Part shown: positions 1 to 36,545 of the stretch, one piece after another
Layout of the letters: every line of letters starts with the position of its first letter
How positions within the stretch are numbered: the stretch's first letter is position 1
From: a virus
Lineage: Duplodnaviria; Heunggongvirae; Uroviricota; Caudoviricetes
Virus record (IMG/VR): IMGVR_UViG_2585427736_000013
Length of the DNA stretch: 36,545 nucleotides
Strand: one strand, 5' to 3'
The notes under the pieces: generated by a model
What the model was told of the DNA's origin: nothing
Databases searched by the model: none
The model's input: the letters and a program-made list of their open reading frames with translations, nothing else
Position numbers and translations under genes: made by a program

Positions 1-1293
<1,293 letters not shown>

Positions 1294-1313
1294 TACCCAA
1301 TTTTTCTGAATCT

Positions 1314-1336
1314 AAAAAGCGCCTGCGGGCGCTTTA
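1314..1336 (+). terminator. rho-independent terminator-like hairpin downstream of serS
   Basis: A5 run, stem GCGCC/GGCGC (1319-1323 / 1328-1332) with 4-nt loop, then TTT. Confidence 0.5.
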
Positions 1337-1412
1337 AGTAAAGGTTTAATCATTTGAAAATAAATGGATTTTATTTTTAAGTGTCCATATAACGTCCATC
1401 TTTGAATGCAAA

Positions 1413-1447
1413 AAGCCCACAGCTTCTATGCTATGGGCTTTGTTTTT
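1413..1447. terminator. second hairpin with T-rich tail (possible bidirectional terminator)
   Basis: about 10-bp imperfect stem AAGCCCACAGC / GCTATGGGCTT followed by TTTGTTTTTGG; A-run on the other side. Confidence 0.35.
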
Positions 1448-1471
1448 GGTGTCCTCATGAGTGAGGGAACC

Positions 1472-1503
1472 AAAAAGAAAACCCGCAGTTTTTACGCTGC
1501 GGG
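1472..1503 (-). terminator. intrinsic terminator at 3' end of hok-like transcript
   Basis: perfect 7-bp stem CCCGCAG/CTGCGGG (1482-1488 / 1497-1503); on the minus strand followed by U-tract (complement of 1472-1481). Confidence 0.55.
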
Positions 1504-1595
1504 CTTGTTGTTCACGTCAACTGGAAATAGGGTGCCTTTTCGACCTTTACCCTGGCAACCGATTGACGGGGGATTGCTCCCCCGTCGCGGTTTCC

Positions 1596-1736
1596 TTACT
1601 GCTTACACTGTAAGAACGCCGCAAACTCCGCTCCCCAGAAGCTCATCCGTATTTCACACAGCGAACCGTGCAGCATCCAGATGATGAGGATTGCCGTCAC
1701 GCAGAACGTGATGGCCGTAAGCGATTTTTGCGACAT
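1596..1736 (-). CDS. hok: Hok/Gef-family type I toxin (46 aa), not in ORF track
   Basis: Hand translation of minus strand: MSQKSLTAITFCVTAILIIWMLHGSLCEIRMSFWGAEFAAFLQCKQ; single hydrophobic helix, SLCE motif and AAFLxCK tail resembling HokA-type peptides; AAGGAG Shine-Dalgarno about 8 nt upstream of ATG (rc of 1734-1736). Confidence 0.7.
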   Translation of the reverse strand: MSQKSLTAITFCVTAILIIWMLHGSLCEIRMSFWGAEFAAFLQCKQ

Positions 1737-1866
1737 AGCGCTTGCTCCTTTGTTGGAGAGGCGCTAACCTACGACTTGCGAAGGTTGTATGGTCAGGGCC
1801 TCGGTTAAACAGAAATGTTTTCCGGGGCCTTTCCACATCCGGCCTTCGGGTATTCCCTCCGACCAT
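1654..1866 (-). CDS. mok: mok-like overlapping reading frame (70 aa)
   Basis: ORF-track frame starting upstream of and overlapping the hok-like ORF out of frame, the arrangement of mok/hok loci; low-complexity product. Confidence 0.45.
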   Translation of the reverse strand: MVGGNTRRPDVERPRKTFLFNRGPDHTTFASRRLAPLQQRSKRYVAKIAYGHHVLRDGNPHHLDAARFAV

Positions 1867-1926
1867 CAGCCGAAAGGCACCCGCGTGTAATCTATCGCTT
1901 TTTTGTTAATCCGGCAATTCTGCCCG

Positions 1927-2187
1927 TTAATTCTGAGGTAAAGGCAAGCTCATCTGATTGTTTCCCCTGTGCGAAGCTGGCAGTTCATGCCACGGGATAC
2001 CTTCTGAAGAGTGAACGCCGGAGGCGTGTTTCGATGTGAATTTATGGAAAGCTTCCAGTGTTGAGAAGCATACGCCGCATTCCAGGTTGTTACACTGGTA
2101 ATACTTTTGCCGCACGGTGTTTGAATCATTTTCCGGACGACTGGTGCGGATACGGGCAGATGCGCCACAAAGCGGACAACGGAACAT
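1927..2187 (-). CDS. ogr: late gene transcriptional activator, Ogr/Delta zinc-finger family
   Basis: 86-aa ORF MFRCPLCG...QCNNLECGVCF with the four-Cys arrangement and N-terminal sequence of P2 Ogr. Confidence 0.9.
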   Translation of the reverse strand: MFRCPLCGASARIRTSRPENDSNTVRQKYYQCNNLECGVCFSTLEAFHKFTSKHASGVHSSEGIPWHELPASHRGNNQMSLPLPQN

Positions 2188-2229
2188 AGCGACCTCCCTT
2201 AACGTGGTGCTGCCGCTATTCTAAGTTGC

Positions 2230-3330
2230 TCACTCTGTTTCTGCTATCCATTCCGGGATTTTTGCCTCAAGCTCAAGCTGCGTGGTAAAGCCGCTGTTAT
2301 CAATGGTGTGCTCGGCTTTTGCAATGATCCAGTCCTGATTATCAATCTCGCTTTTAAATCCTGTTACCGCACCATGCATTTCGGGGTAGAGTTCTGCGCG
2401 TCCACGTGCCAGTGTGATGGAGAACGCTGCGGCTCCGCGTTGTAGCTGCTGCCACTTTGCCGCTGCTGCGCGTCTTGCTGCCTGCTCGTTCTGATAAGTC
2501 TTGCGTAATACAAACACATTGCCTTCCGCGCCTTCCATATAATCACCTTCACGGCTGCTGCTTTTCTCTTTTTTCGGTTTGCGGCGTTTCACGCTGACTT
2601 TTTTCTTTTTCCCGTAATTAAGATCAAGCCAGTAAGCGCGTACCCCCGTATACGCTTCGCGGTCAGCAATGCGGAACTGATGGCGATCGCCGCTGCTGCG
2701 TGTGATGGCGAACGATGGCAACGGCTGGCCCAGTGCGTTCACGCCACCGCCTGGCATGATGAATAACAGATTACCGCTTTTTACCGTGGTGATTGCGCCC
2801 AGCATTTCCGCCATGCGCGTAAGGAAGGACATGTCGCTTTCTTCGGTCTGGTCGGCGTGGTCGATTTCGATATCCATCAGCATTTCGCTGATTTGCGGTT
2901 TCAGACCGTACCGATGAGCGATGGCAGATACCACGCGCTCAACGGTCACATCATGCCAGGACACCTCACGTTTAACGTTAAATTCATCCCGAAAATCTGC
3001 GCTTCTGGCTGAAACAGTCAGCCTGTCCGGCGGTCCTTCGTGAGCGATTTCATCAACAATGTAAGTGCCTTTTTCTGTCAGCGGTTCCCCTTTCCAGCCA
3101 ATGAGAACCGTCAGACGCGCGCCCCGTGGCGGTAGCTGCAACTGACCATCCGCATCATCCAGCGTGATGGTGAGCTGGTCCGCCTCAAATCCCCGGTTGT
3201 CGGTCAGTGACAGGCTCATCAGGCGCTCTGCCACGCCTGACAGCGCTTTACCCTCCGCAAGAATATCAAAATCCGGCATTTTCACGGGGTCTGTGCCCTG
3301 ACTGAGCAATTGCATGGTGGTGTCGGTCAT
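2230..3330 (-). CDS. D: phage tail protein D (late control gene D family)
   Basis: ORF-track frame 2230..3462; start placed at ATG (rc of 3328-3330, MTDTTMQLL) preceded by GGGAGGG; gpD-like sequence over about 366 aa. Confidence 0.88.
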   Translation of the reverse strand: MTDTTMQLLSQGTDPVKMPDFDILAEGKALSGVAERLMSLSLTDNRGFEADQLTITLDDADGQLQLPPRGARLTVLIGWKGEPLTEKGTYIVDEIAHEGPPDRLTVSARSADFRDEFNVKREVSWHDVTVERVVSAIAHRYGLKPQISEMLMDIEIDHADQTEESDMSFLTRMAEMLGAITTVKSGNLLFIMPGGGVNALGQPLPSFAITRSSGDRHQFRIADREAYTGVRAYWLDLNYGKKKKVSVKRRKPKKEKSSSREGDYMEGAEGNVFVLRKTYQNEQAARRAAAAKWQQLQRGAAAFSITLARGRAELYPEMHGAVTGFKSEIDNQDWIIAKAEHTIDNSGFTTQLELEAKIPEWIAETE

Positions 3331-3487
3331 CTGTTCCCTCCCTGTGCGGCATGGTCGCATGTGCGTGCGGAGGGGGTTACTGCTTTTTGTTGTCGCCGTG
3401 GCGGGAGAACGGCGCAGGGGGGAGATTACGCGCGTGGTGGGTGATGATTGTTGCCGAATCATTTAACGGATACAAGGGGCTGAAGCT
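3331..3487. promoter_or_regulatory. divergent intergenic region between D (minus) and FI (plus); presumed late promoters
   Basis: 157-bp non-coding gap between two divergently oriented essential tail genes; T/G-rich element followed by G-runs at 3382-3422. Confidence 0.35.
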
Positions 3488-4672
3488 ATGAGTGAAACTC
3501 GTTTTCATGGTGCCCGTGTTACGGAAAATACCGACCTGGTAACAGCGATTAACGATGTTGATTCCAGCGTTATCGGTATCGTGGCAACGGCGGATGATGC
3601 GGACGCGAAGCTGTTCCCGCTGAACAAGCCCACACTGCTGACCCGCGTCAATGACGTGCTGGGGAAATGCGGGACAACGGGGACGCTTTATCGTGCGCTT
3701 AAGGCCATCGCAGACCAGGTGAGCACAAAGGTGATCGTCGTTCGCGTGGCTGAACACAAAGAAGAAGACGGAAAGACGCAGGATCAACTGGTTATCGGTG
3801 GTTCTGAGGATGACGGCAGCTATACGGGAATGTATGCGCTGCTTGTTGCAGAGCAGGATGAAAGCATCGGATACCGTCCGCGTATTCTGGCCGCGCCGGA
3901 GCTGGACACGGAGGCGGTGACAAAATCCCTGTGCGTGATTGCGGGTAAGCTGCGCGCGTTTGTGTATGCCTCATGTCATGGCTGTAACACGATGGCAGAG
4001 GCAATTACCTACCGCCAGAAATTCAACGAACGTGAGGTGATGCTCTTATGGCCGGACTTCATCGCCTACAACCCGAAAAGTGGCAAAAACGAAACGTTCC
4101 CCGCGCCTGCTTATGCGTGCGGCCTTCGTGCGTACATTGACCATGAGCAGGGCTGGCACAAATCACTGTCCAACGTTCCGGTTAAAAATGTGCTGGGGAT
4201 GTCCCGGCATGTGTTCTGGTCGTTGCAGGCCGAAGACAGCGATGCCAACAGCCTTAACAACAAAGAAATCACGACCATTATTCGTCGCAACGGGTTCCGC
4301 TTCTGGGGCAACCGCACACCGGAAACGAACGCCTACATCTTTGAGGTGTATACCCGAACCGCACAGGTACTGGCTGATTCAATTGCGGAAGCGCAGTTTG
4401 AAACCATCGACAGTCCACTGACGCCTGCGAACGTGAAGGATGTTATCAGTGCCATCAGGGCAAAACTGGATTCACTGGTTACTGCCGGGAAACTGATTGG
4501 CGCGTCGTGCTGGTATGACGTGGTGGATAACAGCACCACGGATTTACGTCAGGGGCGTGTGCGTATTCGCTACAAATATACGCCTGTTCCTCCGCTGGAA
4601 GATATGGAGCTTTACCAGACGTTTACTGATGAATACTTTGATCCCGCATTTGCGGTGTTGGGAGGTGTCTGA
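3488..4672 (+). CDS. FI: contractile tail sheath protein
   Basis: 394 aa; strong similarity by recall to P2 FI (FPLNKP, RPRILAAPELDT, LRAFVYAS, EQGWHKSLSNV, FRFWGNRT, YTRTAQV, YTPVPPLE motifs). Confidence 0.95.
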   Translation: MSETRFHGARVTENTDLVTAINDVDSSVIGIVATADDADAKLFPLNKPTLLTRVNDVLGKCGTTGTLYRALKAIADQVSTKVIVVRVAEHKEEDGKTQDQLVIGGSEDDGSYTGMYALLVAEQDESIGYRPRILAAPELDTEAVTKSLCVIAGKLRAFVYASCHGCNTMAEAITYRQKFNEREVMLLWPDFIAYNPKSGKNETFPAPAYACGLRAYIDHEQGWHKSLSNVPVKNVLGMSRHVFWSLQAEDSDANSLNNKEITTIIRRNGFRFWGNRTPETNAYIFEVYTRTAQVLADSIAEAQFETIDSPLTPANVKDVISAIRAKLDSLVTAGKLIGASCWYDVVDNSTTDLRQGRVRIRYKYTPVPPLEDMELYQTFTDEYFDPAFAVLGGV

Positions 4673-5184
4673 TGGCTGTACCAAAACATCTTCGCTTTTT
4701 TACGCTGTTTGTGAATGGTGAAAACGAAGTGGGTAAGGTGACGTCCGTCACTCCACCTAAACTGACGCGCAAAACTGAAAGCTATCGTGGCGGTGGCATG
4801 ATGGGGGCGGTGAGTATCGACCTCGGTCTTGATGATTCTGCGCTTGATGCGAGTTTTGTCATGGGGGGCGCAGTTCGTGAGCTGTTCCTTAAATATGGCG
4901 GCACGATTGACGGCACGTTGCTGCGTTTTGCGGGTGAATACTACACCGATGCAGAAAGTGATCTGTATGAAATCGAGATGCGCGGGCGTGTGACGGAAAT
5001 TGATATGGGGGAAGCCAAACAGGGCGAAGCCACATCACACACTTACGCTGTCAAAAACACCTACTACAAGCTGAGCGTTAACGATCGTCCGCTGTGGGAA
5101 ATCGACCTGCTGAACCACATCTACCGGAAGGACGGCAAGGACATCGTGCCTGATCGCATCCGTTCCGCGCTTGGGCTTGGCTGA
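4672..5184 (+). CDS. FII: tail tube protein
   Basis: 170 aa; start ATG overlaps FI stop (TGATG); size and position of P2 FII. Confidence 0.93.
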   Translation: MAVPKHLRFFTLFVNGENEVGKVTSVTPPKLTRKTESYRGGGMMGAVSIDLGLDDSALDASFVMGGAVRELFLKYGGTIDGTLLRFAGEYYTDAESDLYEIEMRGRVTEIDMGEAKQGEATSHTYAVKNTYYKLSVNDRPLWEIDLLNHIYRKDGKDIVPDRIRSALGLG

Positions 5185-5240
5185 TAAGTAATATGCAGGC
5201 GGCGCAGTGCGTCGCCTCTGACTGAAAAAGGAGACAACTG

Positions 5241-5615
5241 ATGCAAAACATCAATACTGAAACCCGGAATAACGCCGTGGCGGATGATGTGACGGCAGGT
5301 GAGGATATGGCTGTCGAACGTGGCGTAAAACTGGCCCGACCAATTGAGCGCGGTGGCGAAAAAATCACGTATGTGGAAATTACCGGGGCTATTGAGCAGG
5401 CTGGATCTCTGCGTGGTCTGTCGCTGTCTGATGTGCTGAATCTGAAAGCGGATACCATGTTCACGCTGTTGCCTCGCGTGACCTCGCCACGACTGGATGA
5501 AGTGATGATTAAAAAAATGTCGTCACGCGATTTTATTCAGTTGTGCGCTGTGGCTGTAAATTTTATGAGCGAGCCAGACTCTGGCGCGAAGAGCGTGCAG
5601 GAGACGGCAGCGTAA
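5241..5615 (+). CDS. E: tail assembly chaperone E
   Basis: 124-aa ORF with AAAGGAGA Shine-Dalgarno; position between tube and tape-measure genes. Confidence 0.85.
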   Translation: MQNINTETRNNAVADDVTAGEDMAVERGVKLARPIERGGEKITYVEITGAIEQAGSLRGLSLSDVLNLKADTMFTLLPRVTSPRLDEVMIKKMSSRDFIQLCAVAVNFMSEPDSGAKSVQETAA

Positions 5616-5779
5616 TCACCCTGGTGTGCTTTGAGCACATCGAAGATCTGGTGGCGGATATTGCCGCCATTTTTAACTGGTCGCCCGCCGAAATCTTCAT
5701 GATGACGCCCGGCGAAGTGGTTAGCTGGCGTGAGCGGGCGGCACTTCGCAGCGGGAATGCAGACAATGAAGACTCTTGA
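5241..5779 (+). CDS. tail assembly chaperone E+E' fusion via programmed -1 frameshift (predicted)
   Basis: -1 frame is open from 5513 (after TAA at 5510-5512) to TGA at 5777-5779 and overlaps the 3' end of E; A7 run at 5511-5517 and T-rich runs at 5531-5534 and 5561-5564 are candidate slip sites; conserved G/GT-type arrangement. Confidence 0.55.
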
Positions 5780-8573
5780 TATCCGGGTCGCTTTCAGCGC
5801 CGTTGACAGACTGACCCGGCCTGCCGAAAACGCCCGCCGCCTGATGGGGCAGTTTGGTGACTCCATCCAGCGAACGCAGGGGGCGATCAAAAATCTCGAG
5901 CGTCAGGCGCGTTCATTTGAGCGCGCCCGTGACGCTGTCAGTAAAGCGGATGCGAGCATCGTGAAAGCACGACGCCAGCTTAACGCCCTTAATCAGTTAC
6001 AACGCACGGGTACAGTGCTCAGCGAAAAACAACAAAAGCTGATGCAGCAGTTAAGCACCCGGCTTGAACGCCTGAATGAATCGCGCACACGGGAAATTCA
6101 GAAAATGCGGGAGCTTGGCGGAGAGCTGAAACGCCACGGCATTTCCCTGACAGGCAGCGATAACACCATCCAGCAGGCCATCAGACGCACCGAACAGTAC
6201 AACAACCAGCTTGAACGCGAACGGCAGACGCTTGCGCGTGTAACGCGGGCGCGTGAGCGGTATTCGCGCGCGCAGGAAACTGCTGGAAAACTGAAAACAG
6301 GTGGTGCGCTGGCAATTGGTGCGGCAGCGGCTGGCGGCTATGCTGCCGGGCGTTTTTTGCAGCCTGCGATCGGGTTCGGGAAAGAGATGTCCCGCGTTCA
6401 GGCACTGACGCGAATCGATCAGAACAGCCCACAGTTTAAGGCGCTGCGTGAGCAGGCGTTAAAACTTGGCTCTGAAACGCAGTTCACCGCAGGCGATGCC
6501 GCCAGTGGACAGGCATTTCTTGCAATGGCTGGCTTCACACCGCAGGCCATTCAGGCTGCGCTTCCGGGCGTGCTGAGCATGGCAACGGCTGGCGGCATGG
6601 ATCTCGGCGAGACGGCGGATATTGGCTCAAATATCCTAACGCAGTTCGGCCTTTCTGCTGACCAGATGGACCGGGTTGGTGACACACTCACCGCAGCGTT
6701 TACCCGTACCAACACTGACCTTCGCGCACTGGGCGAAACCATGAAATATGCAGGTCCGGTGGCGGGTAAGCTGGGAATATCGCTGGAGCAGGCCGCAGCG
6801 ATGGCGGGCGTGCTGGCGAATATGGGTATCAGAGGGAGTGATGCCGGGACGGCAATGCGTGCCAGCCTGGCTCGTCTGGCATCACCGCCAAAGGCAGCAG
6901 CAGAGGCGCTGAAAGAGCTTGGTGTGGCAGTTTCTGACGCGAACGGCAAAATGCGCCCGATGGAGGATGTGCTGGCCGACCTTTATAAAGCCACCCGCAA
7001 ATACGGGGAAGTTGACCGGGTATCCTTCTTTAAGGACATCGCCGGGGAAGAGGCTTTCACATCGTTTATGGCGCTCGTTGATGCAGCGGGTGACGGGTCC
7101 TTACCCAAACTGAGAAAAGAACTTGAAGGCGCGCGCGGTGAGGCTGAACGCACAGCAAAGGTTATGGCCAACAACCTTGACGGCGATCTGAAATCACTCG
7201 GCAGTGCATGGGAAGGGGTGCGCATCCGCATTGCAGATCTGATTGACGGTCCGCTGCGTTCTGTCACGCAGTGGCTCACGCGTGTGGTATCAAAGGTGAC
7301 GGCGCTGGCGCAGGCCCATCCCGCACTGACGCGCCAGCTACTGATAGCAGGCGGTGCGTTGCTGGCAATGACTGCAACGGTTGGCTCGTTGTCGCTGGCT
7401 ATTGGTGTGCTTGCTGGTCCGCTGGCAAAACTGCGTCTTGGTTTTTCCCTCCTGACCGGATCAATGAATGCTGTCAGGGTCCTGCCAGCACTATGGGGAA
7501 TGGTGACGGGTTCCGTTTCTTTGCTGGGAGGTGCTATCGGGGCGCTGTTCAGTCCGGTTGGTCTTATCGTGGCTGCGCTTGCCGGAGCTGCCATTCTTAT
7601 CTGGAAATATTGGGATCCCATCAGGGCATTTTTTGCCGGGGTGTTCGGCGGGATTATGGAAAGGCTGACCCCGTTGCGCGAAACCTTTGAACGGTTTGGC
7701 CCTGTTTTTGACGTAATCGGAAGCGGGATCAGCCAGGTGTTTAACTGGTTTAAATCGCTGCTGTCACCGATGGAGTCCAGCAAGGAAACGCTGGATAAAT
7801 GTACCAGTGCTGGCGAGATATTCGGTAACGTTCTTGGTGGCGCGTTACAGCTTGTTCTGACGCCTGCAAAAATGTTGCTGGATACGCTGGCGTGGATACT
7901 TGAAAAACTCGGTGTGCTTCCGGATGAAGCGGAAAGGGCGAGAAAGAAAATCGAAGACGCACAGCGTGCGGCCATTCTTCAGGATAAGGTTGCTCTGTTT
8001 CAGGGAGACATTGCGAAAATCAATCCGCCGAAGTCTGCGGAAAATGGCAATGGCACCGGAGGCGATAAACCCAAAGACAACAAACCGCTCACAGACAGCA
8101 ATACCGGTACGCTACGCAGACTCAGCAAGATTGCTGATAACACAGGTAAGCTGGTTGATGAGACGAAAAAACGCATTGGCCCTGGCGATATTGTCTTTAA
8201 GAACCTGCCCCGCGCACTTGCTGTTCGTGGGGAGTGGCAGGAGCGGAAGATTGCGCAGGTCAGTAAGCCTGCCCCCGCAATTAAGATCACACCCGTGGTC
8301 CCGGCTCCGCTGCCTCCGGCGCTGGTCCCTGTTGTTACGGCCAGCTCCCGCCCAGTGGCGGAGGCCATACGATCGCCAGTGGCATCAGTTCCTGCAACTT
8401 CCCGTAACCGGGAGCCTGTTGCCTCCGGATTTGGCGGTGAAATTCATGTTCATCTGCATAACGTTGTTACGCAGAATCCCCGCGAACTGGCGAAACTGGT
8501 CGGTGAAATGGTCAGGGCAGAAATGGAACGGCGCACCCGTGCCGGGCGTGGCAGTTTTTACGATAAAGATTGA
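5766..8573 (+). CDS. T: tail tape measure protein
   Basis: Long ORF (track 5730..8573) with coiled-coil N-terminus, Ala/Gly-rich transmembrane-like central segments; start ambiguous between GTG 5730, ATG 5757 and ATG 5766. Confidence 0.9.
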   Translation: MKTLDIRVAFSAVDRLTRPAENARRLMGQFGDSIQRTQGAIKNLERQARSFERARDAVSKADASIVKARRQLNALNQLQRTGTVLSEKQQKLMQQLSTRLERLNESRTREIQKMRELGGELKRHGISLTGSDNTIQQAIRRTEQYNNQLERERQTLARVTRARERYSRAQETAGKLKTGGALAIGAAAAGGYAAGRFLQPAIGFGKEMSRVQALTRIDQNSPQFKALREQALKLGSETQFTAGDAASGQAFLAMAGFTPQAIQAALPGVLSMATAGGMDLGETADIGSNILTQFGLSADQMDRVGDTLTAAFTRTNTDLRALGETMKYAGPVAGKLGISLEQAAAMAGVLANMGIRGSDAGTAMRASLARLASPPKAAAEALKELGVAVSDANGKMRPMEDVLADLYKATRKYGEVDRVSFFKDIAGEEAFTSFMALVDAAGDGSLPKLRKELEGARGEAERTAKVMANNLDGDLKSLGSAWEGVRIRIADLIDGPLRSVTQWLTRVVSKVTALAQAHPALTRQLLIAGGALLAMTATVGSLSLAIGVLAGPLAKLRLGFSLLTGSMNAVRVLPALWGMVTGSVSLLGGAIGALFSPVGLIVAALAGAAILIWKYWDPIRAFFAGVFGGIMERLTPLRETFERFGPVFDVIGSGISQVFNWFKSLLSPMESSKETLDKCTSAGEIFGNVLGGALQLVLTPAKMLLDTLAWILEKLGVLPDEAERARKKIEDAQRAAILQDKVALFQGDIAKINPPKSAENGNGTGGDKPKDNKPLTDSNTGTLRRLSKIADNTGKLVDETKKRIGPGDIVFKNLPRALAVRGEWQERKIAQVSKPAPAIKITPVVPAPLPPALVPVVTASSRPVAEAIRSPVASVPATSRNREPVASGFGGEIHVHLHNVVTQNPRELAKLVGEMVRAEMERRTRAGRGSFYDKD

Positions 8574-8579
8574 GGAGTC

Positions 8580-9074
8580 ATGGCCATGATGATGATCTAC
8601 GGCATGTTTGTTTTTGAGCTGCGCACATTGCCGCATCAGCAGTTACAGCAAAACAAAAGCTGGCGGCATGTGAAAAATGAGCGCGTTAACCGTTCAGCAA
8701 GCTGGCAGTATATCGGTGCAGGTGATGATCGCGTCGTTCTTTCTGGTGTGCTTTATCCTGAAATCACAGGTGGCGAAGTGTCCCTGTCGCTGCTGACCAC
8801 GCAGGCGTATACAGGGCGCCCCTGGCCTCTGATTGATGGCGTCGGGCAGATTTACGGCATGTATGTTCTGACTGACACAAGTACGACCCGCTCCGAGTTT
8901 GATCGCTATGGCAAGGCAAAAAAGATAGAGTTTTCACTGACCCTTGACCGCTGTGATGAGGATTTGCGGGAGCGCCTGCAATCCTCATCGTTCAGCGATA
9001 TGCTGACTGGCTTCAAAGATAAGGTAACCTCGTCTTTAAATAGCGTGGCTAACTCAGTTCATAGTTTATTTTAA
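8580..9074 (+). CDS. U: tail protein U
   Basis: 164 aa, GAGGAG Shine-Dalgarno; gpU-like sequence (SWRH, VLSGVLYPEITGG, IDGVGQIYGMYVLTD). Confidence 0.9.
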   Translation: MAMMMIYGMFVFELRTLPHQQLQQNKSWRHVKNERVNRSASWQYIGAGDDRVVLSGVLYPEITGGEVSLSLLTTQAYTGRPWPLIDGVGQIYGMYVLTDTSTTRSEFDRYGKAKKIEFSLTLDRCDEDLRERLQSSSFSDMLTGFKDKVTSSLNSVANSVHSLF

Positions 9075-9096
9075 AGAGTTTAATTTCTTGTGATAA

Positions 9097-9120
9097 ATGG
9101 TCCGTAACATATCGGACCAT
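9097..9120. promoter_or_regulatory. 8-bp inverted repeat immediately downstream of U
   Basis: ATGGTCCG-taacatat-CGGACCAT; no T-tract, so terminator or operator role is unresolved. Confidence 0.3.
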
Positions 9121-9150
9121 TCAAGCACATTACATGTTGGTTCCATCTTA

Positions 9151-9179
9151 TTGAATACATCCAGTAGCCACAATATAAT
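9151..9179 (+). promoter_or_regulatory. sigma70-like promoter upstream of acetyltransferase gene
   Basis: TTGAAT (9151-9156), 17-bp spacer, TATAAT (9174-9179) in an AT-rich leader. Confidence 0.5.
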
Positions 9180-9255
9180 TTCTTGAGAGTTCATTACACA
9201 CCCAGTCAGATTAACACCCCATTACATTGTAAGTGATAATGCAGAGATTAAATTC

Positions 9256-9798
9256 ATGGATATAAAAACATTAAAGGAGTGTATAAAAATAGAAGTTATA
9301 GGCGGAAACCATGAGTTTTCATGGAGAAAAGCTTTAACTCGCACCAGACGCAATAGGCGAAAACACTTTATGTTTTGGTGGCGAGTGGCCAGCTATCTAT
9401 ACAGCAGAGGAGGGTTCATGCGCCGGGTGGGCAAACGCATCGGAGCAAACCTTCATCGCGATTATAATGTTGAGATTCCTTTAACAGTGAGTATAGGGCC
9501 AGGCTTAGATATTGCTCACTTATCAGGTATTGTTATTACAGAAAACTGTGTGATAGGGAGAAATCTACATATAAAGCAAGGTGTTACTATTGGTCTAAGA
9601 ACCCCTTCCAATGAGGCAATGATTACTATTGGAGATAATGTTGATATAGGTTGCAATTCATCTATCCTTGGTGGGCAAGTTAATATCGGTGATAACGTTA
9701 CGATAGGTGCTCATGCTCTGGTAACAAAATCTATTCCTTCCAACTCAATATATATAAACGAAATAACTCCCGTTATAAGACAAAAAAAGGCGCAGTAA
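9256..9798 (+). CDS. hexapeptide-repeat (left-handed beta-helix) acetyltransferase, cargo gene
   Basis: 180 aa with repeated [LIV]-G-x-x-x-x hexapeptide units (IGPGLDIAHLSGIVITENCVIGRNLHIKQGVTIG...); visibly AT-rich relative to flanking phage genes. Confidence 0.8.
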   Translation: MDIKTLKECIKIEVIGGNHEFSWRKALTRTRRNRRKHFMFWWRVASYLYSRGGFMRRVGKRIGANLHRDYNVEIPLTVSIGPGLDIAHLSGIVITENCVIGRNLHIKQGVTIGLRTPSNEAMITIGDNVDIGCNSSILGGQVNIGDNVTIGAHALVTKSIPSNSIYINEITPVIRQKKAQ

Positions 9799-9809
9799 GC
9801 GCCTTTTTT
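9788..9809. terminator. bidirectional intrinsic terminator between acetyltransferase and G
   Basis: A7 - GGCGC - agtaa - GCGCC - T6; acetyltransferase stop codon lies in the loop, G stop (rc of 9809-9811) abuts the T-run. Confidence 0.7.
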
Positions 9810-10384
9810 CATGGTTGCTCTGGCCAATCAATATCGGTGGTATTTTCTGGTTGAATACGATTCACCAATACACGGTACTTCTTCCAGCGTGTCAAGTTTA
9901 TCTTTTCGTCTTCTGTCGCTATATCTAAATCAACAGCGTCCTGCAAAGTAGCAATGATCTTACTCGCATAAGCGATTTGTTCTCTCTTCTGAGATTCGGC
10001 GGCTCTGACAAGTGCATCACGCTCTGCATTCTCATCATTCACCCACGCATTTCCGTTCCATTTCTGATAATCCCCCTCCGGGGAAATGGCTGTCACGTCT
10101 GGAGGTAATGCGCCAAGTTCAGAAATATAAATGGCTGCTCCTGTTTTCGTTTCATAGACGGTCTTTCCGCGATGGTCTTCCATCAGTTCCCATTTCATTT
10201 CATCTGCATTGAAAACGGCTGCATAACCAGCAGGAATATCAGGTGGTGCAATATCTGTACTGTTTGCTGGCAGACCTGTATACGGTGGAATATACGCTTC
10301 ACTTTCCCCAATAAATTCATTGGTTCCATCAAGTAAATTAAATACGCGGATAGTTTGTGCTTCTGCACTCATTCTGAAAGCCAT
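9809..10384 (-). CDS. G: tail fibre assembly chaperone
   Basis: 191 aa; Tfa-like N-terminus ([13 protein letters not shown]...); start overlaps stop of H. Confidence 0.88.
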
Positions 10385-12171
10385 TATGCAAGCCTCACAA
10401 TATAGTTAAATGCGATGTTTTTTACGGTATTTTCTGTATTACCTGTAGCATTAACGGTAATAGAGTGCCCGTGTGAGCCAATAGCAACCGTGTGTGAATG
10501 TGCACCAATACCAACAGTATGGTTATGTGCTCCAATGTTGACTGTATGTGCATGATTGCCTGATGAACTTGTAGTCGTAGCACCTTTATCACTTCGCGGA
10601 ACACCATAATCTGCACCGCCTGATTGCACGCTCACAGCAAAACCGACGGTATGTGTATGATTGCCAGAAGTATTGGTTGATTTTGTGCCGTGGTTAAACG
10701 TACTGACTGTTTTTGTCCCGTAATCAAATGAACTGGTCGTTTTCGTTCCTAAGTCCGTATTTGACGCACTGGCGCTGTGAGTATGCGATTTAATCCCGTC
10801 CTGTTCCTGAGACAATACGGCCCGACCAGTGGCGGGTTTTCCTTTGATTGTCCAGCCACGCATATCAGGGAGCACACCAGAGGGATAAGCTACTGCAAGT
10901 TTCGGGTATGCTGATTTGTCAAAAGCCTGCCCCACCATGATAGCGTAACCGTCAGGCGGCGTATCTGACGGCCACGGCAGAGGTATTCCCGGTGGTAATG
11001 CTTCAATTCCCTTTGTGCCATCAAAAGCAACACCACTGATGGGGTGTGCTGTTTCCAGTTTACTTGCAGATACTGCGTTACCTGTTGCGGATAATGCGCC
11101 AATATCCTGCACTGTGGGCTTGTTTTTATCCGTGTAAGTGCGGTACCAGATGGTTTTTTTTCCCTTGTCCAGTATCACCCCGGTAAATTGTGCCCGGTGT
11201 TCTTTTGTGGTCGGATCTGAATCTTCCAGCCCTGTGGTGATCCTGACTATTCCGCCGATGATTTCGCCAAACACTTCAATCAGGCAGCCGCCCAGGCCGA
11301 TATCACCGTACCCCGTGTCAGTAAGCACGCAGTGCTGTGACAGCGAAATATTAGCCCTGAATATCCAGCTCCCTGTTCTGAAGGCGCCACGCTCATTCAG
11401 CCACTCCACGAATTGTTCCGTTGTCCAGCGTTGTCCTGCTTTACCTATGTACCCGTTTTTTGCATAAACGCGTGGTGTGCCCACGTTGATCAGGAACAGC
11501 TCCTTGTTGGGGATGTCCTCACCATTGCGGTTTTTCGCAAGCCGACCATCAGCGTTGTCCATGGCGATCTTTATGGCCTTTGGCGTGGCTGCCCGGGTCT
11601 CTGATGTACTGGTGGTGTCGCTGCTTAACTGAGTAAAACCTTTTGTGGTCAGCGAGGCATCCGGGTGACGTCGTGACTGTTCATGCTCTTTCAGTTTGTC
11701 ATCCACGTAATCCACTGTGGCCATCACCATGGTGTTATCCACGGTAAGCGCCACGGTGGCAGTGCTGGATACGGTCAGAATGGTGCGAAATGTTTGTGCA
11801 CGTCCGGACCCTTCGGCAACGGTTGGTTTGTAACTTTCGGCAGTATTGCCCACCGCGATTAAATCGCCGTGCTCATCAAATACACCAATTTCCCGGATCC
11901 AGAATCCGCCCGTTTCAGGAGGAATAACCAGCTCCGCAATAATGCGGTTCTGATGTGTTGCGTCCAGGATGACGCGATTAACAGTGTTTCGCCACACCTC
12001 ATGCACCAGACGGATCTGCTTACTGTCTGGTGTGGGCAACGTGCCGCCACCGTCGCCCACGGCCATATGAGTCAGGCGGACAGGCTTACCATCTGGCGCG
12101 GCTGCCTGAGCTAATTTTTTTGCACCCGTATCGGTGATAACGGTTTTAAATTTTCGTGTTGTGGTACTCAT
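10384..12171 (-). CDS. H: tail fibre protein
   Basis: 595 aa; N-terminal region like P2 H ([43 protein letters not shown]); C-terminal region with repeated GNHxHTV / HxH motifs. Confidence 0.9.
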
Positions 12172-12173
12172 GC

Positions 12174-12704
12174 TTAATCGCCTGGATAAATGGTAATAAC
12201 TTCACCGTCATAAGTTGCCGCCGCTGCGAAAATATCCCCCGGAATTTCCTGAATGATATTCAGCCCTGTCATGTGGCGGCTGACCGGGCGGGCATCAGCA
12301 ATCAATCGCTCCATTTCCAGATACATTTCCTCCGTCACGCCACTGTCCAGCGTGCCGACTTCAACGGTAAATGTTCCCGGTTCTCCGCCGAACTCCCACC
12401 ACTCAGACACGCGAATGAGGTATCCCAGCGGCTCAATGGCCCGGCGCAGTGCGCTGATGGTCCCTTTGTGTCGGTGTATCAGCCATGCATCACGAATAAC
12501 CTGTCGCTTTGTCTCTTCCGGCCAGTTGCGATCCCAGCGGTCAACGGAAAATGCCCAGGCGAGATAAGGCAGCAGATGCACCGGGCAGGTGTCCGGCGAC
12601 CACAGCGTGTTGAGGTCTACCGGGATGTCTGTAATGCGCGCTCCGACAGCTTCGGCACAACGCATGAAATTGCTGGCTGATGGCGGTAACAGTGAATTAC
12701 TCAT
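12174..12704 (-). CDS. I: baseplate assembly protein I
   Basis: Track frame 12174..12737; start moved to ATG (rc of 12702-12704) with AAGGTGGG Shine-Dalgarno and ATGA-type overlap with J stop, giving 176 aa. Confidence 0.88.
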
Positions 12705-13593
12705 TACGCCCACCTTCGCTGATGGTGAATGACTCACAGCGCGCCGCTTGTATGTCGCTGATGGCCATATTCTGTGTAGGTTCGATTATCTCCACGCGTT
12801 GCACACCGTGCACATGCAGTGCGGCAGCAATGGCGGACAACGCCACGTCCTGACCGATAAGCCCCTGCTCAGCCAGCCACTTCCTGAACGACGATTCAGC
12901 CGCAGCCAGAATAGGTTCGGATTCCGGACCGGGGTAAAAGTACAGTTTTGCATTCAGCCGCCATGTCACGATGCTGGCGCTCTGTACGGTCAGGCGGTCG
13001 GCCACCGGGCGGGTATCCTCTGCATTCAGAACGGCGCGAACGGTATTAAGCAACGCCTCCGTTGCTGTGCCGTCGCCTTTAGTGGACAGAATGGAAACCG
13101 TCACATTTGCCGGAGACGGACTGATAGCCCGCGCATCACGCACCAGACCGCTGGCGCTGCGGGCAAAATACTCGTATGCACCTGACGGGCCAGCAACACT
13201 CAGGCCGTCGTACGCCCGCTGCGCCCGCAGTCTCAGCGAGGTGTCGCTCTCCATCACCGCGTCGGTGGTATCCGTTGCCGGAGTGATAACCAGGCGCTTT
13301 GTGTTCATATTGCCCGCGAGGTTGTCCAGGTCTGTCCCGGCGCTGTGGCTTAACATGCAGGCGCGTGCACCCTCATTGACCCGCTGGCGTAACAGCATTT
13401 CACGAAACGCTGTTGTCTGGGCGATAACGTTCAGTGGTTCCGATTCCAGCTCCAGCGCGGCGGAGACGGCTTCACGCTGTTCGGCGGGATAAGCCGCAAT
13501 CATCATGGCCTTTGTGTCAGCCAGAATTGCCTCAAAGTCAGGCTCCGCGATGATGGCGGGGTCCGGTAACTGTGAAAGGTCAACGGCGGGCAT
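12697..13593 (-). CDS. J: baseplate wedge protein J
   Basis: 298 aa, position and size of P2 J. Confidence 0.88.
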   Translation of the reverse strand: MPAVDLSQLPDPAIIAEPDFEAILADTKAMMIAAYPAEQREAVSAALELESEPLNVIAQTTAFREMLLRQRVNEGARACMLSHSAGTDLDNLAGNMNTKRLVITPATDTTDAVMESDTSLRLRAQRAYDGLSVAGPSGAYEYFARSASGLVRDARAISPSPANVTVSILSTKGDGTATEALLNTVRAVLNAEDTRPVADRLTVQSASIVTWRLNAKLYFYPGPESEPILAAAESSFRKWLAEQGLIGQDVALSAIAAALHVHGVQRVEIIEPTQNMAISDIQAARCESFTISEGGRNE

Positions 13594-13596
13594 GAT

Positions 13597-13947
13597 TTAC
13601 TCCCTTAGCGTGATGGTTAATTCAACATTCTGCATGGTCTGCATGACAGTGCCCGACAGCGTCACCCCGGCGCGGCCTCCCGCTTTCCAGACAACGTCGA
13701 TGGCATCCAGGGCAATGCGGGGTTCCCATCGTGTCAGCGCAATCACGGCAGCACTCATGCATTGCAGACGCGTGGTGTTATTCATGGGTTCGTCAATCAA
13801 ATCAGGCACAAGGCTGCCATATTCCCGTCGCATAACCCGGCTTGCCAGCGGGGTGGTCAGGATGTCCCTGACTGACTGTTTCAGGTGCTCCATATCGTTC
13901 AGGTTTCCCGTCCCGTCCGGATTCATTCCTGTGTAGCGGGTTGTCAC
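13597..13947 (-). CDS. W: baseplate protein W
   Basis: 116 aa, position and size of P2 W. Confidence 0.85.
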   Translation of the reverse strand: MTTRYTGMNPDGTGNLNDMEHLKQSVRDILTTPLASRVMRREYGSLVPDLIDEPMNNTTRLQCMSAAVIALTRWEPRIALDAIDVVWKAGGRAGVTLSGTVMQTMQNVELTITLRE

Positions 13948-14525
13948 TGCGGGCCTCCTGTCGAATCGCTGCCGCCTTTCACGCCACCGTGTTTATGCGT
14001 ATGCACGGTAATGCCGTTTGAGGTGAAGTTGCCGCCGCTGTGCGTGATATTGCCGCTCATCTTTCCTCCTTTTGTGACGTCAAGCGTCGCCGTTCTCAGA
14101 AGGTTTGTGCATTCCACGACGGGCGTATCCAGTTTCACGCTGACGGATGCCTGCAAAGTGGCCGTTTTCATGCCGCTGGCGCTCAGTGCGCCTGCGTCTG
14201 CGTCGTAGCGGAACACCGCGCCATCCGGCGCGCTGACCACGATTTCTTTCAGGCTTTTGCCGGGGGCCGGACTGGCATCACTCCACAGGCTGCCAATTAT
14301 CATGGCGGTTTCCGGGTTGCCGCCAATGCAGGCAATTACCACCTGTTCGCCTGGTGATGGCGGCAGCCACACATTGAAGGCCCCCGCGCGCGTGGTGTTC
14401 CAGCGCAACCAGCCTGTTTCCAGTTCGCCGCTGCGAACGCGCACGCGCCAGGACTTCTCATCAACTTCAGAGATGATCCCGGTGCGGATGATATTGCTCA
14501 GCAGTCGCATGAGTTCTGCGCTCAC
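13944..14525 (-). CDS. V: baseplate spike/hub protein V
   Basis: 193 aa, overlapping stop/start with W and S. Confidence 0.85.
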   Translation of the reverse strand: MSAELMRLLSNIIRTGIISEVDEKSWRVRVRSGELETGWLRWNTTRAGAFNVWLPPSPGEQVVIACIGGNPETAMIIGSLWSDASPAPGKSLKEIVVSAPDGAVFRYDADAGALSASGMKTATLQASVSVKLDTPVVECTNLLRTATLDVTKGGKMSGNITHSGGNFTSNGITVHTHKHGGVKGGSDSTGGPQ

Positions 14526-15166
14526 CGTACAGCCTCCGCAATCCGGCCCAGCACCGTGTTATAAATCAGGCGCTCATCTGCCTGGCTGATACCCAGCAGC
14601 TCACGTACCGGGTAATCGGTGAAAATGCCCGGCGCAACCTGATCGCGCTCACCGAACTGATGAACGCGGGCAATACGTGCGGCCACGCCGCTGTAACCCA
14701 CCGTCACACCGGAAGTATCTGCACGGGCTTTCAGGTAGCGGGCGGTGCGCAGTTTTACGAACATGGGGACGCGCTTTGTGCTGTCCTGGTTGATGCGCCG
14801 GGTGCGTATTTCCAGAAAGCGGTCGATGTCATCCCGGTAAAACGTGCGGATATTGTTTTTATCCTCATCCCACCCGGTAATGGTTCGCCCGTATTTCCCC
14901 GTGTCGTGATGCCAGTTTTTCAGCGTGCGTGCTTCGTTATTCCAGATAAAGCGAATGCGTTCCTGTATCCGGGTTACGCGGCGTCTGCGTGGTGTCCACG
15001 CGGTCCCGTCCGGCGCTTTCTGTGATCGGATACGCGCCTGCTGGGCGCGGCGTAAATCCTGTGCCAGCTTTCTGGCGATGTTATTGATGGCCTGCTGATT
15101 CAGGCTGTCGCGGATGGCCTCAAAGGTTTCATCCACGCGGGTGAATGTCTTATCCATCGCTTTCAC
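14522..15166 (-). CDS. S: tail completion / virion morphogenesis protein S (start uncertain)
   Basis: Frame between R and V; 214-aa longest ORF is longer than P2 S, true start may be internal. Confidence 0.65.
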   Translation of the reverse strand: MKAMDKTFTRVDETFEAIRDSLNQQAINNIARKLAQDLRRAQQARIRSQKAPDGTAWTPRRRRVTRIQERIRFIWNNEARTLKNWHHDTGKYGRTITGWDEDKNNIRTFYRDDIDRFLEIRTRRINQDSTKRVPMFVKLRTARYLKARADTSGVTVGYSGVAARIARVHQFGERDQVAPGIFTDYPVRELLGISQADERLIYNTVLGRIAEAVR

Positions 15167-15617
15167 CCCACGTCACATCCTGGAATACATGCGACCAGTC
15201 GCCTTCGGAAGAGGGCAGACGGGGTTTTGGCTCCGGCAGGTGTTCTGCCTGCGGTGTGCCCTGACTGTTGCGCGTGATGCGAACGCGTTCCCGCAGGGGG
15301 AGCGTAAACAGGAGATCGGCGCTGTCATCGTCATTGATAACGGCGGAAAATTTGATGTCCTGATTACGCTCCGGATTGAGCAACAACTGTGGCTGATTTT
15401 CGGATAACCACGCCAGCAGCGGTAGCGTGAGGTCGTCCAGCTCTCCTGCGTAATCCATGACAAACATCACCATCTGATAGCGGTAAACAAACGAGGGCGT
15501 TTCTCCGGTCGTTTCAATGTTGCCGCTCTCCACGAAAATGGTGAATTTTTCCGGGTTAGCCTGACACCATCGGCATGAACGGGTCATGGCTTCACGCAGG
15601 GAATCAGTTTTCAGCAT
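15150..15617 (-). CDS. R: tail completion protein R
   Basis: 155 aa, same length and position as P2 R. Confidence 0.85.
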   Translation of the reverse strand: MLKTDSLREAMTRSCRWCQANPEKFTIFVESGNIETTGETPSFVYRYQMVMFVMDYAGELDDLTLPLLAWLSENQPQLLLNPERNQDIKFSAVINDDDSADLLFTLPLRERVRITRNSQGTPQAEHLPEPKPRLPSSEGDWSHVFQDVTWGESDG

Positions 15618-15924
15618 GGTTGTTGTCCTTGTTGTTCAGTCGTTGCAGCCTGCGCTGTTCCAGTAATTCAATGGCCCGTTTATCCGAGTTACAGGTTTCC
15701 AGTGCATCCAGAAGGCGGTCGCCCCATATACCGAGATTTCCCCATGTGGGAGTATCAGGGAAGGGGGGAGGCGTTACCGGTATGGTCAGCGTCTGTGGTA
15801 TAAGCCGGACTGACGGCGCTGGCAGTGGCGCGTTCTGCGTGCCTGCGCAACCTGTCAGTAAAACGAGCGTCAGGCAAAGCGTGGGCGCATTCATCTTTTG
15901 CAATATCGTTGCGTAGCTGTTCAC
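15604..15924 (-). CDS. o-spanin lipoprotein (LysC/Rz1-like), partly embedded in lysB
   Basis: Out-of-frame overlap with 3' half of the i-spanin ORF; lipobox LTGC after a hydrophobic segment; Pro-rich periplasmic part; start is GTG 15924 (with GGAGAGG) or ATG 15894. Confidence 0.65.
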   Translation of the reverse strand: MNSYATILQKMNAPTLCLTLVLLTGCAGTQNAPLPAPSVRLIPQTLTIPVTPPPFPDTPTWGNLGIWGDRLLDALETCNSDKRAIELLEQRRLQRLNNKDNNHAEN

Positions 15925-16162
15925 GTCTGGCCTCTCCGTCCTGATTTCGTTGTTGATTTTCCACGCGGAGTTGCGCCAGCACCTGCTGCATATCCTGTAC
16001 CCCGGTGCTGATGATATTCAGGGTGTCGACGGTACTTTTCAGGGCGCTGGCCTGCGCTTCGTTTCTGGCGTTCTCCCGGCCCAGCGACCACGACAGACGC
16101 ATGGATGTTCCCCATGCGGCAATCAGAAGGAAAGCGACGCCCAGCGTGGGCCAGAGCTTCAT
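15755..16162 (-). CDS. i-spanin (LysB/Rz-like)
   Basis: Start placed at ATG (rc of 16160-16162, MKLWPTLGVAFLLIAAWG) overlapping endolysin stop; N-terminal TM then coiled-coil-like domain. Confidence 0.7.
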   Translation of the reverse strand: MKLWPTLGVAFLLIAAWGTSMRLSWSLGRENARNEAQASALKSTVDTLNIISTGVQDMQQVLAQLRVENQQRNQDGEARREQLRNDIAKDECAHALPDARFTDRLRRHAERATASAVSPAYTTDADHTGNASPLP

Positions 16163-16551
16163 GCCGGATAGGCTCCGTGTGGTAACTGAAAATGTGGTCC
16201 GTCTTTCAGGGTCTTCCAGTCGCCGCCCCATTCCACCGGAATATTCAGTTCCCGGCTGGCCTGTCTGAATGCTGCTGCGATTTTTTCGTACAGCGGCCAT
16301 TCCCATGACACCTGGCTGCCGATATAAGCCACAACATCCACGGCATGCCCCGTAAGGTGGCGGCTGTTCATGGTCTGGCTCTTACCCGTGGCCACAAGTT
16401 GCTTCTGGCGGTAACGGCTGCGCAACCCTTCGGTGATACCAAAATCCACTTCCGAGATTTCCAGTGCCCGTCGGGTCACTTTCACCAGATCAGGATTTAC
16501 GCCCTGCAAATTCTTTTCGCTCCGGCTGCTGAATTTAAATGTGTTGCTCAT
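16159..16551 (-). CDS. endolysin, peptidase M15 (VanY-like D-Ala-D-Ala carboxypeptidase fold)
   Basis: 130 aa with SRHLTGHAVDV and DGPHFQLP zinc-ligand-like motifs; position of the endolysin in the lysis cassette. Confidence 0.75.
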   Translation of the reverse strand: MSNTFKFSSRSEKNLQGVNPDLVKVTRRALEISEVDFGITEGLRSRYRQKQLVATGKSQTMNSRHLTGHAVDVVAYIGSQVSWEWPLYEKIAAAFRQASRELNIPVEWGGDWKTLKDGPHFQLPHGAYPA

Positions 16552-16871
16552 TCGTCCTTCTCCTTCACCCTGCGATTAAAGGCCGCAATAACCTTGTCGC
16601 GTGCTTTCTCTGCACCCATAAAACCGATTGATGCGCCGATAAACGTCACGGCATCTTCAGGAAACCCGAAGAAGCGCAACGACCCGGCCACGGCCATGGC
16701 GAGAACGCCGCACGCCAGCGATCCCGTTACGGTCTGAACCAGTGTTCGTCCGTCATAAAGACTCATCAGCGCGGAAATGCTGACCGCCGCGCCTACTGCA
16801 TACACCGTTGGCAGGTGGTCAAAGAGCCATGCAATAACCTGCTCTGTGATCCCTGTTTGAATGGTGTTCAC
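16548..16871 (-). CDS. holin (predicted, three hydrophobic segments)
   Basis: Track frame 16548..17090; start placed at GTG (rc of 16869-16871) preceded by GGGGGAG just after X stop; charged C-terminal tail. Confidence 0.55.
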   Translation of the reverse strand: MNTIQTGITEQVIAWLFDHLPTVYAVGAAVSISALMSLYDGRTLVQTVTGSLACGVLAMAVAGSLRFFGFPEDAVTFIGASIGFMGAEKARDKVIAAFNRRVKEKDE

Positions 16872-16873
16872 TG

Positions 16874-17074
16874 CTACTCCCCCCACAACTGAATCATTTC
16901 TCGTTTCTTCTTCTCCTGTTCCGGCATCTCCACGTCCTGCCCAGCGTCCAGAAATACCTGCTGACAGAGTCCGGGGTTGGCATCCAGCACCTTTTCGGTG
17001 ACGCCCTGCGTCGTGCCGTAGTACCGGAAACAGAGCGAATCCACGGTGTCGCCTTCCAGTGCCTTCACTTTCAT
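16874..17074 (-). CDS. X: tail protein X (LysM-like)
   Basis: Track frame 16874..17107; start placed at internal ATG (MKVKALEGDTV) giving 67 aa as in P2 X and abutting L stop. Confidence 0.8.
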   Translation of the reverse strand: MKVKALEGDTVDSLCFRYYGTTQGVTEKVLDANPGLCQQVFLDAGQDVEMPEQEKKKREMIQLWGE

Positions 17075-17577
17075 CAGCACAACTCCGCAAAGATTCGCGG
17101 GCGGCACAGAATGTCAGAGATGGCCCAGCTCACATCGCGCCACAAATCCGATGTCTGTATATCCAGTGCGTCCGCCCGGCGGTCGCCCTTGTCCGTTGTG
17201 TCCGCATCGCGGTAACGCTCCAGAATCAGGGCGCGTGTGGCGGTATAAACAGCATTGCGCCAGCGCCAGAGATTGACGCTTTCTCCGTTAATTACGGGGG
17301 CCGGAACATCGGCCAGCGTCTGATGGCCAGCCGCCTGCTGTTCCTGCTGCCATGCTTCCAGCTCGCGGGTAACGTGAGCCACGGCCCCGGTGGCAGTATG
17401 CAGCAGGCGGGAGGTGGTCACGCGGCCCGGCAGTCGTACCGCCAGACGCAGCTCGCGCAGCACAATATCCGGCCAGAATGCACCTGCTGAAATGCGAGTG
17501 TCGCCATCATCGGTATCGGTGATGTCGTCCTCTGCGGGTCCTGGTTCAGTTCTGGCAACCATACTCATGGGGTTCAC
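17074..17577 (-). CDS. L: capsid completion protein L
   Basis: 167 aa; size and position of P2 L. Confidence 0.88.
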   Translation of the reverse strand: MNPMSMVARTEPGPAEDDITDTDDGDTRISAGAFWPDIVLRELRLAVRLPGRVTTSRLLHTATGAVAHVTRELEAWQQEQQAAGHQTLADVPAPVINGESVNLWRWRNAVYTATRALILERYRDADTTDKGDRRADALDIQTSDLWRDVSWAISDILCRPRIFAELC

Positions 17578-17670
17578 TCCTGAAAAAAATCGGGCGGTGG
17601 GTGCGCGGTGTAAACGGTCACGGAGTCAAACCGGAACACCGCGCACGCCGCCCGCTGACGGGGTCAGTCG

Positions 17671-18471
17671 TTAACCGCGCTTCGCCTTCTGCGTCGCGGT
17701 GGTTTTTCGTGTTGCAGGCTTCCGCGTTGTCTTTTTACTTTTGCTGCTTTCGTCCTGCGCCTGCTGTGCGCTGGCGTCTTCTGATGCGTCTGCGGAATCG
17801 GCTTTTTTCAGGGCGCGGGAAAGGGTTGCAATCTCGCGTTTCACACCTGCGTTCGGGTTCAGGTGCATCGCTTCGCGCAGCAGCTTCAGTGATGAGGCCA
17901 TGCTGTCTGCATCGGTCAGGCCACGACGGGCAAAGGCACACGCCTTGCATAATTTGGCGCGCACTTCGTCCGGCATGTCCTGGTTGGCGACAATTTCCCA
18001 AAGTGTGTCCAGTGGTTCGATAAAGGCGGATAAATCCGCGTCGGCATCCGTCCCGGCCTGCGTCAGTACCGGGTTGCAGATTTCTTCGGTCAGCACTGTG
18101 GCAGCAGTACGTCCAAAGTTATCCGGCATGATGAGGTTGTGACGGACCACATATGCACCAATACGCAGCGCCAGCGGAAGATCGCCGCAGTCAATCGCCC
18201 ACACCATCAGCGTGGCAATCACTTCATCCTGCTGCCCGCCGTCAGCCTCCAGCGTTCCCTCAATCCAGCCGAAAAAGTCCGGTAATAACTCTTTTTTGAT
18301 GGCGGCTTTCGTGCTTCTGGCCTGTACGCCCTTAAGCCGGGCCTGTGCCAGACGCAGACGATACAGCACCTCTTCATGCGCGGTACGCGCGGCGTGGTCC
18401 ACGCCTTCATTCGCCCGGCCTGCGCGCTGTGCCATCACGTTCTGCCAGTGTTGCTGTGCAGGAGTAATCAT
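17671..18471 (-). CDS. M: terminase small (endonuclease) subunit M
   Basis: 266 aa with Lys/Arg-rich C-terminus; position between N and L. Confidence 0.88.
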   Translation of the reverse strand: MITPAQQHWQNVMAQRAGRANEGVDHAARTAHEEVLYRLRLAQARLKGVQARSTKAAIKKELLPDFFGWIEGTLEADGGQQDEVIATLMVWAIDCGDLPLALRIGAYVVRHNLIMPDNFGRTAATVLTEEICNPVLTQAGTDADADLSAFIEPLDTLWEIVANQDMPDEVRAKLCKACAFARRGLTDADSMASSLKLLREAMHLNPNAGVKREIATLSRALKKADSADASEDASAQQAQDESSKSKKTTRKPATRKTTATQKAKRG

Positions 18472-18516
18472 TTTTTCTCTCCGTTACAGGCGGGCATGAT
18501 GCCCGCCGTGAGTTGA

Positions 18517-19569
18517 TTAGCTGTCGGCGAACTTCAGGCCAGTGACCATCGCGCACTTGCCATAGTCTTCAACGACATAAGCGTCATTGATGGACTGGTA
18601 GGTGGCGATGCGGTTGTATTCCGGTTCGTCTTTCATCAGACGACGCATTGAACCTTTCTGCCAGTAAATCGACAGGTTGTTGAACGAGGTGATCAGCATC
18701 GTTGAATCCGGGAAGAACGGCGCAAGGAACACGCCCATCCCGCCAATGGTGCGCGATGACAGAATGAGCTGCCCGGCAAGTAATTCCGCATTGGGATTCT
18801 GGCCGCTGATGCTGTTCAGCACGGGCAGACGCAGCGAGTTAAACAGGTTGCGCCCCATAATCACCACGAGGTCGTCAGCTTCCTTGTGCCATTCATCCAG
18901 CAGGGATGAGCGCGCGTCCTGTACCAGTGCATCAGCGTTCGCATACTTACCCGCGTGCGCCACGGTGTTGTCCATGTTACGGGAGGTCAGCGTCACGTCA
19001 TTCATAACGCGTTCGCTGGCGTCGGTTCTGATGTGCTCCAGCCACCCCACGTTAACGTCCTGAAGCAACTTGTTGGTGCTGAAGTTGGACTCATCCGCGT
19101 GAGACGTGCCGTTGAAACCGATCATGATGCGGTCAAGTGCCACCTGTCGGGCAATCTGTGCGCTGATGCGGGACTGAAAATCAGGGTGTGCCGCCCAGGC
19201 ATCAAGCTGCGGATATGAAATAAACGTGTCGTAGTTCACCTGTTCGCACTGGTATTTGCGGTTTTTCAGATCAACCACGTTATTCGGGTTACGGCGTTTT
19301 GTGCCGTCATAACTGGTATTCGTGCGCGCAATCGGCCCGGTGGTATCCAGGAGGATTTTTTCGCCTTTCTGGTCTGTCACGCCGATCACGTTAATTCTTT
19401 TTGTAAATTCGGTGCTTTCCTTTGAGGCGTTTTCAAAACGCTGCTGTACCGAGGGTTCCACGGTAAATCGCGATACCAGTGCGGAAACCGGGATATTGTT
19501 AAGCGACGCCTGCTGCGCCATATAGCAACCCAGCTTGTTGCGGGTAATATCTGACATCACCAGATTCAT
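18517..19569 (-). CDS. N: major capsid protein N
   Basis: 350 aa; P2 N-like motifs (FTVEPSV, NKYxCxQ, LDxWA, GFNG, LVVIMGR, NLSIY, YVVEDY). Confidence 0.95.
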   Translation of the reverse strand: MNLVMSDITRNKLGCYMAQQASLNNIPVSALVSRFTVEPSVQQRFENASKESTEFTKRINVIGVTDQKGEKILLDTTGPIARTNTSYDGTKRRNPNNVVDLKNRKYQCEQVNYDTFISYPQLDAWAAHPDFQSRISAQIARQVALDRIMIGFNGTSHADESNFSTNKLLQDVNVGWLEHIRTDASERVMNDVTLTSRNMDNTVAHAGKYANADALVQDARSSLLDEWHKEADDLVVIMGRNLFNSLRLPVLNSISGQNPNAELLAGQLILSSRTIGGMGVFLAPFFPDSTMLITSFNNLSIYWQKGSMRRLMKDEPEYNRIATYQSINDAYVVEDYGKCAMVTGLKFADS

Positions 19570-19592
19570 AAAAAATTTGCTCCTTTGTCTTA

Positions 19593-20429
19593 TCAGAAGT
19601 CAGCCAGCTGGTCGGAGGCTGCGCCCGTTGCGGCGAAGCGGTTCTGCGGATCGCCGTCCTGCGTGCGCAGTTTTTCCTTCAGTGCTGCCAGCTCTGTGGT
19701 CAGTGACGTGATTTTCTGGCGGTCCTGCTGATGGCGGGTTTCCAGCACATTAAAACGGTCGATAATGTCGGCCTGTGACGTTGCGACGCCTTCCACCGCT
19801 TCCTGAATACGGGAGAAACTGGCGTCATCCGCTTTGCGCCCACGACCAATAATCCCCATTACGCGGTTAAACCACTGGGTGCCTTCTTCCTGGCGTTGTT
19901 CTGCCATTTCGATGATTTCAGACTCGATGGCTTCGGAGATAAGCGGTGCTTCACCCTGGATACTGTTGAACGTCATCACCGCCTGACGTTGCTGTGCCGT
20001 GAATTTCAGGCGCTCAGTGCCCAGGCTTGCCGGGGTGTCGGTCATCGCCAGCCCGACCAGATAGGCGCGCCCGTTAACGGAGAACTGCGGGTGCAGTTCG
20101 ATACTGGAATAGATTTTCTTGCCGTCAGCGACAAGCTGCTTCATGCGCTCGGTCGGTTCGATTTCTGCATACAGCGCAGTACGTCCGGCCAGCGGACCTT
20201 CCGTAATGTCTTCCGTACTCAGTGCGGTGACATCGCCCATTGCGGAAAATTCGCTTGACGGGCATGGCGAGAGATAGTGCTCAACGTTCACGCGGGCAGC
20301 GTAAACATCCGGGTTGAAGTTCTCGGCGGCTTCACGCAGATGCACCGGACTGATTTCACGGCCATCAACAGTTGATCCGGAGACAGCCACGCGAAACTTT
20401 TTGCGGGATGTCTTTTTTTCATTAGCCAT
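19593..20429 (-). CDS. O: capsid scaffolding protein O
   Basis: Track frame 19593..20462; start preferred at ATG (rc of 20427-20429, MANEKK) with AGAGGGG Shine-Dalgarno; the upstream ATG lacks one. Confidence 0.88.
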   Translation of the reverse strand: MANEKKTSRKKFRVAVSGSTVDGREISPVHLREAAENFNPDVYAARVNVEHYLSPCPSSEFSAMGDVTALSTEDITEGPLAGRTALYAEIEPTERMKQLVADGKKIYSSIELHPQFSVNGRAYLVGLAMTDTPASLGTERLKFTAQQRQAVMTFNSIQGEAPLISEAIESEIIEMAEQRQEEGTQWFNRVMGIIGRGRKADDASFSRIQEAVEGVATSQADIIDRFNVLETRHQQDRQKITSLTTELAALKEKLRTQDGDPQNRFAATGAASDQLADF

Positions 20430-20583
20430 AGTTTTTGCCCCTCTGACTGGTTCTTCAGTCATGATGGCAAAGCGTAACAGGCTGATACAAAGGGCTTTTG
20501 TTGTAAGAAAACGGCCAGAACAGGGGGTTAAGGAGAACAGTTTCGCGCGCGGGTAATCTTCCTGTAATTACTCAGGGGGAGCA
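20430..20583. promoter_or_regulatory. divergent late promoter region between O and P
   Basis: 154-bp gap between divergent capsid and terminase operons; TGT/ACA-containing element at about 20494-20527. Confidence 0.45.
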
Positions 20584-22335
20584 ATGATTCAGGACGCTTT
20601 TGTGCGCCAGCGTGCGCGGCAACTTTACTGGCAGGGTTATCCGCCCGCAGAAATATCACGTCTGATGGGAATAAACCCGAACACGATTTATGCGTGGAAA
20701 AAACGCGACCAGTGGGATGAAACGCCACCCGTGCAGCGTGTCACGCAGTCCATCGATGCGCGCCTCATCCAGCTTACTGAAAAACAGAATAAAACAGGCG
20801 GTGACTTTAAGGAAATAGACCTGCTGACCCGGCAGCTTAAAAAACTGCATGATGGCCAGCCGGATGCGACGGCCACAGGAAAGAAAGGCCGGGCGAAAAA
20901 ACTCAAAAATCATTTCACGCCGGAACAGATTGCCGCACTGCGGGAAAAAATCATCAGCAGGCTGGAGTGGCATCAGCGGGGCTGGTTTGACTCCCTGACC
21001 CTTTGCAGGGAAGCCGGGATACGTAACAGGATGATCCTGAAATCCCGACAGATTGGGGCGACCTGGTATTTTGCACAGGAAGCACTGCTGATGGCGCTGC
21101 GTGACGATGTGGCGCAACCTTACCAGCGTAACCAGATTTTTTTGTCTGCGTCGCGTCGTCAGGCGTTCCAGTTTAAAAGCATTATTCAGAAGGCCGCGGC
21201 TGAAGTTGATGTGGAGCTGAAAGGGGGCGATAAAATCATCCTCTCCAACGGCGCAGAGCTGCATTTTCTCGGCACTTCTGCTGCGTCGGCACAGTCCTAT
21301 ACGGGCAATTTTTATTTTGATGAATTTTTCTGGGTCAGTCGCTTTGCTGAATTGCGCAAGGTGGCTGGCGCTATGGCAACCCTCAGCGGACTGCGGCGCA
21401 CCTATTTCTCCACGCCATCCACCGAAACGCACGAGGCATACGCCTACTGGAACGGCGACCGCTGGAACGAGAAAAAGGCCTCGCATAAACGCCAGCGTTT
21501 TTCTGTGGACTGGAAAACGCTGCATAACGGGCTTATCTGCCCTGACCGGACGTGGCGGCAAATTGTCACGCTGGAAGATGTGGTTAATCACGGCTGGAAA
21601 CACACCGATATCGACGAAATTCGTGATGAAAACACCGAAGACGAGTTCCTCAATCTCTATATGTGTGAGTTTGTCCGCGAAGGGGAATCGGCATTTAACC
21701 TGAATATCCTGATTGGCTGCGGTGTTGACGGATACGACGACTGGAAAGACTGGAAACCTTTTGCTCCCCGCCCGATGGGGAATCGTTCGGTATGGATTGG
21801 GTATGACGCAAACGGCAGCAGTGGCAACGGCGACAGCGGCGCTGTGTCCGTGGTGGTTCCTCCGGCTGTTCCTGGTGGCCGTTTTCGAACGGTGGAGACG
21901 AGACGCGTTCAGGGGCTGGAGTTTGAAGAACAGGCCAGAGTCATTGAAGAGTTCACGTATCGCTACAACGTGGAACACATCGGCATTGATGTGACGGGCG
22001 GGAACGGGGAGGCTGTTTATCAGATAGTGAAACGGTTTTTCCCTGCTGCTATTCCGTACACCTTCACGCTGTCATCAAAACGGTCGCTGGTACTGAAAAT
22101 GCTGCAAATAATGCGTGCCGGGCGATGGGAATACGATCGCGCCGAACGCGAGCTGGTCGCGGCCTTTAACGCCGTGCGTAAGGTGAAAACACCGGGCGGC
22201 TTTATCACTTACGAAACGGACCGCGCGAGGGGGATCAGCCACGGCGACCTTGCGTGGGCAACCATGCTTGCTGTCATTAACGAACCGATTGGCGGCGAAG
22301 GAGAAAACGAGCGTTTCACGGTTATGGAGTTCTGA
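20584..22335 (+). CDS. P: terminase large (ATPase) subunit P
   Basis: 583 aa; GGGGGA Shine-Dalgarno; size and position of P2 P. Confidence 0.95.
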   Translation: MIQDAFVRQRARQLYWQGYPPAEISRLMGINPNTIYAWKKRDQWDETPPVQRVTQSIDARLIQLTEKQNKTGGDFKEIDLLTRQLKKLHDGQPDATATGKKGRAKKLKNHFTPEQIAALREKIISRLEWHQRGWFDSLTLCREAGIRNRMILKSRQIGATWYFAQEALLMALRDDVAQPYQRNQIFLSASRRQAFQFKSIIQKAAAEVDVELKGGDKIILSNGAELHFLGTSAASAQSYTGNFYFDEFFWVSRFAELRKVAGAMATLSGLRRTYFSTPSTETHEAYAYWNGDRWNEKKASHKRQRFSVDWKTLHNGLICPDRTWRQIVTLEDVVNHGWKHTDIDEIRDENTEDEFLNLYMCEFVREGESAFNLNILIGCGVDGYDDWKDWKPFAPRPMGNRSVWIGYDANGSSGNGDSGAVSVVVPPAVPGGRFRTVETRRVQGLEFEEQARVIEEFTYRYNVEHIGIDVTGGNGEAVYQIVKRFFPAAIPYTFTLSSKRSLVLKMLQIMRAGRWEYDRAERELVAAFNAVRKVKTPGGFITYETDRARGISHGDLAWATMLAVINEPIGGEGENERFTVMEF

Positions 22336-23381
22336 TGAGCAGAAAAAATAAAAAAATGCGCATGAGTTCACGCATTGATCTCGCTGATGCGCTCAGGAAA
22401 GAATCATCGCTCAGTGCATTCACATTTGATGGTCCTTATTGCCTGACCGGGCATGACCTGCTGGACAATATGTACTGTGCTGATAACGGGCGGTGGTATG
22501 AAACCCCGGTGGACTGGTACGGTCTGGCAAGAGCCGCCCGGCAAACGTCCTGGCATCAGTCTGCGCTTTACTTTAAGCGCAATGTATTGCTCGGTTGCTA
22601 CATCCCGCACCCGCTGCTTTCCCGGCAGGATTTCTCGGCGCTGGCGCTGGACTGGTTTGTGTTCGGTAACGCATTCCTTGAGCTTCGGAGCAATATGCTC
22701 GGCGAACCGCTTAAATTACGGCACGCCCTGGCGAAATACATGCGACGCGGAAGTGATCTTGAATCATGGTGGTATGTGCAGGATGGCAAGGATGCGTTTC
22801 AGTTTCGCCCTGGCAAAGTGTGCCACCTGATGAATCCGGACATTAACCAGGAAATCTACGGCATGCCGGAATATCTTGGCGCATTACTCTCGGCCAGCCT
22901 GTCTCATTCGGCGGACATGTTCAGAAAACTGTATTACGACAACGGCTCCCACGCCGGGTGCATCATCTACATCGGTGCAGCGCAGGTAAACCGCGAAAGC
23001 ATGGACTCCCTGAAAGAAACGTTACAGGGGGCACGTGGTGGTGGTGCGTTTAAAAACGTGCTCATTCATGCGCCCAACGGGGGCAAAGAGGGGGTGCAAA
23101 TTTTGCCGTTCCAGCAGATCACCGCAAAAGATGAGTTCATGAATGTTAAGGCGGCATCCCGTGATGATGTGCTGGCTGCGCACCGCGTTCCGCCGCAACT
23201 GATGGGGGCGATGCCGGGCGAAAAAAGTGCGTTTGGTGATGTGGAGAAGGCCGCGCGGGTTTACGCAATTAACGAGCTGATGCCCGTCATGGAGGCCATG
23301 AAGCACATCAATGACTGGCTCGGCGAAGAGGTGATCCGCTTTAACCCTTACGCACTGTTAGACACCCAGCCCACATCCTGA
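22335..23381 (+). CDS. Q: portal protein Q
   Basis: 348 aa; start overlaps P stop (TGATG). Confidence 0.95.
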   Translation: MSRKNKKMRMSSRIDLADALRKESSLSAFTFDGPYCLTGHDLLDNMYCADNGRWYETPVDWYGLARAARQTSWHQSALYFKRNVLLGCYIPHPLLSRQDFSALALDWFVFGNAFLELRSNMLGEPLKLRHALAKYMRRGSDLESWWYVQDGKDAFQFRPGKVCHLMNPDINQEIYGMPEYLGALLSASLSHSADMFRKLYYDNGSHAGCIIYIGAAQVNRESMDSLKETLQGARGGGAFKNVLIHAPNGGKEGVQILPFQQITAKDEFMNVKAASRDDVLAAHRVPPQLMGAMPGEKSAFGDVEKAARVYAINELMPVMEAMKHINDWLGEEVIRFNPYALLDTQPTS

Positions 23382-23906
23382 CGCGCTTCGCTTGTCTGCT
23401 GCTTCGCCGGGGCATAAAAAATTTATGCCCCGACTCTCCAGCTCCTGTATCAGTCAGATAATTTCACGACGCTTTCCTGCTTATTGCCATCATCGACGGT
23501 CAGACTCTTACGCAATCCCACCGCGTTGACTGCGTGTTCTCGCCGCCTCAGTGCGATTTTGACGGCCTTACCTTTCACCCCATCAAATCAGAATCCCTCA
23601 CGTATTTTTCACGCTCAGCGTGAGAAATACGGCCATTCTGTCGTGTCGCTGCGACATCGTTAAGGGAACGCTATTTACCCCCTGAAACGCGGGCTGTTCC
23701 CCCGTCACCTGCGCGCAGAAAAAAACGCGTTTTTTTGTGCACGCACGGATCCTTGACGGATCCAGCCGCCATGCGGGCCGGAAGGGTAAAAAGTCGTTCA
23801 AAAAAATTGTGCAAATTTGTGCACTATTGTGCGGTGTATAAAATGAAAATATGGCGGTGTTATTACTGCCCAACAAGTAGTTATACTTACGTTATGGGCG
23901 TGCATA
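23382..23906. other. cos-proximal non-coding region (cos inferred, not mapped)
   Basis: 525 bp without a credible ORF directly after portal gene Q, where P2-type genomes place cos; 11-bp-arm palindrome 23408-23432, 15-bp-arm inverted repeat 23601-23631, palindrome 23644-23656, A7CGCGT7 palindrome 23719-23736. Confidence 0.35.
23807..23842 (+). promoter_or_regulatory. three phased direct repeats TTGTGC(A/G) plus -10-like TATAAA upstream of phd-doc
   Basis: Repeats begin at 23807, 23817 and 23827 (exact 10-bp phasing); TATAAA at 23837-23842. Confidence 0.4.
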
Positions 23907-24263
23907 ATGGAAATGAATATGAAAACTGTAACTGATGATGAATTTCGTGAGAACCTGAGTGAAATTCTGGATTACCTTTCTTCCGGTGGCAGTGTCGTTA
24001 TCACGGCGCAGGGAGGGAAGGATGTTGTTCTTGCTGGTTCTGATCTTAGTCCTGAAATACGGGCTGTCCTTGGCAAAACCAAAAAACTGCGGGATCAAAT
24101 AAACAAAATGAAGCAACCACTCTTAATAAATGCAGTGAGAGATCTGGAAAAACGTCATCCAGCTCTTGTCGCACAGAGAAAAAAAGGATTGTCTTTTGAA
24201 GATGCAATGAAGCGTACAAGAGAAAAACATGCGGATATCATTAAAAAGCTTGAGGATAACTGA
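23907..24263 (+). CDS. phd: Phd/YefM-type antitoxin (long form, 118 aa)
   Basis: N-terminal region resembles the Phd/YefM fold (FRENLSEILDYLSSGGSVVITAQGGKDVVLA); stop overlaps doc start (TGATG); three in-frame ATGs within 12 nt, so the exact start is uncertain. Confidence 0.7.
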   Translation: MEMNMKTVTDDEFRENLSEILDYLSSGGSVVITAQGGKDVVLAGSDLSPEIRAVLGKTKKLRDQINKMKQPLLINAVRDLEKRHPALVAQRKKGLSFEDAMKRTREKHADIIKKLEDN

Positions 24264-24670
24264 TGGACATAGTGTTTTTGTCAAAAGAACAAGTAGAACG
24301 TATCCATGCTGAAACTTTACCCCAGAGCGGAAATGCCAATGACGGGCTACTTGAAGGTGCTTTAAATCGCGTCAGGACACTACACTACTATGAAGGGGTT
24401 GATGATATTCATGCTCTGGCTGCTATGTATTTGATTGGTATAGCTAAGGCTCATGCCTTTCATGATGGGAATAAACGCACAGCTTTTCAGGCTGCATCAA
24501 TATTTTTAATGATGAACTCTTCCGAACTTTCAAACTCCCTGCTGCTGGTTAAATTAACGGTGTTTTCAGCAATGGGGATAGCTACCCTTGAGGAAGTTAC
24601 CTTTGCTTTGAAATTGCTGTCTGATTATGGCAATGAATTAATCAGCGACTACGAAGAAGATTATATTTAA
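24263..24670 (+). CDS. doc: Doc (death-on-curing) Fic-fold toxin
   Basis: 135 aa containing the Doc-type motif HAFHDGNKRTA. Confidence 0.85.
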   Translation: MDIVFLSKEQVERIHAETLPQSGNANDGLLEGALNRVRTLHYYEGVDDIHALAAMYLIGIAKAHAFHDGNKRTAFQAASIFLMMNSSELSNSLLLVKLTVFSAMGIATLEEVTFALKLLSDYGNELISDYEEDYI

Positions 24671-24836
24671 TGCTGGCATACTCTGTCGTGTTAAGACAAC
24701 AGCCTTTGCGGAGACAGGGCAGGGTGCCAGACTTGCCCGCAGCGCGTCTGACATGAGCAGTTATTCATCTTTTTTATTGTTTTTCTCCATGCATGGCGAC
24801 AGTGCGCCCCGATAAAATTAAAAGCCGTCAAATTCG

Positions 24837-25172
24837 TCATTCATGCGTTTTTTCTTCATGGTCTGTCACTTCTCTCCTGATAAATTCATTGCACAAATCA
24901 ACGCACTCATTGCAGATGTAAACAGACGGTCCGGCAATCAGCTTTGTGACTTCGTACTGGGATTTATTGCAGAAGCTGCAATAAATCGTCTTCTCGCCTG
25001 AAGTCCATGTTTTGCTGGTTTCGCCAGACATCAGTTGTTTGATGTCTTTTTCACGACGAAGAACTATCCGGCCACATTCAGCTATTTTTTGGATGTTGAC
25101 ATTTTCTTCTTTCGCCAGCGCTTCCATTCGCTCAATCAGTCGCTGCGCTTTTTCTCTGTCAATGTGTTGCAT
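24837..25172 (-). CDS. small protein with C-terminal ClpX-type C4 zinc-binding domain
   Basis: 111 aa; residues 64-100 ([38 protein letters not shown]) closely match the N-terminal zinc-binding domain of ClpX as recalled; AAGGGG Shine-Dalgarno. Confidence 0.8.
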
Positions 25173-25206
25173 TGTGTCCCCTTTGTTTATGTTCCCGGAT
25201 TAAAGT

Positions 25207-25230
25207 CATCAGGGCGGATGCGCCCTGATG
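25207..25230 (-). terminator. strong hairpin between parR and the zinc-binding-domain gene
   Basis: perfect 10-bp stem CATCAGGGCG/CGCCCTGATG with 4-nt loop, 6 nt past the parR stop; weak U-tract. Confidence 0.4.
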
Positions 25231-25235
25231 TTGTG

Positions 25236-25547
25236 TTATTCGGGAAATAATGCCCGGATATTTCCGGCCATCTGACTGGTTATCTGTGCGGTTGGTACTG
25301 GCTGTGACACGGGGCGTTCTGTCCTGGTTTGTGTCAGGGATAACGCTTCATCGTCAGCCCATGCAGCCAGTCGGTAAGCCTCTGCCGGATTAATTTTCAT
25401 AAGTGCCAGTCCGGCCAGAAAAGCCACGCGTTGACCACTTTTGCGGGCTTCTGGTGTAAGGCTGTCCAGCCAGGCGCATGCTTCGCCTTCGTTCTTGACG
25501 GCGGCGGGCTTCAGATAGAAACTTATCCGTCTGGTTGGTGTCGTCAT
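25236..25547 (-). CDS. parR: ParR/StbB-like centromere-binding protein
   Basis: Track frame 25236..25682; start placed at ATG (rc of 25545-25547) with AAGGAG Shine-Dalgarno just after parM stop; N-terminus resembles plasmid R1 ParR as recalled. Confidence 0.7.
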   Translation of the reverse strand: MTTPTRRISFYLKPAAVKNEGEACAWLDSLTPEARKSGQRVAFLAGLALMKINPAEAYRLAAWADDEALSLTQTRTERPVSQPVPTAQITSQMAGNIRALFPE

Positions 25548-25551
25548 TGGT

Positions 25552-26511
25552 TTACTCCTTGTCCATTGCGTACAGCCCATTAACCAGAGCAAACTGTGGC
25601 ACCCCGTCCGCGATGAAAGTCGCATTAACTCCGCAGGCTTCGCGGATAGCGGGTGCCACAATCTCCGCCCCGCCACCGACAACCATCACCCGCCCGTAAC
25701 CCGAAAAACCCGCCAGCGCGCGGATCACGCGTTGTTTCAGTGTTTCTTCCTTTTCACGAATAACCGCCATCAGGCTGGCGTAATGCGCGTCATTGTGGAT
25801 GTGCTGGCGCAACCAGGCTTCATCATGGCGATGTTCGATAATGGTATTGGCGATGTGGTGACTGGTACGCATACCGTTAGTGGCCATCACCGACAGTACG
25901 GCATCGGCCATCAGGGAAACGCCTACGTGTGGATCGCAAAACACCTGGCTGATACCTGCCAGTTGCCCCTGAACCTTTGCCACATCCAGTGTGGTTCCGC
26001 CTAAATCCACAATCAGCAGGGATTCAAACGGACTCATGTCAGCCAGTGCCTTAAAGCCAGCCGGAATGGATTCAGGCATAACCCGTACGTTACGGATAGT
26101 GAATGCTTCGCCGTTCTGGTACTCCACCGGGCGCATGACGTTCGCTTTTTTGCGGTTGATGTTGGCCATGTCCGGCTGTGCGTTTGTGTCGAAATATTCG
26201 CTCAGTGGCAGGGTGACAACCACATCCACTTCCTGTGGTGTGATGCCTGATTTGACCAGCGCGTGGTGAATGGCGATTACATTCACATCGCTGTACTGGT
26301 ATTGCGTGTCGGTCGTCTGGACAAAGCGATCGCTGACCGGATCAAAACCATAGCGCACGCCATCAAGCATGTAGTTCGCGGGCTGCGTGCCACCGAACGG
26401 CGCAGACCATTCCGACTTGAAGCTGTTCGGGCTGATGGCGTTGCGGCGTTCGCCGTTCTCAGTCCATGCCAGCTTGATGTTGGTGGAGCCGTCGTCGATA
26501 CAAATTTTCAT
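25552..26511 (-). CDS. parM: ParM/StbA-like actin-type segregation ATPase
   Basis: 319 aa; extended similarity to plasmid R1 ParM as recalled (IDDGSTNIKL, ISPNSF, QYSDVNV, RKKANV, VMPESIPAG, LLIVDLGGTTLD, GGGAE, LVNGLY). Confidence 0.85.
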   Translation of the reverse strand: MKICIDDGSTNIKLAWTENGERRNAISPNSFKSEWSAPFGGTQPANYMLDGVRYGFDPVSDRFVQTTDTQYQYSDVNVIAIHHALVKSGITPQEVDVVVTLPLSEYFDTNAQPDMANINRKKANVMRPVEYQNGEAFTIRNVRVMPESIPAGFKALADMSPFESLLIVDLGGTTLDVAKVQGQLAGISQVFCDPHVGVSLMADAVLSVMATNGMRTSHHIANTIIEHRHDEAWLRQHIHNDAHYASLMAVIREKEETLKQRVIRALAGFSGYGRVMVVGGGAEIVAPAIREACGVNATFIADGVPQFALVNGLYAMDKE

Positions 26512-26660
26512 GTAGCTTTTCCTTATGTTGATTAATTAATCGGTTACAGGATTTTTAAATCCCGCTTTTGCCTGTTTTGTGCGCGCTTCATATATCGCGG
26601 CGCGTTTTTTGCTCATTTACGGGATTTGTGAGTCCCGTTTCTGTCTGTTTTTTGTTTCCA
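26512..26660. promoter_or_regulatory. candidate parC-like centromere/promoter region upstream of parM
   Basis: Two units of palindrome plus CTGTTTT-containing direct repeat (26547-26581 and 26620-26654) flanking a GC hairpin with T6 (26581-26610); the second unit overlaps the 3' end of gene A. Confidence 0.35.
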
Positions 26661-29410
26661 CTGGTCAGGCTACCCCGCAGCAGGTCTGCTTTGCGGTGGG
26701 CGCGTTCAGTGGTTTCACTGATTCTCTGTGCGTGCTCTGCGTCACGGATGGCGCGCAGCATGTCAGAAAGCACGGTAACGGGGGTTTTCATGGTGTTCTG
26801 GTCCTGCTGAAGTGTGGATGCCAGACGTGCGGCGGCTTCGGGGTCTGATGCCCCCAGTTGTTCCAGATAGCTGGCGACCGGGTTATGGCGGATCTCTGTG
26901 CTGCTTACGCCGTGATTACGGCTCAGGCGCTGCCAGAACTGCGTGATTCGGCTGTCCGGGCGGGTATCCGGTTTGCGTACAATTTCAAATCCCTGCGGTG
27001 CAATGATGCTACCGTCAACGTACAGGCTGCCGCCCCGTAACAGGTGCTGCATCTGCTGTTCACCGATATGCAGGCCGAGAGATTCGGCAGATTCCCGCCA
27101 TTCTTTAGCGAGTAATTCGTGGTTATCAGGCAAAGGCCGCTGCTGTTTGCGGCTCTGTGTCCAGCTCTGCATTTCATCACTGCTGTTTTTTGCCTGTTTG
27201 TCACGAAGCGAACGCATCAGCGCCCGGCGTTCGTGCCGTTTCAGTGAGCGCATCCATTCGTTCACTTCAACGCCGTCAGGGAGCTGCGGCCACGGTGCTG
27301 GTCGTTCTTCCGGCTGTTCTGTCCCGTTGTTGTCCGTTTCCTGTACACGGGGACAGTTATTGCCACGAGTCCAAGGGGCGGCAGGGCCGCCCTGAAGGTC
27401 AAAACCATTTTCGCGGGCGCTGTCTTCCGCTTCCGGTTTGCGTCTTACCAGCTTCCAGTTATCCGGATGCGTGCATACGCGGGAAGACTCCCCGATGAGT
27501 GGTGACCAGATCCCGTAAATCTGTACGCTCTGTTCGCCGTAATCGTTCAGCTCATCGGCGAGGTCGTAGGCGGTGCGAATCAGGTAGTCTTTACGTGGAA
27601 CAAGTACGCCACCCTGTTTTTCAATGTAGGAGGCAAAACACCCGGCATCGGCGGCAGCGAGTACCGCATCCATTGCGTCATTCTTCAGCCGTTGCGGGCC
27701 TTCCGGGTTGCGTGCCATCTGGCTGGCAAGGCGGCGGAGTTCACGCCACACCTGACGGGAGGGAATGCCAAAGAACTGGAACTGGCGGACCCGGTGAAGG
27801 CGCGCCCAGCCGATGGCGCGTTCCACGCTCTCGGCCATTGATTTTCCTGTTTCGTGGTCAACGCGTGGCTTGCCCGTTTTCGGGTCGATGCCATCCACGG
27901 CGCGGCTGTCCAGGTTCTTTCCGATGTAGGTGGCGATGTAGCTGGTTGGTGTGCCTTTTGAGCCGTCGACATACTCCACCTTAAAGCGTGGGGTAATATC
28001 ATCACCCAGCTCGTGGCGGTCTTCCTGAATGGCAATATCGCGGGTGATGGCCACGATGCTGTCGATTTCTTCCGGATGAGCAAAGACCATCATGTGCCAG
28101 TGCACGGTGCCGTCATGGTGAGGCTCCACCGTGCGGATGCCATACCAGCGCAGGCCGTCGCGGTTCAGTTTTTTGCGGACCGCCGCAAAAAACGTGTTAA
28201 CCAGGTAATCGCTGGAGTCGCGCATAGTGGCCCCGTTCCATTTGGGGTTCGGATGACCGTTCTCTGTTGTGGCGTGGTATTTTGACGGGCAGGTGACAGT
28301 CAGAAACACCGCTTTGTCGCCACGGGCTTCGGCCAGAAGTTCCAGCCCCTTCATGGTGGCCATCATTTCTGCCTTACGGTGAACCGGGTTACTTACTCCC
28401 GCGTAATACACTGTCTCAAGATCAATCGTGAACCCGTCTTCGTTTTCCAGCATGAAACTTTTCAGGAAATCGCGTGTTTTCTCGCGCTGTGCGCGAAACT
28501 CGCTTAACGCGTCCTGGCTCAGATAGGGTGATGTTTTTCTGGAAACCAGACAGGCGGCGCGGAGTTGTTCTTCTCTCCACTCGCAACGTAACAGCCACAG
28601 TTTGCGTTTCCACCAGTCCGCACAGGTCAGGCGAAGGATTGCGCCCGGTAACAGTTCCGTATCCGGTGCGTTCCTCCGGTCCTTGTCTGTTGTCAGTGCG
28701 TCATAATGCGGCGGCATGGTGTGCAGATGTAACGCCATGCGTGCCAGCATCTGATATGCCTTCAGCGCCACCTCCATGGTCAGTTCACCATCGGTCGCAC
28801 CAAAGTTATCGCAGAGTGTTTCGAAGGTGCTGCTGAACATCGCCGCTGTCATAGTGGCCAGCGTCTGTATCTGGTGCTTGTTGAGCTGTGGCAGGTAAAG
28901 CAAATCGTCCAGGCGTTCACGTCCGGCAAGGGAGCGATAACCCGGAGTTAGCCAGCGACGGTCGGTGCGGTCCAGACGTTCGAATATTTTGCGCAGGGTT
29001 CCGCGCGCGTAACGTTCAGCCTGCCAGTTCTTTTTTCCTTTCTGGCGATCGGCTTCCTGTTTTTTGCGCAGGAAGGAGAGGTGGCGAATAAGCGGGTCGC
29101 GCAGATAGGACGGCAGCAGGCGCAGCGAGGCCATGGCTTCATCCACCGCGCCGCGTGCCTGTCTTCTGGCGTCTCCTGCCAGCGTGATGGTTTTGTCCTG
29201 TTTTTCCTGTGCGTCCAGGCTTTTATTAATCAGGTTGCCCAGTGGCGTGGCGGAGAACGCCGCATCAGCCTTTTCCTGGCGGCGCTCGTTCTCTGCCCGG
29301 TAGGCATCCAGCCAGGAGGAAAGCGCGGATTCAGGAGCGGGGATCCCCGTTCCTTCACGCCCCACTGCGTGGCGCGGTTGTTGCCAGTCCCTGATGTACT
29401 CTGCCGTCAT
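26588..29410 (-). CDS. A: replication initiation endonuclease, gpA-like (rolling-circle HUH family)
   Basis: 940 aa with HUH-type motif (TVHWHMMVFAH); position upstream of the cos-side accessory slot. Confidence 0.88.
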   Translation of the reverse strand: MTAEYIRDWQQPRHAVGREGTGIPAPESALSSWLDAYRAENERRQEKADAAFSATPLGNLINKSLDAQEKQDKTITLAGDARRQARGAVDEAMASLRLLPSYLRDPLIRHLSFLRKKQEADRQKGKKNWQAERYARGTLRKIFERLDRTDRRWLTPGYRSLAGRERLDDLLYLPQLNKHQIQTLATMTAAMFSSTFETLCDNFGATDGELTMEVALKAYQMLARMALHLHTMPPHYDALTTDKDRRNAPDTELLPGAILRLTCADWWKRKLWLLRCEWREEQLRAACLVSRKTSPYLSQDALSEFRAQREKTRDFLKSFMLENEDGFTIDLETVYYAGVSNPVHRKAEMMATMKGLELLAEARGDKAVFLTVTCPSKYHATTENGHPNPKWNGATMRDSSDYLVNTFFAAVRKKLNRDGLRWYGIRTVEPHHDGTVHWHMMVFAHPEEIDSIVAITRDIAIQEDRHELGDDITPRFKVEYVDGSKGTPTSYIATYIGKNLDSRAVDGIDPKTGKPRVDHETGKSMAESVERAIGWARLHRVRQFQFFGIPSRQVWRELRRLASQMARNPEGPQRLKNDAMDAVLAAADAGCFASYIEKQGGVLVPRKDYLIRTAYDLADELNDYGEQSVQIYGIWSPLIGESSRVCTHPDNWKLVRRKPEAEDSARENGFDLQGGPAAPWTRGNNCPRVQETDNNGTEQPEERPAPWPQLPDGVEVNEWMRSLKRHERRALMRSLRDKQAKNSSDEMQSWTQSRKQQRPLPDNHELLAKEWRESAESLGLHIGEQQMQHLLRGGSLYVDGSIIAPQGFEIVRKPDTRPDSRITQFWQRLSRNHGVSSTEIRHNPVASYLEQLGASDPEAAARLASTLQQDQNTMKTPVTVLSDMLRAIRDAEHAQRISETTERAHRKADLLRGSLTSGNKKQTETGLTNPVNEQKTRRDI

Positions 29411-29416
29411 AGTGAT

Positions 29417-29782
29417 TTACTTCGTCATGCCATTCAGGGTGTCGCGGCAGACTGTAGCCAGCCGCTGAATTTCCAGCACGGTGTCTTCTGTGTCGGCATG
29501 GCGATGTGTGATGCGGATGCTGTCGGCAATCACATCGACGATTGCAGAGGATGGGCGCTGGTAAATGCCAATAACGTACGGGGTGCCACCTTCAATGCGG
29601 TAAAGCCTGTAATTTCCCTCGTGGCTGTCAATCATGTAGCGACCATCAATAACAATCTTTCCGTCAGCGAGCTGCGGTACAGGCAGGGATTTCAGGTACA
29701 TGTCATAACGTTCACGCACGCGAACGGCAAGATCACGCTCTGTGTTGAGCAGGTATTCAAGAAAGTCGTTGGCGAGAATCAT
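29417..29782 (-). CDS. hypothetical phage protein (121 aa) immediately upstream of A
   Basis: Compact ORF, 6 nt from A start, same strand. Confidence 0.55.
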   Translation of the reverse strand: MILANDFLEYLLNTERDLAVRVRERYDMYLKSLPVPQLADGKIVIDGRYMIDSHEGNYRLYRIEGGTPYVIGIYQRPSSAIVDVIADSIRITHRHADTEDTVLEIQRLATVCRDTLNGMTK

Positions 29783-29854
29783 TGCGGCAATCCTCTTGTT
29801 ACAGATGTGCGAAGGCCTCCCGCCGCAAGGTGCAGGAAAGGCCCGGAACAGGAA

Positions 29855-30085
29855 TTAATGGAGTTTGTTTTGCTGCTGGATGAGCTGCTGAAGCTCGCGC
29901 AGATCATCCGCCAGATAGCTGAAAACAGCGGATGAGTAGAGGTTTGAAAGTTCGCAGCTACGCTCATGCAGCATATTGATGTGCATGATTTTAGCGACGC
30001 GGAATGCGCGGGAAAGTCTGCGGTTGATTTCAGTCTGGATGTGACGACGCTCCGCGATAGCGCGGTGCTGTTTGCGGTTTGCCAT
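29855..30085 (-). CDS. hypothetical phage protein (76 aa)
   Basis: ORF with basic helical character; weak ribosome-binding site. Confidence 0.45.
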   Translation of the reverse strand: MANRKQHRAIAERRHIQTEINRRLSRAFRVAKIMHINMLHERSCELSNLYSSAVFSYLADDLRELQQLIQQQNKLH

Positions 30086-30452
30086 GGTGTGGCCTCGTAC
30101 GTAGTAAGTTTTTGAAACTCACCAACCCGAGGTTCCAAGCTCAGGGTGGCGAGACGTACAGGGTTGGAACTACCGGCTACGCACGAACCCGGCCCGACCG
30201 AAGTCGGCCCCGTACGCCCCGCCATAATTCTGACGTGAAAAAGACGTGGCGATACAGTACGCACAAAAAAACCGCTGGCGCGGTTGTGCGCGTGCATAGT
30301 CGGCGGGGTTCCAATCCCGGCACCCGCTTTATGAGGTGCAGCGGAAATGTAACCTGACTGATTGCGGCATGGCAAGCGGTTTTTTTGTGAGAACGGCATA
30401 CTAAAAAATCCTGATACTGCTCCGGCCAGCGGTTTTCACTGGCCGGGTTTAA
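30086..30452. other. GC-rich structured non-coding stretch inside the early operon (candidate ncRNA or regulatory region)
   Basis: About 370 bp with no credible ORF; hairpin 30422-30446; minus-strand terminator-like CCGC/GCGG stem plus U7 (30265-30283); plus-strand hairpin followed by T7 (30362-30386); several other inverted repeats. Confidence 0.3.
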
Positions 30453-31283
30453 TTACTTCACCGGAACAAACGGAACAGCGGTATTGCTGGTCATGTATTG
30501 CGGTAGCGTGCCGTTCCATTTGTTGATTGCTTCCAGCTCCATAACGCCGGGATTCTGGCGCAGAGCTTCACCGCGTAAACGAATGGCGTCGGCTTCAGCC
30601 TGGGCTTTTGTGCGAATGGCATCAGCCTGTCCGGCAGCTTCTGCGCGCAACATGTTGGCTTCTGCTTCGCGTTGCTTGACTTCCTGTTCGCGTTGCAGGG
30701 TTTTCTGGTTTGCCGTGACTTTGGCGTTAATGCTGTCGATAACGGTTGGCGGATATTCCGGTTTACCGACATAAGAGAGGCTCATGACCTGAATGCCGAT
30801 GGGGGTCATCTCTTCCTGAATATCTTTAAGTGCTGAATCCAGCAGTTCAGACTTGCCACCGTCGATGAATTTATCGGTGGTCATTTTGCTGGCCAGTCGG
30901 TTGAGTGCGTCGGCGATCTTCTGGCGCAGGTCAGTGTCGGTAATGTCGTCCACGCCTTTGCGGTAGGTCTGAAACACTGTGGTAACTTTGGATGGATCGA
31001 CCTTGTAGGCCACGCCGATGTGATAGCCGATGGTTGTGCCGTCACTCATCTGGAAGCTGAACGGGTCATCGTAGGTCTTCATTTGTTTGAAGGTCGGGAA
31101 GATGTAAACCTCGGTATTCCAGCCAGTCCAGTAGCGGCCAACGCCAACCACTTCGCCAACGCCTTTGTCGTCGCCCAGCTTATTGACTTTGATGCCCACA
31201 TTACCTGGCTCAACGCGATCGCAGCCAACCAGCAGGATGGCGGCAAAAAGCGGGAGAATCTGAAAGAGTTTGAATTTCTTCAT
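30453..31283 (-). CDS. SPFH/band-7 (stomatin-prohibitin-HflK/C-like) lipoprotein
   Basis: 276 aa; signal peptide with lipobox LLVGC; SPFH-like core followed by Ala/Glu/Arg-rich coiled-coil tail. Confidence 0.75.
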   Translation of the reverse strand: MKKFKLFQILPLFAAILLVGCDRVEPGNVGIKVNKLGDDKGVGEVVGVGRYWTGWNTEVYIFPTFKQMKTYDDPFSFQMSDGTTIGYHIGVAYKVDPSKVTTVFQTYRKGVDDITDTDLRQKIADALNRLASKMTTDKFIDGGKSELLDSALKDIQEEMTPIGIQVMSLSYVGKPEYPPTVIDSINAKVTANQKTLQREQEVKQREAEANMLRAEAAGQADAIRTKAQAEADAIRLRGEALRQNPGVMELEAINKWNGTLPQYMTSNTAVPFVPVK

Positions 31284-31483
31284 TGTTTGATTTCCTTGAT
31301 GTACTTACTGAAAAGGCGAACAACGCCTGCCGGGTACAGCATGGCAATGAAAATGCCCAGCAATACCAGGAAGGAGCTGTCTGATGAAATCATTCGGGGG
31401 AGTAGTCCTGCATACAGAATGAGAGAGACGAGGACGCATACCAGCGCCCACATGTATGCGCGAAACCAGGTCTTGTTGTTCAT
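31280..31483 (-). CDS. small two-TM membrane protein translationally coupled to the SPFH gene
   Basis: 67 aa with two hydrophobic helices; stop overlaps SPFH start (ATGA). Confidence 0.6.
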   Translation of the reverse strand: MNNKTWFRAYMWALVCVLVSLILYAGLLPRMISSDSSFLVLLGIFIAMLYPAGVVRLFSKYIKEIKQ

Positions 31484-31494
31484 ATCGCGGTCCT

Positions 31495-31794
31495 TTACTG
31501 GTTAAGGAAAAAATCAAAAACCTTGTCGATGCGTTGCAGCAACTCTTGTTGCATTGCTTCCGGCGTTTCTGGTTCGCCTGGTGACTCCAGCGGTGCGCAG
31601 AAATCAGCGATTTCATGATGGAGCGTCAGGCGAATGGCAGGAGCCATGGTTCTGGCGTGCTCCAGCTCATCCAGCAGTGCCAGCACGGCAGATGGTGAGA
31701 GCATTGCGCGAAACGCCAGTAATTTTTGATGCGTTGCCATTCGTTGCAGGTCAGTCGCCAGTTCGCGTAGCTTCTGGTGGTTGATGGTGCTCAT
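31495..31794 (-). CDS. hypothetical protein (99 aa)
   Basis: ORF in tightly packed early operon; no recognisable motif. Confidence 0.5.
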   Translation of the reverse strand: MSTINHQKLRELATDLQRMATHQKLLAFRAMLSPSAVLALLDELEHARTMAPAIRLTLHHEIADFCAPLESPGEPETPEAMQQELLQRIDKVFDFFLNQ

Positions 31795-32036
31795 GCTCTG
31801 GCTTCCTTCAGTAGCTGGTTAAACATGCGGGTGAGTGGGTTGCTGCACCCGAACGGCATCGGGTTTACCTGGTAAGAGAACCGACCGCCTGTTTTGCGTT
31901 TTTCTCTGATGACTAAGCCGTCGAGCCAGAGTCGGCGTAACTCCGCATTAATGGTTGTGGTTGGGGTATTCAGTGCTGCGGCGATTTCTCCACCGCTACA
32001 ACCCGGATTGGCGGCGATGTAGTCCAGAATGGTCAT
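31791..32036 (-). CDS. winged-helix DNA-binding protein (81 aa)
   Basis: ILDYIAANPGCSGGEIAAALNTPTTTINAELRRLWLDGLV resembles a winged helix-turn-helix; start overlaps upstream stop. Confidence 0.5.
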   Translation of the reverse strand: MTILDYIAANPGCSGGEIAAALNTPTTTINAELRRLWLDGLVIREKRKTGGRFSYQVNPMPFGCSNPLTRMFNQLLKEARA

Positions 32037-32254
32037 CTGCGTGACTCCTGTACCTGTCGGATAAGGTTCCCCCGCGCCACATTCGTGGCGCAGAAGTAAG
32101 TGCCGTCAGTGAGATAGATGTGATGTGCATCTTTTTCTGAACGGTGTTTGTCGATAGTGGTAATCAGGCGTTCGTCGACCTCGTATTCGCGCCCTCTGGA
32201 GGTAAAGCGAACGACGGGAAAATGCTTAATTGCCATTACGCTCTCTTTGTCCAA
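32033..32254 (-). CDS. hypothetical protein (73 aa)
   Basis: ORF with overlapping stop/start coupling. Confidence 0.5.
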   Translation of the reverse strand: MDKESVMAIKHFPVVRFTSRGREYEVDERLITTIDKHRSEKDAHHIYLTDGTYFCATNVARGNLIRQVQESRR

Positions 32255-32259
32255 TAGCC

Positions 32260-32670
32260 CTATGCGTTAAATACGGCACGTTGCGTGCCATCAATGAATG
32301 CGGCCTGAGTGCGTTCTATCAGGCGGAGATTTGTCAGAACTTCTGACTCTCTTACGGGGTAATGGGTAATCAGGTATTTGTCCTGCAATTCGGCGATAAT
32401 GATGTATTGCTGTAGCTCCGAGCCAATAATATGAATAAGGTGTCCAATGTCAGATAAATTCAGTCTGGTGGTTGGTTGTGTTTTGAGAACCGTTAGTTCA
32501 GCATCCTGTTTTTCGATGATTTCGGCTGCTTCGGCGGTTACTCTTGTTATCATCATGGCCGTGGTGGCAGGCCCAATCATTCCTTCATTTGTTGCATCCT
32601 GAATGGCTCTGTTTGCGGTCTCCGATATATTTTTTAGCGCAGTTACAATGCCTTTTTCTTTTGCGTTCAT
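32260..32670 (-). CDS. hypothetical protein (136 aa)
   Basis: First ORF after an AT-rich roughly 200-bp gap; no recognisable motif. Confidence 0.5.
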   Translation of the reverse strand: MNAKEKGIVTALKNISETANRAIQDATNEGMIGPATTAMMITRVTAEAAEIIEKQDAELTVLKTQPTTRLNLSDIGHLIHIIGSELQQYIIIAELQDKYLITHYPVRESEVLTNLRLIERTQAAFIDGTQRAVFNA

Positions 32671-32763
32671 TTTTGTATCTCCATTATTTACGTGTGTGAA
32701 TGCCTCCGTTAATTCGGATGGTTTTCACGTTTTCTTATTTAATCTGGTGTTTTATTTGTGCTG

Positions 32764-32877
32764 TTATTCGTCAGAGAAAAAACGCTCAATCTTTTTCACT
32801 GAATGAATAATTCGCATAATGCCAATAGCGCAGATCACCGAAATAATCAGAACAAGCCACGAGATAAATATACTCAT
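32764..32877 (-). CDS. small hydrophobic peptide (37 aa), not in ORF track
   Basis: Hand translation: MSIFISWLVLIISVICAIGIMRIIHSVKKIERFFSDE; ATG overlaps the stop of the upstream 80-aa gene (ATGA). Confidence 0.3.
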   Translation of the reverse strand: MSIFISWLVLIISVICAIGIMRIIHSVKKIERFFSDE

Positions 32878-33116
32878 GCGATATTCCCCAGCTTATACGG
32901 TTCAATATGTTCCCCGCATTCTGCGGCACAGATCAGCTCGGAAAGTTCGTTAAGTGCATCCAGATCATCAGCGTAAAAAGCCACGTCATACAGACTCCGG
33001 ATTGCCCTGGTCAATGAGTCACGGGCTGCACGTTCAGCATGAGCGCCTGATGCACTTAAGCGAAAATAAAAACGCTCAAGTGCTTTGTTAATGAGAGTTT
33101 TATATTCTTTGCCCAT
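32874..33116 (-). CDS. hypothetical protein (80 aa)
   Basis: ORF in early operon. Confidence 0.5.
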   Translation of the reverse strand: MGKEYKTLINKALERFYFRLSASGAHAERAARDSLTRAIRSLYDVAFYADDLDALNELSELICAAECGEHIEPYKLGNIA

Positions 33117-33136
33117 TGTATTTTCCCGGAAAACAA

Positions 33137-33391
33137 TTAAACAAAATCTCTTAATGGTTTACCTGATTCAATGCGCTCAATTGCATCGTTAATGGCCATG
33201 TATGCGGCGTGATCACCTGCATAGCGTGCGCATTCCTGTAGTGACTTTAATCCGCTGATAGTATCGCTTTTTGCTTCCGATAAAGGTTTCACCGTATTTA
33301 ATGCATCACGGGCATTATTATCTATGAGTCGGTGTATGATAAGAGTGTAGGCCGAGGCTATCTCTACCATGTTTTTTGTCGTTGTTGCCAT
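33137..33391 (-). CDS. hypothetical protein (84 aa)
   Basis: ORF in early operon. Confidence 0.5.
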   Translation of the reverse strand: MATTTKNMVEIASAYTLIIHRLIDNNARDALNTVKPLSEAKSDTISGLKSLQECARYAGDHAAYMAINDAIERIESGKPLRDFV

Positions 33392-33394
33392 TGG

Positions 33395-33745
33395 TTAATT
33401 CCCCCGTGGATGCTGAAAACTACGTCCTGCAATTAAGCGGTCAACCGTGCGTAGCGCTTCGTACAATGTAAAATCCTGTCCGAACTGATTGTCGCCGCAG
33501 CTCAATGCAAAAATGCGGTTTCCGGTAAACGGATTGCGTGGGCATTTGTGGACCACAATTCCAGCTTTCTCAATCAGCCAGGTATGCTCGCCGATTTGTT
33601 TTACTGGGTAGCCATCCGGCGTTGCGTGTGTTTCGCTCAGGCTGTAGCGAGAGTTGCTACGTGATGCACTGGTAGCGAAACGGTTAGCGTGGCGTTCCGC
33701 ACCGTTGCGGAAGCGCGGCTGTGAAGAATTGCGCTGTAGTTTCAT
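33395..33745 (-). CDS. hypothetical protein (116 aa)
   Basis: ORF; weak ribosome-binding site; AT-rich upstream region. Confidence 0.45.
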   Translation of the reverse strand: MKLQRNSSQPRFRNGAERHANRFATSASRSNSRYSLSETHATPDGYPVKQIGEHTWLIEKAGIVVHKCPRNPFTGNRIFALSCGDNQFGQDFTLYEALRTVDRLIAGRSFQHPRGN

Positions 33746-33880
33746 ATTAAAACTCTGTACCTTCGGTAAGGTGTACTCGTGTCACCTTGTATTGATTTGT
33801 GGTATTTTTTGTGTGTCTAGGACTTGGACTGGCCGGTTCAGGTCCTGGCTTATGTTTAATTAAATTGTTTAGAGGTTTTC

Positions 33881-34072
33881 ATGTCAGAAGATAAAAAAGT
33901 TGTTAATTTGTTGAGTGACCTTAGTGCTGCTCTGGATAACATTAACCCTCCTAGGGTAAAAACGACGGGTGATAAAGACGCATTAAACGCAGAGATTCAT
34001 ATATTACTGGCGTTAGTAACTGACAAAATTCAGCGTAAATACCCACCTGTCACACAACTGGTTGATTTTTAA
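33881..34072 (+). CDS. hypothetical small protein (63 aa), opposite strand to the early operon
   Basis: AGAGG Shine-Dalgarno 5 nt upstream; AT-rich; convergent with the 140-aa gene. Confidence 0.45.
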   Translation: MSEDKKVVNLLSDLSAALDNINPPRVKTTGDKDALNAEIHILLALVTDKIQRKYPPVTQLVDF

Positions 34073-34078
34073 TTTGAT

Positions 34079-34501
34079 TTATGCCGGGCTGCTCCCGGCA
34101 TCTTCTAGCTGCCATAATGTCTCGTCACCTGATAGAGCAAAACGAAATGAGTGAAGTATATCCTCCCGAGAGAAGCTCACGGCTACAGCTGCGGGAAAGT
34201 CAAATATAATCCCACCTTCATTTTTAAAACGATTACGCAATTGATAGGCTATCGGTTTGATTTGTGCAGGAAGAGTATCTATATCTCTTCCATTGACAAC
34301 AGAATCTTTGTTTTCCAGTACTGATTTAGCGATTAGATATAGATGCCAGTAACTGGTTACAATTGTTACTCCTGTGATGTGTCGTAAATTAATTGCAATT
34401 CGTCCGTTATTATATTTTTCCGCAAGGTATTTCAGGTTATCAATTAATGCTTGGTCATTTTTTGAAATAGTTATTGTGAAATCTGACGTGTTTGTTTTCA
34501 T
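34079..34501 (-). CDS. hypothetical protein (140 aa), AT-rich cargo directly downstream of cox-like gene
   Basis: ORF 5 nt after cox-like stop; visibly AT-rich; no recognisable motif. Confidence 0.5.
   Translation of the reverse strand: MKTNTSDFTITISKNDQALIDNLKYLAEKYNNGRIAINLRHITGVTIVTSYWHLYLIAKSVLENKDSVVNGRDIDTLPAQIKPIAYQLRNRFKNEGGIIFDFPAAVAVSFSREDILHSFRFALSGDETLWQLEDAGSSPA
34081..34101. terminator. hairpin at convergent junction of the 63-aa and 140-aa genes
   Basis: ATGCCGGG-ctgct-CCCGGCAT (8-bp stem) inside the last codons of the 140-aa ORF. Confidence 0.3.
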
Positions 34502-34505
34502 ACGA

Positions 34506-35027
34506 TTAGTTGCCTCTGTTGTTTCTGAGTTGGTTCAGTTTTGAGCTTCTGCCTGTATAAACTCGCTTACCGTTAATGGTCTGGCAGTCTTCTTTATTAG
34601 CTGGAGAGAACTTCCTTTTCTGGCGGTCATACGTCCAGTAACTTTTCCAGTTGTGCCATTCTGGGGGCTCGTGCTCTGGTAGCTCATCAGCCAACTTGTC
34701 CCACTCTTTGGCGTTAAACCACCATACTCCGTCTGAGTTTTCATCTTCCGGGTTTGTGCGCGTCTTGTGTCCCGGCATTTGACCGCGATGAATGGCTACG
34801 CGCAGTGCAGATTTTGTTAGCCCAATATATGCCGCGCCTTTTTCCAGAGAGCAAAGCCCGGCGATCGGACCATCCAGCCGTAAAGTCGCTCCTTTTTTGT
34901 AGGAACGCTTTTTCTTGTTTTCTTCGTGTTCGTCGTCGTTGGCAGCATCAATGGATCCGCTGAGTGCGTCACTTTCCTGAAGTGGTTGGTGGTCAGATAA
35001 CTCTTTATCGGCAATGAAGTCCCGCAT
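34506..35027 (-). CDS. cox: Cox/Apl-like excisionase-regulator with N-terminal acidic extension
   Basis: 173 aa; central region (AAYIGLTKSALRVAIHRGQMPGHK...GVWWFNAKEWDKLA) resembles P2 Cox as recalled; divergent from C. Confidence 0.65.
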   Translation of the reverse strand: MRDFIADKELSDHQPLQESDALSGSIDAANDDEHEENKKKRSYKKGATLRLDGPIAGLCSLEKGAAYIGLTKSALRVAIHRGQMPGHKTRTNPEDENSDGVWWFNAKEWDKLADELPEHEPPEWHNWKSYWTYDRQKRKFSPANKEDCQTINGKRVYTGRSSKLNQLRNNRGN

Positions 35028-35069
35028 TTGTTATCCTCTTGCGTTGGTGCGCTTATCGCGCCTTGTTAT

Positions 35070-35117
35070 GGTTTGTTTTGGTTTGTTTTGGTTTGTAAAG
35101 ATAATCGTACGGTTATC
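35070..35117. promoter_or_regulatory. operator-like repeats in the cox/C divergent promoter region
   Basis: Three tandem 10-bp repeats GGTTTGTTTT (35070-35099) followed by near-palindrome GATAATCG-ta-CGGTTATC (35100-35117). Confidence 0.5.
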
Positions 35118-35141
35118 TTTGTGCGAGAGGTTAATACTCAA

Positions 35142-35483
35142 ATGGTTATCTTGTCAATAGACTATGCGGAAAAGTTGCGTCAAATACGTAAGGCAGAGGG
35201 GCTAACACAAAAGCAGTTTGCTGATATCACAGGACTATCTTTAGCAGCCATAAGGAACTATGAATCAGGGCAAAAAAGCGCCAGAGCAAAAATCGTTGAG
35301 ACTGTTTTGCAGGTAGATCGATTCGAAAAGTATATGTTGTGGTTATTAAAGGATAAAACGCTACCTGCCGCCGGGCAAATAGCCCCGGCTCTCTCTCTTG
35401 ATGGCTCTTCTCAGTCGGAGGGCGATCAGGCTTCAACCGACGCTATCCAAAAATCACCCCGATCAGGCCGCAATGCTGGCTGA
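35142..35483 (+). CDS. C: immunity repressor C (P2 C-like, HTH)
   Basis: Track frame 35028..35483; start placed at ATG 35142 with GAGAGG Shine-Dalgarno; HTH (LTQKQFADITGLSLAAIRNYESGQ) and C-terminal KYMLWLL...GQIAPAL match P2 C as recalled. Confidence 0.85.
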   Translation: MVILSIDYAEKLRQIRKAEGLTQKQFADITGLSLAAIRNYESGQKSARAKIVETVLQVDRFEKYMLWLLKDKTLPAAGQIAPALSLDGSSQSEGDQASTDAIQKSPRSGRNAG

Positions 35484-35537
35484 CGCTACACATTGAGCGA
35501 ATTGCATTTCGCAAGGAGTGCCTGATTAATTTATCCG

Positions 35538-36545
35538 TTGGAGGGGCTAATCATGTCGATTAAGCAACTCAAAGACGGACGTTATAAGGTTGATGTAAGA
35601 CCACAGGGTGCTGAGGGTAAGCGGATTCGAAAAACCTTCACCCTGAAATCGAAGGCCCAGGAGTTTGAGAGGTATGTTTTACAGAATTTTCATGACAAGC
35701 CGTGGCAGGCAAAACCAGCTGATCAGCGGCGGTTATCTGAACTGATAGAGGACTGGTGGATGCTTGACGGACGTAATCAGCCTTACGGAGATTCCTACAG
35801 GGTCAGGCTGGAAAAGGTGATACGTGAAATGGGAGATCCACGCGCCAGCCAGATGACGCGAAAATTTATGCTTGAATATCGGTCAGAGAAATTACAGGCC
35901 GGATTAATGCCGTCCAGCATTAATCGTGACTTGTGCGTTTTGTCAACGATGTTCTCAGTATTGATTGAGACGGAGGTTTTTCACAACGCGAACCCTGTAC
36001 GCGGTATACGCAAACTGAAAGTTCAGAACACAGAAATGGCCTTTCTTTCTGATGATGAGATTGATCGGCTTCTTGAGCGACTCGAAGGTGATGCGCGTCG
36101 TGTCGCCATTCTGTGTCTTTCTACGGGAGCTCGGTGGGGTGAGGCGGCGGAATTACGTGGGGAGCATATCGTCGGTAATCGCGTGACGTTCTTCAACACC
36201 AAGAACGGGAAGTCTCGTTCGGTTCCGGTGTCTGATGCCGTGCTCTCGCTGATTAAAACCCGCCGAACCGGGCCGCTGTACGATGTCGATTATCTCCGGT
36301 TTCGCGAGATCCTCCAGGAGGTGAAGCCTGATTTGCCAAAAGGACAGGCTACTCATGTGATGCGTCATACGTTCGCCACGCATTTCATGATGAACGGGGG
36401 AAACATCGTTACCCTGCAACGGATTCTGGGACATGCCACTATTCAGCAAACGATGACTTATGCGCATTTTTCACCGGACTTTTTACAGGACGCAATCAAC
36501 TTTAATCCGCTGGCTGAAAGTGTCCATAAACTGTCCATCGATTAG
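35538..36545 (+). CDS. int: tyrosine integrase
   Basis: 335 aa ending at TAG 36543-36545; C-terminal catalytic region with HxxR and conserved Tyr (HVMRHTFATHF...LGHATIQQTMTYAHF); start TTG 35538 or ATG 35553. Confidence 0.93.
   Translation: MEGLIMSIKQLKDGRYKVDVRPQGAEGKRIRKTFTLKSKAQEFERYVLQNFHDKPWQAKPADQRRLSELIEDWWMLDGRNQPYGDSYRVRLEKVIREMGDPRASQMTRKFMLEYRSEKLQAGLMPSSINRDLCVLSTMFSVLIETEVFHNANPVRGIRKLKVQNTEMAFLSDDEIDRLLERLEGDARRVAILCLSTGARWGEAAELRGEHIVGNRVTFFNTKNGKSRSVPVSDAVLSLIKTRRTGPLYDVDYLRFREILQEVKPDLPKGQATHVMRHTFATHFMMNGGNIVTLQRILGHATIQQTMTYAHFSPDFLQDAINFNPLAESVHKLSID

Follow-up and report, generated by a model that had tools for sequence, protein, structure and literature searches.

The locus considered here raises the question of what is encoded in the short stretch separating serS from the late-gene activator ogr in E. 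coli, and of whether it belongs to the host chromosome or to the prophage beside it. The window, by which we mean the entire stretch of DNA analysed (36,545 nucleotides), opens with serS (1..1293, plus strand), and all DNA past the serS terminator is that of a P2-like prophage, in which tail, head and replication genes are found beyond gpD and which also carries the Phd/Doc and ParM/StbB stability modules. The region very probably holds a type I toxin-antitoxin module of the hok/sok kind, which a P88-like prophage (Xuanwuvirus, P2-like) integrated at the serS terminator of E. coli carries as accessory cargo close to its att site. Sequence analysis predicts a minus-strand transcript of ~411 nt, running from 1882 to ~1472 and encoding a 46-aa Hok-family membrane peptide; on the plus strand it points to a conserved candidate promoter and a hairpin, which would yield a ~60-nt Sok-like antisense RNA complementary to positions +48..+106 of the hok leader. 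The surroundings of the locus are as follows.

1316..1335, no strand: attL core aaagcgcctgcgggcgcttt, identical with the serS terminator hairpin; 20 bp found at both prophage ends in strain CD45, with K-12 as the empty site
1927..2187, minus strand: ogr, late-gene activator (Pfam Ogr_Delta, 52.4 bits), the upstream neighbour of hok on the same strand
2230..3462, minus strand: gpD
35538..36545: integrase, which closes the window

The first-pass annotation had set the locus between serS and the prophage and had taken it to mark their junction, while allowing that it might be cargo of the prophage end. The latter suggestion was the correct one. In strain CD45 the same prophage layout occurs between serS and dmsA, and the 20 bp aaagcgcctgcgggcgcttt are present at both ends, thus also past int; the serS-dmsA intergenic region of K-12 matches the window only to 1335, diverges immediately afterwards, and does not contain the hok locus. 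From this duplication of the core in CD45, and from the end of the K-12 match at 1335, it follows that hok lies inside the prophage. The true host/prophage junction is the att core at 1316-1335, with 137 bp of prophage DNA separating it from the end of the hok transcript. The same locus is found in genomes deposited as phages (P88, Chuche, P884B11, 500465-2, 520873, PhiR44_2 and Shae_phiSM); it adjoins ogr in P88, Chuche, P884B11, 500465-2 and Shae_phiSM, and the genomes of P88 and Chuche, which carry it beside ogr, are virion-derived. The deposited phages nearest to 1465-2230 are P88, Chuche, P884B11 and related Xuanwuvirus members, at 94-96% identity. A relative of the peptide is encoded on 265 IMG/VR viral contigs, many of which end 3 nt past the hok stop codon, making hok the last gene of the prophage predicted there. 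The content of the hok-att interval differs among the phages, with a methyltransferase/com pair in Chuche and tagO in Shae_phiSM. A host chromosomal locus, situated between serS and the prophage and foreign to the phage, could be argued from the position of hok as the first gene past serS and from the 129 bp between the att core and the locus (1336-1464), which have no match in P88 or Chuche and are here unique to serS-type elements. Against it stand the K-12 empty site, which lacks the locus, the recurrence of the att core past the integrase in CD45, and the phage genomes in which hok lies beside ogr; its probability is virtually nil, and we regard it as refuted by the CD45 repeat together with the K-12 divergence after 1335. 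Taken together, the position within the att repeats and the presence in phage genomes show that the locus is cargo of a P2-like (Peduoviridae, Xuanwuvirus) phage.

The coding part of the locus is a single short gene.

1596..1736, minus strand: hok-family toxin ORF, 46 aa, MSQKSLTAITFCVTAILIIWMLHGSLCEIRMSFWGAEFAAFLQCKQ (Pfam HOK_GEF, PHROG 251, pN/pS, RefSeq annotation)

The 46-aa ORF with an SLCE motif and a strong ribosome-binding site, as originally described, is present: the peptide contains SLCEIR, and the Shine-Dalgarno (SD) sequence AAGGAG is located 8 nt 5' of the hok ATG. Its proposed membership of the Hok/Gef family was upheld by Pfam (HOK_GEF, PF01848; 29.9 bits vs a GA of 22, E 4.1e-7, profile positions 5-42 of 42), and the peptide also matched PHROG 251, 'MokW-like host killing' (80.6 bits, E 1e-22). 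Both named Hok models of NCBIfam scored under their cut-offs (HokA equivalog, 34 bits vs 89; Hok subfamily, 21.6 vs 73), and the peptide is, as judged from its sequence, a Hok/Gef family member outside the named NCBIfam equivalogs; some sources label it HokA. Its layout, as read from the sequence, is one N-terminal hydrophobic helix followed by a C-terminal Cys-containing core (SLCE.R ... AAF). It shares 39% identity with R1 Hok over the SLCEIR...AAF core, in an alignment spanning residues 12-42, and C12, C27, E28, R30, A39, A40 and C44 are invariant across the 46-aa clade. The ORF is intact in phage, plasmid and chromosomal copies, with a pN/pS of 0.13-0.53 relative to its homologues. At least 1000 public contigs encode exactly this peptide under the name "Hok/Gef family protein", and RefSeq places a 'Hok/Gef family protein' at the corresponding spot in 294 complete E. 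coli genomes (region coverage >=80%). The locus is thus an ordinary Hok-family "host-killing" toxin gene, already annotated, and the last gene of the prophage. Our literature search found no experimental study of the 46-aa Hok clade, and nothing specific on hok in P2-like phages or in defence hotspots.

To examine the RNA parts of the locus, 13 intact homologues of 72-99% DNA identity were aligned; the set covers P2-like phages, IncI1 plasmids, chromosomal copies and, from Stx phages, the copy beside lom. The elements predicted on the hok strand are listed below in the 5' to 3' order of the transcript.

1889..1917, minus strand: putative hok promoter, -35 TTGCCG (1912-1917), 17-nt spacer, -10 TAGATT (1889-1894); identified by eye, 8/12 consensus positions
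1868..1882, minus strand: predicted tac element at the mRNA 5' end, GGGUGCCUUUCGGCU; the match to Rfam RF01794 begins there, and it is invariant in 13/13 homologues
1824..1836, minus strand: candidate local alternative partner of the 5' end, GUGGAAAGGCCCC, tac-stem or ucb-like, +47..+59 (truncated-RNA minimum free energy (MFE) fold; RNAalifold consensus)
1745..1761, minus strand: hok SD AAGGAG (1745-1750) with an upstream anti-SD CCUCUCC (1755-1761), predicted to form a local hairpin (full-length MFE)
1565..1586, minus strand: 3' stem-loop just past the hok stop codon, found by scan; 100% of cells paired
1530..1545, minus strand: predicted fbi (fold-back inhibitory) element, GGUCGAAAAGGCACCC, pairing with the mRNA 5' end in the full-length MFE
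1472..1506, minus strand: Rho-independent terminator of the hok transcript, a bidirectional hairpin with a stem of 10 pairs (1506..1479) and a T-run to ~1472 (terminator scan)

The ogr stop codon lies at 1927, and the putative hok promoter occupies the gap from there down to the presumed hok +1 at 1882; the terminator scan detected no terminator in this interval. The motifs TTGnnn and TAnAnT, 17-18 nt apart, recur at a constant distance from the 5' end in P2-like, Stx-phage, IncI1-plasmid and chromosomal copies with differing flanks. A strict sigma-70 consensus scan of 1280-2250 returned no promoter, the hok and Sok promoters both being weak consensus matches; the two were assigned on positional conservation and on homology to the R1 layout. 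We infer the hok +1 from alignment with R1-type leaders. Rfam RF01794 ('sok') matches 1726-1882 on the minus strand over the full length of the model, with 41.8 bits and E 8.9e-8, under the gathering score of 59. As a control, an R1-type locus was scored with the same model and gave 87.2 bits in the sense orientation, indicating that the model represents the hok leader; because of this, the match places the mRNA 5' end at 1882.

The complementarity between the ends of the mRNA, first given as 12 bp, was found to comprise 15 bp with one bulge between the reverse complements of 1868-1882 (GGGUGCCUUUCGGCU) and 1530-1545 (GGUCGAAAAGGCACCC), with a duplex energy of -24.5 kcal/mol, as compared to -15.6 kcal/mol for the best alternative pairing of the 5' end within its own mRNA. 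Folding of the 411-nt transcript gave an MFE of -173.6 kcal/mol (z -5.93; 0/100 shuffles as good) in a structure containing this tac/fbi helix. In the 13 homologues 96% of its cells are paired, and four pairs are altered on the 3' side only, with pairing kept; an invariant 5' strand is what is expected if a second partner must also fit. The duplex energy ranges from -21.6 to -27.6 kcal/mol in all 14 homologues, including the diverged S. diarizonae copy, in which both strands of the pairing are changed and their mutual pairing beats that with the partner of any other homologue. The tac-stem, in which GUGGAAAGGCCCC pairs with +1..+14, appears both in the MFE of the truncated RNA (the transcript trimmed back to the 3' hairpin) and in the RNAalifold consensus; its 12/12 pairs are present in 13/13 homologues and are all invariant, hence they carry no covariation evidence. 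The helix between SD and anti-SD is paired in the full-length MFE, is 95% paired across the homologues, and opens in the truncated-RNA MFE, where GAGGC (+81..85) pairs with GCCUC (+121..125), the very anti-SD by which AAGGAG is masked in the full-length MFE. Across the 13 homologues, the two whole-molecule conformers are each 91-92% paired vs 37-45% with the partners slid, a comparison that favours them as the structures were taken from the window's own fold.

The 3' hairpin and the minus-strand terminator that had been noted by inspection were both recovered by scan. Compensatory double changes were seen across the homologues at 4/9 pairs of the 1565-1586 hairpin, which is likely the 3' end protector of a processed (truncated) mRNA. 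The terminator is kept in P88, Chuche and the Salmonella copies, and fbi lies just upstream of it. The features of the locus are well beyond chance (Pfam E 4e-7, Rfam E 9e-8). Weak Rfam matches within 1283-1568 (mir-4875, mir-9, mir-586, Leu/Thr leaders, Atu_C9 and STAXI) were discarded as chance matches to terminator hairpins. A scan of one genome per species yielded five loci only and little taxonomic breadth, namely two in Salmonella and three in likely contaminants; the contigs concerned, labelled Planococcaceae, Vagococcus and Xanthomonas, resemble enterobacterial contamination.

On the opposite strand, two further elements would make up the antisense gene.

1742..1770, plus strand: putative Sok-like promoter, -35 TTGCTC (1742-1747), 17-nt spacer, -10 TAACCT (1765-1770); conserved in the 13 homologues
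1777..1835 (approximate), plus strand: predicted Sok-like RNA with a ~20-nt single-stranded 5' tail, a long hairpin (1795-1831) and UUUCC; from folding, with presumed ends

The promoter hexamers and their spacing are kept in 13/13 homologues, yet their match to the consensus is weak and falls below the strict scan; in 933W the -35 hexamer reads TTGACT. The R1 Sok promoter occupies the equivalent site, overlapping the hok SD. A Sok-like RNA had been suggested at 1790-1890, which was roughly right as to position; homology to the R1 promoter layout would put it at ~1777-1835. The predicted RNA folds with -24.9 kcal/mol (z -3.9), and the same fold was obtained for every homologue; the base of the hairpin is conserved, and the upper stem varies by clade but folds in each. 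Nowhere is the locus more variable than in the target of the Sok tail (hok leader +88..+112), and among the IMG/VR leaders several distinct target alleles occur alongside an identical Hok peptide. This pattern suggests that the hypervariable stretch may represent specificity alleles of the antisense pair.

The manner in which such a module may act can be modelled on R1 hok/sok (reviewed in PMC9841398). The full-length mRNA would be locked by the 5'/3' tac/fbi pairing, with the hok SD buried in the local anti-SD hairpin. Slow trimming of the 3' end to the 1565-1586 hairpin would remove fbi, the 5' end could then shift to its nearby partner at +47..+59, and GAGGC (+81..85) would capture the anti-SD and so free the hok SD. 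As long as transcription continues, a labile Sok would pair with the leader and block or destroy the activated mRNA; once transcription stops, through prophage loss or through host shut-off by an infecting or induced phage, Sok would decay first and Hok would depolarise the membrane. We infer this logic, in which a labile antisense RNA restrains a stable and slowly activated toxin mRNA, from R1 (PMC9841398) and hokW-sokW (PMC8621323).

In R1, Hok synthesis requires the translation of mok, which starts 7 nt past a GAGG SD (PMC9841398); a mok-like ORF had also been proposed here.

1654..1866, minus strand: 70-aa ORF in the mok-equivalent frame, overlapping hok in the relative frame of R1 mok

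The ORF exists as described, and its identification as mok was not supported. That the locus is a canonical hok/mok/sok system, in which this ORF encodes a genuine Mok leader and has to be translated before the hok ribosome-binding site can open, would agree with the requirement for mok in R1, with the frame itself (xxC xAU Gxx over the hok AUG, reading through the hok start), and with the presence of some start codon in this frame in 14 of 24 distinct IMG/VR leaders, the commonest included. The other 10 leaders have none, however, and whether the frame is open tracks the allele of the hypervariable Sok-target stretch. The only AUG of the frame in the window is at +17, inside the tac helix and without an SD; the site equivalent to the R1 mok start here reads CAU/ACA, and no homologue compared has a start codon at that site, 7 nt past the conserved GAGG. 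Though Hok is intact, 9/13 homologues have this frame closed or startless (Chuche, P88, the STEC1012 copy, 933W, Stx2_EC3283, phi419, the EDL933 copy and both IncI1 plasmids); within the homologue set, the window, CD45 and Shae_phiSM alone combine an open frame with a start codon, P27 having only a TTG at +102. A run of 56 stop-free leader codons has an estimated chance probability of ~0.07 per frame. Other leader frames, non-canonical starts and in-frame N-terminal extensions of Hok were also searched, and none was conserved across the homologues. The R1 mok coordinates used in these comparisons were taken from PMC9841398 in place of an R1-type locus (L018) that had been considered as a control for the ORF; this plasmid variant was unsuitable, as its upstream ATG is in frame with hok, 57 nt upstream. 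The canonical arrangement is quite unlikely here; a frame that is not conserved while Hok remains intact points to an ORF that is probably fortuitous, and we think that hok translation at this locus is not coupled to the mok frame. Without a conserved mok, either the mechanism differs from that of R1 or the toxin is poorly translated. The pairing of GAGGC with GCCUC in the truncated RNA would offer a mok-independent route to activation, as a prediction only; the unmasking of the SD is compatible with the model and does not prove it, since the MFE is that of one sequence and the helices hardly vary. Our tentative proposal, which as a whole we consider possible though doubtful, is that the 46-aa clade (at P2-like prophage ends, beside lom in Stx phages and on IncI1 plasmids) represents a mok-less hok/sok, in which 3' trimming would switch the 5' partner, the former 'mok SD' GAGGC would unmask the hok ribosome-binding site as an anti-anti-SD, Sok would reverse the switch or trigger cleavage, and specificity alleles of the Sok tail and its target would let several copies coexist in a cell.

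In a different view, hok is an inactive relic that makes no toxin, as are the disabled hok loci of E. coli K-12, and hitch-hikes at the prophage end. The lack of a conserved mok and the weak consensus of the two promoters may be read in this way, as may degraded copies elsewhere (an E. albertii plasmid copy with deletions, and Stx2_EH2011, where an 8-nt deletion cuts Hok to 24 aa). We nevertheless find it very unlikely for this locus, where the ORF is intact and under a pN/pS of 0.13-0.53, the identical peptide recurs on its many contigs, and the RNA control elements are all kept across phage families and plasmids at 72-99% DNA identity; a Sok target that is hypervariable while Hok stays identical suggests ongoing selection on the antisense pair. 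The possible roles of the module are prophage retention, abortive infection against other phages, and help with lysis after induction. The last of these, selection for the phage's own lysis and not for retention or defence, is an unlikely alternative. When hokW-sokW was deleted from Sp5, phage release fell to half, and the appearance of Hok after mitomycin C depended on RecA (PMC8621323); moreover, a second, 46-aa hok of the window's clade is found beside lom in 933W/Sp5-type phages, and hok immediately follows ogr on the same strand, the scan having detected no terminator in between. On the other hand, hokW is a different, HokC/D-like locus of 51 aa, and the module of the window also occurs on IncI1 plasmids and, beside serS, in tandem arrays, settings that do not involve phage lysis. 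Its occurrence on plasmids, together with the Phd/Doc and ParM/StbB modules of the same prophage, tilts the balance to retention and/or defence of the abortive-infection type, which we consider the most likely payoff.

Hok/sok biology is textbook knowledge, and the present findings mainly confirm an existing annotation, as RefSeq and several phage records already call the ORF Hok/Gef. What they add is a predicted map of the RNA parts that had been left unannotated (promoters, tac, fbi, tac-stem, Sok and terminator), the exact prophage boundary, and a widespread clade devoid of a conserved mok frame. The mildly interesting residue is possibly a mok-less regulatory variant with hypervariable antisense alleles; if its independence of mok were borne out by experiment, the rule drawn from R1, by which Hok is never translated without Mok, would need qualifying.

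Among known systems, a close parallel is R1 hok/sok (parB). Shared with it are a single-helix toxin of the Hok family with the SLCEIR...AAF core, an mRNA 5' end with two alternative partners (the 3' fbi and the local tac-stem), a stem-loop after the stop codon, an fbi just upstream of the terminator, a putative antisense promoter overlapping the hok SD, a predicted antisense RNA consisting of a single-stranded 5' tail and a hairpin, and an end-to-end alignment to the Rfam leader model. Unlike R1, which is a plasmid, the window carries its locus in a phage genome; its toxin has 46 aa vs 52 aa, its leader scores only 41.8 bits vs 87 for the R1-type locus, and it has neither a conserved mok frame nor a mok start at the R1 position.

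[quoted passage not shown] 2021, PMC8621323), and PHROGs places it in family 251 together with the hok of the window. It was rejected as the characterised counterpart of the latter: the primers given in PMC8621323 yield a 51-aa, HokC/D-like peptide (MKQQKAM...) at a different locus, unlike the gene described here. The relatives of the window's hok in 933W/Sp5-type phages are the separate 46-aa copy beside lom, with 80-83% DNA identity; this copy is unannotated in the AF125520 record, and no study of it was found in the literature. E. coli K-12 HokA (NCBIfam NF007290) is the best-scoring named Hok equivalog; the score of 34 bits is far under the equivalog cut-off of 89, and its genomic location is another. 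The same gene as that of the window is the Hok/Gef of P88, Chuche and P884B11 (Xuanwuvirus; WP_000078916/WP_000078911). The phage and RefSeq records examined have only a CDS at the locus, with no Sok RNA or mRNA elements among their features. In these phages the gene lies beside ogr at 94-99% DNA identity, the Chuche peptide is identical to that of the window, and the differences amount to allelic variation only, most of it in the target of the Sok tail and in the hok-att interval.

The 46-aa hok of the clade to which the window's gene belongs was also found just 3' of lom in Stx phages of the 933W/Sp5 type, where it carries no annotation in AF125520. In 933W this copy is located as follows:

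L007 1501-1875 (933W 45491-45865): 46-aa hok copy, downstream of lom

The lom-adjacent gene is distinct from the published hokW-sokW locus, although both belong to the same type of phage. A further arrangement was seen in STEC1012 (CP061270.1, 1198663-1199749), in which three tandem Hok/Gef genes lie directly behind serS and are followed downstream by a different prophage with tail-fibre genes. Since this record, labelled as a 1.2-Mb 'plasmid', carries both rarA and serS, it is probably chromosomal sequence. On an IncFII plasmid (NZ_CP128973.1, 32150-33005) we found a variant of the R1-type hok/sok, for which the RefSeq annotation gives only a 33-aa fragment; an ATG at the mok position is located 57 nt 5' of hok and in the same frame, and its product would be an N-terminally extended Hok and not a separate Mok. 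Near-identical E. coli-type hok loci were also present in contigs labelled as a Planococcaceae MAG, Vagococcus sp. and Xanthomonas pisi (L021, L022 and L024), flanked by ogr or by Stx-phage sequence; these contigs are probably the result of assembly contamination.

The 129 bp which separate the att core from the hok terminator in the window (1336-1464) have no counterpart in the Xuanwuvirus phages P88 and Chuche, and are common to serS-integrated prophages such as that of strain CD45. They include the following element:

about 1411-1445: strong bidirectional terminator-like hairpin, aaaaagcccacagc...gctatgggctttgttttt

The 129-bp stretch may represent the attP arm of the window's integrase type. 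At the other end of the prophage, the integrase/cox/repressor region (34500-36545) displayed a best identity of only about 90% among 5,426 complete E. coli genomes, whereas some of these genomes match the hok end at 99% identity; the prophage is either a mosaic element or derived from a source strain that is absent from this collection.

An additional gene was located between gpU and gpG, an interval which we take to be the Z/fun slot of phage P2:

9256-9798: hexapeptide-repeat acyltransferase ORF, 180 aa

It is likely another moron. Besides hok/sok, the prophage was also seen to carry further plasmid-style maintenance genes (23907-26511) beside gpA:

23907-24263: Phd/YefM antitoxin
24263-24670: Fic/Doc toxin, paired with the Phd/YefM antitoxin
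24837-25172: ClpX-type zinc-finger protein
25236-25682: StbB 'plasmid stability' protein
25552-26511: ParM/StbA actin-like segregation protein, with StbB
26588-29410: gpA replication gene

Together with hok/sok, the 23907-26511 set resembles the two stability loci of plasmid R1 plus the phd/doc of P1.

Follow-up and report, generated by a model that had tools for sequence, protein, structure and literature searches.

The inverted FI-to-U tail block of a P88-type prophage is a normal layout among P2 relatives, with a predicted Ogr-type site shared by FI and D

The tail genes FI, FII, E/E′, T, and U of the Escherichia coli prophage analyzed here lie on the plus strand, with ogr, D, and the genes for the fibre and baseplate on the minus strand. 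This order, inverted relative to that of P2, is neither a recent event nor an error of assembly but the standard, fixed layout in a very large P2-related group made up of P88-like phages and their relatives. We regard it as very probable that an old inversion became fixed in the P88-type lineage and in a larger enterobacterial clade, with an Ogr site serving both pF and D. The window (the whole stretch of DNA analyzed, 36,545 nt) is an E. coli prophage adjoining serS, with flanking DNA that matches E. coli. In blast comparisons with P88 (NC_026014, genus Xuanwuvirus), 80% of the prophage was covered at 96% identity (∼77% overall), collinearly and in one orientation, with the D/FI junction inside a single alignment block (1472-9059). 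By ICTV convention, members of a genus share nucleotide similarity of ∼70% or more over the genome with the type phage; the similarity of the prophage to P88 exceeds this value, and the window also has the gene order of the Xuanwuvirus type genome, with ogr and D pointing away from FI to U. The prophage is accordingly a P88-type member of the genus Xuanwuvirus in the family Peduoviridae.

Pfam and PHROG searches recovered a complete P2-type contractile tail module, consisting of FI, FII, E with its −1 frameshift product E′, T, U, and D. On the plus strand, the tail sheath gene FI (3488-4672; phrog_23, 2.5e-127; Phage_sheath_1) is followed by the genes for the tail tube FII (4672-5184; PF04985 Phage_tube, 7e-46), the tail assembly chaperone E (5241-5615; phrog_103, 2.6e-36), the tape measure protein T (5730-8573; phrog_28, 5e-216; PhageMin_Tail), whose start may be the ATG near 5758, and the tail protein U, the last of the inverted block (8580-9074; PF06995 Phage_P2_GpU, 1.2e-38). 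The E′ extension (5558-5779, +), a −1 frame ORF entered by a −1 frameshift at the slippery sequence A_AAT_TTT (5558-5564), overlaps the start of T. On the minus strand, D, encoding the late control D/tail hub protein (2230-3330; Phage_GPD; phrog_52, 2e-164), has ogr 42 nt downstream (1927-2187), which specifies a phage-encoded zinc-finger late activator of the Ogr/Delta family (Pfam PF04606 Ogr_Delta, 5.1e-14, above the cut-off; phrog_603). The same strand carries the baseplate/fibre operon, which ends with the tail fibre assembly gene G (9809-10384; Caudo_TAP, 1.8e-37; phrog_105) and includes the tail fibre gene H (10384-12171; Phage_tail_fib, Collar), as well as I, J, W, V, S, and R through O; P and Q are on the plus strand.

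We placed the start of D at the ATG at 3330, which is preceded by GGAGGG and agrees with the P88 annotation, so that the gap between the divergent D and FI genes measures 157 bp (3331-3487), the length originally predicted. A longer, 410-aa ORF (2230-3462) was rejected as D, since its first 44 codons span the control region and are absent from the P88 annotation. Gene identities and strands bear out the original prediction that FI to U are inverted relative to P2, and the P2 order given there (F-E-T-U-D co-directional, then ogr) agrees with the P2 record. With FI to U on the plus strand and D, ogr, and V to G on the minus strand, the module departs from the canonical P2 operon structure; cotranscription of D with U is precluded, and D needs a promoter of its own, as had been reasoned from the strands.

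The same D/FI junction is present in 1109 of 5426 complete E. coli genomes (≥80% coverage), i.e., about one in five. The layout is also annotated in P88, described in PMC5285337 as a functional, induced, and lytic phage, and in the Citrobacter phage phiSM, which is functional, forms plaques, and lysogenizes (PMC6456863). Novemvirus phiT5282H, Reginaelenavirus 3LV2017, Reipivirus ST16-OXA48phi5.4, and Serratia phage KSP20 share the junction. Two surveys covered the best 80 of 423 relatives among GTDB species representatives and the best 80 of at least 586 relatives in IMG/VR, a sample in which the boundary between the inverted and canonical clades is thinly represented. Inverted loci numbered 58 of 80 in the former (26 named Enterobacterales genera) and 80 of 80 in the latter. 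In the 58 inverted GTDB loci, D was at least 60.6% identical to the window D, whereas the remaining 22 (D identity of 53% or less) had the P2 order; FI and U identities divided the two sets in the same way. All 138 surveyed loci with a D at least 60% identical to that of the window were inverted. The arrangement is no anomaly and is not particular to this genome: it recurs in P88, phiSM, the E. coli genomes, and four ICTV genera, and the synteny comparison proposed as a check identified it as the norm in close relatives. The inverted arrangement itself is the reference state of a very common prophage family, and we found no explicit account of the inversion in the literature on P88, phiSM, Xuanwuvirus, Peduoviridae in combination with inversion, or the Xenorhabdus xnp1 cluster. 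In genome scans, departure from the P2 order here does not warrant a flag as a rearrangement or an assembly problem.

The split observed in the surveys is consistent with a single ancient inversion of the pF-FI..U block that has stayed fixed since, and from it we infer a single origin; more than one inversion, or a reversion, may also have occurred. In this scenario, the block consisting of pF, FI, FII, E/E′, T, and U, situated between the fibre genes and D, would have turned around in one ancient event, with one breakpoint lying upstream of pF and the other precisely where U meets D. As a result, the FI..U operon converges on the V..G operon, with the variable cargo slot (Z/fun in P2) at the point of convergence, closed by a bidirectional terminator. 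D, followed by ogr, would have become a separate short transcription unit, placed back to back with pF.

More than a plain junction separates U from the fibre genes: the intervening slot (9075-9808) accommodates a cargo gene and a bidirectional terminator. Just past U, a stable hairpin without a U-tract (9096-9121, +; −18.2 kcal/mol, z = −4.8) precedes a gene for a hexapeptide-repeat O-acetyltransferase (9256-9798, +; Hexapep; GC content of 0.39), regarded as a moron. The best NCBIfam matches of its product were EpsC, CysE, and WcaB, every one below the cut-off, and a promoter scan returned sigma-70-like matches ahead of it at 9151-9179 and 9211-9240. Between the convergent acetyltransferase and G genes lies a bidirectional intrinsic terminator of the form A7-GGCGC-loop-GCGCC-T6 (9783-9809), with folding energies of −15.2 (+) and −18.0 (−) kcal/mol and z scores of −4.5 and −6.3, respectively. 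The contents of the slot differ among relatives, and searches of the complete E. coli genomes and of the surveyed GTDB species-representative loci yielded no match to the acetyltransferase cargo. Knowing that this slot, flanked by U and the fibre genes, is the equivalent of the Z/fun position of P2 helps to locate morons and defence genes in this group.

The D/FI gap contains a single TGT-N12-ACA-like dyad, a predicted Ogr-type activator site of sequence TTGTTGT-N12-AGAAC (3387-3410; core TGT-N12-AGA at 3391-3408, centered at 3399.5). In Ogr/Delta-activated late promoters, a dyad of this kind lies ∼55 nt upstream of the start and is accompanied by a −10 but a poor −35. The consensus of Ogr sites is TGT-N12-ACA (PMC3931495, which also gives the P2 operon structure), and the core in the gap has one mismatch to it. 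Exact matches to this P2 consensus in the window (6, below chance) included none in late control regions, and the dyad search was relaxed because this lineage uses TGT-N12-AGA here. An exact copy of TTGTTGT-N12-AGAAC in the divergent O/P gap (20498-20521, centered at 20510.5) served as a comparator; there, −10-like hexamers occur at 44 to 45 nt on both the P side (TAATCT) and the O side (CATCAT). These two gaps are the only places in the window with the exact motif, which was derived from the same two regions, so that its shuffle statistic is not independent of them. A third candidate (16070-16093, −), with 2 mismatches and located inside the spanin gene, is probably a chance match. In the D/FI gap, putative −10 hexamers flank the dyad symmetrically at 44 to 49 nt from its center, namely, GATGAT for pF (3443-3448, +) and GACCAT for the D promoter (3351-3356, −). 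Transcription is accordingly predicted to start at ∼3455 (+) for FI and at ∼3344 (−) for D, and Ogr bound at about −55.5 would most likely activate both promoters. The D-side hexamer is a weak −10, and the predicted D leader is only ∼14 nt long, including the SD sequence.

Within the same clade-wide layout, D could instead rely on an independent promoter (e.g., a constitutive sigma-70 promoter) or on a second activator site. The weakness of GACCAT and a conserved GC-rich element (CGCGCGCG) on the D side, at a distance of 27 to 38 nt from the dyad, would be compatible with this alternative. A generic sigma-70 and terminator scan, with overall output near shuffle expectation, returned nothing on either strand of the gap; this result can be read in the same direction but is also that expected if the promoters are activator dependent. 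Comparative evidence renders an independent D promoter unlikely. First, the gap holds just the one dyad, and such a dyad (≤1 mismatch) is found in the D/FI gaps of 54 of the 58 inverted GTDB loci among the best 80 relatives surveyed; the other 4 carry TGT-N12-AGG or TCT-N12-AGA variants. Second, in the 54 distinct site-anchored sequences obtained after adding the window, a hexamer with A2/T6 lies exactly 44 to 49 nt from the center on the D side in 48 cases, against 1 of 13 canonical-order loci on the mirrored side of pF (neither count is weighted for phylogeny). The D-side hexamer thus keeps A2/T6 at the mirrored spacing even though the gap sequences are otherwise highly diverged. Third, P2 offers a precedent of one site for two divergent late promoters: in its RefSeq record, a single feature is labeled "activator binding site; pO, pP promoters," and each of the two mapped starts lies 56 nt from the center of that site. 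Finally, D in P2 is a late structural protein, required at the same time as FI to U.

The preferred reading, a shared site, is that D probably has its own late promoter and uses the activator site of pF. The divergent late promoters postulated originally are retained in this reading, yet they would not be wholly new, since pF was carried along when the block moved, and it is the pF site that D appears to use, much as pP and pO of P2 share one. For the inverted clade as a whole, we consider it rather likely that D-ogr is driven by a fifth late promoter and that the pF dyad was recruited bidirectionally as a second pP/pO-type design; a description of a fifth late promoter at D was not found in the literature. 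Comparison of the 54 diverged D/FI gaps thus leads to the prediction that FI and D are transcribed divergently under the control of one Ogr-type site, which would extend the pP/pO design and explain the viability of a 5.7-kb inversion that cuts D off from its operon. If so, the ability of Ogr sites to function in either orientation would have made the inversion tolerable, D-ogr would be a short Ogr-activated unit, and the defence/moron hotspot would now be convergent and terminator bounded.

The inversion could also be reversible, with a phage DNA invertase flipping FI to U and both orientations present in the population, given that an invertase gene lies right beside U in P88, P884B11, and phiSM. 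We attach hardly any credence to this possibility. The window has no invertase, and the acetyltransferase gene occupies that slot; the 138 related loci all show one orientation; and the reversible inversion observed in P88-type prophages concerns the tail-fibre H/Mup49-S segment, not the sheath block (bioRxiv 10.1101/2022.05.07.487787). Inverted repeats on either side of the block might have revealed how the inversion came about, but a search for them yielded weak pairs only (the best of 27 to 30 nt with 73 to 74% complementarity, inside genes); these are at chance level, so the mechanism is not readable from the sequence. The block therefore lacks both the adjacent serine invertase and the flanking crossover repeats that define Gin/Cin/Hin-type invertible segments. 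An assembly artefact, i.e., FI to U flipped by the assembler in a genome that is truly in P2 order, stems from prior expectation based on P2 only, with nothing in the sequence pointing there, and is dismissed on account of the identical junction carried by 1109 independently assembled complete E. coli genomes, by the genomes of isolated phages such as P88, P884B11, and phiSM, and by about 138 additional loci, the collinearity with P88 across D/FI in one block, and a conserved symmetric promoter architecture of the gap that is sensible in this orientation only. Of the two options initially put forward, evolved rearrangement with divergent late promoters or misassembly, only the former holds.

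The closest known systems are P88 and its relatives P884B11, Citrobacter phiSM, 520873, 503458, PhiR44_2, Chuche, and 500465-2, all with the same divergent ogr-D and FI-U layout. The D/FI gap of this group is also 157 bp, with 3 base differences in 237 nt compared, and it agrees with the window exactly in the activator-site motif and in both −10 hexamers. Differences from P88 concern the U-fibre slot (acetyltransferase in the window; in P88, an invertase together with an alternative fibre segment), the tip of the fibre, the gene for tail fibre assembly, the Phd/Doc pair beside Q, and the immunity and integrase end. In Novemvirus, Reginaelenavirus, Reipivirus, and Serratia KSP20, D and FI likewise diverge, U points toward the fibre genes, and a dyad is present in the gap; their junctions are 67 to 72% identical in nucleotide sequence, with gaps of 108 to 157 bp, and their cargo differs from that of the window (none, or DUF262 and others). 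The P2 F operon (pF: FI FII E E′ T U D, then ogr) comprises the same genes in the same internal order, with protein identities of ∼45 to 55% (52% for D), and has in common with the window the E/E′ −1 frameshift device, an Ogr-type activator, and a dyad ∼56 nt upstream of the FI start, which in the window is a predicted one. In P2, however, D ends the operon, overlaps U by one base, and is co-directional, as are all these genes, with V to G, whereas the window has pF-FI..U in inverted orientation and convergent with G, and D forms a unit of its own. The P2 pP/pO region resembles the window D/FI gap in that a divergent gap, ∼155 bp long, holds one dyad, with −10-like hexamers 44 to 49 nt from its center on either side. 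The shared-site design is annotated in P2 at P/O only, whereas in the window sequence comparison predicts it at D/FI as well.

Gene calls from a six-frame ORF list and PHROG and Pfam scans of the window placed the tail genes FI (sheath; 3488-4672), FII (tube; 4672-5184), E (5241-5615), T (tape measure; 5730-8573), and U (8580-9074) on the plus strand, together with a hexapeptide acetyltransferase gene (9256-9798), P, and Q. The minus strand carries ogr (1927-2187), D (2230-3330), G (tail fiber assembly; 9809-10384), H (fiber; 10384-12171), and, beyond H, I, J, W, V, S, R, the lysis genes, L, M, N, and O. These are the strands given in the original prediction, and the P2 order that it used as reference agrees with the P2 RefSeq record (V W J I H G, Z/fun, pF-FI FII E E' T U D, ogr, all co-directional). 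A -1 frameshift at A_AAT_TTT (5558-5564) gives access to E', whose end at 5779 lies within T; annotated P2 uses the same device, and the tail genes of the window are ordinary members of a P2-type module. Mechanical calling extended the D ORF to 3462, but the P88 annotation uses the ATG at 3330, with GGAGGG just upstream, which makes the D/FI gap 157 bp long, as had been predicted. The ORF finder thus over-extended D (2230-3462) in the same way as the GenBank record of Serratia phage KSP20, where D is an over-long ORF overlapping FI. In Citrobacter phage Shae_phiSM (phiSM; OR565851.1, 2294-4745) the product names are shifted, D being labeled "ogr/Delta-like zinc finger family protein" and the sheath "late control gene D protein."

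The flank at residues 1-1293, which carries host serS (TIGR00414, 8e-185), matches most E. coli genomes at ≥99% identity, and an integrase gene runs off the opposite end. Phage P88 aligned in a single orientation over 80% of the prophage at 96% identity, in large blocks at 1472-9059, 11569-23832, and 24840-32249, the first of which is unbroken over ogr, D, the D/FI gap, and the whole of FI to U. This alignment and the serS flank identify the window as a P88-type (Xuanwuvirus) E. coli prophage, and it qualifies as such on the tests applied. The immunity/early-left region and integrase (32250-36545) gave only short blocks at 93 to 94% identity, with 75% at the integrase end, so the immunity/integration module differs from that of P88. 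A Hok/Gef-type locus lies between serS and ogr, a setting found in 316 complete E. coli genomes. The segment 23833-24839, absent from P88, holds a variable slot beside the portal gene Q with a Phd-like antitoxin (118 aa) and a Doc/Fic toxin (135 aa) at 23907-24670. A ParM-type actin-like segregation protein gene (25552-26511), common to this P2-like prophage and P88, where a small partner ORF accompanies it, suggests that plasmid-like maintenance may be an option.

The original prediction proposed a synteny comparison with relatives, and this comparison established the inverted order as the norm, also beyond the closest relatives. A 10.5-kb region is collinear at 93 to 97% identity in P88, P884B11, phiSM, 520873, 503458, PhiR44_2, Chuche, and 500465-2, and the P88 and phiSM annotations give the same strands as the window. 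P88 is described as obtained by induction (PMC5285337), and phiSM formed plaques and lysogenized K-12 (PMC6456863); the inverted layout is therefore functional. A 1,161-bp D/FI junction probe matched 1,109 of 5,426 complete E. coli genomes (coverage of ≥80%, identity of ≥95%). In O157:H7 genomes (e.g., NC_011353.1 2517337-2518264, H135) the junction is kept while the D match ends at query position 234, which suggests a truncated D within a degraded P88-type prophage. Matches at 67 to 72% identity, each with the two sides of the junction together at one site, came from Enterobacter phage phiT5282H (Novemvirus), Klebsiella phages 3LV2017 (Reginaelenavirus) and ST16-OXA48phi5.4 (Reipivirus), many Kp48xx phages, and KSP20, in whose record a gpD-like and a gpFI-like gene diverge.

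We further scanned one genome per bacterial species in GTDB with an alignment of six D proteins and positioned FI, FII, T, U, D, and ogr by tblastn in the best 80 matches. FI adjoins D divergently, with U at the far end, in 58 of these 80 loci, which span 26 named Enterobacterales genera, including Salmonella, Serratia, Edwardsiella, Erwinia, Pantoea, Klebsiella, Xenorhabdus, Photorhabdus, Providencia, Morganella, Hafnia, and Yersinia; the other 22 have the P2 order. Gene order and protein similarity split these 80 loci exactly: D and FI are 60.6 to 97.8% and 54 to 98% identical to those of the window in inverted loci, versus at most 53.2% and 49.9% in canonical loci, which are nearer to P2. 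In IMG/VR, all of the best 80 matches (D, ≥69% identical) were inverted. This distribution is consistent with a single old inversion that a large clade has inherited. One GTDB match, on a 226-kb contig labeled Vagococcus sp. WN89Y (NZ_JBQPOM010000071.1), is a P88-type prophage with a D 98% identical to that of the window; in a supposedly Gram-positive host, it probably reflects contamination or a mislabeled assembly. Our literature search found no paper explicitly commenting on the inversion or on a D promoter. The gene order, correctly observed in the original prediction, was nonetheless already known, from the KSP20 GenBank record and the reference genomes of four ICTV genera, and is clade typical.

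A programmed flip of FI to U by a DNA invertase could be invoked since P88 and phiSM carry such a gene directly beside U, but this explanation fails: the window has no invertase, the block lacks meaningful flanking inverted repeats, its orientation was identical in all 138 surveyed loci with a D at least 60% identical to that of the window, and the reversible inversion of P88-type prophages concerns the tail-fiber segment (bioRxiv 10.1101/2022.05.07.487787). Misassembly, one of the two origins originally envisaged, is excluded by the same junction in many independent genomes.

The slot between U and G, by position the P2 Z/fun slot, now lies between two converging operons because FI to U are inverted. 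Its content varies among relatives: an invertase and alternative fiber segment in P88 and phiSM, DUF262 in ST16-OXA48phi5.4, nothing in phiT5282H and 3LV2017, and glycosyltransferase, macro-domain, DUF3800, SIR2, or SEC-C proteins in E. coli genomes. In the window (9075-9808), it holds a hexapeptide-repeat O-acetyltransferase moron (GC, 0.39), apparently with its own promoters, as two predicted sigma-70-like matches precede the low-GC gene. A stable hairpin without a U-tract follows U (9096-9121), and an A7-GGCGC-loop-GCGCC-T6 hairpin, with good folds on either strand, separates the acetyltransferase gene from G exactly where the two converge. The best family matches of the protein are EpsC/CysE/WcaB-like, all under their cutoffs, and megablast with its DNA found no match in the 5,426 complete E. 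coli genomes or the 80 GTDB loci; the gene may serve lysogenic conversion by modifying surface polysaccharides.

Since D cannot be read from FI to U, the D/FI gap (3331-3487) must drive it. In P2, Ogr activates the late promoters from a dyad whose consensus is TGT-N12-ACA (PMC3931495). The exact consensus was not found in the control regions of the window. TTGTTGT-N12-AGAAC occurs exactly twice in the whole window, in the D/FI gap (3387-3410) and the O/P gap (20498-20521), a descriptive count rather than an independent test, the pattern having been derived from these gaps. An independent test came from 54 distinct D/FI gaps (the window and inverted GTDB loci, four more of which have variant half-sites, e.g., TCT-N12-AGA in Providencia): when the 54 were anchored on the dyad, information peaked on both flanks at positions 45 and 48-49 from its center, corresponding to a hexamer xAxxAT at 44-49 (GATGAT, GATTAT, GAATAT, and similar on the FI side; GACCAT, AATCAT, AACTAT, GATCCT, and similar on the D side). 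On the D side, 48 of 54 gaps have A as the second and T as the sixth base of the hexamer at the exact spacing, whereas in 13 canonical-order control loci, in which the stretch upstream of pF need not drive any gene, the mirrored position is -10-like in one (Fisher P = 4e-8, counting sequences as unrelated). From the dyad center at 3399.5, we predict a pF -10 at 3443-3448 (GATGAT) with a start at ∼3455, and a minus-strand D promoter with a -10 at 3356-3351 (GACCAT), a start at ∼3344, and a leader of ∼14 nt that would include the Shine-Dalgarno sequence. The D/FI gaps of related loci also conserve a GC-rich element (CATGCGCGCGCG / CACGCGCGCG) 27 to 38 nt from the dyad center on the D side (window, ∼3362-3372; locus L005, 3040-3060), with a similar CGCGCGCG on the P side of the window's O/P site, and GCGTGA at 19 to 24 nt on the FI side; these elements may serve as a -35 region or as an additional protein contact.

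The O/P gap has matching geometry, with TAATCT at 44 (P side) and CATCAT at 45 (O side). The predicted pO start (∼20455) lies downstream of 20462, the first ATG in the O (scaffold) ORF, and this geometry indicates that O probably starts ∼33 nt further in, at the second ATG (∼20429), as annotated in P88.

Co-directional FI to U and D is the sole defining feature of the P2 F operon lacking in the window, as it is across the inverted clade. The originally proposed evolved rearrangement with divergent late promoters is supported, with the refinement that, judging from sequence, pF and the D promoter probably share one activator site; this predicted shared-site D promoter is the only new element. 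P2 pP and pO offer the precedent: in the RefSeq record, divergent starts at 3016 and 3127 flank one single feature, "activator binding site; pO, pP promoters," whose core (TGT-N12-CCA) is centered at 3071.5, 56 nt from either mapped start, with one hexamer per side (GAAACT and TAGCCT) 44 to 49 nt out.

Follow-up and report, generated by a model that had tools for sequence, protein, structure and literature searches.

What does a gene labelled in databases as a serine acetyltransferase do between the tail and tail-fibre genes of a temperate phage? We address this question in a window of 36,545 nucleotides, the whole stretch of DNA that was analysed, whose host prophage is an E. coli member of the P2 family, P88-like (Xuanwuvirus), adjoining serS. 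The literature search found no paper characterising this acetyltransferase family: the JL22 paper leaves the reason for the gene's presence unexplained, and a Citrobacter paper merely lists it as a "fitness" gene. The original prediction had taken the gene for AT-rich cargo with its own promoter, inserted at the junction of the two modules, that might acetylate a surface polysaccharide and so alter phage receptors.

The low-GC segment between U and G

The features of the region are as follows.

8580..9074, + strand: tail gene U (gpU; Phage_P2_GpU, 1.2e-38), the left border of the slot
9060..9821, no strand assigned: low-GC segment (GC 0.379) holding promoter, acetyltransferase gene, terminator, and the last codons of U and G
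9151..9179, + strand: sigma-70-like promoter, TTGAAT (9151-9156)-17-TATAAT (9174-9179), 10/12 consensus matches
9211..9240, + strand: second promoter-like site, TTAACA-18-GATAAT, 10/12 matches
9256..9798, + strand: left-handed beta-helix (LbH) acetyltransferase gene, 180 aa, ATG start; CysE/WcaB/EpsC clade, PHROG 2154
9783..9809, no strand assigned: two-way intrinsic terminator hairpin, common to the acetyltransferase gene and G, from RNA folding
9809..10384, - strand: tail-fibre assembly gene G, 191 aa (Caudo_TAP, 1.8e-37), convergent with the acetyltransferase gene
10384..12171, - strand: tail fibre gene H, 595 aa

Megablast matches to P88-like phages end at ~9059, and a P2-type G gene is matched from ~9822 on; these two limits of DNA homology delimit a foreign segment of ~760 bp. 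The acetyltransferase gene has a GC content of 0.392 (GC3 0.320) and the intergenic stretch 9075-9255 one of 0.348, against 0.527 for the window; GC as low as that of the gene occurs in only 12 of 721 windows of 543 nt. The description of the gene as self-contained, AT-rich cargo encoding an LbH acetyltransferase is borne out. G itself is GC-poor (GC 0.441, GC3 0.354). A blastn search of 5,426 complete E. coli genomes returned nothing for the cassette DNA, and its matches to phage DNA come to only 100 nt, in Hafnia phage yong2.

The proposed correspondence of the slot to the P2 Z/fun position holds on the G side only; the FI-U block is inverted in this phage lineage, and the gap is bordered by U. 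In P88 and phiSM this gap is taken up by an invertase of the Cin/Gin type together with an alternative fibre tip and the tip's assembly gene, in whose place the window has the low-GC segment. No invertase or alternative fibre genes were found in the window's gap, and no meaningful inverted repeats that could be remnant invertase crossover sites in 8900-12300. The C-terminal tip of H (~10384-11007) is kept in all prophages seen with the exact acetyltransferase, and the middle part of H varies.

The predicted promoter is present as a sequence and would place the transcription start near 9186, with a leader of ~70 nt; the second site would start transcription near 9247 and give an almost leaderless message. 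Taken alone, however, such a match is weak evidence and near chance: the 2-kb region contains five promoter-like sites where 4.7 are expected, and in dinucleotide shuffles of 9075-9255 a site with at least 10/12 matches arises in 8.5% and two such sites in 0.7%. The promoter reading is supported by other lineages of the gene, in which non-homologous TATAAT or TACAAT boxes stand 40-70 nt before it. The ribosome-binding site of the gene is weak. At the other end, the shared bidirectional terminator is confirmed by a hairpin whose core is GGCGC/GCGCC and whose loop is AGUAA, flanked by A and U runs; it folds at ~-18 kcal/mol on both strands (z ~-2.6); the acetyltransferase stop codon TAA (9796-9798) lies inside its loop, and its last T overlaps the stop codon of G. 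A consensus terminator scan did not pick up this hairpin, probably because the stem extension includes the T run, and an Rfam search returned only sub-threshold matches, on the hairpin.

The protein compared with CysE and WcaB

The 180-aa product matches Pfam Hexapep (PF00132) at 31.8 bits, above the cut-off of 27, as a member of the hexapeptide-repeat acyltransferases. An N-terminal four-helix segment (residues 1-69) is followed by the predicted LbH from ~70, with catalytic His88 and Glu73. The match to PHROG 2154, a phage family of unknown function, is full length (3.1e-61), residues 2-178 aligning with positions 5-182 of the 185 in the profile. An AlphaFold2 monomer model from a 28-sequence alignment (mean pLDDT 70.6) shows a helical bundle and a beta part, the LbH part, modelled at low confidence (pLDDT 46-72), having short strands of the expected period; a Foldseek search of the PDB with this model found nothing at E <= 0.001. 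Long hydrophobic segments are absent, and there is no match to PF01757 (Acyl_transf_3; Oac, OafA, NeaT). The protein falls in the CysE/WcaB/EpsC clade and is predicted to be a soluble LbH acetyltransferase that depends on acetyl-CoA, presumably forming a trimer as others in the LbH superfamily do. Residues E13, F21, W23, F40, W41, and R43 form an invariant set specific to the family, and the catalytic His position is Tyr in 5 of the 28 aligned members, including the abundant P1-type variant.

If the database name were right, the gene would be an auxiliary metabolic gene for a true serine O-acetyltransferase, boosting the lysogen's synthesis of O-acetylserine and cysteine or its CysB signalling. 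Several observations favour this: SATs are the best solved-structure matches (6wye, 3e-12), cysE and EpsC came out on top among the NCBIfam models, and the catalytic His and its acidic partner are retained, His88 aligning with His158 of CysE and Glu73 with Asp143. However, both of these models, and WcaB as the other of the best hits, score far under their cut-offs, and CysE identity was rejected at 71.9 bits against 210.65 for TIGR01172 and 42.2 against 397 for PRK11132. The alpha-helical N-terminal domain of SATase (PF06426) has no match in the protein, whose only ~70 N-terminal residues align with the last helices of CysE. In CysE, serine or cysteine is bound by Asp92, Asp157, Arg192, and His193 in E. 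coli numbering (PMC9547175; residue roles from PMC9547175 and PMC13040420). Here Asp157 is replaced by Ala87 and Arg192-His193 by Ala121-Met122, the Asp92 region is without an aligned counterpart, and the C-terminus, ...IRQKKAQ, comes straight after the LbH domain, so that the CysK-binding tail ending in Ile is absent. Identity is also higher to WcaB (36%) than to CysE (28%). The nearest relatives are thus not housekeeping CysE enzymes with conserved serine-binding residues, the outcome named at the outset as contrary to a surface-modifying role, and the serine acetyltransferase reading, to which we give hardly any credence, is largely refuted by these comparisons.

WcaB (E. coli K-12 b2058) shares with the phage protein a short helical N-terminus followed by the LbH, over 136 aligned residues with one gap in the N-terminal part, a single-residue gap in the LbH, and none in the active-site loop, which is of equal length; both keep the catalytic His and both are without the serine-binding residues of CysE. 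The phage protein differs in its score (64.8 bits against an equivalog cut-off of 194.65), in ~20 additional N-terminal residues and the family-specific invariant set, and in location, the window gene lying on a prophage and WcaB in the colanic acid cluster. Since RefSeq names the neighbouring colanic-acid transferases, WcaE and WcaA, after acetylated Und-PP-linked acceptors, we infer that the colanic acid acetylations, WcaB's among them, take place on cytoplasmic lipid-linked intermediates.

Relatives on chromosomes and in other phages

Chromosomal homologues give comparative support to the original suggestion of a lipopolysaccharide (LPS) or other surface polysaccharide substrate. In Leminorella, the waa operon ends with a homologue (45% over 173 aa) that converges on WaaL; the order is GT4, WaaP, WaaB, WaaI/O, WaaY, WaaZ, acetyltransferase. 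One in Pseudomonas mendocina (45% over 168 aa) belongs to an LPS-core cluster, amid LPS kinases, a carbamoyltransferase, a GT2 glycosyltransferase, and MsbA, and one in Proteus mirabilis (47%) lies between cysE and trmL, with a GT2 glycosyltransferase gene next to it and genes for UDP-sugar dehydrogenase and epimerase close by, in what is presumably an O-antigen locus. Other relatives are orphans beside MFS transporters or are found at the ends of prophages, remote from fibre genes, and in some phages the gene is next to the integrase. A scan of genome contigs returned mostly generic SAT-like LbH proteins, with true family members only in Leminorella and Erwinia. Gene contexts at ~45% identity do not fix the acceptor of the window protein.

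In phages, the association with fibre genes is recurrent. Of 76 IMG/VR loci, 60 have a convergent gene as the immediate neighbour, at most 30 nt away, and in 55 the neighbour is a Caudo_TAP tail-fibre assembly gene. This arrangement, convergent on the assembly gene, was found in P88-like, P1-like, phiNP-like, Mu-like-baseplate, and yong2-type phages, and the linkage holds across at least eight lineages. The divergence of the acetyltransferase is correlated with that of the assembly protein (Spearman 0.73; Mantel, 0 of 2000). For a variant 52% identical to the window protein, P1-like and P88-like loci have 92-95% DNA identity only over one block, which begins 70-90 nt ahead of the start codon, takes in the acetyltransferase and assembly genes, and extends through the fibre tip; judged by these alignments, this variant travels with its promoter, assembly gene, and fibre tip between unrelated phage backbones. 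The idea of an inserted gene needs qualification: the window does contain a foreign segment, but a comparison of lineages shows more than a gene inserted on its own. The variant in the window is less tightly linked, as phage P24A7b has a G 90% identical to the window's without the acetyltransferase. Among public assemblies, 123 indexed blocks contain the exact protein, and 594 contain a related E. coli variant. Phage phiNP, whose mapped receptor is GlcII of the LPS core (PMC6456863), has a homologue next to its assembly gene.

Proposed function and comparison with known systems

With somewhat more belief than doubt, we read the gene as one for a cytoplasmic LPS acetyltransferase made by the lysogen from its own sigma-70 promoter, with a probable change of receptor or surface. 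The gene is prophage-borne and has the features of a separate transcription unit, being equipped with its own promoter-like sites and terminator and convergent with the late genes. Transcription from its own promoter would be separate from the late tail operons, and because of this independence the enzyme would probably be made in the lysogen. It would acetylate a lipid-linked surface-glycan intermediate at the cytoplasmic face of the inner membrane, the likeliest acceptor being the LPS core on lipid A and otherwise an Und-PP-linked O-unit or similar repeat unit, and the acetylated LPS would then be exported. The likely benefit would be an altered phage receptor or antigenic surface, giving superinfection exclusion and fewer progeny lost on cell debris; the receptor of the phage's own fibre may be masked. 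In transfer, the gene is commonly accompanied by the fibre assembly gene and, in one lineage, by the fibre tip too. The gene with its composition and its promoter-like and terminator sequences, its family, the lost serine-binding residues, the contexts of relatives, and the shared block of the 52% variant are seen directly, while its expression by the lysogen, the sugar or unit acetylated, and the resulting phenotype are what we infer. Weighing against this account are the Tyr at the catalytic position in some members, the weak ribosome-binding site and near-chance promoter match, the low confidence of the modelled LbH, the relatives beside MFS transporters or at prophage ends, and the loose linkage to G indicated by P24A7b.

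A more specific proposal, which we hold as tentative and rather doubtful, is that the acetyltransferase and the fibre tip with its assembly gene are a matched pair, the enzyme acetylating, while the LPS core is being assembled in the cytoplasm, the very sugar that the co-inherited tip binds. If so, temperate myoviruses (P2-like, P1-like, Mu-like) that swap a fibre cassette would also gain the cognate receptor mask, the pair would in some lineages replace the invertase-driven fibre switch, and there would be a phage-borne system for O-acetylation of the LPS core that works from the cytoplasm. To our knowledge, the known seroconverting enzymes act on O-antigen via membrane proteins. Against an acceptor in the LPS core, we know of no account of O-acetyl groups in the R1-R4 or K-12 cores of E. 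coli.

Three other functions have to be weighed against LPS acetylation. LbH enzymes include antibiotic acetyltransferases, and the gene could encode an intracellular defence or counter-defence enzyme, or one acting on a small molecule or xenobiotic, that occupies a variable cargo slot and lies beside fibre genes because the site is a recombination hot spot. The phd-doc pair in the other cargo slot of the same prophage, the relatives at prophage ends or beside MFS transporters, the lack of an assigned function in PHROGs, and the unexplained presence in JL22 all fit such a role, as does the existence of antiviral gene hot spots in P2-like phages (PMC9122126). That hot spot is, however, the old/tin slot, in a paper without mention of acetyltransferases (PMC9122126), nor does a 2026 preprint on P2 hot spots mention them. 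A search against the PADLOC-DB v2 defence models gave no family at E <= 0.01. An XAT or antibiotic acetyltransferase was rejected as an identity, no XAT, Vat, or CatB-type model being among the best 25 of the 37 NCBIfam matches. The position of three chromosomal relatives in LPS-related clusters and the linkage to the assembly gene over at least eight lineages and several phage types also speak against it, and we consider this reading unlikely.

The conserved Caudo_TAP adjacency, together with the joint movement of the genes in one lineage, could suggest an enzyme that acts in lytic growth on some component of the virion or its assembly, be it the phage's own tail fibre, the assembly chaperone, or another part. 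Against this, the gene is convergent, with its own sigma-70-type promoter and terminator outside the late operon; it is in some phages next to the integrase and far from fibre genes; its non-phage relatives are in LPS operons; and P24A7b does without it beside a closely similar G. We regard a virion modifier as very improbable. Genomic context also speaks against the serine acetyltransferase considered above, with relatives in LPS clusters and beside fibre genes rather than in cysteine regulons, and with the Proteus homologue directly adjoining a real cysE.

If the LPS reading is right, temperate phages would have, in a common and misnamed prophage gene, a means of redecorating LPS from within the cell, with effects on phage susceptibility, serology, and possibly immune recognition. 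Fibre cassettes could then come with a receptor mask of their own, a point of consequence for predicting phage host range and for delivery vehicles engineered from P2 or P1. For PHROG 2154 and its relatives, the label "serine acetyltransferase" should become "LbH acetyltransferase, WcaB-like, probable LPS modification".

The window protein most likely acetylates LPS, which would make its gene an ordinary kind of prophage cargo, and several known systems can be set beside it. The Cin/Gin-type invertase with its invertible fibre segment in P88, phiSM, and P1 occupies the same gap, from U (in P1, the lyd/dar genes) to the assembly gene; it is a host-range switch, whereas the window's acetyltransferase would be an enzyme acting on the host. 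Oac and GtrC are integral membrane enzymes. Oac of Sf6 and GtrC of BTP1 bring about lysogenic conversion by acetylating the glycan that the phage recognises, as indicated for BTP1 in PMC4413052, and lysogenic conversion by glycan acetylation is what is proposed here; unlike them, the window enzyme is predicted to be a cytoplasmic LbH protein and so would have to act before export. NeaT (c0970) of a P2-like prophage in E. coli CFT073 is likewise AT-rich acyltransferase cargo just downstream of G, transcribed opposite to the flanking tail genes (PMC3573123). It differs in being a membrane Acyl_transf_3 protein (PF01757) of unrelated fold that acts at or across the membrane, and its slot is G|FI where the window's is G|U. 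The best functional precedent is NeuO of prophage CUS-3 in E. coli K1, a prophage-encoded LbH O-acetyltransferase of the K1 capsule (PMC3046976) that raises phage resistance (PMC13001214). NeuO belongs to another LbH subfamily and is not among the 55 solved sequences matched at E <= 0.001, and it is phase-variable via heptanucleotide repeats, whereas the window gene has no such repeats and 8900-10000 no tandem repeats. What the two would share is a soluble LbH O-acetyltransferase, encoded by a prophage and acting on a surface glycan.

A cargo segment between U and G

The window is an Escherichia coli prophage. It opens with serS (1-1293; 99.9% identity to E. coli serS), and its phage genes are ordered ogr and D (minus strand), then FI, FII, E, E', T and U (plus strand), then G, H, I, J, W and V (minus strand). 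Locus L010 (GCA_000713975.1) matches its first 19.8 kb at 100%, U has 93% DNA identity to that of P88-like phages (genus Xuanwuvirus), and closely related prophages occupy other chromosomal sites, for example by pheT/ihfA-like or uvrC/pgsA-like genes. The original prediction of an AT-rich acetyltransferase cargo gene between the tail gene U and the tail-fibre assembly gene G describes a real gene correctly.

Features of the segment and of a second cargo region
8580-9074, plus strand: U, left neighbour of the acetyltransferase gene
9151-9179, plus strand: promoter-like TTGAAT-17-TATAAT, 10/12 matches
9211-9240, plus strand: second promoter-like site, TTAACA-18-GATAAT, 10/12 matches
9256-9798, plus strand: acetyltransferase ORF, 180 aa, Pfam Hexapep above the gathering cut-off
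9783-9809, both strands: terminator hairpin, GGCGC/GCGCC core with A7 and T6 flanks, stop codon inside the loop
9809-10384, minus strand: G, right neighbour
23907-24670, plus strand: Phd/YefM-like antitoxin (118 aa) and Fic/Doc toxin (135 aa), a low-GC pair
24837-26511, minus strand: ParM-like actin (StbA_N, 1.8e-82) and ClpX-type zinc finger protein, adjoining phd-doc

The ORF has a GC content of 0.392 (GC3 0.320) and its upstream spacer 0.348, against a window average of 0.527. DNA similarity to relatives is lost at ~9059 and regained at ~9822, which delimits a foreign segment of ~760 bp. G also leans toward AT (GC 0.441, GC3 0.354; I and J lie at 0.55-0.59), which suggests that G and the acetyltransferase gene share a foreign origin. 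The bidirectional terminator shared with G is borne out by the hairpin, which has a folding energy of about -18 kcal/mol on both strands and whose T run abuts the stop codon of G. The near-consensus promoter is present as predicted, but the evidence for it is statistically modest: when the spacer is shuffled with dinucleotides preserved, 8.5% of shuffles yield a site with at least 10/12 matches (two such sites in 0.7%), and a promoter scan of the region gave five sites against 4.7 expected. In other lineages the gene is preceded, at much the same spacing, by promoter-like boxes of non-homologous sequence (TAGAAA-17-TATAAT or TACAAT; TTGTCA-17-TATAAT; TTGGCT-17-TATAAT), a pattern that fits a cargo gene with transcription of its own. 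Its ribosome-binding site in the window is weak. On the opposite strand, a 42-aa ORF (9066-9194) overlaps the promoter region, with no evidence for a real gene, and a weak promoter-like site can be read on that strand at 9096-9068.

At the point between U and G where the window has the acetyltransferase segment, P88 and Citrobacter phage phiSM instead carry a DNA invertase gene plus an alternative fibre tip and the assembly gene that goes with it. The proposed equivalence to the Z/fun slot of P2 is borne out on the G side alone. In the P2-type phage P24A7b, three small unrelated genes separate a 90%-identical G from FI, a slot known as "moron position 2" (PMC3573123). An index of public assemblies, draft and other, lists the exact 180-aa protein in 123 blocks, among them a 5.16-Mb contig, and in all 10 places among those listed it has the same U|G position, in closely related prophages at several chromosomal sites. 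A blastn search of 9075-9809 against 5,426 complete RefSeq E. coli genomes gave no match.

Elsewhere in the prophage, a hok/gef-like 46-aa gene between serS and ogr (1596-1736, minus strand; weak Pfam hit) was annotated by transfer from the identical sister locus L010. Sister prophages have a longer segment instead of the middle of the tail fibre H (~11007-11511; 872 aa versus 595 aa for H), with 93-98% identity at the tip and N-terminus despite the swap. The phd-doc pair sits after the portal gene, the P2 "old/tin" cargo slot, and Doc has weak matches to PADLOC PDC-S23. The adjacent ParM-like actin is consistent with the partition systems reported in about a quarter of P2-like phages (PMC9122126).

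A WcaB-like protein under a misleading name

The database name, serine acetyltransferase, is misleading. Serine acetyltransferases give the closest matches among solved structures. A true CysE is very improbable, being contradicted by scores, residues and domains. The best NCBIfam models, EpsC (82.7 bits; cut-off 150), cysE (71.9; 210.65) and WcaB (64.8; 194.65), all fall short of their cut-offs. Identity to E. coli CysE is 28%; His88 and Glu73 align with CysE His158 and Asp143, but CysE Asp157 is replaced by Ala87 and Arg192-His193 by Ala121-Met122 (for the roles of these CysE residues, see PMC9547175 and PMC13040420), and the N-domain and C-terminal tail of serine acetyltransferases are absent. 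With E. coli WcaB the protein shares 36% identity over 136 aa and an equal loop length. For these reasons it is placed, by sequence, in the CysE/WcaB/EpsC clade as a WcaB-like member, and its name is a misnomer. It matches PHROG 2154, a phage family of unknown function, end to end (3e-61).

The family's N-terminal helical segment has invariant E13, F21, W23, F40, W41 and R43 and is predicted with a pLDDT of ~88; the beta-helix part was not confidently modelled. In a 28-member family alignment, the H88 column, which corresponds to the catalytic His of CysE, holds Tyr in five members. Among the five is P0036 (783 sequences), the abundant variant of P1-like phage-plasmids and many P88-like prophages; two of the five, P0025 and P0028, lack any His in the part of the alignment around H88. 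The Tyr variants could be inactive, rely on a different base or target an amine.

Linkage to tail-fibre genes

Judging from gene neighbourhoods, the family is linked to tail-fibre cassettes. IMG/VR holds 194 relatives; among the 76 loci where the adjacent gene could be scored, that gene is convergent and no more than 30 nt away in 60, and 55 of these neighbours are Caudo_TAP assembly genes. P1-like phage-plasmids carry the gene ("sacF" in JL22) with the assembly gene on one side and lyd/dar genes on the other. The pairing with an assembly gene recurs in Citrobacter phiNP, Hafnia yong2, vB_EcoM-613R2, a Salmonella prophage with a Mu-like baseplate, a Gibbsiella prophage remnant and another Escherichia phage (gene 75% identical). 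Between a P1-like and a P88-like locus, DNA identity of 92-95% is limited to the acetyltransferase gene, assembly gene and fibre tip, beginning 70-90 nt upstream of the acetyltransferase start. Divergence of acetyltransferase and assembly protein is correlated (Spearman 0.73 over 42 unique pairs from 10 lineages; none of 2000 permutations gave so high a value). In a minority of cases the gene is found beside an integrase or at a prophage end. The window's own variant has G and the fibre tip in common with every carrier seen, but evidence for its linkage is thinner, given the closely similar G of P24A7b that lacks the acetyltransferase gene.

Candidate acceptors and known systems

Three chromosomal relatives sit in LPS-related gene clusters. 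The Leminorella grimontii homologue (45% identity over 173 aa) comes last in a waa operon, after a GT4 glycosyltransferase gene, WaaP, WaaB, WaaI/O, WaaY and WaaZ, and is convergent with WaaL; these Waa proteins each score above their own curated cut-offs. In Salmonella and K-12, WaaK or WaaU occupies this position. The Pseudomonas mendocina homologue (45% over 168 aa) neighbours four Kdo/WaaP-family kinases, a carbamoyltransferase, a GT2 glycosyltransferase and MsbA. That of Proteus mirabilis (47%) lies between cysE and trmL, presumably an O-antigen locus, although a literature search on this point found nothing useful; it adjoins a GT2 glycosyltransferase gene, with UDP-sugar dehydrogenase, epimerase and nucleotidyltransferase genes near. 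Orphan homologues in Intestinirhabdus and Erwinia each have an MFS transporter nearby, and a Rosenbergiella homologue is divergent from an OafA-like gene (Acyl_transf_3+SGNH). At 45% identity, such contexts do not settle the acceptor of the window protein.

A left-handed beta-helix enzyme would be soluble and use acetyl-CoA as donor, and would therefore act before export. Assembly of the LPS core on lipid A takes place on the cytoplasmic side of the inner membrane. In RefSeq, the products of WcaE and WcaA are named for acetylated Und-PP-linked acceptors, which suggests that WcaB-type acetylations occur on lipid-linked intermediates. Fibres of this phage group use the LPS core: phiNP and phiSM bind its GlcII and GlcIII (PMC6456863), and phiNP has a homologue beside its assembly gene. 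On these grounds we favour, as somewhat more probable than not, the reading that the enzyme is expressed in the lysogen, acetylates LPS on core or O-unit and thereby alters the receptor surface. That it masks the receptor of the very fibre travelling with it is a stronger proposal, plausible but less probable. An intracellular defence or small-molecule role seems unlikely; a PADLOC search of the protein gave no match. Modification of the virion is highly improbable.

The original interpretation as lysogenic conversion is thus largely right, with refinement needed: the protein, itself uncharacterised, probably belongs to the already known class of prophage glycan acetyltransferase cargo. NeuO of prophage CUS-3 provides a functional precedent (PMC3046976, PMC13001214), and NeaT, whose fold is unrelated, a positional one.

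What the first reader, a model, noticed from the sequence alone, without database searches (positions are those of the whole stretch)
23807..24670. Phd/Doc toxin-antitoxin pair immediately after the cos region, with phased operator-like repeats
doc carries the Doc/Fic motif HAFHDGNKRTA, and phd is an unusually long (118 aa) Phd/YefM-like antitoxin with overlapping stop/start. Upstream are three TTGTGC(A/G) repeats at exact 10-bp phasing next to a -10-like element, consistent with antitoxin autoregulation, though they could equally be terminase recognition repeats. Toxin-antitoxin pairs in prophage accessory slots can serve as abortive-infection defence or as addiction modules.
Basis: partly seen in the sequence, partly recalled or inferred. 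Interest (0 to 1): 0.5.

Follow-up and report, generated by a model that had tools for sequence, protein, structure and literature searches.

The report
Phd/Doc toxin-antitoxin cargo beside prophage cos
A genuine but ordinary Phd/Doc toxin-antitoxin gene pair sits as optional cargo in the known variable "hotspot" next to the DNA-packaging (cos) site of a P2-family prophage, while the three phased repeats just upstream belong to the phage's conserved packaging region rather than to the toxin-antitoxin pair.

Summary
There is an antitoxin ORF at 23907/23919-24263. The doc ORF at 24263-24670 overlaps it by one base (TGATG) and carries an intact Doc motif, HAFHDGNKRTA. Three TTGTGCR repeats lie at an exact 10-bp spacing (23807-23833; 0 of 100 shuffles).

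Doc is a clear P1 Doc homologue. The antitoxin has a Phd/YefM-fold N-terminus, a helical linker of about 50 residues, and a C-terminal motif that does not align with the tail of P1 Phd.

Both proteins are identical to RefSeq WP_001561011.1 and WP_001561009.1. The arrangement is already listed, apparently untested, in Rousset et al. 2022 Table S5. It occupies the cos-adjacent gpA-gpQ hotspot of a P88-like (Xuanwuvirus) prophage.

The repeats are not a Phd operator:
- The segment that contains them occurs in 1150 of 5426 E. coli genomes, against 20 for the toxin-antitoxin pair.
- In the P88-like phages aligned, the repeats precede unrelated cargo.
- They form the edge of the ~165-bp cos region, the only sequence a satellite-like element shares with these phages.

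The cassette has its own promoter-like block (-35 TTATTA 23860-65, -10 TATACT 23882-87), whose hexamers are essentially invariant in five genera.

Verdict: a new member of a known kind, of low to moderate interest.

The parts
23672..23834 (.). Conserved non-coding cos region of the P88-like backbone (not part of the toxin-antitoxin cassette). It contains a strong dyad around A7CGCGT7, two ACGGATCC direct repeats and the TTGTGCR triplet at its right edge.
   Evidence: Near-identical in five P88-like phages with different cargo. Conserved in Enterobacter, Klebsiella, Citrobacter and Symbiopectobacterium prophages. Present in 1150 of 5426 E. coli genomes. It is the only segment shared with the satellite-like element L019. 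The P88_4B11 linear record ends between 23788 and 23789. The GTCA..GCGCGCAG motif at 23705-23721 resembles the flank of P2/P4 cos. The fold of 23700-23760 is -25.4 kcal/mol, z -3.8.
23807..23833 (+). Three TTGTGC(A/G) direct repeats at exact 10-bp spacing. They are a backbone element, most likely part of the packaging signal.
   Evidence: 0 of 100 shuffles contain the phased triplet. The repeats are conserved irrespective of cargo and retained in the satellite-like element, where homology ends after repeat 3. On the minus strand, repeats 1-2 form a weak hairpin followed by T7.
23833..24839 (+). Variable-slot insert (the cargo cassette): 5' leader, phd, doc and a 166-bp 3' spacer.
   Evidence: Homology with P88-like phages that lack the pair stops at about 23832. 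It resumes at 24840 in P88 and PhiR44_2. The 981-bp core is at least 99% identical in 20 E. coli genomes.
23859..23890 (+). Cassette-specific promoter-like block: -35 TTATTA (23860-65), a 16-nt spacer and -10 TATACT (23882-87). This is the probable site of Phd/Phd-Doc autoregulation (inferred).
   Evidence: GTTATTA is invariant, and five of the six bases of TATAyT are invariant, in the window and four orthologous cassettes from other genera. The spacer between them varies in sequence at 16-17 nt. The block matches 8 of 12 consensus positions, below the 9 of 12 threshold of the scan.
23919..24263 (+). phd-like antitoxin gene, 114 aa (alternative start at 23907 gives 118 aa). It has an N-terminal Phd/YefM-fold domain (res 1-40), a helical linker (about 45-88) and an invariant C-terminal motif LSFEDAMKRTREKHAxIIKxLEDN (91-114).
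   Evidence: Pfam PF02604 scores 29.2 bits against a cut-off of 29.8, N-terminus only. The protein is identical to WP_001561011.1. Family alignment. Predicted structure and fold search. There is no alignment to the P1 Phd tail.
24263..24670 (+). doc toxin gene, 135 aa (Fic-fold, Doc subfamily).
   Evidence: Pfam Fic 44.2 bits and NCBIfam DOC_P1 53.6 bits. P1 Doc 3k33 E=6e-13 over residues 23-119. Identical to WP_001561009.1. 81-89% aa identity to orthologues in four other genera.
24452..24484 (+). Codons for the Doc active-site motif HAFHDGNKRTA (residues 64-74).
   Evidence: Read directly from the sequence and translation. Aligned with HIFNDANKRTA of P1 Doc.

Best explanation
The window is a P88-like (Xuanwuvirus, P2-family) prophage.

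Between its cos region and the ClpX-zinc-finger/StbB/ParM/gpA genes lies the family's known variable hotspot. In this prophage the hotspot is filled by a two-gene type II toxin-antitoxin operon of the Phd/Doc kind.

Doc is inferred to be a Fic-fold kinase that stops translation by phosphorylating EF-Tu, as P1 and Salmonella Doc do.

The antitoxin is inferred to dimerise and bind DNA through its Phd/YefM-fold N-terminal domain. It is inferred to neutralise Doc with its invariant C-terminal helical motif. The two parts are joined by an unusually long helical linker.

The operon is most likely transcribed away from cos, from its own conserved promoter (-35 TTATTA 23860-65, -10 TATACT 23882-87), and autoregulated there.

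In the lysogen its most likely role is abortive-infection or superinfection defence, triggered when an invading phage shuts off host expression and the labile antitoxin decays. Prophage stabilisation ('death on curing') is the close alternative.

The three TTGTGCR repeats are not part of this module. They belong to the conserved cos packaging region of the phage backbone and are most likely a terminase (small subunit) recognition element.

Shown: gene structure, family assignments, slot boundaries, and the independence of the repeats from the cassette.
Inferred: kinase target, neutralisation mode, promoter and operator use, defence role, and terminase binding.
For: Identity of the toxin-antitoxin pair.
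- Doc passes the curated cut-offs and matches solved P1 Doc with the HxFxDGNKR motif intact.
- The antitoxin N-terminus matches the Phd DNA-binding domain by predicted fold.
- The stop and start codons overlap by one base, TGATG.
- The same long-Phd + Doc pairing, with the same overlap in L022-L024, recurs in two distant relatives checked: L022-L024 (Doc 59% identical) and L029 (58%).
- PGAP names both proteins accordingly.

Hotspot cargo.
- The insert is bounded at about 23833 and 24839 by backbone homology.
- Other P88-like phages carry unrelated genes there.
- Rousset et al. [quoted passage not shown]
- Vassallo et al. found defence systems at the same position.

Long residence in the slot.
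- Orthologous cassettes occupy the same position after portal, cos and repeats in Enterobacter, Klebsiella, Citrobacter and Symbiopectobacterium prophages.
- Cassette and backbone have diverged equally, about 71% against 68-72% nucleotide identity.
- Doc is 81-89% identical across these genera, against 52-62% for Phd and about 68-78% for the portal (lower in places in the fragmented Symbiopectobacterium copy).

Own promoter. The -35 and -10 hexamers are essentially invariant in five genera while the spacer sequence varies.

Repeats belong to the backbone and cos.
- Alignment across phages with different cargo.
- 1150 genomes against 20.
- The satellite-like element L019 carries an integrase, a Toprim primase, Ogr/Delta and a P2-family capsid gene. 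It occurs in 56 genomes and shares only this ~165-bp block, which ends at repeat 3.
- This parallels P2 and P4, which share only their cos site.

Neutralisation by a C-terminal tail has precedent. Residues 52-73 of Salmonella Phd alone inhibit Doc in vitro and in vivo.
Against: - No experiment exists on this pair. None of the three accession numbers appears in the searchable literature. The arrangement was not found among the systems Rousset et al. tested.
- The antitoxin misses both curated HMM cut-offs: Pfam 29.2 against 29.8, and TIGR01552 16.7 against 20.8.
- Its C-terminal motif has no detectable sequence homology to the Doc-binding tail of P1 Phd, so the neutralisation mode rests on analogy.
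- PADLOC gives only weak Fic-domain hits to candidate systems. No published anti-phage activity of any Phd/Doc pair was found.
- The proposed promoter matches only 8 of 12 consensus positions and was not called by the scan.
- A second weak promoter could use repeat 2 as its -35 (TTGTGC 23817-22, 16 nt, TAAAAT 23839-44). Some functional overlap between the repeats and expression of this E. coli allele is therefore not excluded.
- The cos nick sites of P88-like phages are not known to me, and terminase binding to the repeats is untested.
Confidence: 0.8

Rival explanations
1. One reading: the three TTGTGCR repeats plus the adjacent TATAAA form the phd-doc promoter and operator, and Phd binds them to autoregulate the operon.
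For: The repeats are real, helically phased and lie 74-112 bp upstream of phd. In this E. coli allele, TTGTGC (23817-22), 16 nt and TAAAAT (23839-44) form a weak promoter-like arrangement (read).
Against: The repeats occur, nearly invariant, in phages with unrelated and mostly opposite-strand cargo. The segment holding them is in 1150 E. coli genomes, against 20 with the toxin-antitoxin pair, and the repeats are also in a satellite-like element with no phd/doc. The TATAAA is missing from the four orthologous cassettes. The solved Phd-DNA complexes are with an operator inverted repeat (entry titles), whereas these are direct repeats. The cassette carries its own conserved promoter block.
Confidence: 0.04
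2. The pair is real, but its role is addiction or stabilisation (classical 'death on curing') rather than anti-phage defence. Cells that lose or excise the prophage, or a plasmid-like form of it, are arrested by the longer-lived Doc.
For: This is the founding function of P1 phd/doc (established knowledge). The backbone next door carries a plasmid-type ParM/StbB partition module, so plasmid-maintenance logic is present. The cassette has co-diverged with the phage across genera rather than hopping. No anti-phage phenotype is published for any Phd/Doc pair.
Against: The prophage is integrated and has an integrase. [quoted passage not shown] Only about 2% of the copies of this backbone in E. coli carry the pair, which is more typical of interchangeable defence cargo. 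The two roles are not mutually exclusive.
Confidence: 0.3
3. The repeats act mainly as a minus-strand intrinsic terminator. It would stop leftward transcription from the parM-stbB-clpXzf-cargo operon before it enters cos. On this view they are not a terminase site.
For: The terminator scan calls GTGCACAAATTTGCAC followed by AATTTTTTTG on the minus strand at 23824-23809. The A7 run before repeat 1 is invariant. In most P88-like phages the cargo is on the minus strand and reads toward this site.
Against: The stem has only 5 bp, at -6.1 kcal/mol, z -1.5, and 15 of 200 shuffles fold as well. The hairpin does not need the third repeat, yet that repeat is conserved. The satellite-like element keeps all three repeats in a different gene context. 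The two functions could coexist.
Confidence: 0.12
4. The Doc homologue is a decayed or non-toxic Fic-domain protein, and the pair is a remnant.
For: Degenerate copies exist elsewhere. In Symbiopectobacterium, phd is frameshifted in one copy, and in others only its last 27 codons remain, without doc.
Against: In the window both ORFs are intact and the motif is complete. Doc is 81-89% identical across genera, more conserved than the portal. The E. coli allele is at least 99% identical in 20 genomes.
Confidence: 0.04

Closest known systems
Phd/Doc of bacteriophage P1 and of Salmonella Typhimurium (type II toxin-antitoxin; Doc is an EF-Tu kinase)
   Same: Doc aligns with P1 Doc over residues 23-119 at E=6e-13, with the HxFxD(A/G)NKR motif intact. 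The gene order is antitoxin then toxin, with overlapping stop and start. The antitoxin N-terminal domain has the Phd fold. The pair is carried by a temperate phage.
   Different: The antitoxin is 114-118 aa, not 73. It has a helical linker of about 50 residues. Its C-terminal motif, LSFEDAMKRTREKHAxIIKxLEDN, does not align with the tail of P1 Phd. It falls just below the curated Phd HMM cut-offs. The host element is an integrated P2-family prophage, not the P1 plasmid prophage. Activity is untested.
Cargo of the cos-adjacent gpA-gpQ hotspot of P2-like phages (old/tin in P2; Rousset et al. 2022, PMC9122126)
   Same: The position is the same, between the replication gene and the portal and next to cos. 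The content varies between otherwise syntenic phages. Like P2 old, the operon reads away from cos from a promoter close to it. This exact arrangement is listed in their Table S5.
   Different: In P88-like phages the slot is narrower. ParM, StbB and often a ClpX zinc-finger gene are fixed backbone inside the gpA-gpQ interval. A second small variable slot lies between the portal and cos. No anti-phage test of this cargo was found.
[quoted passage not shown]
   Same: A helper-type phage and an unrelated integrative satellite-like element share only a short non-coding block at the equivalent position. The left flank motif GTCA..GCGCGCAG resembles the P2/P4 flank. P2 and P4 also carry three TGCA-containing repeats, spaced 10-14 bp, on the same side of cos and at the same distance from the end.
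   Different: The sequence differs from the P2/P4 19-nt cos and its flanks. The shared block is about 165 bp rather than the 55 bp cited. The repeat unit is TTGTGCA rather than ATGCA. The nick sites and terminase binding are not determined here.

Membership tests
Doc toxins (Fic fold; PF02661 / TIGR01550 DOC_P1) | Profile score above the curated cut-off | tested here: met
   Pfam Fic scores 44.2 bits against 24. NCBIfam DOC_P1 scores 53.6 bits against 38.65.
Doc toxins (Fic fold; PF02661 / TIGR01550 DOC_P1) | Doc-type active-site motif HxFx(D/N)(A/G)NKR, with K in place of the Fic G | tested here: met
   HAFHDGNKR at residues 64-72, aligned to HIFNDANKR of P1 Doc.
Doc toxins (Fic fold; PF02661 / TIGR01550 DOC_P1) | Toxicity through phosphorylation of EF-Tu | not testable with these tools
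   Inferred from homology only. It has been shown for P1 and Salmonella Doc.
Phd/YefM antitoxins (PF02604 / TIGR01552) | Profile score above the curated cut-off | tested here: not met
   Both scores fall narrowly short: Pfam 29.2 against 29.8, and TIGR01552 16.7 against 20.8. Only about 38 N-terminal residues match. Some close homologues carry a precomputed PF02604 hit. For this reason I file the protein as Phd/YefM-fold (superfamily), not as a member of the curated families.
Phd/YefM antitoxins (PF02604 / TIGR01552) | N-terminal beta-alpha-beta-beta Phd/YefM dimerisation and DNA-binding fold | tested here: met
   AlphaFold2 model: pLDDT about 82 over residues 1-30, with strand 2-5, helices 6-21 and strands 25-29 and 36-39. 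The top 40 Foldseek PDB hits are all type II antitoxin structures, chiefly Phd and YefM. 4zlx_A gives TM 0.81 and rmsd 1.4 A. This is a prediction, not an experiment.
Phd/YefM antitoxins (PF02604 / TIGR01552) | C-terminal toxin-binding tail homologous to P1 Phd 52-73 | tested here: not met
   hmmsearch and hhalign align only the N-terminal 30-45 residues with P1 Phd. The tail shares only an F-x-x-hydrophobic-M start with the Salmonella hot-spot pattern, seen by eye.
Phd/YefM antitoxins (PF02604 / TIGR01552) | Encoded immediately upstream of, and co-transcribed with, its toxin | tested here: met
   The TGATG overlap. The same layout is found in L007-L009, L022-L024 and L029.
Cargo of the P2-family cos-adjacent defence hotspot | Lies between gpA and gpQ next to cos, and varies between syntenic phages | tested here: met
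   The arrangement is listed in Table S5 of PMC9122126.
Cargo of the P2-family cos-adjacent defence hotspot | Confers resistance to phage infection | not testable with these tools
   No test was found in the literature. PADLOC gives only weak Fic-domain hits to candidate systems.
   The repeats are present in all five P88-like phages aligned that lack phd/doc. The segment holding them is in 1150 genomes against 20. They are also in a satellite-like element.
cos packaging signal of a P2-family phage | Conserved non-coding block beside the portal gene, shared with a satellite as the only homology | tested here: met
   A 1.4-kb satellite segment matches P88-like prophages only over its positions 419-585, which is the cos block ending at repeat 3.
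cos packaging signal of a P2-family phage | Terminase binding and staggered cleavage at defined sites | not testable with these tools
   The only pointers are the termini of the deposited P88_4B11 record (23788|23789) and a flank that resembles P2's.

The most novel reading that the evidence does not exclude
The cos-adjacent hotspot of P2-family phages may host an arms race around Doc.

On this reading, some prophages carry this long-Phd/Doc pair as an abortive-infection defence. Other P2-like prophages carry, in the same slot, free-standing proteins of 51-56 aa that consist only of the antitoxin's C-terminal motif and have no Doc gene. Examples are P0072, found on 21 contigs with a strong Shine-Dalgarno sequence, and P0074.

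These would act as 'anti-Doc' counter-defence or anti-addiction factors, neutralising the Doc of a resident competitor.

The evidence does not exclude this. The orphans align to Phd residues about 71-114, and a C-terminal Phd peptide alone is known to neutralise Doc in vivo. They could equally be remnants of deleted cassettes.
Probability: 0.1. Interest if true: 0.6.

Novelty: new member of a known kind. Interest (0 to 1): 0.27.

Why it matters
As it stands, this is a routine annotation. It is an uncharacterised Phd/Doc-type pair, already named by RefSeq, in a published defence hotspot. Its value is modest and lies in three points.

1. It would be a clean candidate for testing whether a Doc kinase module can act as prophage-borne abortive-infection immunity. 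No such phenotype was found in the literature searched.

2. The antitoxin shows that the Doc-neutralising tail is a separable module. It occurs joined to Phd-fold N-terminal domains through linkers of very different length, and it also occurs alone.

3. Separating the repeats from the cassette defines the right edge of the Xuanwuvirus cos region. It also reveals a satellite-like element that shares that region, which is useful for anyone mapping packaging signals or hotspot boundaries in these very common E. coli prophages (about 21% of complete genomes).

Tried and rejected
- Complex model. I submitted a Phd-linker-Doc fusion for structure prediction, to test whether the C-terminal motif docks on Doc.
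- Repeats as a ParR/StbB centromere (parC). The region upstream of parM (26512-26600) has no TTGTGC iterons, only a single copy. Rejected.
- Repeats as an Ogr-type late-promoter site (TGT-N12-ACA). By eye, the spacing gives ACT, ACG or ACC rather than ACA across the phages. Rejected.
- Minus-strand terminator. The hairpin is weak. Kept only as a minor rival.
- Is L019 a P4 relative? tblastn with ten P4 proteins gave no hit. It is therefore described only as 'satellite-like', on the basis of its gene content.
- Published cos ends of P88-like phages. Nothing was found in PMC6456863 or PMC13100340.
- Literature on the three accession numbers: none.
- tblastn of the antitoxin against 50,697 phage records. 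It hit only a mis-filed Salmonella contig at 30% identity, so I saw no isolated phage carrying this pair.
- A palindrome in the window's promoter spacer (TACT-N8-AGTA-N4-TACT, 23864-23887). It is not conserved in the orthologues, so it is not proposed as the operator.
Full report
**What is in the sequence.**
The + strand carries an ORF at 23907-24263 (118 aa from the first ATG) and an ORF at 24263-24670 (135 aa). The stop of the first (TGA, 24261-63) and the start of the second (ATG, 24263-65) share one base. Three heptamers lie exactly 10 bp apart: TTGTGCA (23807), TTGTGCA (23817) and TTGTGCG (23827). The phased triplet is found once in the window and in none of 100 dinucleotide-preserving shuffles. 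The heptamer alone is not over-represented.

Two details need correcting. PGAP starts the identical antitoxin at the third ATG (23919, 114 aa), and homologues are invariant only from MKTVTD onward, so the start is ambiguous. The '-10-like element' (TATAAA, 23837-42) is specific to this allele.

**The toxin.**
The 135-aa protein passes Pfam Fic (44.2 bits, cut-off 24) and NCBIfam DOC_P1 (53.6 bits, cut-off 38.65). It aligns with solved P1 Doc (3k33) at E=6e-13 over residues 23-119. HAFHDGNKRTA (residues 64-74) lies opposite HIFNDANKRTA of P1. It is a bona fide Doc-subfamily protein. Kinase activity on EF-Tu is inferred from P1 and Salmonella Doc.

**The antitoxin.**
Only the first ~40 residues resemble Phd. 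Pfam PF02604 gives 29.2 bits against a cut-off of 29.8, and TIGR01552 gives 16.7 against 20.8.

An AlphaFold2 model built on 16 homologues has mean pLDDT 72, and about 82 at the N-terminus. It predicts strand-helix-strand-strand followed by long helices. Foldseek against the PDB returns only type II antitoxin structures, chiefly Phd and YefM, at the top; the P1 Phd DNA-binding domain 4zlx gives rmsd 1.4 A and TM 0.81.

The C-terminal 24 residues (LSFEDAMKRTREKHAxIIKxLEDN) are the most conserved part of the family. They do not align with the Doc-binding tail of P1 Phd by hmmsearch or hhalign.

An exhaustive profile search of 1.84 billion representatives found 61 relatives at E<=1e-3. About 30 are full-length proteins of 94-137 aa with the same N-terminus and tail but variable linkers. 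A few have much longer linkers or different N-termini, and several are 51-56-aa proteins that consist of the tail alone.

The two distant full-length relatives whose context could be checked are each followed by a Fic/Doc gene, and in one of them the same one-base overlap is seen. This supports the inference that the tail is the Doc-neutralising module. The antitoxin is long compared with P1 Phd, but it is not unique.

**Genomic setting.**
The window is a P88-like (Xuanwuvirus, Peduoviridae) prophage. The portal gene ends at 23381. A conserved non-coding region follows, then the pair, then a ClpX zinc-finger-only gene, StbB, ParM and gpA on the minus strand.

Homology with P88, PhiR44_2, 520873, Shae_phiSM and 705R2 runs through the third repeat and breaks at about 23832. 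With P88 and PhiR44_2 it resumes at 24840. Those phages carry unrelated genes in the gap, mostly on the other strand.

This is the gpA-gpQ, cos-adjacent hotspot described by Rousset et al. 2022. [quoted passage not shown] The window's proteins are identical to WP_001561011.1 and WP_001561009.1.

The 981-bp core is at least 99% identical in 20 of 5426 complete E. coli genomes. I found no isolated phage record that carries it and no paper that cites the accessions.

**Evolution of the cassette.**
A scan of one genome per species found the cassette in Enterobacter hormaechei, a Klebsiella sp., Citrobacter youngae and, pseudogenised, Symbiopectobacterium. In every case it sits directly after the portal, cos and TTGTGCA repeats of a related prophage.

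The cassette (about 71% nucleotide identity) has diverged as much as the backbone (68-72%). This argues for long residence in the slot rather than recent capture. Doc is 81-89% identical across these genera, against 52-62% for the antitoxin and about 68-78% for the portal.

**The repeats are backbone, not operator.**
- They are nearly invariant in phages with other cargo.
- The 151-bp segment 23690-23840 occurs in 1150 of 5426 E. coli genomes. Most matches end at query position 143, which is window 23832. The pair occurs in only 20 genomes.
- An integrative element in E. coli ETEC1747 (L019) carries an integrase, a Toprim primase-like protein, an Ogr/Delta zinc finger, an Icd-like gene and a P2-family capsid gene. 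No terminase or portal gene lies in the 12 kb examined.
- L019 shares with the window a block running from about 23672 to the third repeat, and nothing beyond it.
- A 1.4-kb segment of L019 matches 56 genomes in full. Where it matches other genomes it does so mainly over its positions 419-585, which is that same block.
- This mirrors P2 and P4, whose only homology is the cos site.

The deposited linear genome of P88_4B11 ends between window positions 23788 and 23789. The motif GTCA..GCGCGCAG at 23705-21 resembles the flank of P2/P4 cos.

I therefore read the repeats as the right-hand edge of the packaging signal, probably a terminase recognition element. Binding and nick positions remain untested. 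A weak minus-strand hairpin followed by a T run overlaps repeats 1-2 and may add a terminator function.

**Where the operon's own control region probably lies.**
In the alignment of the window with the four orthologous cassettes, GTTATTA (23859-65) is invariant. Five of the six bases of TATAyT (23882-87) are invariant. The 16-17-nt spacer between them varies. This is the pattern expected of a promoter.

The block scores 8 of 12 against consensus and was not called by the scan. Autoregulation by Phd or Phd-Doc at this promoter is inferred from the family's general behaviour. No conserved dyad could be identified.

In this allele only, repeat 2 plus TAAAAT (23839-44) could form a second weak promoter.

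**Function.**
Identity and mechanism (a Doc kinase held by a labile antitoxin) are well supported by homology. The biological role is not. I favour abortive-infection or superinfection defence because of the slot. Prophage stabilisation is a close second, given the adjacent ParM/StbB module and the co-divergence with the phage.

PADLOC offers only weak Fic-domain similarity to candidate systems. No Phd/Doc anti-phage phenotype was found in the literature.

**Verdict.**
The gene-pair call is right and the operator idea is wrong. The whole is an uncharacterised member of a known family in a known hotspot.

The only threads with some novelty are the separable C-terminal anti-Doc module, including orphan copies in the same slot of other P2-like prophages, and the satellite-like element that shares the Xuanwuvirus cos region.

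Noticed in passing
L027/L028 2001-2162; L025/L026 2001-2171; L021 2501-2656: These are free-standing proteins of 51-56 aa (P0072, P0074, P0022) that consist only of the antitoxin's C-terminal motif. P0072 and P0074 sit between the portal and gpA or StbB of other P2-like prophages. None has a Doc gene nearby. P0072 has a strong Shine-Dalgarno sequence and occurs on 21 contigs. They are either remnants of deleted cassettes or stand-alone anti-Doc factors.
   Followed up: partly
L019 (E. coli ETEC1747 chromosome 4283925-4296066), cos block at 5978-6144: This is a satellite-like integrative element carrying an integrase, an 891-aa Toprim protein, Ogr/Delta, an Icd-like gene and its own P2-family major capsid gene. 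Its only homology to P88-like phages is the ~165-bp cos region. It is present in 56 E. coli genomes, including one (HCP5S3_I2) that also carries the phd/doc prophage. It has no detectable protein similarity to P4.
   Followed up: partly
window 24837-25172 (-): This gene encodes a 111-aa protein made of little more than a ClpX N-terminal C4 zinc finger (Pfam 64 bits). It lies convergent with doc. From my own knowledge, P1 Phd is a ClpXP substrate, so a ClpX zinc-finger decoy next to a Phd/Doc pair is suggestive. However, the gene is backbone in P88 and PhiR44_2, which lack the pair.
   Followed up: partly
window 25236-26511 (-): A plasmid-type ParM/StbB (ParR-like) partition module sits in an integrating P2-family prophage, between gpA and the hotspot. 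No iteron-type centromere was seen upstream of parM.
   Followed up: partly
window 23382-23670, compared with L002 19003-19527, L003 883-1407 and L006 1883-2407: There is a second variable slot between the portal stop and cos. CB6837, PhiR44_2 and 705R2 carry a 174-aa minus-strand ORF there, about 600 bp. It is absent from the window and from P88.
   Followed up: no
window 23700-23763: This is a strong, strand-symmetric dyad: CTGCGCGCAG-A7CGCGT7-GTGCACGCA, at -25 to -27 kcal/mol and z about -3 to -4. Two ACGGATCC direct repeats, 11 bp apart, follow it. The GTCA..GCGCGCAG part resembles the sequence that directly flanks the 19-nt cohesive end in P2 and P4, so one cos nick may lie near 23721/23722. 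The P88_4B11 record instead breaks at 23788/23789.
   Followed up: partly
P2 NC_001895 33456-33482 (L016); P4 NC_001609 about 11500-11530 (L030): P2 and P4 each have three ATGCA-containing repeats, spaced 10-14 bp. They lie at the same distance from the cohesive end (116/126/138 nt in P2 and 116/126/139 nt in P4, counting the 19-nt end) and on the side away from gpQ. In P2 the third repeat overlaps the -35 of the old promoter. This is a possible parallel to the TTGTGCA triplet.
   Followed up: partly
L010 4001-4341 and 4344-4748; L011/L012 4001-4081: In Symbiopectobacterium the phd orthologue is frameshifted while doc still reads through (81% identity). Two other prophage copies keep only the last 27 codons of phd and have no doc. 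These look like successive stages of cassette decay in a degenerating symbiont genome.
   Followed up: no
L022-L024 2501-3297: A distant long-Phd/Doc pair (Doc 59% identical) lies next to a Q-type antiterminator gene and near HNH endonuclease genes, which suggests a lambdoid-type prophage. The module would therefore also occupy accessory slots of unrelated temperate phages.
   Followed up: no

Follow-up and report, generated by a model that had tools for sequence, protein, structure and literature searches.

A ClpX-type zinc-binding domain joined to a phage-specific helical hairpin in temperate enterobacterial phages, a candidate decoy for ClpXP

The host protease ClpXP governs the stability of phage replication initiators (lambda O), of the SOS and stress regulators UmuD and sigma-S (the latter via RssB), and of cell-division proteins and several antitoxins. 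Host proteases can themselves be inhibited by phage proteins, as FtsH is by lambda CIII, and to our knowledge no phage inhibitor of Lon, FtsH or ClpP-dependent proteolysis copies the substrate-receptor domain of the protease itself. Inhibition of host proteases is an established phage strategy, and lambda RexB, directed against ClpP and ClpP-dependent antitoxin proteolysis, and T4 PinA and T7 gp4.5, both directed against Lon, are small phage proteins, accessory or early, that dampen the activity of an ATP-dependent host protease and either stabilise phage proteins or stop the loss of an antitoxin (PMC10286901).

[quoted passage not shown] Tethering to the ZBD by CLIPPER peptides is sufficient for degradation (PMC12373786). 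The isolated E. coli domain dimerises readily and binds RssB, and when supplied in trans at 5-20 uM it inhibits RssB-mediated sigma-S degradation by 0.6 uM ClpXP; a shared site on RssB has been proposed for the free ZBD and IraD (PMC7226468). The domain (zf-C4_ClpX) is also found outside proteolysis, for instance in sigma factors of cyanobacteria (PMC11119718).

We describe here a small phage protein built around this domain. Recombinant free ClpX ZBD (PMC7226468; Wojtyra et al. 2003, as cited in PMC7804408) resembles it in being a ZBD without a motor, but is a laboratory construct that needs a roughly 10-30-fold excess, whereas the phage protein is the product of a natural gene and adds a conserved helical hairpin that may raise its potency or specificity. 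We saw no sequence relationship between the phage protein and RexB, PinA, gp4.5 or CIII. The anti-adaptors IraD, IraM and IraP and the prophage-encoded AppY block delivery of sigma-S by RssB, the same outcome that would be expected if the phage ZBD were to sequester RssB, a hypothetical target; these proteins have unrelated folds, and the Ira proteins are stress-induced host regulators. Short ZBD-only phage ORFs (PHROG 12435 and 5259; Pseudomonas phages phi1, BUCT566 and PP9W2, Caulobacter phage Cr30, and gp258 of Bacillus phage G) are likewise motor-less ClpX-type zinc fingers, but they have no N-terminal hairpin, belong to other PHROGs, show 40-55% identity within the ZBD and are just as uncharacterised. 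Some of the jumbo-phage matches are full clpX genes. The literature that we searched contained no paper characterising a phage-encoded ZBD-only protein and no experiment on any member of the hairpin-ZBD family.

A ClpX zinc-binding domain without its motor

The window, a stretch of 36,545 nucleotides, is a P88-like (Xuanwuvirus, P2-like) E. coli prophage. On its minus strand at 24837-25172 lies a complete, ATG-started ORF for a 111-aa protein that PGAP names a "ClpX C4-type zinc finger protein" and that matches PHROG 6797 over nearly the whole profile (E=1.9e-57, with residues 1-105 aligned to positions 5-106 of 107). Its orthologues include gp19 of P88 and a protein of PhiR44_2, and the hairpin-ZBD family is thus already catalogued by PHROG and PGAP, although it is uncharacterised. 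A Shine-Dalgarno-like AAGGGGA, read directly from the sequence (25177-25183, minus strand), ends 4 nt 5' of the ATG. The protein is mildly acidic (pI 6.0) and therefore not an obvious DNA binder. It is not a known defence or anti-defence component, as no PADLOC-DB defence-system model matches it at E<=0.01.

Codons 62-102 (24867-24989, minus strand) encode a ClpX-type C4 ZBD, identified by Pfam PF06689, by solved ClpX structures and by an AF2 model. The zf-C4_ClpX profile, which has a cut-off of 27 bits, aligns with residues 64-99 over profile positions 2-38 of 39 at 64.4 bits (E=8.5e-18), compared with 77.5 bits for E. coli ClpX. Among solved structures, two ClpX ZBD entries match best, 1OVX (E=6.8e-20) and 2DS5, and the modelled domain superposes on 2DS5, 2DS6, 2DS7 and 2DS8 with an rmsd of 0.5-0.8 A over 38-40 residues. 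The C-x2-C-x18-C-x2-C site is preserved, with the predicted zinc ligands C65, C68, C87 and C90 aligned to C15, C18, C37 and C40 of ClpX, and these four cysteines are invariant in the family alignment. An earlier note on this DNA, made without searches, had proposed a ClpX zinc-binding domain almost identical to that of the host and lacking the ATPase module. The HMM search bears out the domain call, but near-identity was an overstatement of what is a strong similarity, since 31/41 residues (76%) are identical to residues 12-52 of E. coli K-12 ClpX. The ATPase module is absent as claimed: the ORF ends at residue 111, and the NCBIfam ClpX equivalogs (TIGR00382 / NF003745) match at profile positions 3-53 only, with 49 bits, well below their cut-offs of 359 and 371. 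The phage protein therefore differs from host ClpX in having no AAA+ ring and in carrying its extra domain before the ZBD, with none after it. The domain match, the architecture and the locus are not due to chance.

The extra domain is a phage-specific amphipathic helical hairpin encoded by codons 1-48 (25029-25172, minus strand), with helices at residues 6-22 and 27-48 in the AF2 model (pLDDT 77-90). Foldseek returned no PDB match for this hairpin, only for the ZBD part, and an exhaustive phmmer search with the N-terminal 60 aa recovered just 13 clusters among 1.84 billion representatives. Each intact cluster carries the ZBD, and in this set the N-terminal domain does not pair with other C-terminal domains. 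The novelty of the helical N-terminus, also put forward in the earlier note, is thus upheld. Three apparent leads were discarded: a Pfam match of the hairpin to NAF (E=0.12) is sub-threshold noise; a match to a 459-aa protein (P0126) reflects a low-complexity repeat; and an LRxxK motif in helix 2 (L38-K42) that by eye resembles the SspB XB motif does not match the hydrophobic positions of the SspB tail, has an unconserved Lys and lies within a predicted helix.

A flexible linker (codons 49-61, 24990-25028, minus strand) joins the two domains; its pLDDT is below 50 at residues 53-59, and its length varies in alignments, being 11 aa longer in the Salmonella homologue. A flexible linker with a separate conserved N-terminal domain is a typical adaptor layout, and would suit a protein whose ZBD pairs with a ClpX ZBD protomer through the conserved dimer interface, either disrupting the N-domain trimer-of-dimers as a dominant-negative or presenting the hairpin as a new docking site on ClpX, an adaptor sending chosen targets to ClpXP. 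We regard such pairing as unlikely. The ClpX ZBD forms a stable, constitutive dimer, from which subunits would not readily exchange, and although the block AGPSVYIC(N/D)ECVDLCN is essentially ClpX-identical in the P88-type and Salmonella lineages, it has drifted in the D6/Ea22-linked lineage (AGDNVFICNECVKDCN), which would be unexpected if exact complementarity to ClpX were required. The ready self-dimerisation of isolated ClpX ZBD (PMC7226468) also counts against heterodimers, while the sufficiency of ZBD tethering for degradation (PMC12373786) counts in their favour.

The protein ends in an acidic tail (codons 103-111 and the stop codon, 24837-24866, minus strand), as defined by comparing C-terminal variants with the downstream gene content. 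Its sequence switches with the downstream cargo, DHEEKTHE in the window and DKKGKNA in P88, and the tail is the edge of the variable region that follows.

Age of the domain and its ligand groove

The hairpin is fast-evolving and keeps only 11-23 identical residues of 48 in its most distant homologues (those of Salmonella, E. coli L007, D6 and PhiR41_1), whereas 29 of the 31 distinct ZBD sequences share 26-35 of 41 residues with ClpX and the other two share 21-22. At the DNA level the phage ZBD is identical to clpX at just 86 of 144 positions, uses the same codon at 15 of the 33 positions with identical residues and has a pS of ~0.9, ruling out a recent capture from host clpX. Because ZBD identity is this high despite the drift of the hairpin and the saturation of synonymous sites relative to clpX, we judge from these alignments that the ZBD is an old capture of the ClpX domain, held by purifying selection that acts on its likeness to ClpX. 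For both domains, deep comparisons across lineages, in which synonymous sites are saturated, give dN/dS values of 0.1-0.3.

Pseudogenised or truncated copies do occur (L087; P0010, P0019 and P0122), and together with the dispensability of the gene (below) they are what might be expected if a 5' piece of clpX had been captured and survived only as a non-functional relic. Such a relic is already disfavoured and scarcely tenable: purifying selection acts on both domains, even with saturated synonymous sites, all intact members have the two-domain architecture, and the gene has a good ribosome-binding site.

To examine the ligand groove we compared residues L12, L13, F17, H23, K27, I29, A30 and I47 (ClpX numbering), which touch SspB, MqsA, TF or lambda O or influence their binding (PMC8808172 and PMC7804408), across the 31 distinct family ZBDs. 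In the window F17, K27, I29 and A30 are identical to those of ClpX, L13 and I47 are replaced conservatively by I and F, and L12 and H23 are changed to T and Y. Across the family, F17 and I29 are present in 31/31, A30 in 30/31 and K27 in 26/31, with I, V or L at position 13 in 31/31, I or V at position 47 in 28/31, and H or Y at position 23 in 29/31. The Thr at the Leu12 position is a family-wide feature (26/31). Since ClpX substitutions L12S and H23A each weaken binding of the MqsA degron (PMC8808172), the Thr of the family and the Tyr in the window suggest that the phage groove may have a shifted specificity, or a weaker affinity for some host ligands.

A mobile single-gene cassette and its neighbours

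The ZBD gene is the last gene of the early operon gpA-parM-stbB-ZBD and forms a discrete single-gene cassette of ~400 bp at about 24841-25243. Alignment with the ZBD-less relative L086 shows that the cassette is one indel comprising the ZBD ORF and a perfect, GC-rich hairpin of 10 bp located in the spacer between stbB and the ZBD gene (25207-25230), and that homology restarts exactly at the ZBD-gene stop codon. The spacer hairpin emerged from a scan for terminator-like elements and resembles a terminator for the plus (antisense) strand only.

By PGAP name, the gene is present in 112 of 5,426 complete E. coli genomes (~2%) but in only about 9-16% of E. coli genomes with the parM-stbB module; this sparse occurrence and the pseudogenised copies show that the gene is dispensable. 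Three phage types carry the hairpin-ZBD family, and two-domain homologues lie beside ea22/ead genes in phage-plasmids (D6) and in other viral contigs of 34-108 kb. BLAST of all neighbouring genes against one another, across six contexts, revealed no conserved partner gene or two-gene system. A mobile single-gene cassette with no fixed partner, always among early accessory genes, fits a host-directed function.

These contexts also bear on whether the domain has anything to do with ClpX at all. The ZBD could be a zinc-stabilised dimerisation or peptide-binding unit whose similarity to ClpX reflects ancestry and fold constraints only, with the hairpin acting on some other phage or host target, the candidates being factors of replication, partition or lysis-lysogeny. 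The gene invariably lies 3' of replication gene A in P2-like phages, as such a role might predict, but in D6 and the Ea22-linked contigs it occurs with neither gpA nor ParM nearby, and no conserved partner adjoins it. That zf-C4_ClpX is an accessory domain in cyanobacterial sigma factors (PMC11119718) and in actinobacterial proteins (P0080 and P0111), and that exact ClpX identity is not obligatory, as judged from the L12-to-T change and from the divergent P0128 (22/41), are both consistent with independence from ClpX. However, the surface-groove residues F17, K27, I29 and A30 are conserved although they are not needed for zinc, and the pI does not point to DNA binding. Overall, we consider a ClpX-independent module somewhat unlikely.

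Convergent with the ZBD gene is a phd-doc pair on the plus strand (23907-24670), with 166 bp between the ZBD and phd-doc stop codons. Doc matches Fic/DOC with E=3.5e-11; Phd scores 29.2 bits, slightly below the Pfam cut-off, and PGAP names both phd and doc in a strain with a 100% identical ZBD gene. The earlier note was right about this adjacency but had suggested that the ZBD protein might tune activation of the toxin, and a functional tie of this kind finds no support in the wider distribution. phd-doc adjoins the ZBD gene in only 18 of the 112 E. coli genomes that carry it and in 4 of ~40 P88-like IMG/VR loci; in the Salmonella, other E. coli P2-like, D6 and PhiR41_1 contexts it is never adjacent. 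Because of this patchy adjacency we conclude that phd-doc is unrelated hotspot cargo, incidentally linked, in a variable slot between the ZBD gene and the portal gene that elsewhere holds a YafO toxin or hypothetical genes.

A dedicated regulator that shields Phd from ClpXP and so tunes Doc activation would be in keeping with the convergent arrangement, with the description of P1 Phd as a ClpXP substrate (Lehnherr & Yarmolinsky 1995, as cited in PMC10286901) and with recognition of the antitoxin MqsA through the ZBD (PMC8808172). It is nonetheless very improbable, given the unconserved linkage, the alternative occupants of the slot, the placement of the genes on opposite strands in separate transcription units, and the position of the ZBD gene in the early lytic operon: the gene is presumably not expressed in the lysogen, the state in which phd-doc acts.

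A possible decoy for the ClpX N-domain

The explanation that we favour, with a probability of about 0.4, is that the protein is an early-expressed, stand-alone mimic of the N-terminal docking domain of ClpX that titrates the ligands of that domain. From gene order, strand and analogy with P2, we infer that the ZBD gene is expressed as part of the early lytic operon (cox ... gpA-parM-stbB-ZBD). Its ZBD would fold and dimerise like the host domain, presenting the same hydrophobic peptide groove with no unfoldase attached. It could then bind adaptor tails that normally dock on the ClpX N-domain (SspB XB, RssB) as well as N-domain-dependent substrates such as lambda-O-type replication initiators, unfolded antitoxins (MqsA), UmuD and FtsZ. 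Ligands bound in this way would be kept from ClpXP, selectively damping adaptor- and N-domain-dependent proteolysis and leaving degradation of substrates recognised by the pore (ssrA-type) untouched. The pay-off might be longer-lived early or replication proteins, and possibly a block of abortive infection by toxin-antitoxin systems that the protease triggers.

The general idea that a free copy of the domain could act as a decoy or dominant-negative, raised in the earlier note, has published biochemical precedent in the behaviour of free ClpX ZBD (PMC7226468) and of ZBD-binding peptides (PMC8808172), and the mechanism outlined above extends it by inference. Titration would be consistent with a bona fide ClpX ZBD, on Pfam, PDB and modelling evidence alike, with the retention of documented ligand-groove residues in the 31 family ZBDs, with selection maintaining the likeness to ClpX in what is not a recent copy, and with a partnerless cassette moving between P2-like phages, phage-plasmids and other viral contigs. 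It is also in line with the effect of free ZBD on RssB-mediated sigma-S degradation, the need for the ZBD in handling lambda O and MqsA (PMC7226468, PMC7804408, PMC8808172), and the precedent of phage protease inhibitors (PMC10286901).

Several observations weigh against titration. The substitutions at L12 and H23 fall in the groove itself, the gene is dispensable and in places pseudogenised, and zf-C4_ClpX serves in proteins outside proteolysis (PMC11119718). Furthermore, the bare ZBD acts in trans only at a large molar excess. We conjecture that the phage hairpin oligomerises the protein, or else adds a second contact; either could provide avidity beyond that of the bare ZBD, which must be present in the micromolar range.

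The fuller statement, that temperate enterobacterial phages captured the ClpX receptor domain, combined it with a private hairpin for oligomerisation or targeting and deploy the product early as a decoy that selectively stops adaptor- and N-domain-dependent ClpXP proteolysis and stabilises phage proteins, we place at about 0.35. If the decoy reading is true, this family would provide the first example from nature of a virus that inhibits an AAA+ protease with a mimic of the protease's receptor domain. The protein would then be a selective inhibitor, encoded by a natural gene, of the branch of ClpXP proteolysis that depends on adaptors and the N-domain, and a tool to study that branch apart from ssrA-type degradation. 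By preventing the loss of antitoxins that ClpXP triggers, it might also prevent protease-dependent abortive infection, and so be a new example of host mimicry as a counter-measure against protease-triggered toxin-antitoxin defence. With its presence in ~2% of complete E. coli genomes and in three phage types, the family is frequent enough to matter in prophage biology.

The zinc-binding protein and its predicted fold

The gene for the zinc-binding domain (ZBD) lies at 24837..25172 on the minus strand, with a Shine-Dalgarno-like site (AAGGGGA) 4 nt 5' of its ATG start, and encodes a 111-aa product. Residues 64-99 match the Pfam family zf-C4_ClpX (PF06689) at 64.4 bits (E=8.5e-18; cut-off 27 bits), the E. 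coli ClpX N-terminus itself scoring 77.5 bits, and the top solved-structure matches are two E. coli ClpX ZBD entries, 1OVX (E=6.8e-20) and 2DS5 (3.1e-19). These searches bear out the earlier note's proposal of a ClpX-type ZBD, but its description of the domain as almost identical to that of ClpX was too strong, because alignment with the E. coli K-12 clpX product gives about three-quarters identity (31/41, 76%; phage residues 62-102 versus ClpX 12-52), with the four zinc cysteines in register. The ClpX ATPase module is absent, as the same note had recognized: matches to the NCBIfam ClpX equivalogs are limited to the first ~50 model positions and reach 49 bits against cut-offs of 359-371. Judged from its sequence, the product has the ZBD but lacks the AAA+ motor, and it is not a ClpX.

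AlphaFold2 (mean pLDDT 79) predicts that two N-terminal helices (6-22 and 27-48) form a hairpin, followed by a linker modelled with low confidence (pLDDT<50 at 53-59) and by the ZBD with a C-terminal helix. Using Foldseek, the predicted ZBD superposes on 2DS5, 2DS6, 2DS7 and 2DS8 at 0.5-0.8 Å, and the N-terminal hairpin has no structural match. By every testable criterion the product belongs to the zf-C4_ClpX domain family and to PHROG 6797 (phrog_6797), an entry filed as function unknown. The domain call is already known from public annotation; the current PGAP name is 'ClpX C4-type zinc finger protein', and ClpX is mentioned in the RefSeq note on the orthologue in phage P88, gp19 (NC_026014.1; 3709-4041 of the P88 locus). 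RefSeq calls both P88 gp19 and D6 orf93 (NC_050154.1; 5980-6300 of the D6 locus) 'carboxylate--amine ligase', a label that finds no support in either sequence and appears to be a propagated misannotation.

Operon position and the neighbouring cargo interval

The prophage that makes up the window is P88-like and belongs to the P2-like phages (family Peduoviridae, genus Xuanwuvirus). Its minus-strand gene order runs from cox through the derepression protein, gpA (26588-29410), parM (25552-26511) and stbB (~25236-25547) to the ZBD gene, a set that by analogy with P2 probably constitutes the early lytic operon. The ParM (StbA)/StbB pair is a plasmid-type, actin-like partition module (25236-26511, minus strand) directly following replication gene A; in complete E. 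coli genomes almost all copies of it are on chromosomes, and the P2-like prophage that carries it also has an integrase. By comparison with a related locus (L012, 19568-21431), the region 5' of gene A (~29417-31283, minus strand) contains genes for an SPFH/Band-7 protein and a P4-epsilon-like 'derepression protein', which are unusual accessories in a P2-like early operon.

Alignment with a ZBD-less relative reveals a clean indel of ~400 bp (window ~24841-25243) that contains the ZBD ORF and its upstream spacer, with homology restarting exactly at the stop codon. The stbB-ZBD spacer includes a perfect 10-bp GC-rich DNA hairpin (CATCAGGGCG-gatg-CGCCCTGATG, 25207-25230) that is gained or lost together with the ORF. 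It is terminator-like only on the plus strand, antisense to the operon, and may either shield the ZBD gene against convergent transcription or act as an mRNA stabiliser.

On the other side, phd (Phd/YefM antitoxin, 23907-24263) and doc (Fic/Doc toxin, 24263-24670) are on the plus strand and convergent with the ZBD gene, the stop codons being 166 bp apart. The functional tie that the earlier note suggested between the two does not hold up: among complete E. coli genomes the arrangement occurs in 18, compared with 112 that carry the ZBD gene; it is present in 4 of ~40 P88-like IMG/VR loci, and it is absent from the other lineages compared (other P2-like prophages of E. coli and Salmonella, D6 and PhiR41_1). 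The distance from ZBD to portal gene varies by ~1.7 kb (portal matches at +1769 to +3458 from the ZBD start), and the interval that holds phd-doc in the window (23382-24836) is occupied in relatives by P88 gp20-22, by Ea22 fragments, by a hypothetical gene of 174 aa, or by a YafO toxin gene preceded by one of 197 aa. The interval behaves like a hotspot for cargo in which toxin-antitoxin genes are abundant, presumably corresponding to the old/tin hotspot of P2-like phages. Along with the cargo, the end of the ZBD gene changes too, its final eight codons giving either …DHEEKTHE or …DKKGKNA. Because the linkage is not conserved, the cargo varies, and the C-terminal codons switch, phd-doc is best regarded as hotspot cargo and not as a functional partner; that the ZBD gene is a dedicated phd-doc regulator is contradicted by this linkage analysis and is very improbable.

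A 49-aa ORF (24691-24840, minus strand) has a start codon overlapping the ZBD stop codon (ATGA). In relatives a gene of 175 aa lies directly 3' of stbB or of the ZBD gene; its 5' end, together with the intergenic region, has a homologous counterpart in the window at 24696-24843, and the small ORF looks like a remnant cut off by insertion of phd-doc.

Distribution, age and selection

A copy of the ZBD gene that is 100% identical is present in a closely related prophage of E. coli strain CB6837. The gene is found in 112 of 5,426 complete E. coli genomes and the upstream parM-stbB module in 1,307 of them (688 at ≥80% coverage), and it is thus an accessory in the P88-like group; some relatives are without it (L086) or have it as a pseudogene (L087). 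Other P2-like prophages, in E. coli as well as in Salmonella, have more distant two-domain homologues (44-56% identity) 3' of gene A, with different intervening genes, and homologues at 50-52% identity are present in phage-plasmid D6 (orf93), PhiR41_1 and CMS-2020a, those of D6 and PhiR41_1 sitting among ea22/ead-type early accessory genes. A scan with the N-terminal alignment recovered 73 IMG/VR loci, ~40 of them P88-like and ~35 on non-P2-like contigs of 34-108 kb, where the gene is usually directly 3' of an Ea22/Ead-like gene. Exhaustive searching of 1.84 billion representatives with the N-terminal 60 aa yielded 13 clusters in total, every intact one of which contains the ZBD, and an all-against-all comparison of homologue neighbours identified no conserved partner gene. 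Since the ZBD accompanies the hairpin in every intact cluster and no partner is conserved, this is a fixed two-domain, single-gene cassette, and it moves between temperate phages of enterobacteria within their early accessory regions.

The gene is evidently old and under selection. In deep comparisons inside the family dN/dS is ~0.1-0.3 in both domains, and this purifying selection contradicts the idea that the gene is a decaying relic, which is extremely improbable. The N-terminal hairpin retains 11-23/48 identical residues in the homologues that have diverged most (those of Salmonella, E. coli locus L007, D6 and PhiR41_1), while ZBDs are 26-32/40 identical inside the family, and 29 of the 31 distinct family sequences share 26-35 of 41 residues with ClpX (the other two share 21-22). 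Because the ZBD stays similar to ClpX while the hairpin diverges, the resemblance to ClpX is being maintained.

A recent scrap of clpX was considered as a source and rejected: the ZBD DNA is identical to E. coli clpX at 86/144 positions, the same codon is used at 15/33 identical-residue positions, and synonymous differences (~0.9 as a proportion) are saturated. Compared with the E. coli homologue at L007 8001-8333, the window gene has a pS of 0.30 in the ZBD half versus 0.74 in the N-terminal half, which suggests that recombination took place within the gene or that the ZBD codons are under additional constraint. In two IMG/VR loci (L081 and L083) the family ORF is longer, at 282 and 235 aa, and what follows 'FICDEC' is an unrelated C-terminal sequence; these are frameshifts or fusions in which the zinc site loses its second half.

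The ClpX groove and a possible role in proteolysis

The ClpX ZBD is a docking platform for the adaptors SspB and RssB and for the substrates lambda O, MuA, UmuD' and FtsZ (PMC8808172, PMC7804408). Isolated ZBD dimerises, and when 5-20 uM of it is supplied in trans to 0.6 uM ClpXP, the RssB-dependent degradation of sigma-S is inhibited (PMC7226468, Fig. 1d); ZBD deletion abolishes lambda O and sigma-S degradation and spares ssrA-tagged substrates (PMC7226468, PMC7804408). The antitoxin MqsA is bound via the ClpX N-domain at a site overlapping that for the SspB tail, with L12S, L13A/D and H23A impairing recognition and the largest NMR shifts at L13, K27, I29 and A30 (PMC8808172), and F16 and I46 (F17 and I47 in gene numbering) form a hydrophobic pocket for trigger factor, lambda O and adaptors (PMC7804408).

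We mapped these groove residues, in ClpX gene numbering, onto the 31 distinct family ZBDs. F17 (window F67) and I29 (I79) are invariant (31/31), A30 (A80) is kept in 30/31 and K27 (K77) in 26/31, L13 (I63) is I/V/L in 31/31, I47 (F97) is I/V in 28/31, and H23 (Y73) is H or Y in 29/31; L12 (T62) is Thr in 26/31. The groove thus seems largely conserved, with a family-specific change at L12.

We favour, with a probability of roughly 40%, a trans-acting mimic of the ClpX N-domain. Early in lytic development it would titrate the ligands of that domain and selectively dampen adaptor- and N-domain-dependent ClpXP proteolysis. The private helical hairpin might oligomerise the protein or add a second contact, either of which would offset the weak potency of a bare ZBD. 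The pay-off could be stabilisation of labile replication or early proteins, for which lambda O would be the paradigm on the non-P2-like contigs, or prevention of protease-triggered toxin activation, a strategy ascribed to lambda RexB, T4 PinA and T7 gp4.5 (PMC10286901).

The fold may instead be used independently of ClpX, as the domain also occurs in cyanobacterial sigma factors and actinobacterial proteins, and the L12-to-T change and the divergent members imply that exact mimicry is not obligatory; however, the surface groove residues are kept and the cassette travels without a fixed phage partner, leaving this reading doubtful. Heterodimerisation with ClpX's own ZBD, which would poison the trimer-of-dimers or make the hairpin a new adaptor site on ClpX, is favoured by a 16-residue block near-identical to ClpX, but that block has drifted in the Ea22-linked lineage and the ClpX ZBD dimer is stable and constitutive, and we consider such pairing unlikely.

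Full-text literature searches yielded no study of a phage-encoded ZBD-only protein. The product is not detectably related to SspB or RssB, nor to the Ira anti-adaptors or known phage protease inhibitors, and any likeness to these is functional only. ZBD-like ORFs of other families, which fall in other PHROGs and are mostly annotated 'Clp protease ATP-binding subunit', are present in Pseudomonas phages phi1, BUCT566 and PP9W2, Caulobacter phage Cr30 and Bacillus phage G (for example KT887557.1 30252-30368, NC_025422.1 81503-81670 and NC_023719.1 188416-188559). If these are without the ATPase, phages may have captured the ClpX receptor domain repeatedly. The ZBD gene is a real, widespread and directly testable finding; its product probably falls among the phage modulators of host ATP-dependent proteases, and the decoy mechanism itself would, if true, be new.

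Follow-up and report, generated by a model that had tools for sequence, protein, structure and literature searches.

A conserved R1-type parMR module with a candidate two-box cis site in the replication region of an integrating P2-like phage lineage

Among the described type II DNA-segregation systems, ParMRC of the plasmids R1 and NR1 (parA/stb) is the closest to the locus reported here. It consists of a cis site followed by parM and parR. In R1, a low-copy plasmid, the cis site parC is made up of two sets of five direct 11-bp iterons, which flank the promoter. An R1-type ParM is also encoded by D6, where the proteins are named StbA/StbB. D6 is a P1-like, 91-kb plasmid prophage that does not integrate, and the role of partition in such an element is obvious. 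An actin-like system is known from an integrated prophage as well, i.e., AlpA/AlpC/alpS of CGP3 in Corynebacterium glutamicum. In this system, the adaptor binds to repeats upstream of its own operon, the operon is induced early, and alp mutants have a phage DNA copy number that is reduced by about half. Lastly, the map position of interest here, between gene A and the portal gene Q, is known in P2 as the TO hotspot, which holds the exclusion genes tin and old.

The DNA analyzed here is a viral record of 36,545 nucleotides (IMG/VR record IMGVR_UViG_2585427736_000013), the whole of which is referred to below as the window. Its relevant features are the following:

1-1293: host serS, at the start of the window
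22335-23381: portal gene; parMR lies between this gene and gene A
23907-24263, plus strand: phd (Pfam)
24263-24670, plus strand: doc (Pfam)
24837-25172, minus strand: ClpX zinc-finger-only gene (Pfam)
25207-25230: G+C-rich hairpin directly 3′ of the parR stop codon, terminator-like, with 10 pairs and a T-rich tail on the plus strand only
25236-25547, minus strand: parR, encoding a ribbon-helix-helix-type adaptor of 103 aa (PF10784, PHROG 2515)
25552-26511 including the stop codon, minus strand: parM, encoding an actin-like ATPase of 319 aa (Pfam, PDB)
26588-29410, minus strand: gene A, encoding a replication initiator of 940 aa (Pfam Phage_GPA, E 1.3e-129)
35538-36545: tyrosine integrase gene, at the end of the window

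As the window opens with host serS and closes with a tyrosine integrase, the element is integrated, in agreement with an earlier note on this DNA. All features described in that note were confirmed at the given positions, and its interpretation holds in part. It is a P88-like (Xuanwuvirus) P2-type prophage of E. coli that adjoins serS. The earlier note had also rightly placed parMR in the slot that carries tin and old in P2, since the two genes lie between gene A and the portal gene and are co-directional with gene A, on its 3′ side. The intergenic gap between gene A and parM measures 76 nt, and the ATG of parR is found 4 nt past the stop codon of parM. With the candidate cis site described below, the gene order is that of R1/NR1. 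Unlike R1, however, this module resides on an integrating phage, at the end of the early operon, and its distal box overlaps with the end of gene A. No sense-strand terminator was called between gene A and parMR in a terminator scan, and the hairpin 3′ of parR probably marks the end of the par transcription unit.

The proposed identity of ParM is firm. The protein matches both Pfam domains of the family, StbA_N (PF06406, E 1.8e-82) and the ParM C-terminal domain (PF21523, E 1.3e-68), and it aligns end to end with the R1 ParM structure (PDB 1mwk, E 9e-93) at approximately 47% identity. The nucleotide-binding motifs, all of which are shared with R1, are invariant in an alignment of 12 sequences (D6-D7-G8-S9-T10, E147, G171-T174 following D169 as D169-GGTT, and G279-G281). 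As in other type II partition systems, parM encodes an ATPase with an actin fold that belongs to the ParM/StbA family, and its motifs are intact. The match to Pfam ALP_N, at 25.7 bits, stays under the cutoff of 26.3. The protein thus does not belong to the family of AlpC/AlpA, and its proposed likeness to AlpAC is one of function. CGP3 AlpAC differs in that it belongs to another actin-like family, has alpA before alpC, and occurs in another host phylum and phage type. The parM gene is under strong purifying selection, as illustrated by dN/dS values of 0.02-0.09 against other members of the clade, with dS up to 0.25.

For ParR, the assignment made in the earlier note holds (Pfam PF10784 Plasmid_stab_B, E 2e-25; PHROG 2515 'partition protein', E 1.7e-57), but the length does not: the ATG lies at 25547, which gives 103 aa instead of 104. 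ParR of R1/NR1 belongs to the same Pfam family and has a similar N-terminal β-strand and C-terminal tail. No match was obtained with PDB sequences. Among 61 alleles, the N-terminal TRRISFYLKP is invariant and the C-terminal NIxxLFPE is conserved, with a hypervariable linker in between, a layout that parallels the one of R1 ParR (KRRTIAFKLNP … KKNAMKLIN). The gene directly 3′ of parM is predicted to encode an N-terminal DNA-binding domain and a C-terminal ParM-binding tail, as expected for a type II adaptor. Selection on parR is more relaxed than on parM (dN/dS 0.23-0.48), and the changes cluster in the linker. In general, strongly diversified ParR alleles are found behind a nearly invariant ParM; in one locus (L008), ParM is 100% identical to that of the window and ParR only 53%. 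ParR alleles recombine at the edge of the downstream hotspot.

The parMR genes are not confined to this prophage. Phages with 94-97.5% identity to the region include Escherichia phage P88, Xuanwuvirus P884B11 and Citrobacter phage phiSM, and the E. coli CB6837 chromosome matches it at 100%. Both P88 and phiSM are inducible and plaque-forming. Of 5426 complete E. coli genomes, 1308 (24%) contain the parMR stretch, some of them in up to three copies; 1454 of the 1456 copies are chromosomal and two are located on plasmids. Next in similarity are the ParMs of Plesiomonas (63% identity), Hafnia (62%), Serratia (58%) and Enterobacter (54%). Each of them is encoded in a P2-like prophage in which gene A is followed, in some cases after one or two small ORFs, by parM, parR, variable cargo and the portal gene. 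Nearly all loci from two scans of IMG/VR were P88-like, and the depth gained was small. Across 208 fetched loci, every ParM of at least 54% identity was in a P2-like context, with a gene A match in the fetched DNA for nearly all, and ParMs of at most 53% identity were in loci with neither a gene A nor a portal match, except for four Enterobacter-clade prophage loci at 53.9%. In a neighbor-joining tree, the ParMs with a P2 context form a single clade nested among plasmid ParMs (bootstrap 70), within which P88, Plesiomonas and Hafnia group together (bootstrap 100). D6 ParM, which is 48% identical, falls outside this clade, even though the annotation of D6 itself notes the similarity to P88 StbA. 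A plasmid ancestry of the parMR genes is plausible, because the ParMs nest among plasmid ParMs in this tree.

Altogether, parMR is a backbone feature of P88/Xuanwuvirus and of the P2-like prophages of Hafnia, Plesiomonas, Serratia and Enterobacter. To call such genes unexpected in a P2-type phage was therefore an overstatement, as they belong to the backbone of a whole lineage, are present in about a quarter of the complete E. coli genomes and have already been annotated. RefSeq names the products 'plasmid segregation protein ParM' and 'plasmid partitioning/stability family protein', and PHROGs families exist for both. In the literature searched, no study of ParM in P2-like phages was found. 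The paper on P88 does not mention the module, and the one on phiSM lists the gene as a putative 'fitness' factor, without any test. The locus is a ParMRC-type module whose two-box cis site is distinctive, and it is fixed in an integrating P2-like lineage.

The genes that follow parMR behave differently. The length of the DNA that separates parR from the portal gene ranges from 0.5 to 4.2 kb, and the hotspot starts past parR or within its 3′ part, so that phd, doc and the ClpX zinc-finger gene are variable cargo outside the module. The ClpX zinc-finger gene accompanies parMR in 22 of 118 P88-like loci and phd-doc in a single one. The idea that phd-doc and parMR together form a maintenance cassette was rejected for this reason. 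Another candidate, parMR itself as hotspot or defence cargo, was also rejected: neither ParM nor ParR matched a PADLOC defence family, and the genes are fixed beside gene A across clades. P2 TO cargo occupies the same map position, but it is characterized by variable presence and defence matches, neither of which is seen for parMR.

Upstream of parM, a repeat search revealed a 38-nt direct repeat, the two units of which are 79% identical and 73 nt apart. Each unit consists of an A-rich arm, which the earlier note had recorded as CTGTTTT on the plus strand, and a palindrome. From 142 P88-like loci, 74 distinct sequences upstream of parM were obtained, and the clade consensus of their palindrome is ACGGGATT-N4-AATCCCGT. 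The elements of this candidate parC are the following:

26544-26654, minus strand: candidate parC, two 38-nt units and a 35-nt spacer that holds the gene A stop codon
26544-26581 and 26617-26654: the two repeat units
26546-26565: proximal candidate ParR box, a palindrome with two mismatches to the consensus, GGG at -52 from the parM ATG
26619-26638: distal candidate ParR box, with one mismatch to the consensus, 73 bp from the proximal box

A feature that the earlier note did not mention is that the distal repeat falls within the final 20 codons of gene A. In the 36.5-kb window, the 20-nt palindrome pattern occurs at these two sites only, against 0.17 matches expected.

The box pair recurs in distant relatives. 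Boxes of the form GGG-N10-CCC are found exactly twice 5′ of parM in P88 (-125/-52), Hafnia (-128/-55) and Plesiomonas (-131/-59), with a spacing of 73 bp in P88, 73 bp in Hafnia (L002) and 72 bp in Plesiomonas (L004). The ParMs of these three clades share 62-63% identity, and the DNA around the boxes cannot be aligned between clades. In shuffled versions of the Hafnia and Plesiomonas regions, at least two such boxes appeared in 0.02-0.14% of cases, and a pair at a spacing of 72-73 bp was found in 0 of 5000 shuffles of each region. The layout is different in the Serratia/Enterobacter sub-clade, where a wide inverted repeat GGGAAC…GTTCCC is used.

Moreover, the boxes accompany parM even when the upstream gene differs, which may be a 940-aa A, an 871-aa A followed by a 93-aa ORF, or a 768-aa A followed by a 159-aa ORF. 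They are also present 5′ of parM behind a 167-aa ORF in Hafnia; in an Enterobacter locus, the ORF upstream of parM measures 71 aa. In locus L102, the same 20-codon tail, with the distal box, closes the separate 93-aa ORF. In L183, the distal box is intergenic and lies behind the P2-sized 768-aa A and the 159-aa ORF. In both loci, the similarity to the window starts just 5′ of the distal unit. Since the boxes follow parM in L102 and L183, the end of gene A in the window can be read as a read-through into the par cis site. The possibility that the boxes are part of gene A or of its origin was rejected, as their link is with parM, irrespective of which gene A or ORF lies upstream. Because the pair goes with parM whatever the upstream gene, it is a credible candidate ParR-binding site, and the suggestion of a parC-like site upstream of parM has gained in credibility from the recurrence of both boxes and spacing.

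The half-site AATCCCG, of which the two boxes contain four, resembles the R1 parC iteron AAACCCA, and this likeness accords with the related β-strands of both ParR proteins. The architecture differs, as R1 has ten direct iterons and this locus two inverted-repeat boxes 73 bp apart. The upstream repeats of D6 are unrelated (TCTCA-type). Promoter scans 5′ of parM in four loci gave nothing, and the same scan also misses the experimentally known R1 par promoter; parMR may have an autoregulated promoter that is active in lysogens.

On balance, it is somewhat probable that the locus is a functional type II (ParMRC, R1-type) DNA-segregation module in the replication region of an integrating P2-like phage lineage, where it would position replicating extrachromosomal circles. 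P2-type rolling-circle replication yields monomeric circles. In the proposed mechanism, ParR dimers would bind both palindromic boxes just 5′ of parM, with their four AATCCCG-type half-sites, and the conserved C-terminal peptide of ParR would capture the ends of ATP-ParM filaments. Growth of such a filament would then push apart two ParR-bound phage circles. Expression of parMR is expected during the replication of extrachromosomal phage genomes that follows infection or induction, because the two genes close the early operon that contains gene A and no sense terminator was called ahead of them. The benefit for the phage could be that monomeric circles are spread or positioned, or, alternatively, that an unintegrated genome is retained in both daughter cells. 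The handling of excised, replicating phage circles may be a role shared with CGP3 AlpAC, by analogy. Of the three ideas on function put forward in the earlier note (an episomal phase, a phage-plasmid ancestry and co-option of the filament system for phage DNA positioning), co-option would fit best.

Some observations count against such a segregation module. There are four half-sites, compared to ten iterons in R1 parC, and the boxes might serve as an operator only. The repeat layout of Serratia and Enterobacter differs, as described above. One circular 'plasmid' record of 34.4 kb would also suit an episomal state. Finally, it is not obvious why a phage of 35 kb that completes its lytic cycle quickly would need to position its DNA actively.

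That last record leads to a rival explanation, which we consider unlikely, i.e., that these phages facultatively exist as low-copy circular episomes besides their integrated form, with ParMRC securing inheritance as in D6. A complete R1-type par locus would suit this lifestyle, and the only carriers of an R1-type ParM in a collection of 50,697 phage records are P88-like phages and D6, itself a plasmid prophage. The record in question, pZ1323PEC0009-2, is a circular, complete sequence of 34,461 bp deposited as a plasmid, and it represents a whole P88-like genome, an exact twin of which is chromosomal in a sister strain. However, spontaneous induction also gives circular phage-sized contigs, and the E. 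coli copies are chromosomal with two exceptions. A small 'plasmid' match in Shigella was rejected as an episome, being a linear fragment riddled and disrupted by IS1. An integrase and P2-type immunity genes are present in all examined relatives of which that prophage end was captured, and the annotated or Pfam-scanned genes included no plasmid-type replicon, with the P2-type rolling-circle protein A as the only initiator seen. Type II systems typically serve a low-copy extrachromosomal replicon, whereas the copies here are chromosomal and the one in the window lies beside serS. With phage-plasmids of the P1, D6, N15 and SSU5 types, the element has a partition system in common, but it is integrated and carries a tyrosine integrase, and protein A is the only initiator seen. 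A stable plasmid lifestyle is unlikely and runs counter to the chromosomal distribution; the episomal phase suggested in the earlier note is, as a stable state, hardly borne out by a single circular, phage-sized record. A quite doubtful alternative is that the module functions in the lysogen, where ParR, with or without ParM, would act in trans on superinfecting phages or on plasmids with a cognate centromere (incompatibility, exclusion), or would bring another benefit to the host. The module borders the hotspot that holds tin and old in P2, ParR has diversified behind a near-invariant ParM as conflict might produce, some genomes carry up to three copies, and the 'fitness' label in the phiSM paper points in the same direction. 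Against such a role, the DNA-reading N-terminus of ParR and the boxes are conserved and the variation is restricted to the linker beside a recombination hotspot; neither protein matches a PADLOC defence family, and, unlike hotspot cargo, the module has become fixed throughout a phage lineage of considerable depth.

The two other rivals concern the repeats. It is improbable that the genes are real but hitch-hiking plasmid remnants of little benefit to the phage, with repeats that are an autoregulatory operator or have no centromere role. The low number of boxes compared to the ten iterons of R1 would agree with this, as would the one and two mismatches to the clade consensus in the boxes of the window. 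However, parM is under strong purifying selection, and the module has been kept in five host genera, over ParM identities of 54-63%, with its position and the spacing of the boxes conserved. Highly improbable is a role of the repeat units as RNA hairpins or intrinsic terminators rather than as protein-binding DNA sites. On the plus strand, antisense to parM, a T-rich run does follow each hairpin, one of them was flagged as terminator-like, and the stems of the P88 clade reach -8.7 to -10.7 kcal/mol. The T-tails are present on the antisense strand only, though, and the strength of the hairpin is not conserved: the P88 consensus has -10.7 kcal/mol, compared to approximately -4.5 kcal/mol in Hafnia and Plesiomonas, where the stems are reduced to GGG/CCC and no terminator was called, while box length and spacing are kept. 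This lack of conservation of hairpin strength argues for a site that is read on DNA, and the boxes were set aside as terminators or RNA hairpins since their spacing is conserved and their stem strength is not.

For annotation, the presence of the module in 24% of the complete E. coli genomes means that a gene named 'plasmid segregation protein ParM' is no evidence of a plasmid contig. With its two boxes, the cis site offers a compact candidate for a centromere or operator, and a direct comparison with R1 parC is possible. Cytoskeletal DNA organization is known from jumbo phages (PhuZ) and from CGP3 (AlpAC). If ParMRC acts in the life cycle of P88-like phages, small temperate coliphages would also organize their DNA by a cytoskeletal motor, and the bacterial actin that is understood best would be found in a second natural setting, one that is easily tested. 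A more far-reaching and rather speculative proposal is that in this P2-like lineage an actin-like segregation machine is core to the replication module, where it either organizes monomeric circles for replication and packaging or sustains a facultative heritable episomal (carrier) state beside integration. If this is true, about a quarter of E. coli strains would carry a dormant centromere and actin motor in their chromosome, which are switched on at induction.

The whole of record NZ_CP148288.1 (34,461 bp), deposited as a circular plasmid from an E. coli isolate obtained from a cat, is a complete P88-like phage genome. Strain Z1323HEC0067 carries a 100%-identical copy of this phage as a chromosomally integrated prophage.

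Upstream of parM, the candidate ParR-binding sites differ between lineages. The half-site AAATCCCGTAA is matched with at most two mismatches by 22 11-mers across the whole window, compared to 8.5 expected, a count that was reached in 0 of 100 shuffles; this excess may be a compositional effect. In the Serratia/Enterobacter sub-clade (parM loci L005, L006, L011, L147, and L148), the two 16-bp boxes are replaced by an inverted repeat, GGGAACnAnATAGAAAAAT / ATTTTTCTnTTTCnTnCCC, with arms of approximately 20 bp that lie about 30 nt apart. The same upstream region additionally contains a TTTAAACGGC palindrome, as well as a third half-site close to the ribosome-binding site.

Besides the partition genes, the window carries several other genes of note:

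9256-9798, + strand, hexapeptide-repeat acyltransferase (180 aa), adjoining the tail-fibre assembly gene
23907-24670, + strand, phd and doc, a toxin-antitoxin pair convergent with parR, within the cargo slot (the variable segment between parR and the portal gene)
24837-25172, - strand, ClpX zinc-finger protein (111 aa; Pfam 8.5e-18; PHROG 6797, unknown function)
30453-31283, - strand, protein of the SPFH/Band 7 family (276 aa; Pfam 7.5e-31)

The ClpX zinc-finger gene, which directly adjoins parR on its downstream side, is present in 22 of the 118 P88-like loci compared. Its product consists of a stand-alone ClpX C4 zinc-finger domain behind an N-terminal half of unknown type, and could act by mimicry or titration of ClpX adaptor/substrate binding. 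The phd-doc pair is scarce among the relatives (1/118 loci), and Doc gives weak PADLOC matches to the candidate families PDC-S23 and PDC-M59B. The SPFH/Band 7 gene lies upstream of gene A, within the early region; early operons of the P2 type do not usually carry such cargo. The acyltransferase gene occupies the same position as the Z/fun hotspot of P2 and is possibly a lysogenic-conversion gene; the circular record has a 'transferase' annotation at the matching site.

The C-terminal part of the gene A protein is mosaic. In the window (26588-29410, - strand) the protein has 940 aa; in the relative L102 it has 871 aa and is accompanied by an ORF of 93 aa, and in L183 the corresponding lengths are 768 aa and 159 aa. 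The final 20 codons of gene A in the window are a read-through into the distal par box. A locus from E. albertii shares 100% identity with the window in ParM and 96% in the gene A protein, but 53% in ParR and just 30-35% in portal and terminase. The replication-par block is swapped between widely differing P2-like structural backbones.

Follow-up and report, generated by a model that had tools for sequence, protein, structure and literature searches.

An IsrK-like RNA and a C4-type antisense RNA ahead of an epsilon-like gene in a P88-like (P2-like) prophage

What is encoded in a 367-bp gap inside the minus-strand early operon of a prophage, and on which strand? The question arose with IMG/VR virus record IMGVR_UViG_2585427736_000013, a Caudoviricetes sequence of 36,545 nt that was analysed over its whole length (hereafter the window). 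A reading of the letters alone (the sequence-only reading) had noted about 370 bp of structured, GC-rich, non-coding DNA between an SPFH gene and the next ORF, and had suggested that a small RNA antisense to the operon might end there. We conclude with good confidence that the gap (30086–30452) represents an RNA-based immunity module in a P88-like (P2-like) prophage. Judged by Rfam matches, it holds two catalogued phage regulatory RNAs, one IsrK-like and one of the C4/CI type, and both are on the minus strand.

The gap and its two RNAs

Beyond the 76-aa gene that borders the gap (Table 1) lie an ORF of 121 aa (orf121) and then gene A, which encodes a 940-aa replication protein (Phage_GPA, E = 1.3e-129). 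These three lie close together, with no terminator in between. The measured length of the gap agreed with the earlier estimate, and its description as non-coding held, as the ORFs that cross it (92 aa on the plus strand, 48 aa on the minus strand and part of a 206-aa minus-strand ORF) matched no Pfam or NCBIfam family. The gap also proved to be structured and GC-rich: the minus-strand leader (30339–30060) folded better than shuffled sequences (z = −4.05), and the enrichment in G+C was mild (0.57–0.58, compared with 0.52–0.53 in the flanks).

Intrinsic terminators were required to have a G+C-rich stem of ≥ 5 bp directly before the T-run. The strong hairpin directly past the SPFH stop codon is not a canonical terminator, because its T-run lies 13 nt downstream. 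This hairpin was restricted to relatives that carry the SPFH gene and is part of the upstream cargo cassette, outside the RNA module. Homology among the relatives broke down upstream of about position 30390, because different cargo genes are present there. The suspicion that the gap marks a module boundary and encodes a small RNA was justified, but its assignment to an antisense RNA on the plus strand was not.

The whole window was scanned with Rfam, using the curated gathering scores as thresholds. Exactly two matches were above threshold, both in the gap and both on the minus strand: an IsrK-like RNA, the equivalent of seqA of phage P4, and a C4 antisense RNA, the equivalent of the P4 CI RNA (Table 1). 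Small RNAs were thus present as the sequence-only reading had supposed, but they were not new candidates, since isrK and C4 had already been described.

Table 1. Positions of the genes, RNAs and pairing sites in the window, with the share of related sequences that have the window's base
Feature	Position	Strand	Details	Share with window's base
SPFH/Band_7 lipoprotein gene	30453–31283	minus	Pfam Band_7, E = 7.5e-31; stop codon is one edge of the gap	
Hairpin directly past the SPFH stop codon	30422–30446	minus	−21.1 kcal/mol, z = −5.68	
Promoter block	30389–30340			99 %
A7 tract	30380–30386	minus	About −47 to −41 of the predicted isrK promoter; inside the promoter block	
Predicted sigma-70 promoter of the IsrK-like RNA	30346–30375	minus	−35 TTGCCA (30375–30370); 18-nt spacer; −10 TACATT (30351–30346)	
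IsrK-like RNA (equivalent of P4 seqA)	30339–30265	minus	Rfam RF01394, 65.5 bits (threshold 50); model positions 1–77 of 77	
b1 site	30314–30308	minus	UUGGAAC; loop of IsrK hairpin 2; complementary to C4 b′	
a1 site	30299–30291	minus	CUAUGCACG; IsrK linker; complementary to the C4 a′ loop	
IsrK intrinsic terminator	30265–30285	minus	6-bp stem, 4-nt loop, U7; terminator scan	100 %
C4 antisense RNA (equivalent of P4 CI RNA)	30229–30142	minus	Rfam RF01695, 82.6 bits (threshold 45), E = 5.9e-15; model positions 1–87 of 87	
C4 5′ stem and hairpin 1				97 %
C4 3′ stem				88 %
a′	30188–30177	minus	GUUCGUGCGUAG; 12-nt loop of C4 hairpin 2; hypervariable; complementary to a1 (inside IsrK) and a2 (downstream)	
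b′	30170–30164	minus	GUUCCAA; single-stranded C4 junction; hypervariable; complementary to b1 (inside IsrK) and b2 (downstream)	
b2 target	30138–30132	minus	UUGGAAC; begins 4 nt past the C4 3′ end (three intervening nt); co-varies with b′	
a2 target	30104–30094	minus	CUACGUACGAG; overlaps the Shine–Dalgarno sequence GAGG (30096–30093); co-varies with a′	
b1, a1, a′, b′, b2 and a2 (six short patches)				57–77 %
76-aa gene	29855–30085	minus	ATG is the other edge of the gap	
Cox protein	34506–35027	minus		
HTH_3 repressor candidate (C)	35028–35483	plus		

The IsrK-like RNA, whose Rfam family is listed as Hfq-binding, comprises two 5′ hairpins, a linker and an intrinsic terminator. A match to the c4-a1b1 model (RF03163) at 30352–30300 scored 18.3 bits, below the threshold of 46.7, and the element was therefore filed under isrK; P4 itself scored 44.1 bits on this model, also just short of the threshold. 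The function of a1 and b1 in the predicted RNA is nevertheless supported by covariation (see below). The terminator (stem 30285–30270, with the core CCGC/GCGG at 30272–30283, and U7 at 30271–30265) was found exactly where the sequence-only reading had seen a minus-strand element of this kind, and forms the 3′ end of the IsrK-like RNA. From the Cox/C switch to gene A, no other strong intrinsic terminator-like site was found on the minus strand. No tRNA or tmRNA gene was detected in the window by ARAGORN; the T-arm-like string GGTTCCAATCC, which had been considered as part of a tRNA, is the complement of the b1 hairpin.

The predicted promoter (9 of 12 matches) would start transcription at about G30339, which is position 1 of the Rfam isrK model, and was the only promoter-like site found in the segment 29700–30800. 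Its conservation was 97–100 % among 43 related leaders, and in lambdoid homologues the elements are arranged in the same way (TTGATT, a 17-nt spacer, TACACT and 6 nt up to the isrK 5′ end). The A7 tract would occupy the position of an UP element. An internal promoter for the gene A operon had been proposed for this gap, and a promoter-like site is present, but it would start the IsrK-like RNA, and gene A would be reached from it only by read-through of the IsrK terminator.

The predicted C4 fold (−48.5 kcal/mol, z = −3.95) has a 17-bp basal stem enclosing two hairpins and, past the basal stem, a 3′ tail ending in GCCA-CCC. RNAs of the C4 family are cut from a longer transcript, with RNase P acting at the 5′ end, to give a stable RNA of ~77–90 nt that represses in trans. 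Variation within the element was concentrated in its single-stranded segments: the window's base at a′ was common to only 61 % of sequences, compared with 88–100 % conservation in the surrounding scaffold. Thirteen a′ alleles were present among 44 P88-like leaders, and five b′ alleles, which re-assort with those of a′, among the P88-like leaders. By analogy with other C4 systems, the a′ and b′ sequences may act as specificity determinants.

Complementarity and covariation among the RNAs and their targets

Relatives were collected with the family of the 76-aa protein; 80 viral contigs (IMG/VR) and three genome loci yielded 43 distinct leaders. A scan of genome contigs with an alignment of the derepression protein gave only four loci, because this collection contains one genome per species. 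Five lambdoid phages (Stx2a_1447, 1720a-02, PhiR49_2, cdtI and phiP27) were added by DNA similarity. Covariation was assessed in an alignment of 23 haplotypes, i.e. leader variants, from P88-like prophages and the five lambdoid phages.

In the window, each of the two C4 segments has one partner inside IsrK and another a short distance downstream of C4 (Table 1). The a2 target includes the first three bases (GAG) of the GAGG sequence, which lies 7 nt ahead of the start codon of the 76-aa gene (AUG at 30085). The predicted a′:a2 duplex has 11 contiguous pairs, two of them G-U, and an energy of −22.3 kcal/mol, compared with a mean of −14.5 for shuffled sequences (p about 0.006); the energy of the duplex between a′ and IsrK was no better than that of shuffles (p = 0.33). 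A composite motif, b-N(5–35)-a, was confined within the window to the two predicted minus-strand target sites and the complement of C4 itself, the number expected by chance being 0 (100 shuffles). When the whole window was scanned for runs complementary to a′ or b′ with G-U pairs allowed, hundreds of chance matches were obtained. Long complementarity of this kind is therefore common by chance in the window alone, and the case rests on covariation.

Across the 23 haplotypes, all seven b1:b′ pairs were formed in 100 % of cells, with six of the seven changed on both sides, and the nine a1:a′ pairs were formed in 98.6 % of cells, with eight of the nine changed on both sides. Taken together, 99.2 % of cells were paired and 14 of the 16 pairs were compensatory (111 cells), compared with 28–48 % of cells paired in slid controls; these controls are somewhat inflated by the use of a structure derived from the window and by the relatedness of the haplotypes. 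For the downstream targets (a′:a2 and b′:b2), 85.7 % of cells were paired and 12 of 18 pairs were compensatory, the lower figure being due to misalignment of the lambdoid rows at a2 by MAFFT. Contiguous pairing was longer in cognate than in non-cognate combinations, with means of 10.4 vs 5.6 nt for a′:a2 and 6.8 vs 4.2 nt for b′:b2.

The stems of the two RNAs were similarly supported on the minus strand: 95.6 % of cells were paired, compared with 37–49 % in slid controls, and 12 pairs were changed on both sides. The C4 basal stem was paired in 99.7 % of cells, with six pairs changed on both sides, and C4 hairpin 1 in 100 %, with four of its five pairs compensatory; the stem of hairpin 2 was invariant. 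At the level of sequence comparison, these data demonstrate membership of the IsrK and C4 families, the predicted structures and a three-way complementarity with covariation.

Proposed control of the epsilon-like gene and alternative explanations

The 76-aa protein matched the Pfam family PF25738 ('Derepression') at 29.5 bits, a marginal score against the threshold of 27, compared with 170 bits for P4 epsilon. In a BLASTP comparison it was only 29 % identical to P4 epsilon, over 66 aa (E = 1e-8). On this similarity it is a homologue of the epsilon 'derepression' protein and, by analogy, a candidate anti-repressor that might inactivate a P2-type repressor.

Most likely, IsrK and C4 would together keep this small anti-repressor gene off in the prophage, in a manner modelled on the better-known systems. 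Minus-strand transcription would start at the conserved promoter, with +1 at about 30339, and most transcripts would end at the IsrK terminator to give an RNA of ~75 nt. Transcripts that read through would carry C4, which, by analogy with P1 and P4, may be excised as a stable RNA of ~80–90 nt. The a′ loop and b′ junction of C4 would then base-pair with the targets a2 and b2, in the part of the leader that directly follows C4. As a2 covers the ribosome-binding site of the epsilon-like gene, its translation would be blocked, and the untranslated leader would then probably be terminated ahead of orf121 and gene A, a polar effect on the replication gene. IsrK would be a decoy carrying the target copies a1 and b1; since these pair with the same C4 segments as a2 and b2, IsrK could titrate C4 and thereby lift the block. 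The specificity of immunity would be set by the hypervariable a′ and b′ and their targets, and the epsilon-like protein, once made, would inactivate the P2-type repressor.

Parts of this scheme have experimental counterparts in Gifsy-1. Pairing of the middle of IsrK with a downstream region has been proved there by compensatory mutations (G28A/C162U and G31A/C159U), IsrK supplied in trans lifts translation of the anti-repressor > 100-fold and induces the prophage, and a processed RNA, STnc1160, depends on the isrK promoter (PMC4825925). In Gifsy-1 lysogens, both IsrK and STnc1160 are transcribed at high levels (10.1101/787010). The authors explained activation by translation of an upstream ORF, orf45, which overlaps the C4 region, and not by a classical C4 block (PMC4825925); the exact logic of the present module may therefore differ from that proposed above.

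Four other explanations were weighed. The sequence-only reading had favoured a plus-strand RNA of 100–250 nt that would end at a hairpin followed by T7 (30362–30386). A T7 run is present at 30380–30386, and the plus-strand sequence of the gap is more stably folded than its shuffles (z = −2.73), which is to be expected of the strand opposite any structured RNA. However, the hairpin stem has only 4 bp (TTGC/GCAA, with two G-C pairs) and is separated from the T-run by 4 nt; for the 34-nt segment, the folding energy was −6.9 kcal/mol (z = −0.36), and 64 of 200 shuffles did as well or better; it was passed over by the terminator scan; and 29700–30800 contained no promoter-like site on the plus strand. 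Read on the minus strand, the T7 run is the A-tract that immediately precedes the −35 box of the conserved promoter of that strand, and every Rfam match was on the minus strand. G-U pairs that are conserved in the stems of C4 (columns 125:194, 127:192 and 151:174 among them) would become A-C mismatches on the plus strand, which settles the strand as minus. The plus-strand hairpin was accordingly abandoned as a terminator, and an antisense RNA ending at it is highly improbable: the predicted RNAs are co-oriented with the operon. It is also quite unlikely that the stretch is protein-coding, either as the 'ash family protein' pseudo-CDS that RefSeq places on the region and the hypothetical CDS present there in the GenBank entry for P88, or as an upstream ORF that is translated from the AUG at 30225 (at the C4 5′ end) and switches on the downstream gene. 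A frame from a conserved AUUAUGG is open in most homologues, and start and stop mutations in orf45 of Gifsy-1 reduce activation (PMC4825925). Nevertheless, the ORFs lack a Pfam or NCBIfam family, the frame is shifted in one leader (L002) and interrupted by a stop in another (L051), and in P88-like phages it is out of register with the derepression gene, which has its own Shine–Dalgarno sequence and AUG. Variation is found in the RNA loops and is compensated in the RNA partners, without a codon pattern, and the Gifsy-1 authors themselves note that orf45 is conserved in nucleotide but not in amino-acid sequence (quoted in PMC12197685).

The two remaining alternatives accept the same RNAs and differ from the preferred reading in what the module is mainly for. 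In P4, the CI RNA controls the epsilon-alpha replication operon (mechanism as summarised in PMC4825925), and C4 could likewise act here primarily as a transcription-termination factor that silences orf121 and gene A, with control of epsilon being secondary. The gene order matches that of P4, the IsrK terminator is the only strong one on its strand before gene A, and the close, terminator-free spacing from the 76-aa gene to gene A would suit such an output; a2 lies squarely on the Shine–Dalgarno sequence of the 76-aa gene, however, which points to translational control first. We consider this output possible, if less than probable, and compatible with the preferred reading. An inter-element role, raised for lambdoid prophages by Barquist et al. 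in 2013 (PMC3632133), would make the module mainly a means of defence against, or cross-talk with, P4-like satellites or prophages with matching a′/b′ alleles. The alleles are hypervariable and re-assorting (13 × 5), some are common to different phage types (the b′ sequence GUUCCAA occurs both in the window and in the lambdoid phage phiP27), and the epsilon homologue corresponds to the protein that P4 uses against P2-type repressors. Each module, however, has its own perfectly matched cis targets, as self-immunity needs, and this suffices to explain the covariation; as the main function, an inter-element role seems rather unlikely. Repression of the epsilon-like gene in the prophage by IsrK and C4 thus continues to be the reading that we prefer.

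Relation to known immunity systems

The RNAs belong to known families with a mechanism that is known in kind, and what this P2-like phage carries is an ordinary example of an established system. The equivalence of IsrK with P4 seqA and of C4 with the P4 CI RNA is already in the literature (PMC3632133; PMC4825925). The isrK–C4 pair recurred in phage P88, in the three genome loci, in the five lambdoid phages and in P4.

The closest likeness is to the immunity region of P4, in which the P_LE leader contains seqA, the CI RNA with seqB, and seqC, followed by epsilon, orf151, orf106 and alpha. The two Rfam families recur in P4 with unchanged order and on a common strand (isrK at 8692–8615 and C4 at 8507–8420). 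Past C4, both have b2 a few nt downstream, a short hairpin and a2 over the Shine–Dalgarno sequence (AGGAGG in P4), all within ~55–60 nt. A gene of the PF25738 epsilon family, small ORFs (two in P4) and a replication gene then follow in each case. P4 is a satellite, whereas the window represents a complete P2-like, helper-type myovirus with a C/Cox switch, an integrase and head and tail genes. The epsilon homologue is here the first gene after the targets and has its own ATG, whereas in P4 an ORF of ~65 codons with its own AUG intervenes and the GTG of epsilon lies just before the stop codon of this ORF. The replication genes also differ, being a gpA nickase here and the alpha primase in P4.

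The immI operon of P1 and P7 (c4, icd, ant1/2) shares with the window the RNA family RF01695, which was defined from c4, as well as the arrangement of a′ and b′ against a1 and b1 upstream and a2 and b2 downstream, one target covering the ribosome-binding site of the first ORF in front of the anti-repressor (P1 as described in the literature). Citron and Schuster reportedly found in 1990 that the specificity of P1 versus P7 is set by the a′/b′ sequences. The effectors differ, with Icd and Ant in P1/P7 and a 76-aa epsilon-like protein here, and the upstream target segment is here an independently terminated (as predicted) IsrK-type RNA.

In the five lambdoid phages, isrK and C4 were matched with the same spacing, promoter geometry and target layout, but the module lies ahead of a ~290-aa anti-repressor of the Rha/Ant type, between cII and the O/P replication genes, and not ahead of an epsilon-type protein and gpA. 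The Gifsy-1 locus (isrK, orf45/STnc1160 and anrP), together with these lambdoid modules, is the only setting in which IsrK pairing and its effect on anti-repressor translation have been tested experimentally, and in the Gifsy-1 paper the downstream RNA was not described as C4. Coliphage 186 is also a P2-like phage with its own small anti-repressor, Tum, that makes the prophage inducible. Tum has an unrelated sequence, is encoded at the far end of the genome and is under LexA control at p95, whereas a LexA-box search of the window revealed no box near the module, the single CTGT-N8-ACAG match being inside gene A. Neither P2 nor 186 had an isrK or C4 match, even at E = 0.1.

Papers on the regulation and diversity of P2-like phages and the P88 paper made no mention of epsilon, antisense RNA or isrK in P2-like phages. 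In these and in papers mentioning both isrK and P2-like phages, no description was found of the module with an epsilon homologue directly under C4 control, ahead of gene A, in a complete P2-like phage. The finding suggests that a very common family of P2-like prophages has, as a built-in component, the RNA-based secondary immunity known from P1, P4 and Gifsy-1, and it provides a concrete candidate for control of an epsilon-type anti-repressor and possibly also of the replication gene. With its clean covariation, the three-site RNA code would be well suited, as a natural system, to studies of the evolution of RNA–RNA specificity. More speculatively, P88-like helpers and P4-like satellites may share an exchangeable cassette (IsrK decoy, C4/CI and epsilon) ahead of the replication gene, whose alleles (at least 13 a by 5 b) would form a combinatorial RNA immunity code that determines who silences or awakens whom among co-resident prophages, satellites and lambdoid phages; RNA-controlled epsilon, and not SOS cleavage or LexA, would then make the lineage inducible. 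We hold this wider proposal only tentatively.

The leader was 91 % identical to that of Escherichia phage P88 (Peduoviridae, Xuanwuvirus), which is inducible with mitomycin C (PMC5285337), and the window also has the matching genes for an integrase, a candidate HTH repressor and Cox. The region can now be annotated with confidence, and mis-annotations in public records can be corrected, namely CDSs for an 'ash family protein' and for hypothetical proteins that are annotated on top of the RNAs, as well as anti-repressor CDSs that have been lengthened to include them. The leader matched, at least partly, 1329 of 5426 complete E. coli genomes.

Recombination of leader and cargo

In Escherichia albertii NBRC 107761 (locus L002), the 76-aa protein was 100 % identical to that of the window, whereas the leaders shared only 75 % identity; the a' and b' alleles of the C4 RNA differed, as did the upstream gene. 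This comparison of sequences points to recombination of the RNA specificity segments and upstream cargo independently of the downstream gene.

Homology among the relatives ended at approximately 30390, directly upstream of the conserved isrK promoter. The SPFH/Band_7 cassette was present in about 19 of the 43 distinct related leaders, and the gene, together with the strong hairpin at its 3' end (30446–30422; −21 kcal/mol, z = −5.7), behaves as an exchangeable cargo cassette.

Features of the leader and its neighbourhood
Feature	Window coordinates	Strand	Remarks
ClpX-type zinc finger protein	24837–25172	minus	downstream of gene A
ParM/StbA-type actin-like segregation protein	25552–26511	minus	downstream of gene A
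Gene A protein	26588–29410		940 aa
Leader segment with a conserved small hairpin (GGUGAGUUU...AAACUUAC)	30086–30131		hairpin between b2 and a2
SPFH/Band_7 lipoprotein gene with strong 3' hairpin	30390–31283		exchangeable cargo cassette (by behaviour)

Leader fold and protein annotations

In the local fold prediction (−18.4 kcal/mol, z = −2.86), the SD sequence GAGG was paired with CCUC immediately 3' of b2, and the leader itself may thus sequester the ribosome-binding site even without C4.

Public records carry protein genes annotated on top of the RNA region (30142–30339 in window coordinates; loci L093, 3602–3868; L001, 5033–5221; L086, 1146–2297). These annotations included an ‘ash family protein’ pseudo-CDS in RefSeq, a CDS for a hypothetical protein, placed on the other strand, in the GenBank P88 record, and 5' extensions of annotated lambdoid anti-repressor CDSs that covered isrK and C4. 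An AUG at 30225, within the 5' end of C4, opens a frame of 148 codons in the window, which probably encourages such protein-gene calls.

Gene A region and a Vagococcus-labelled contig

The gene A protein is larger than that of P2 (761 aa). As the Phage_GPA domain was limited to residues 179–503, long N- and C-terminal extensions lie outside it. The plasmid-partition-like ParM/StbA-type gene was surprising for an integrating P2-like prophage.

A P88-like enterobacterial prophage leader and derepression gene (84 % identical) were found on a 226-kb contig labelled as from a Firmicute, ‘Vagococcus sp. WN89Y’ (L004; NZ_JBQPOM010000071.1), probably reflecting contamination or a mislabelled assembly.
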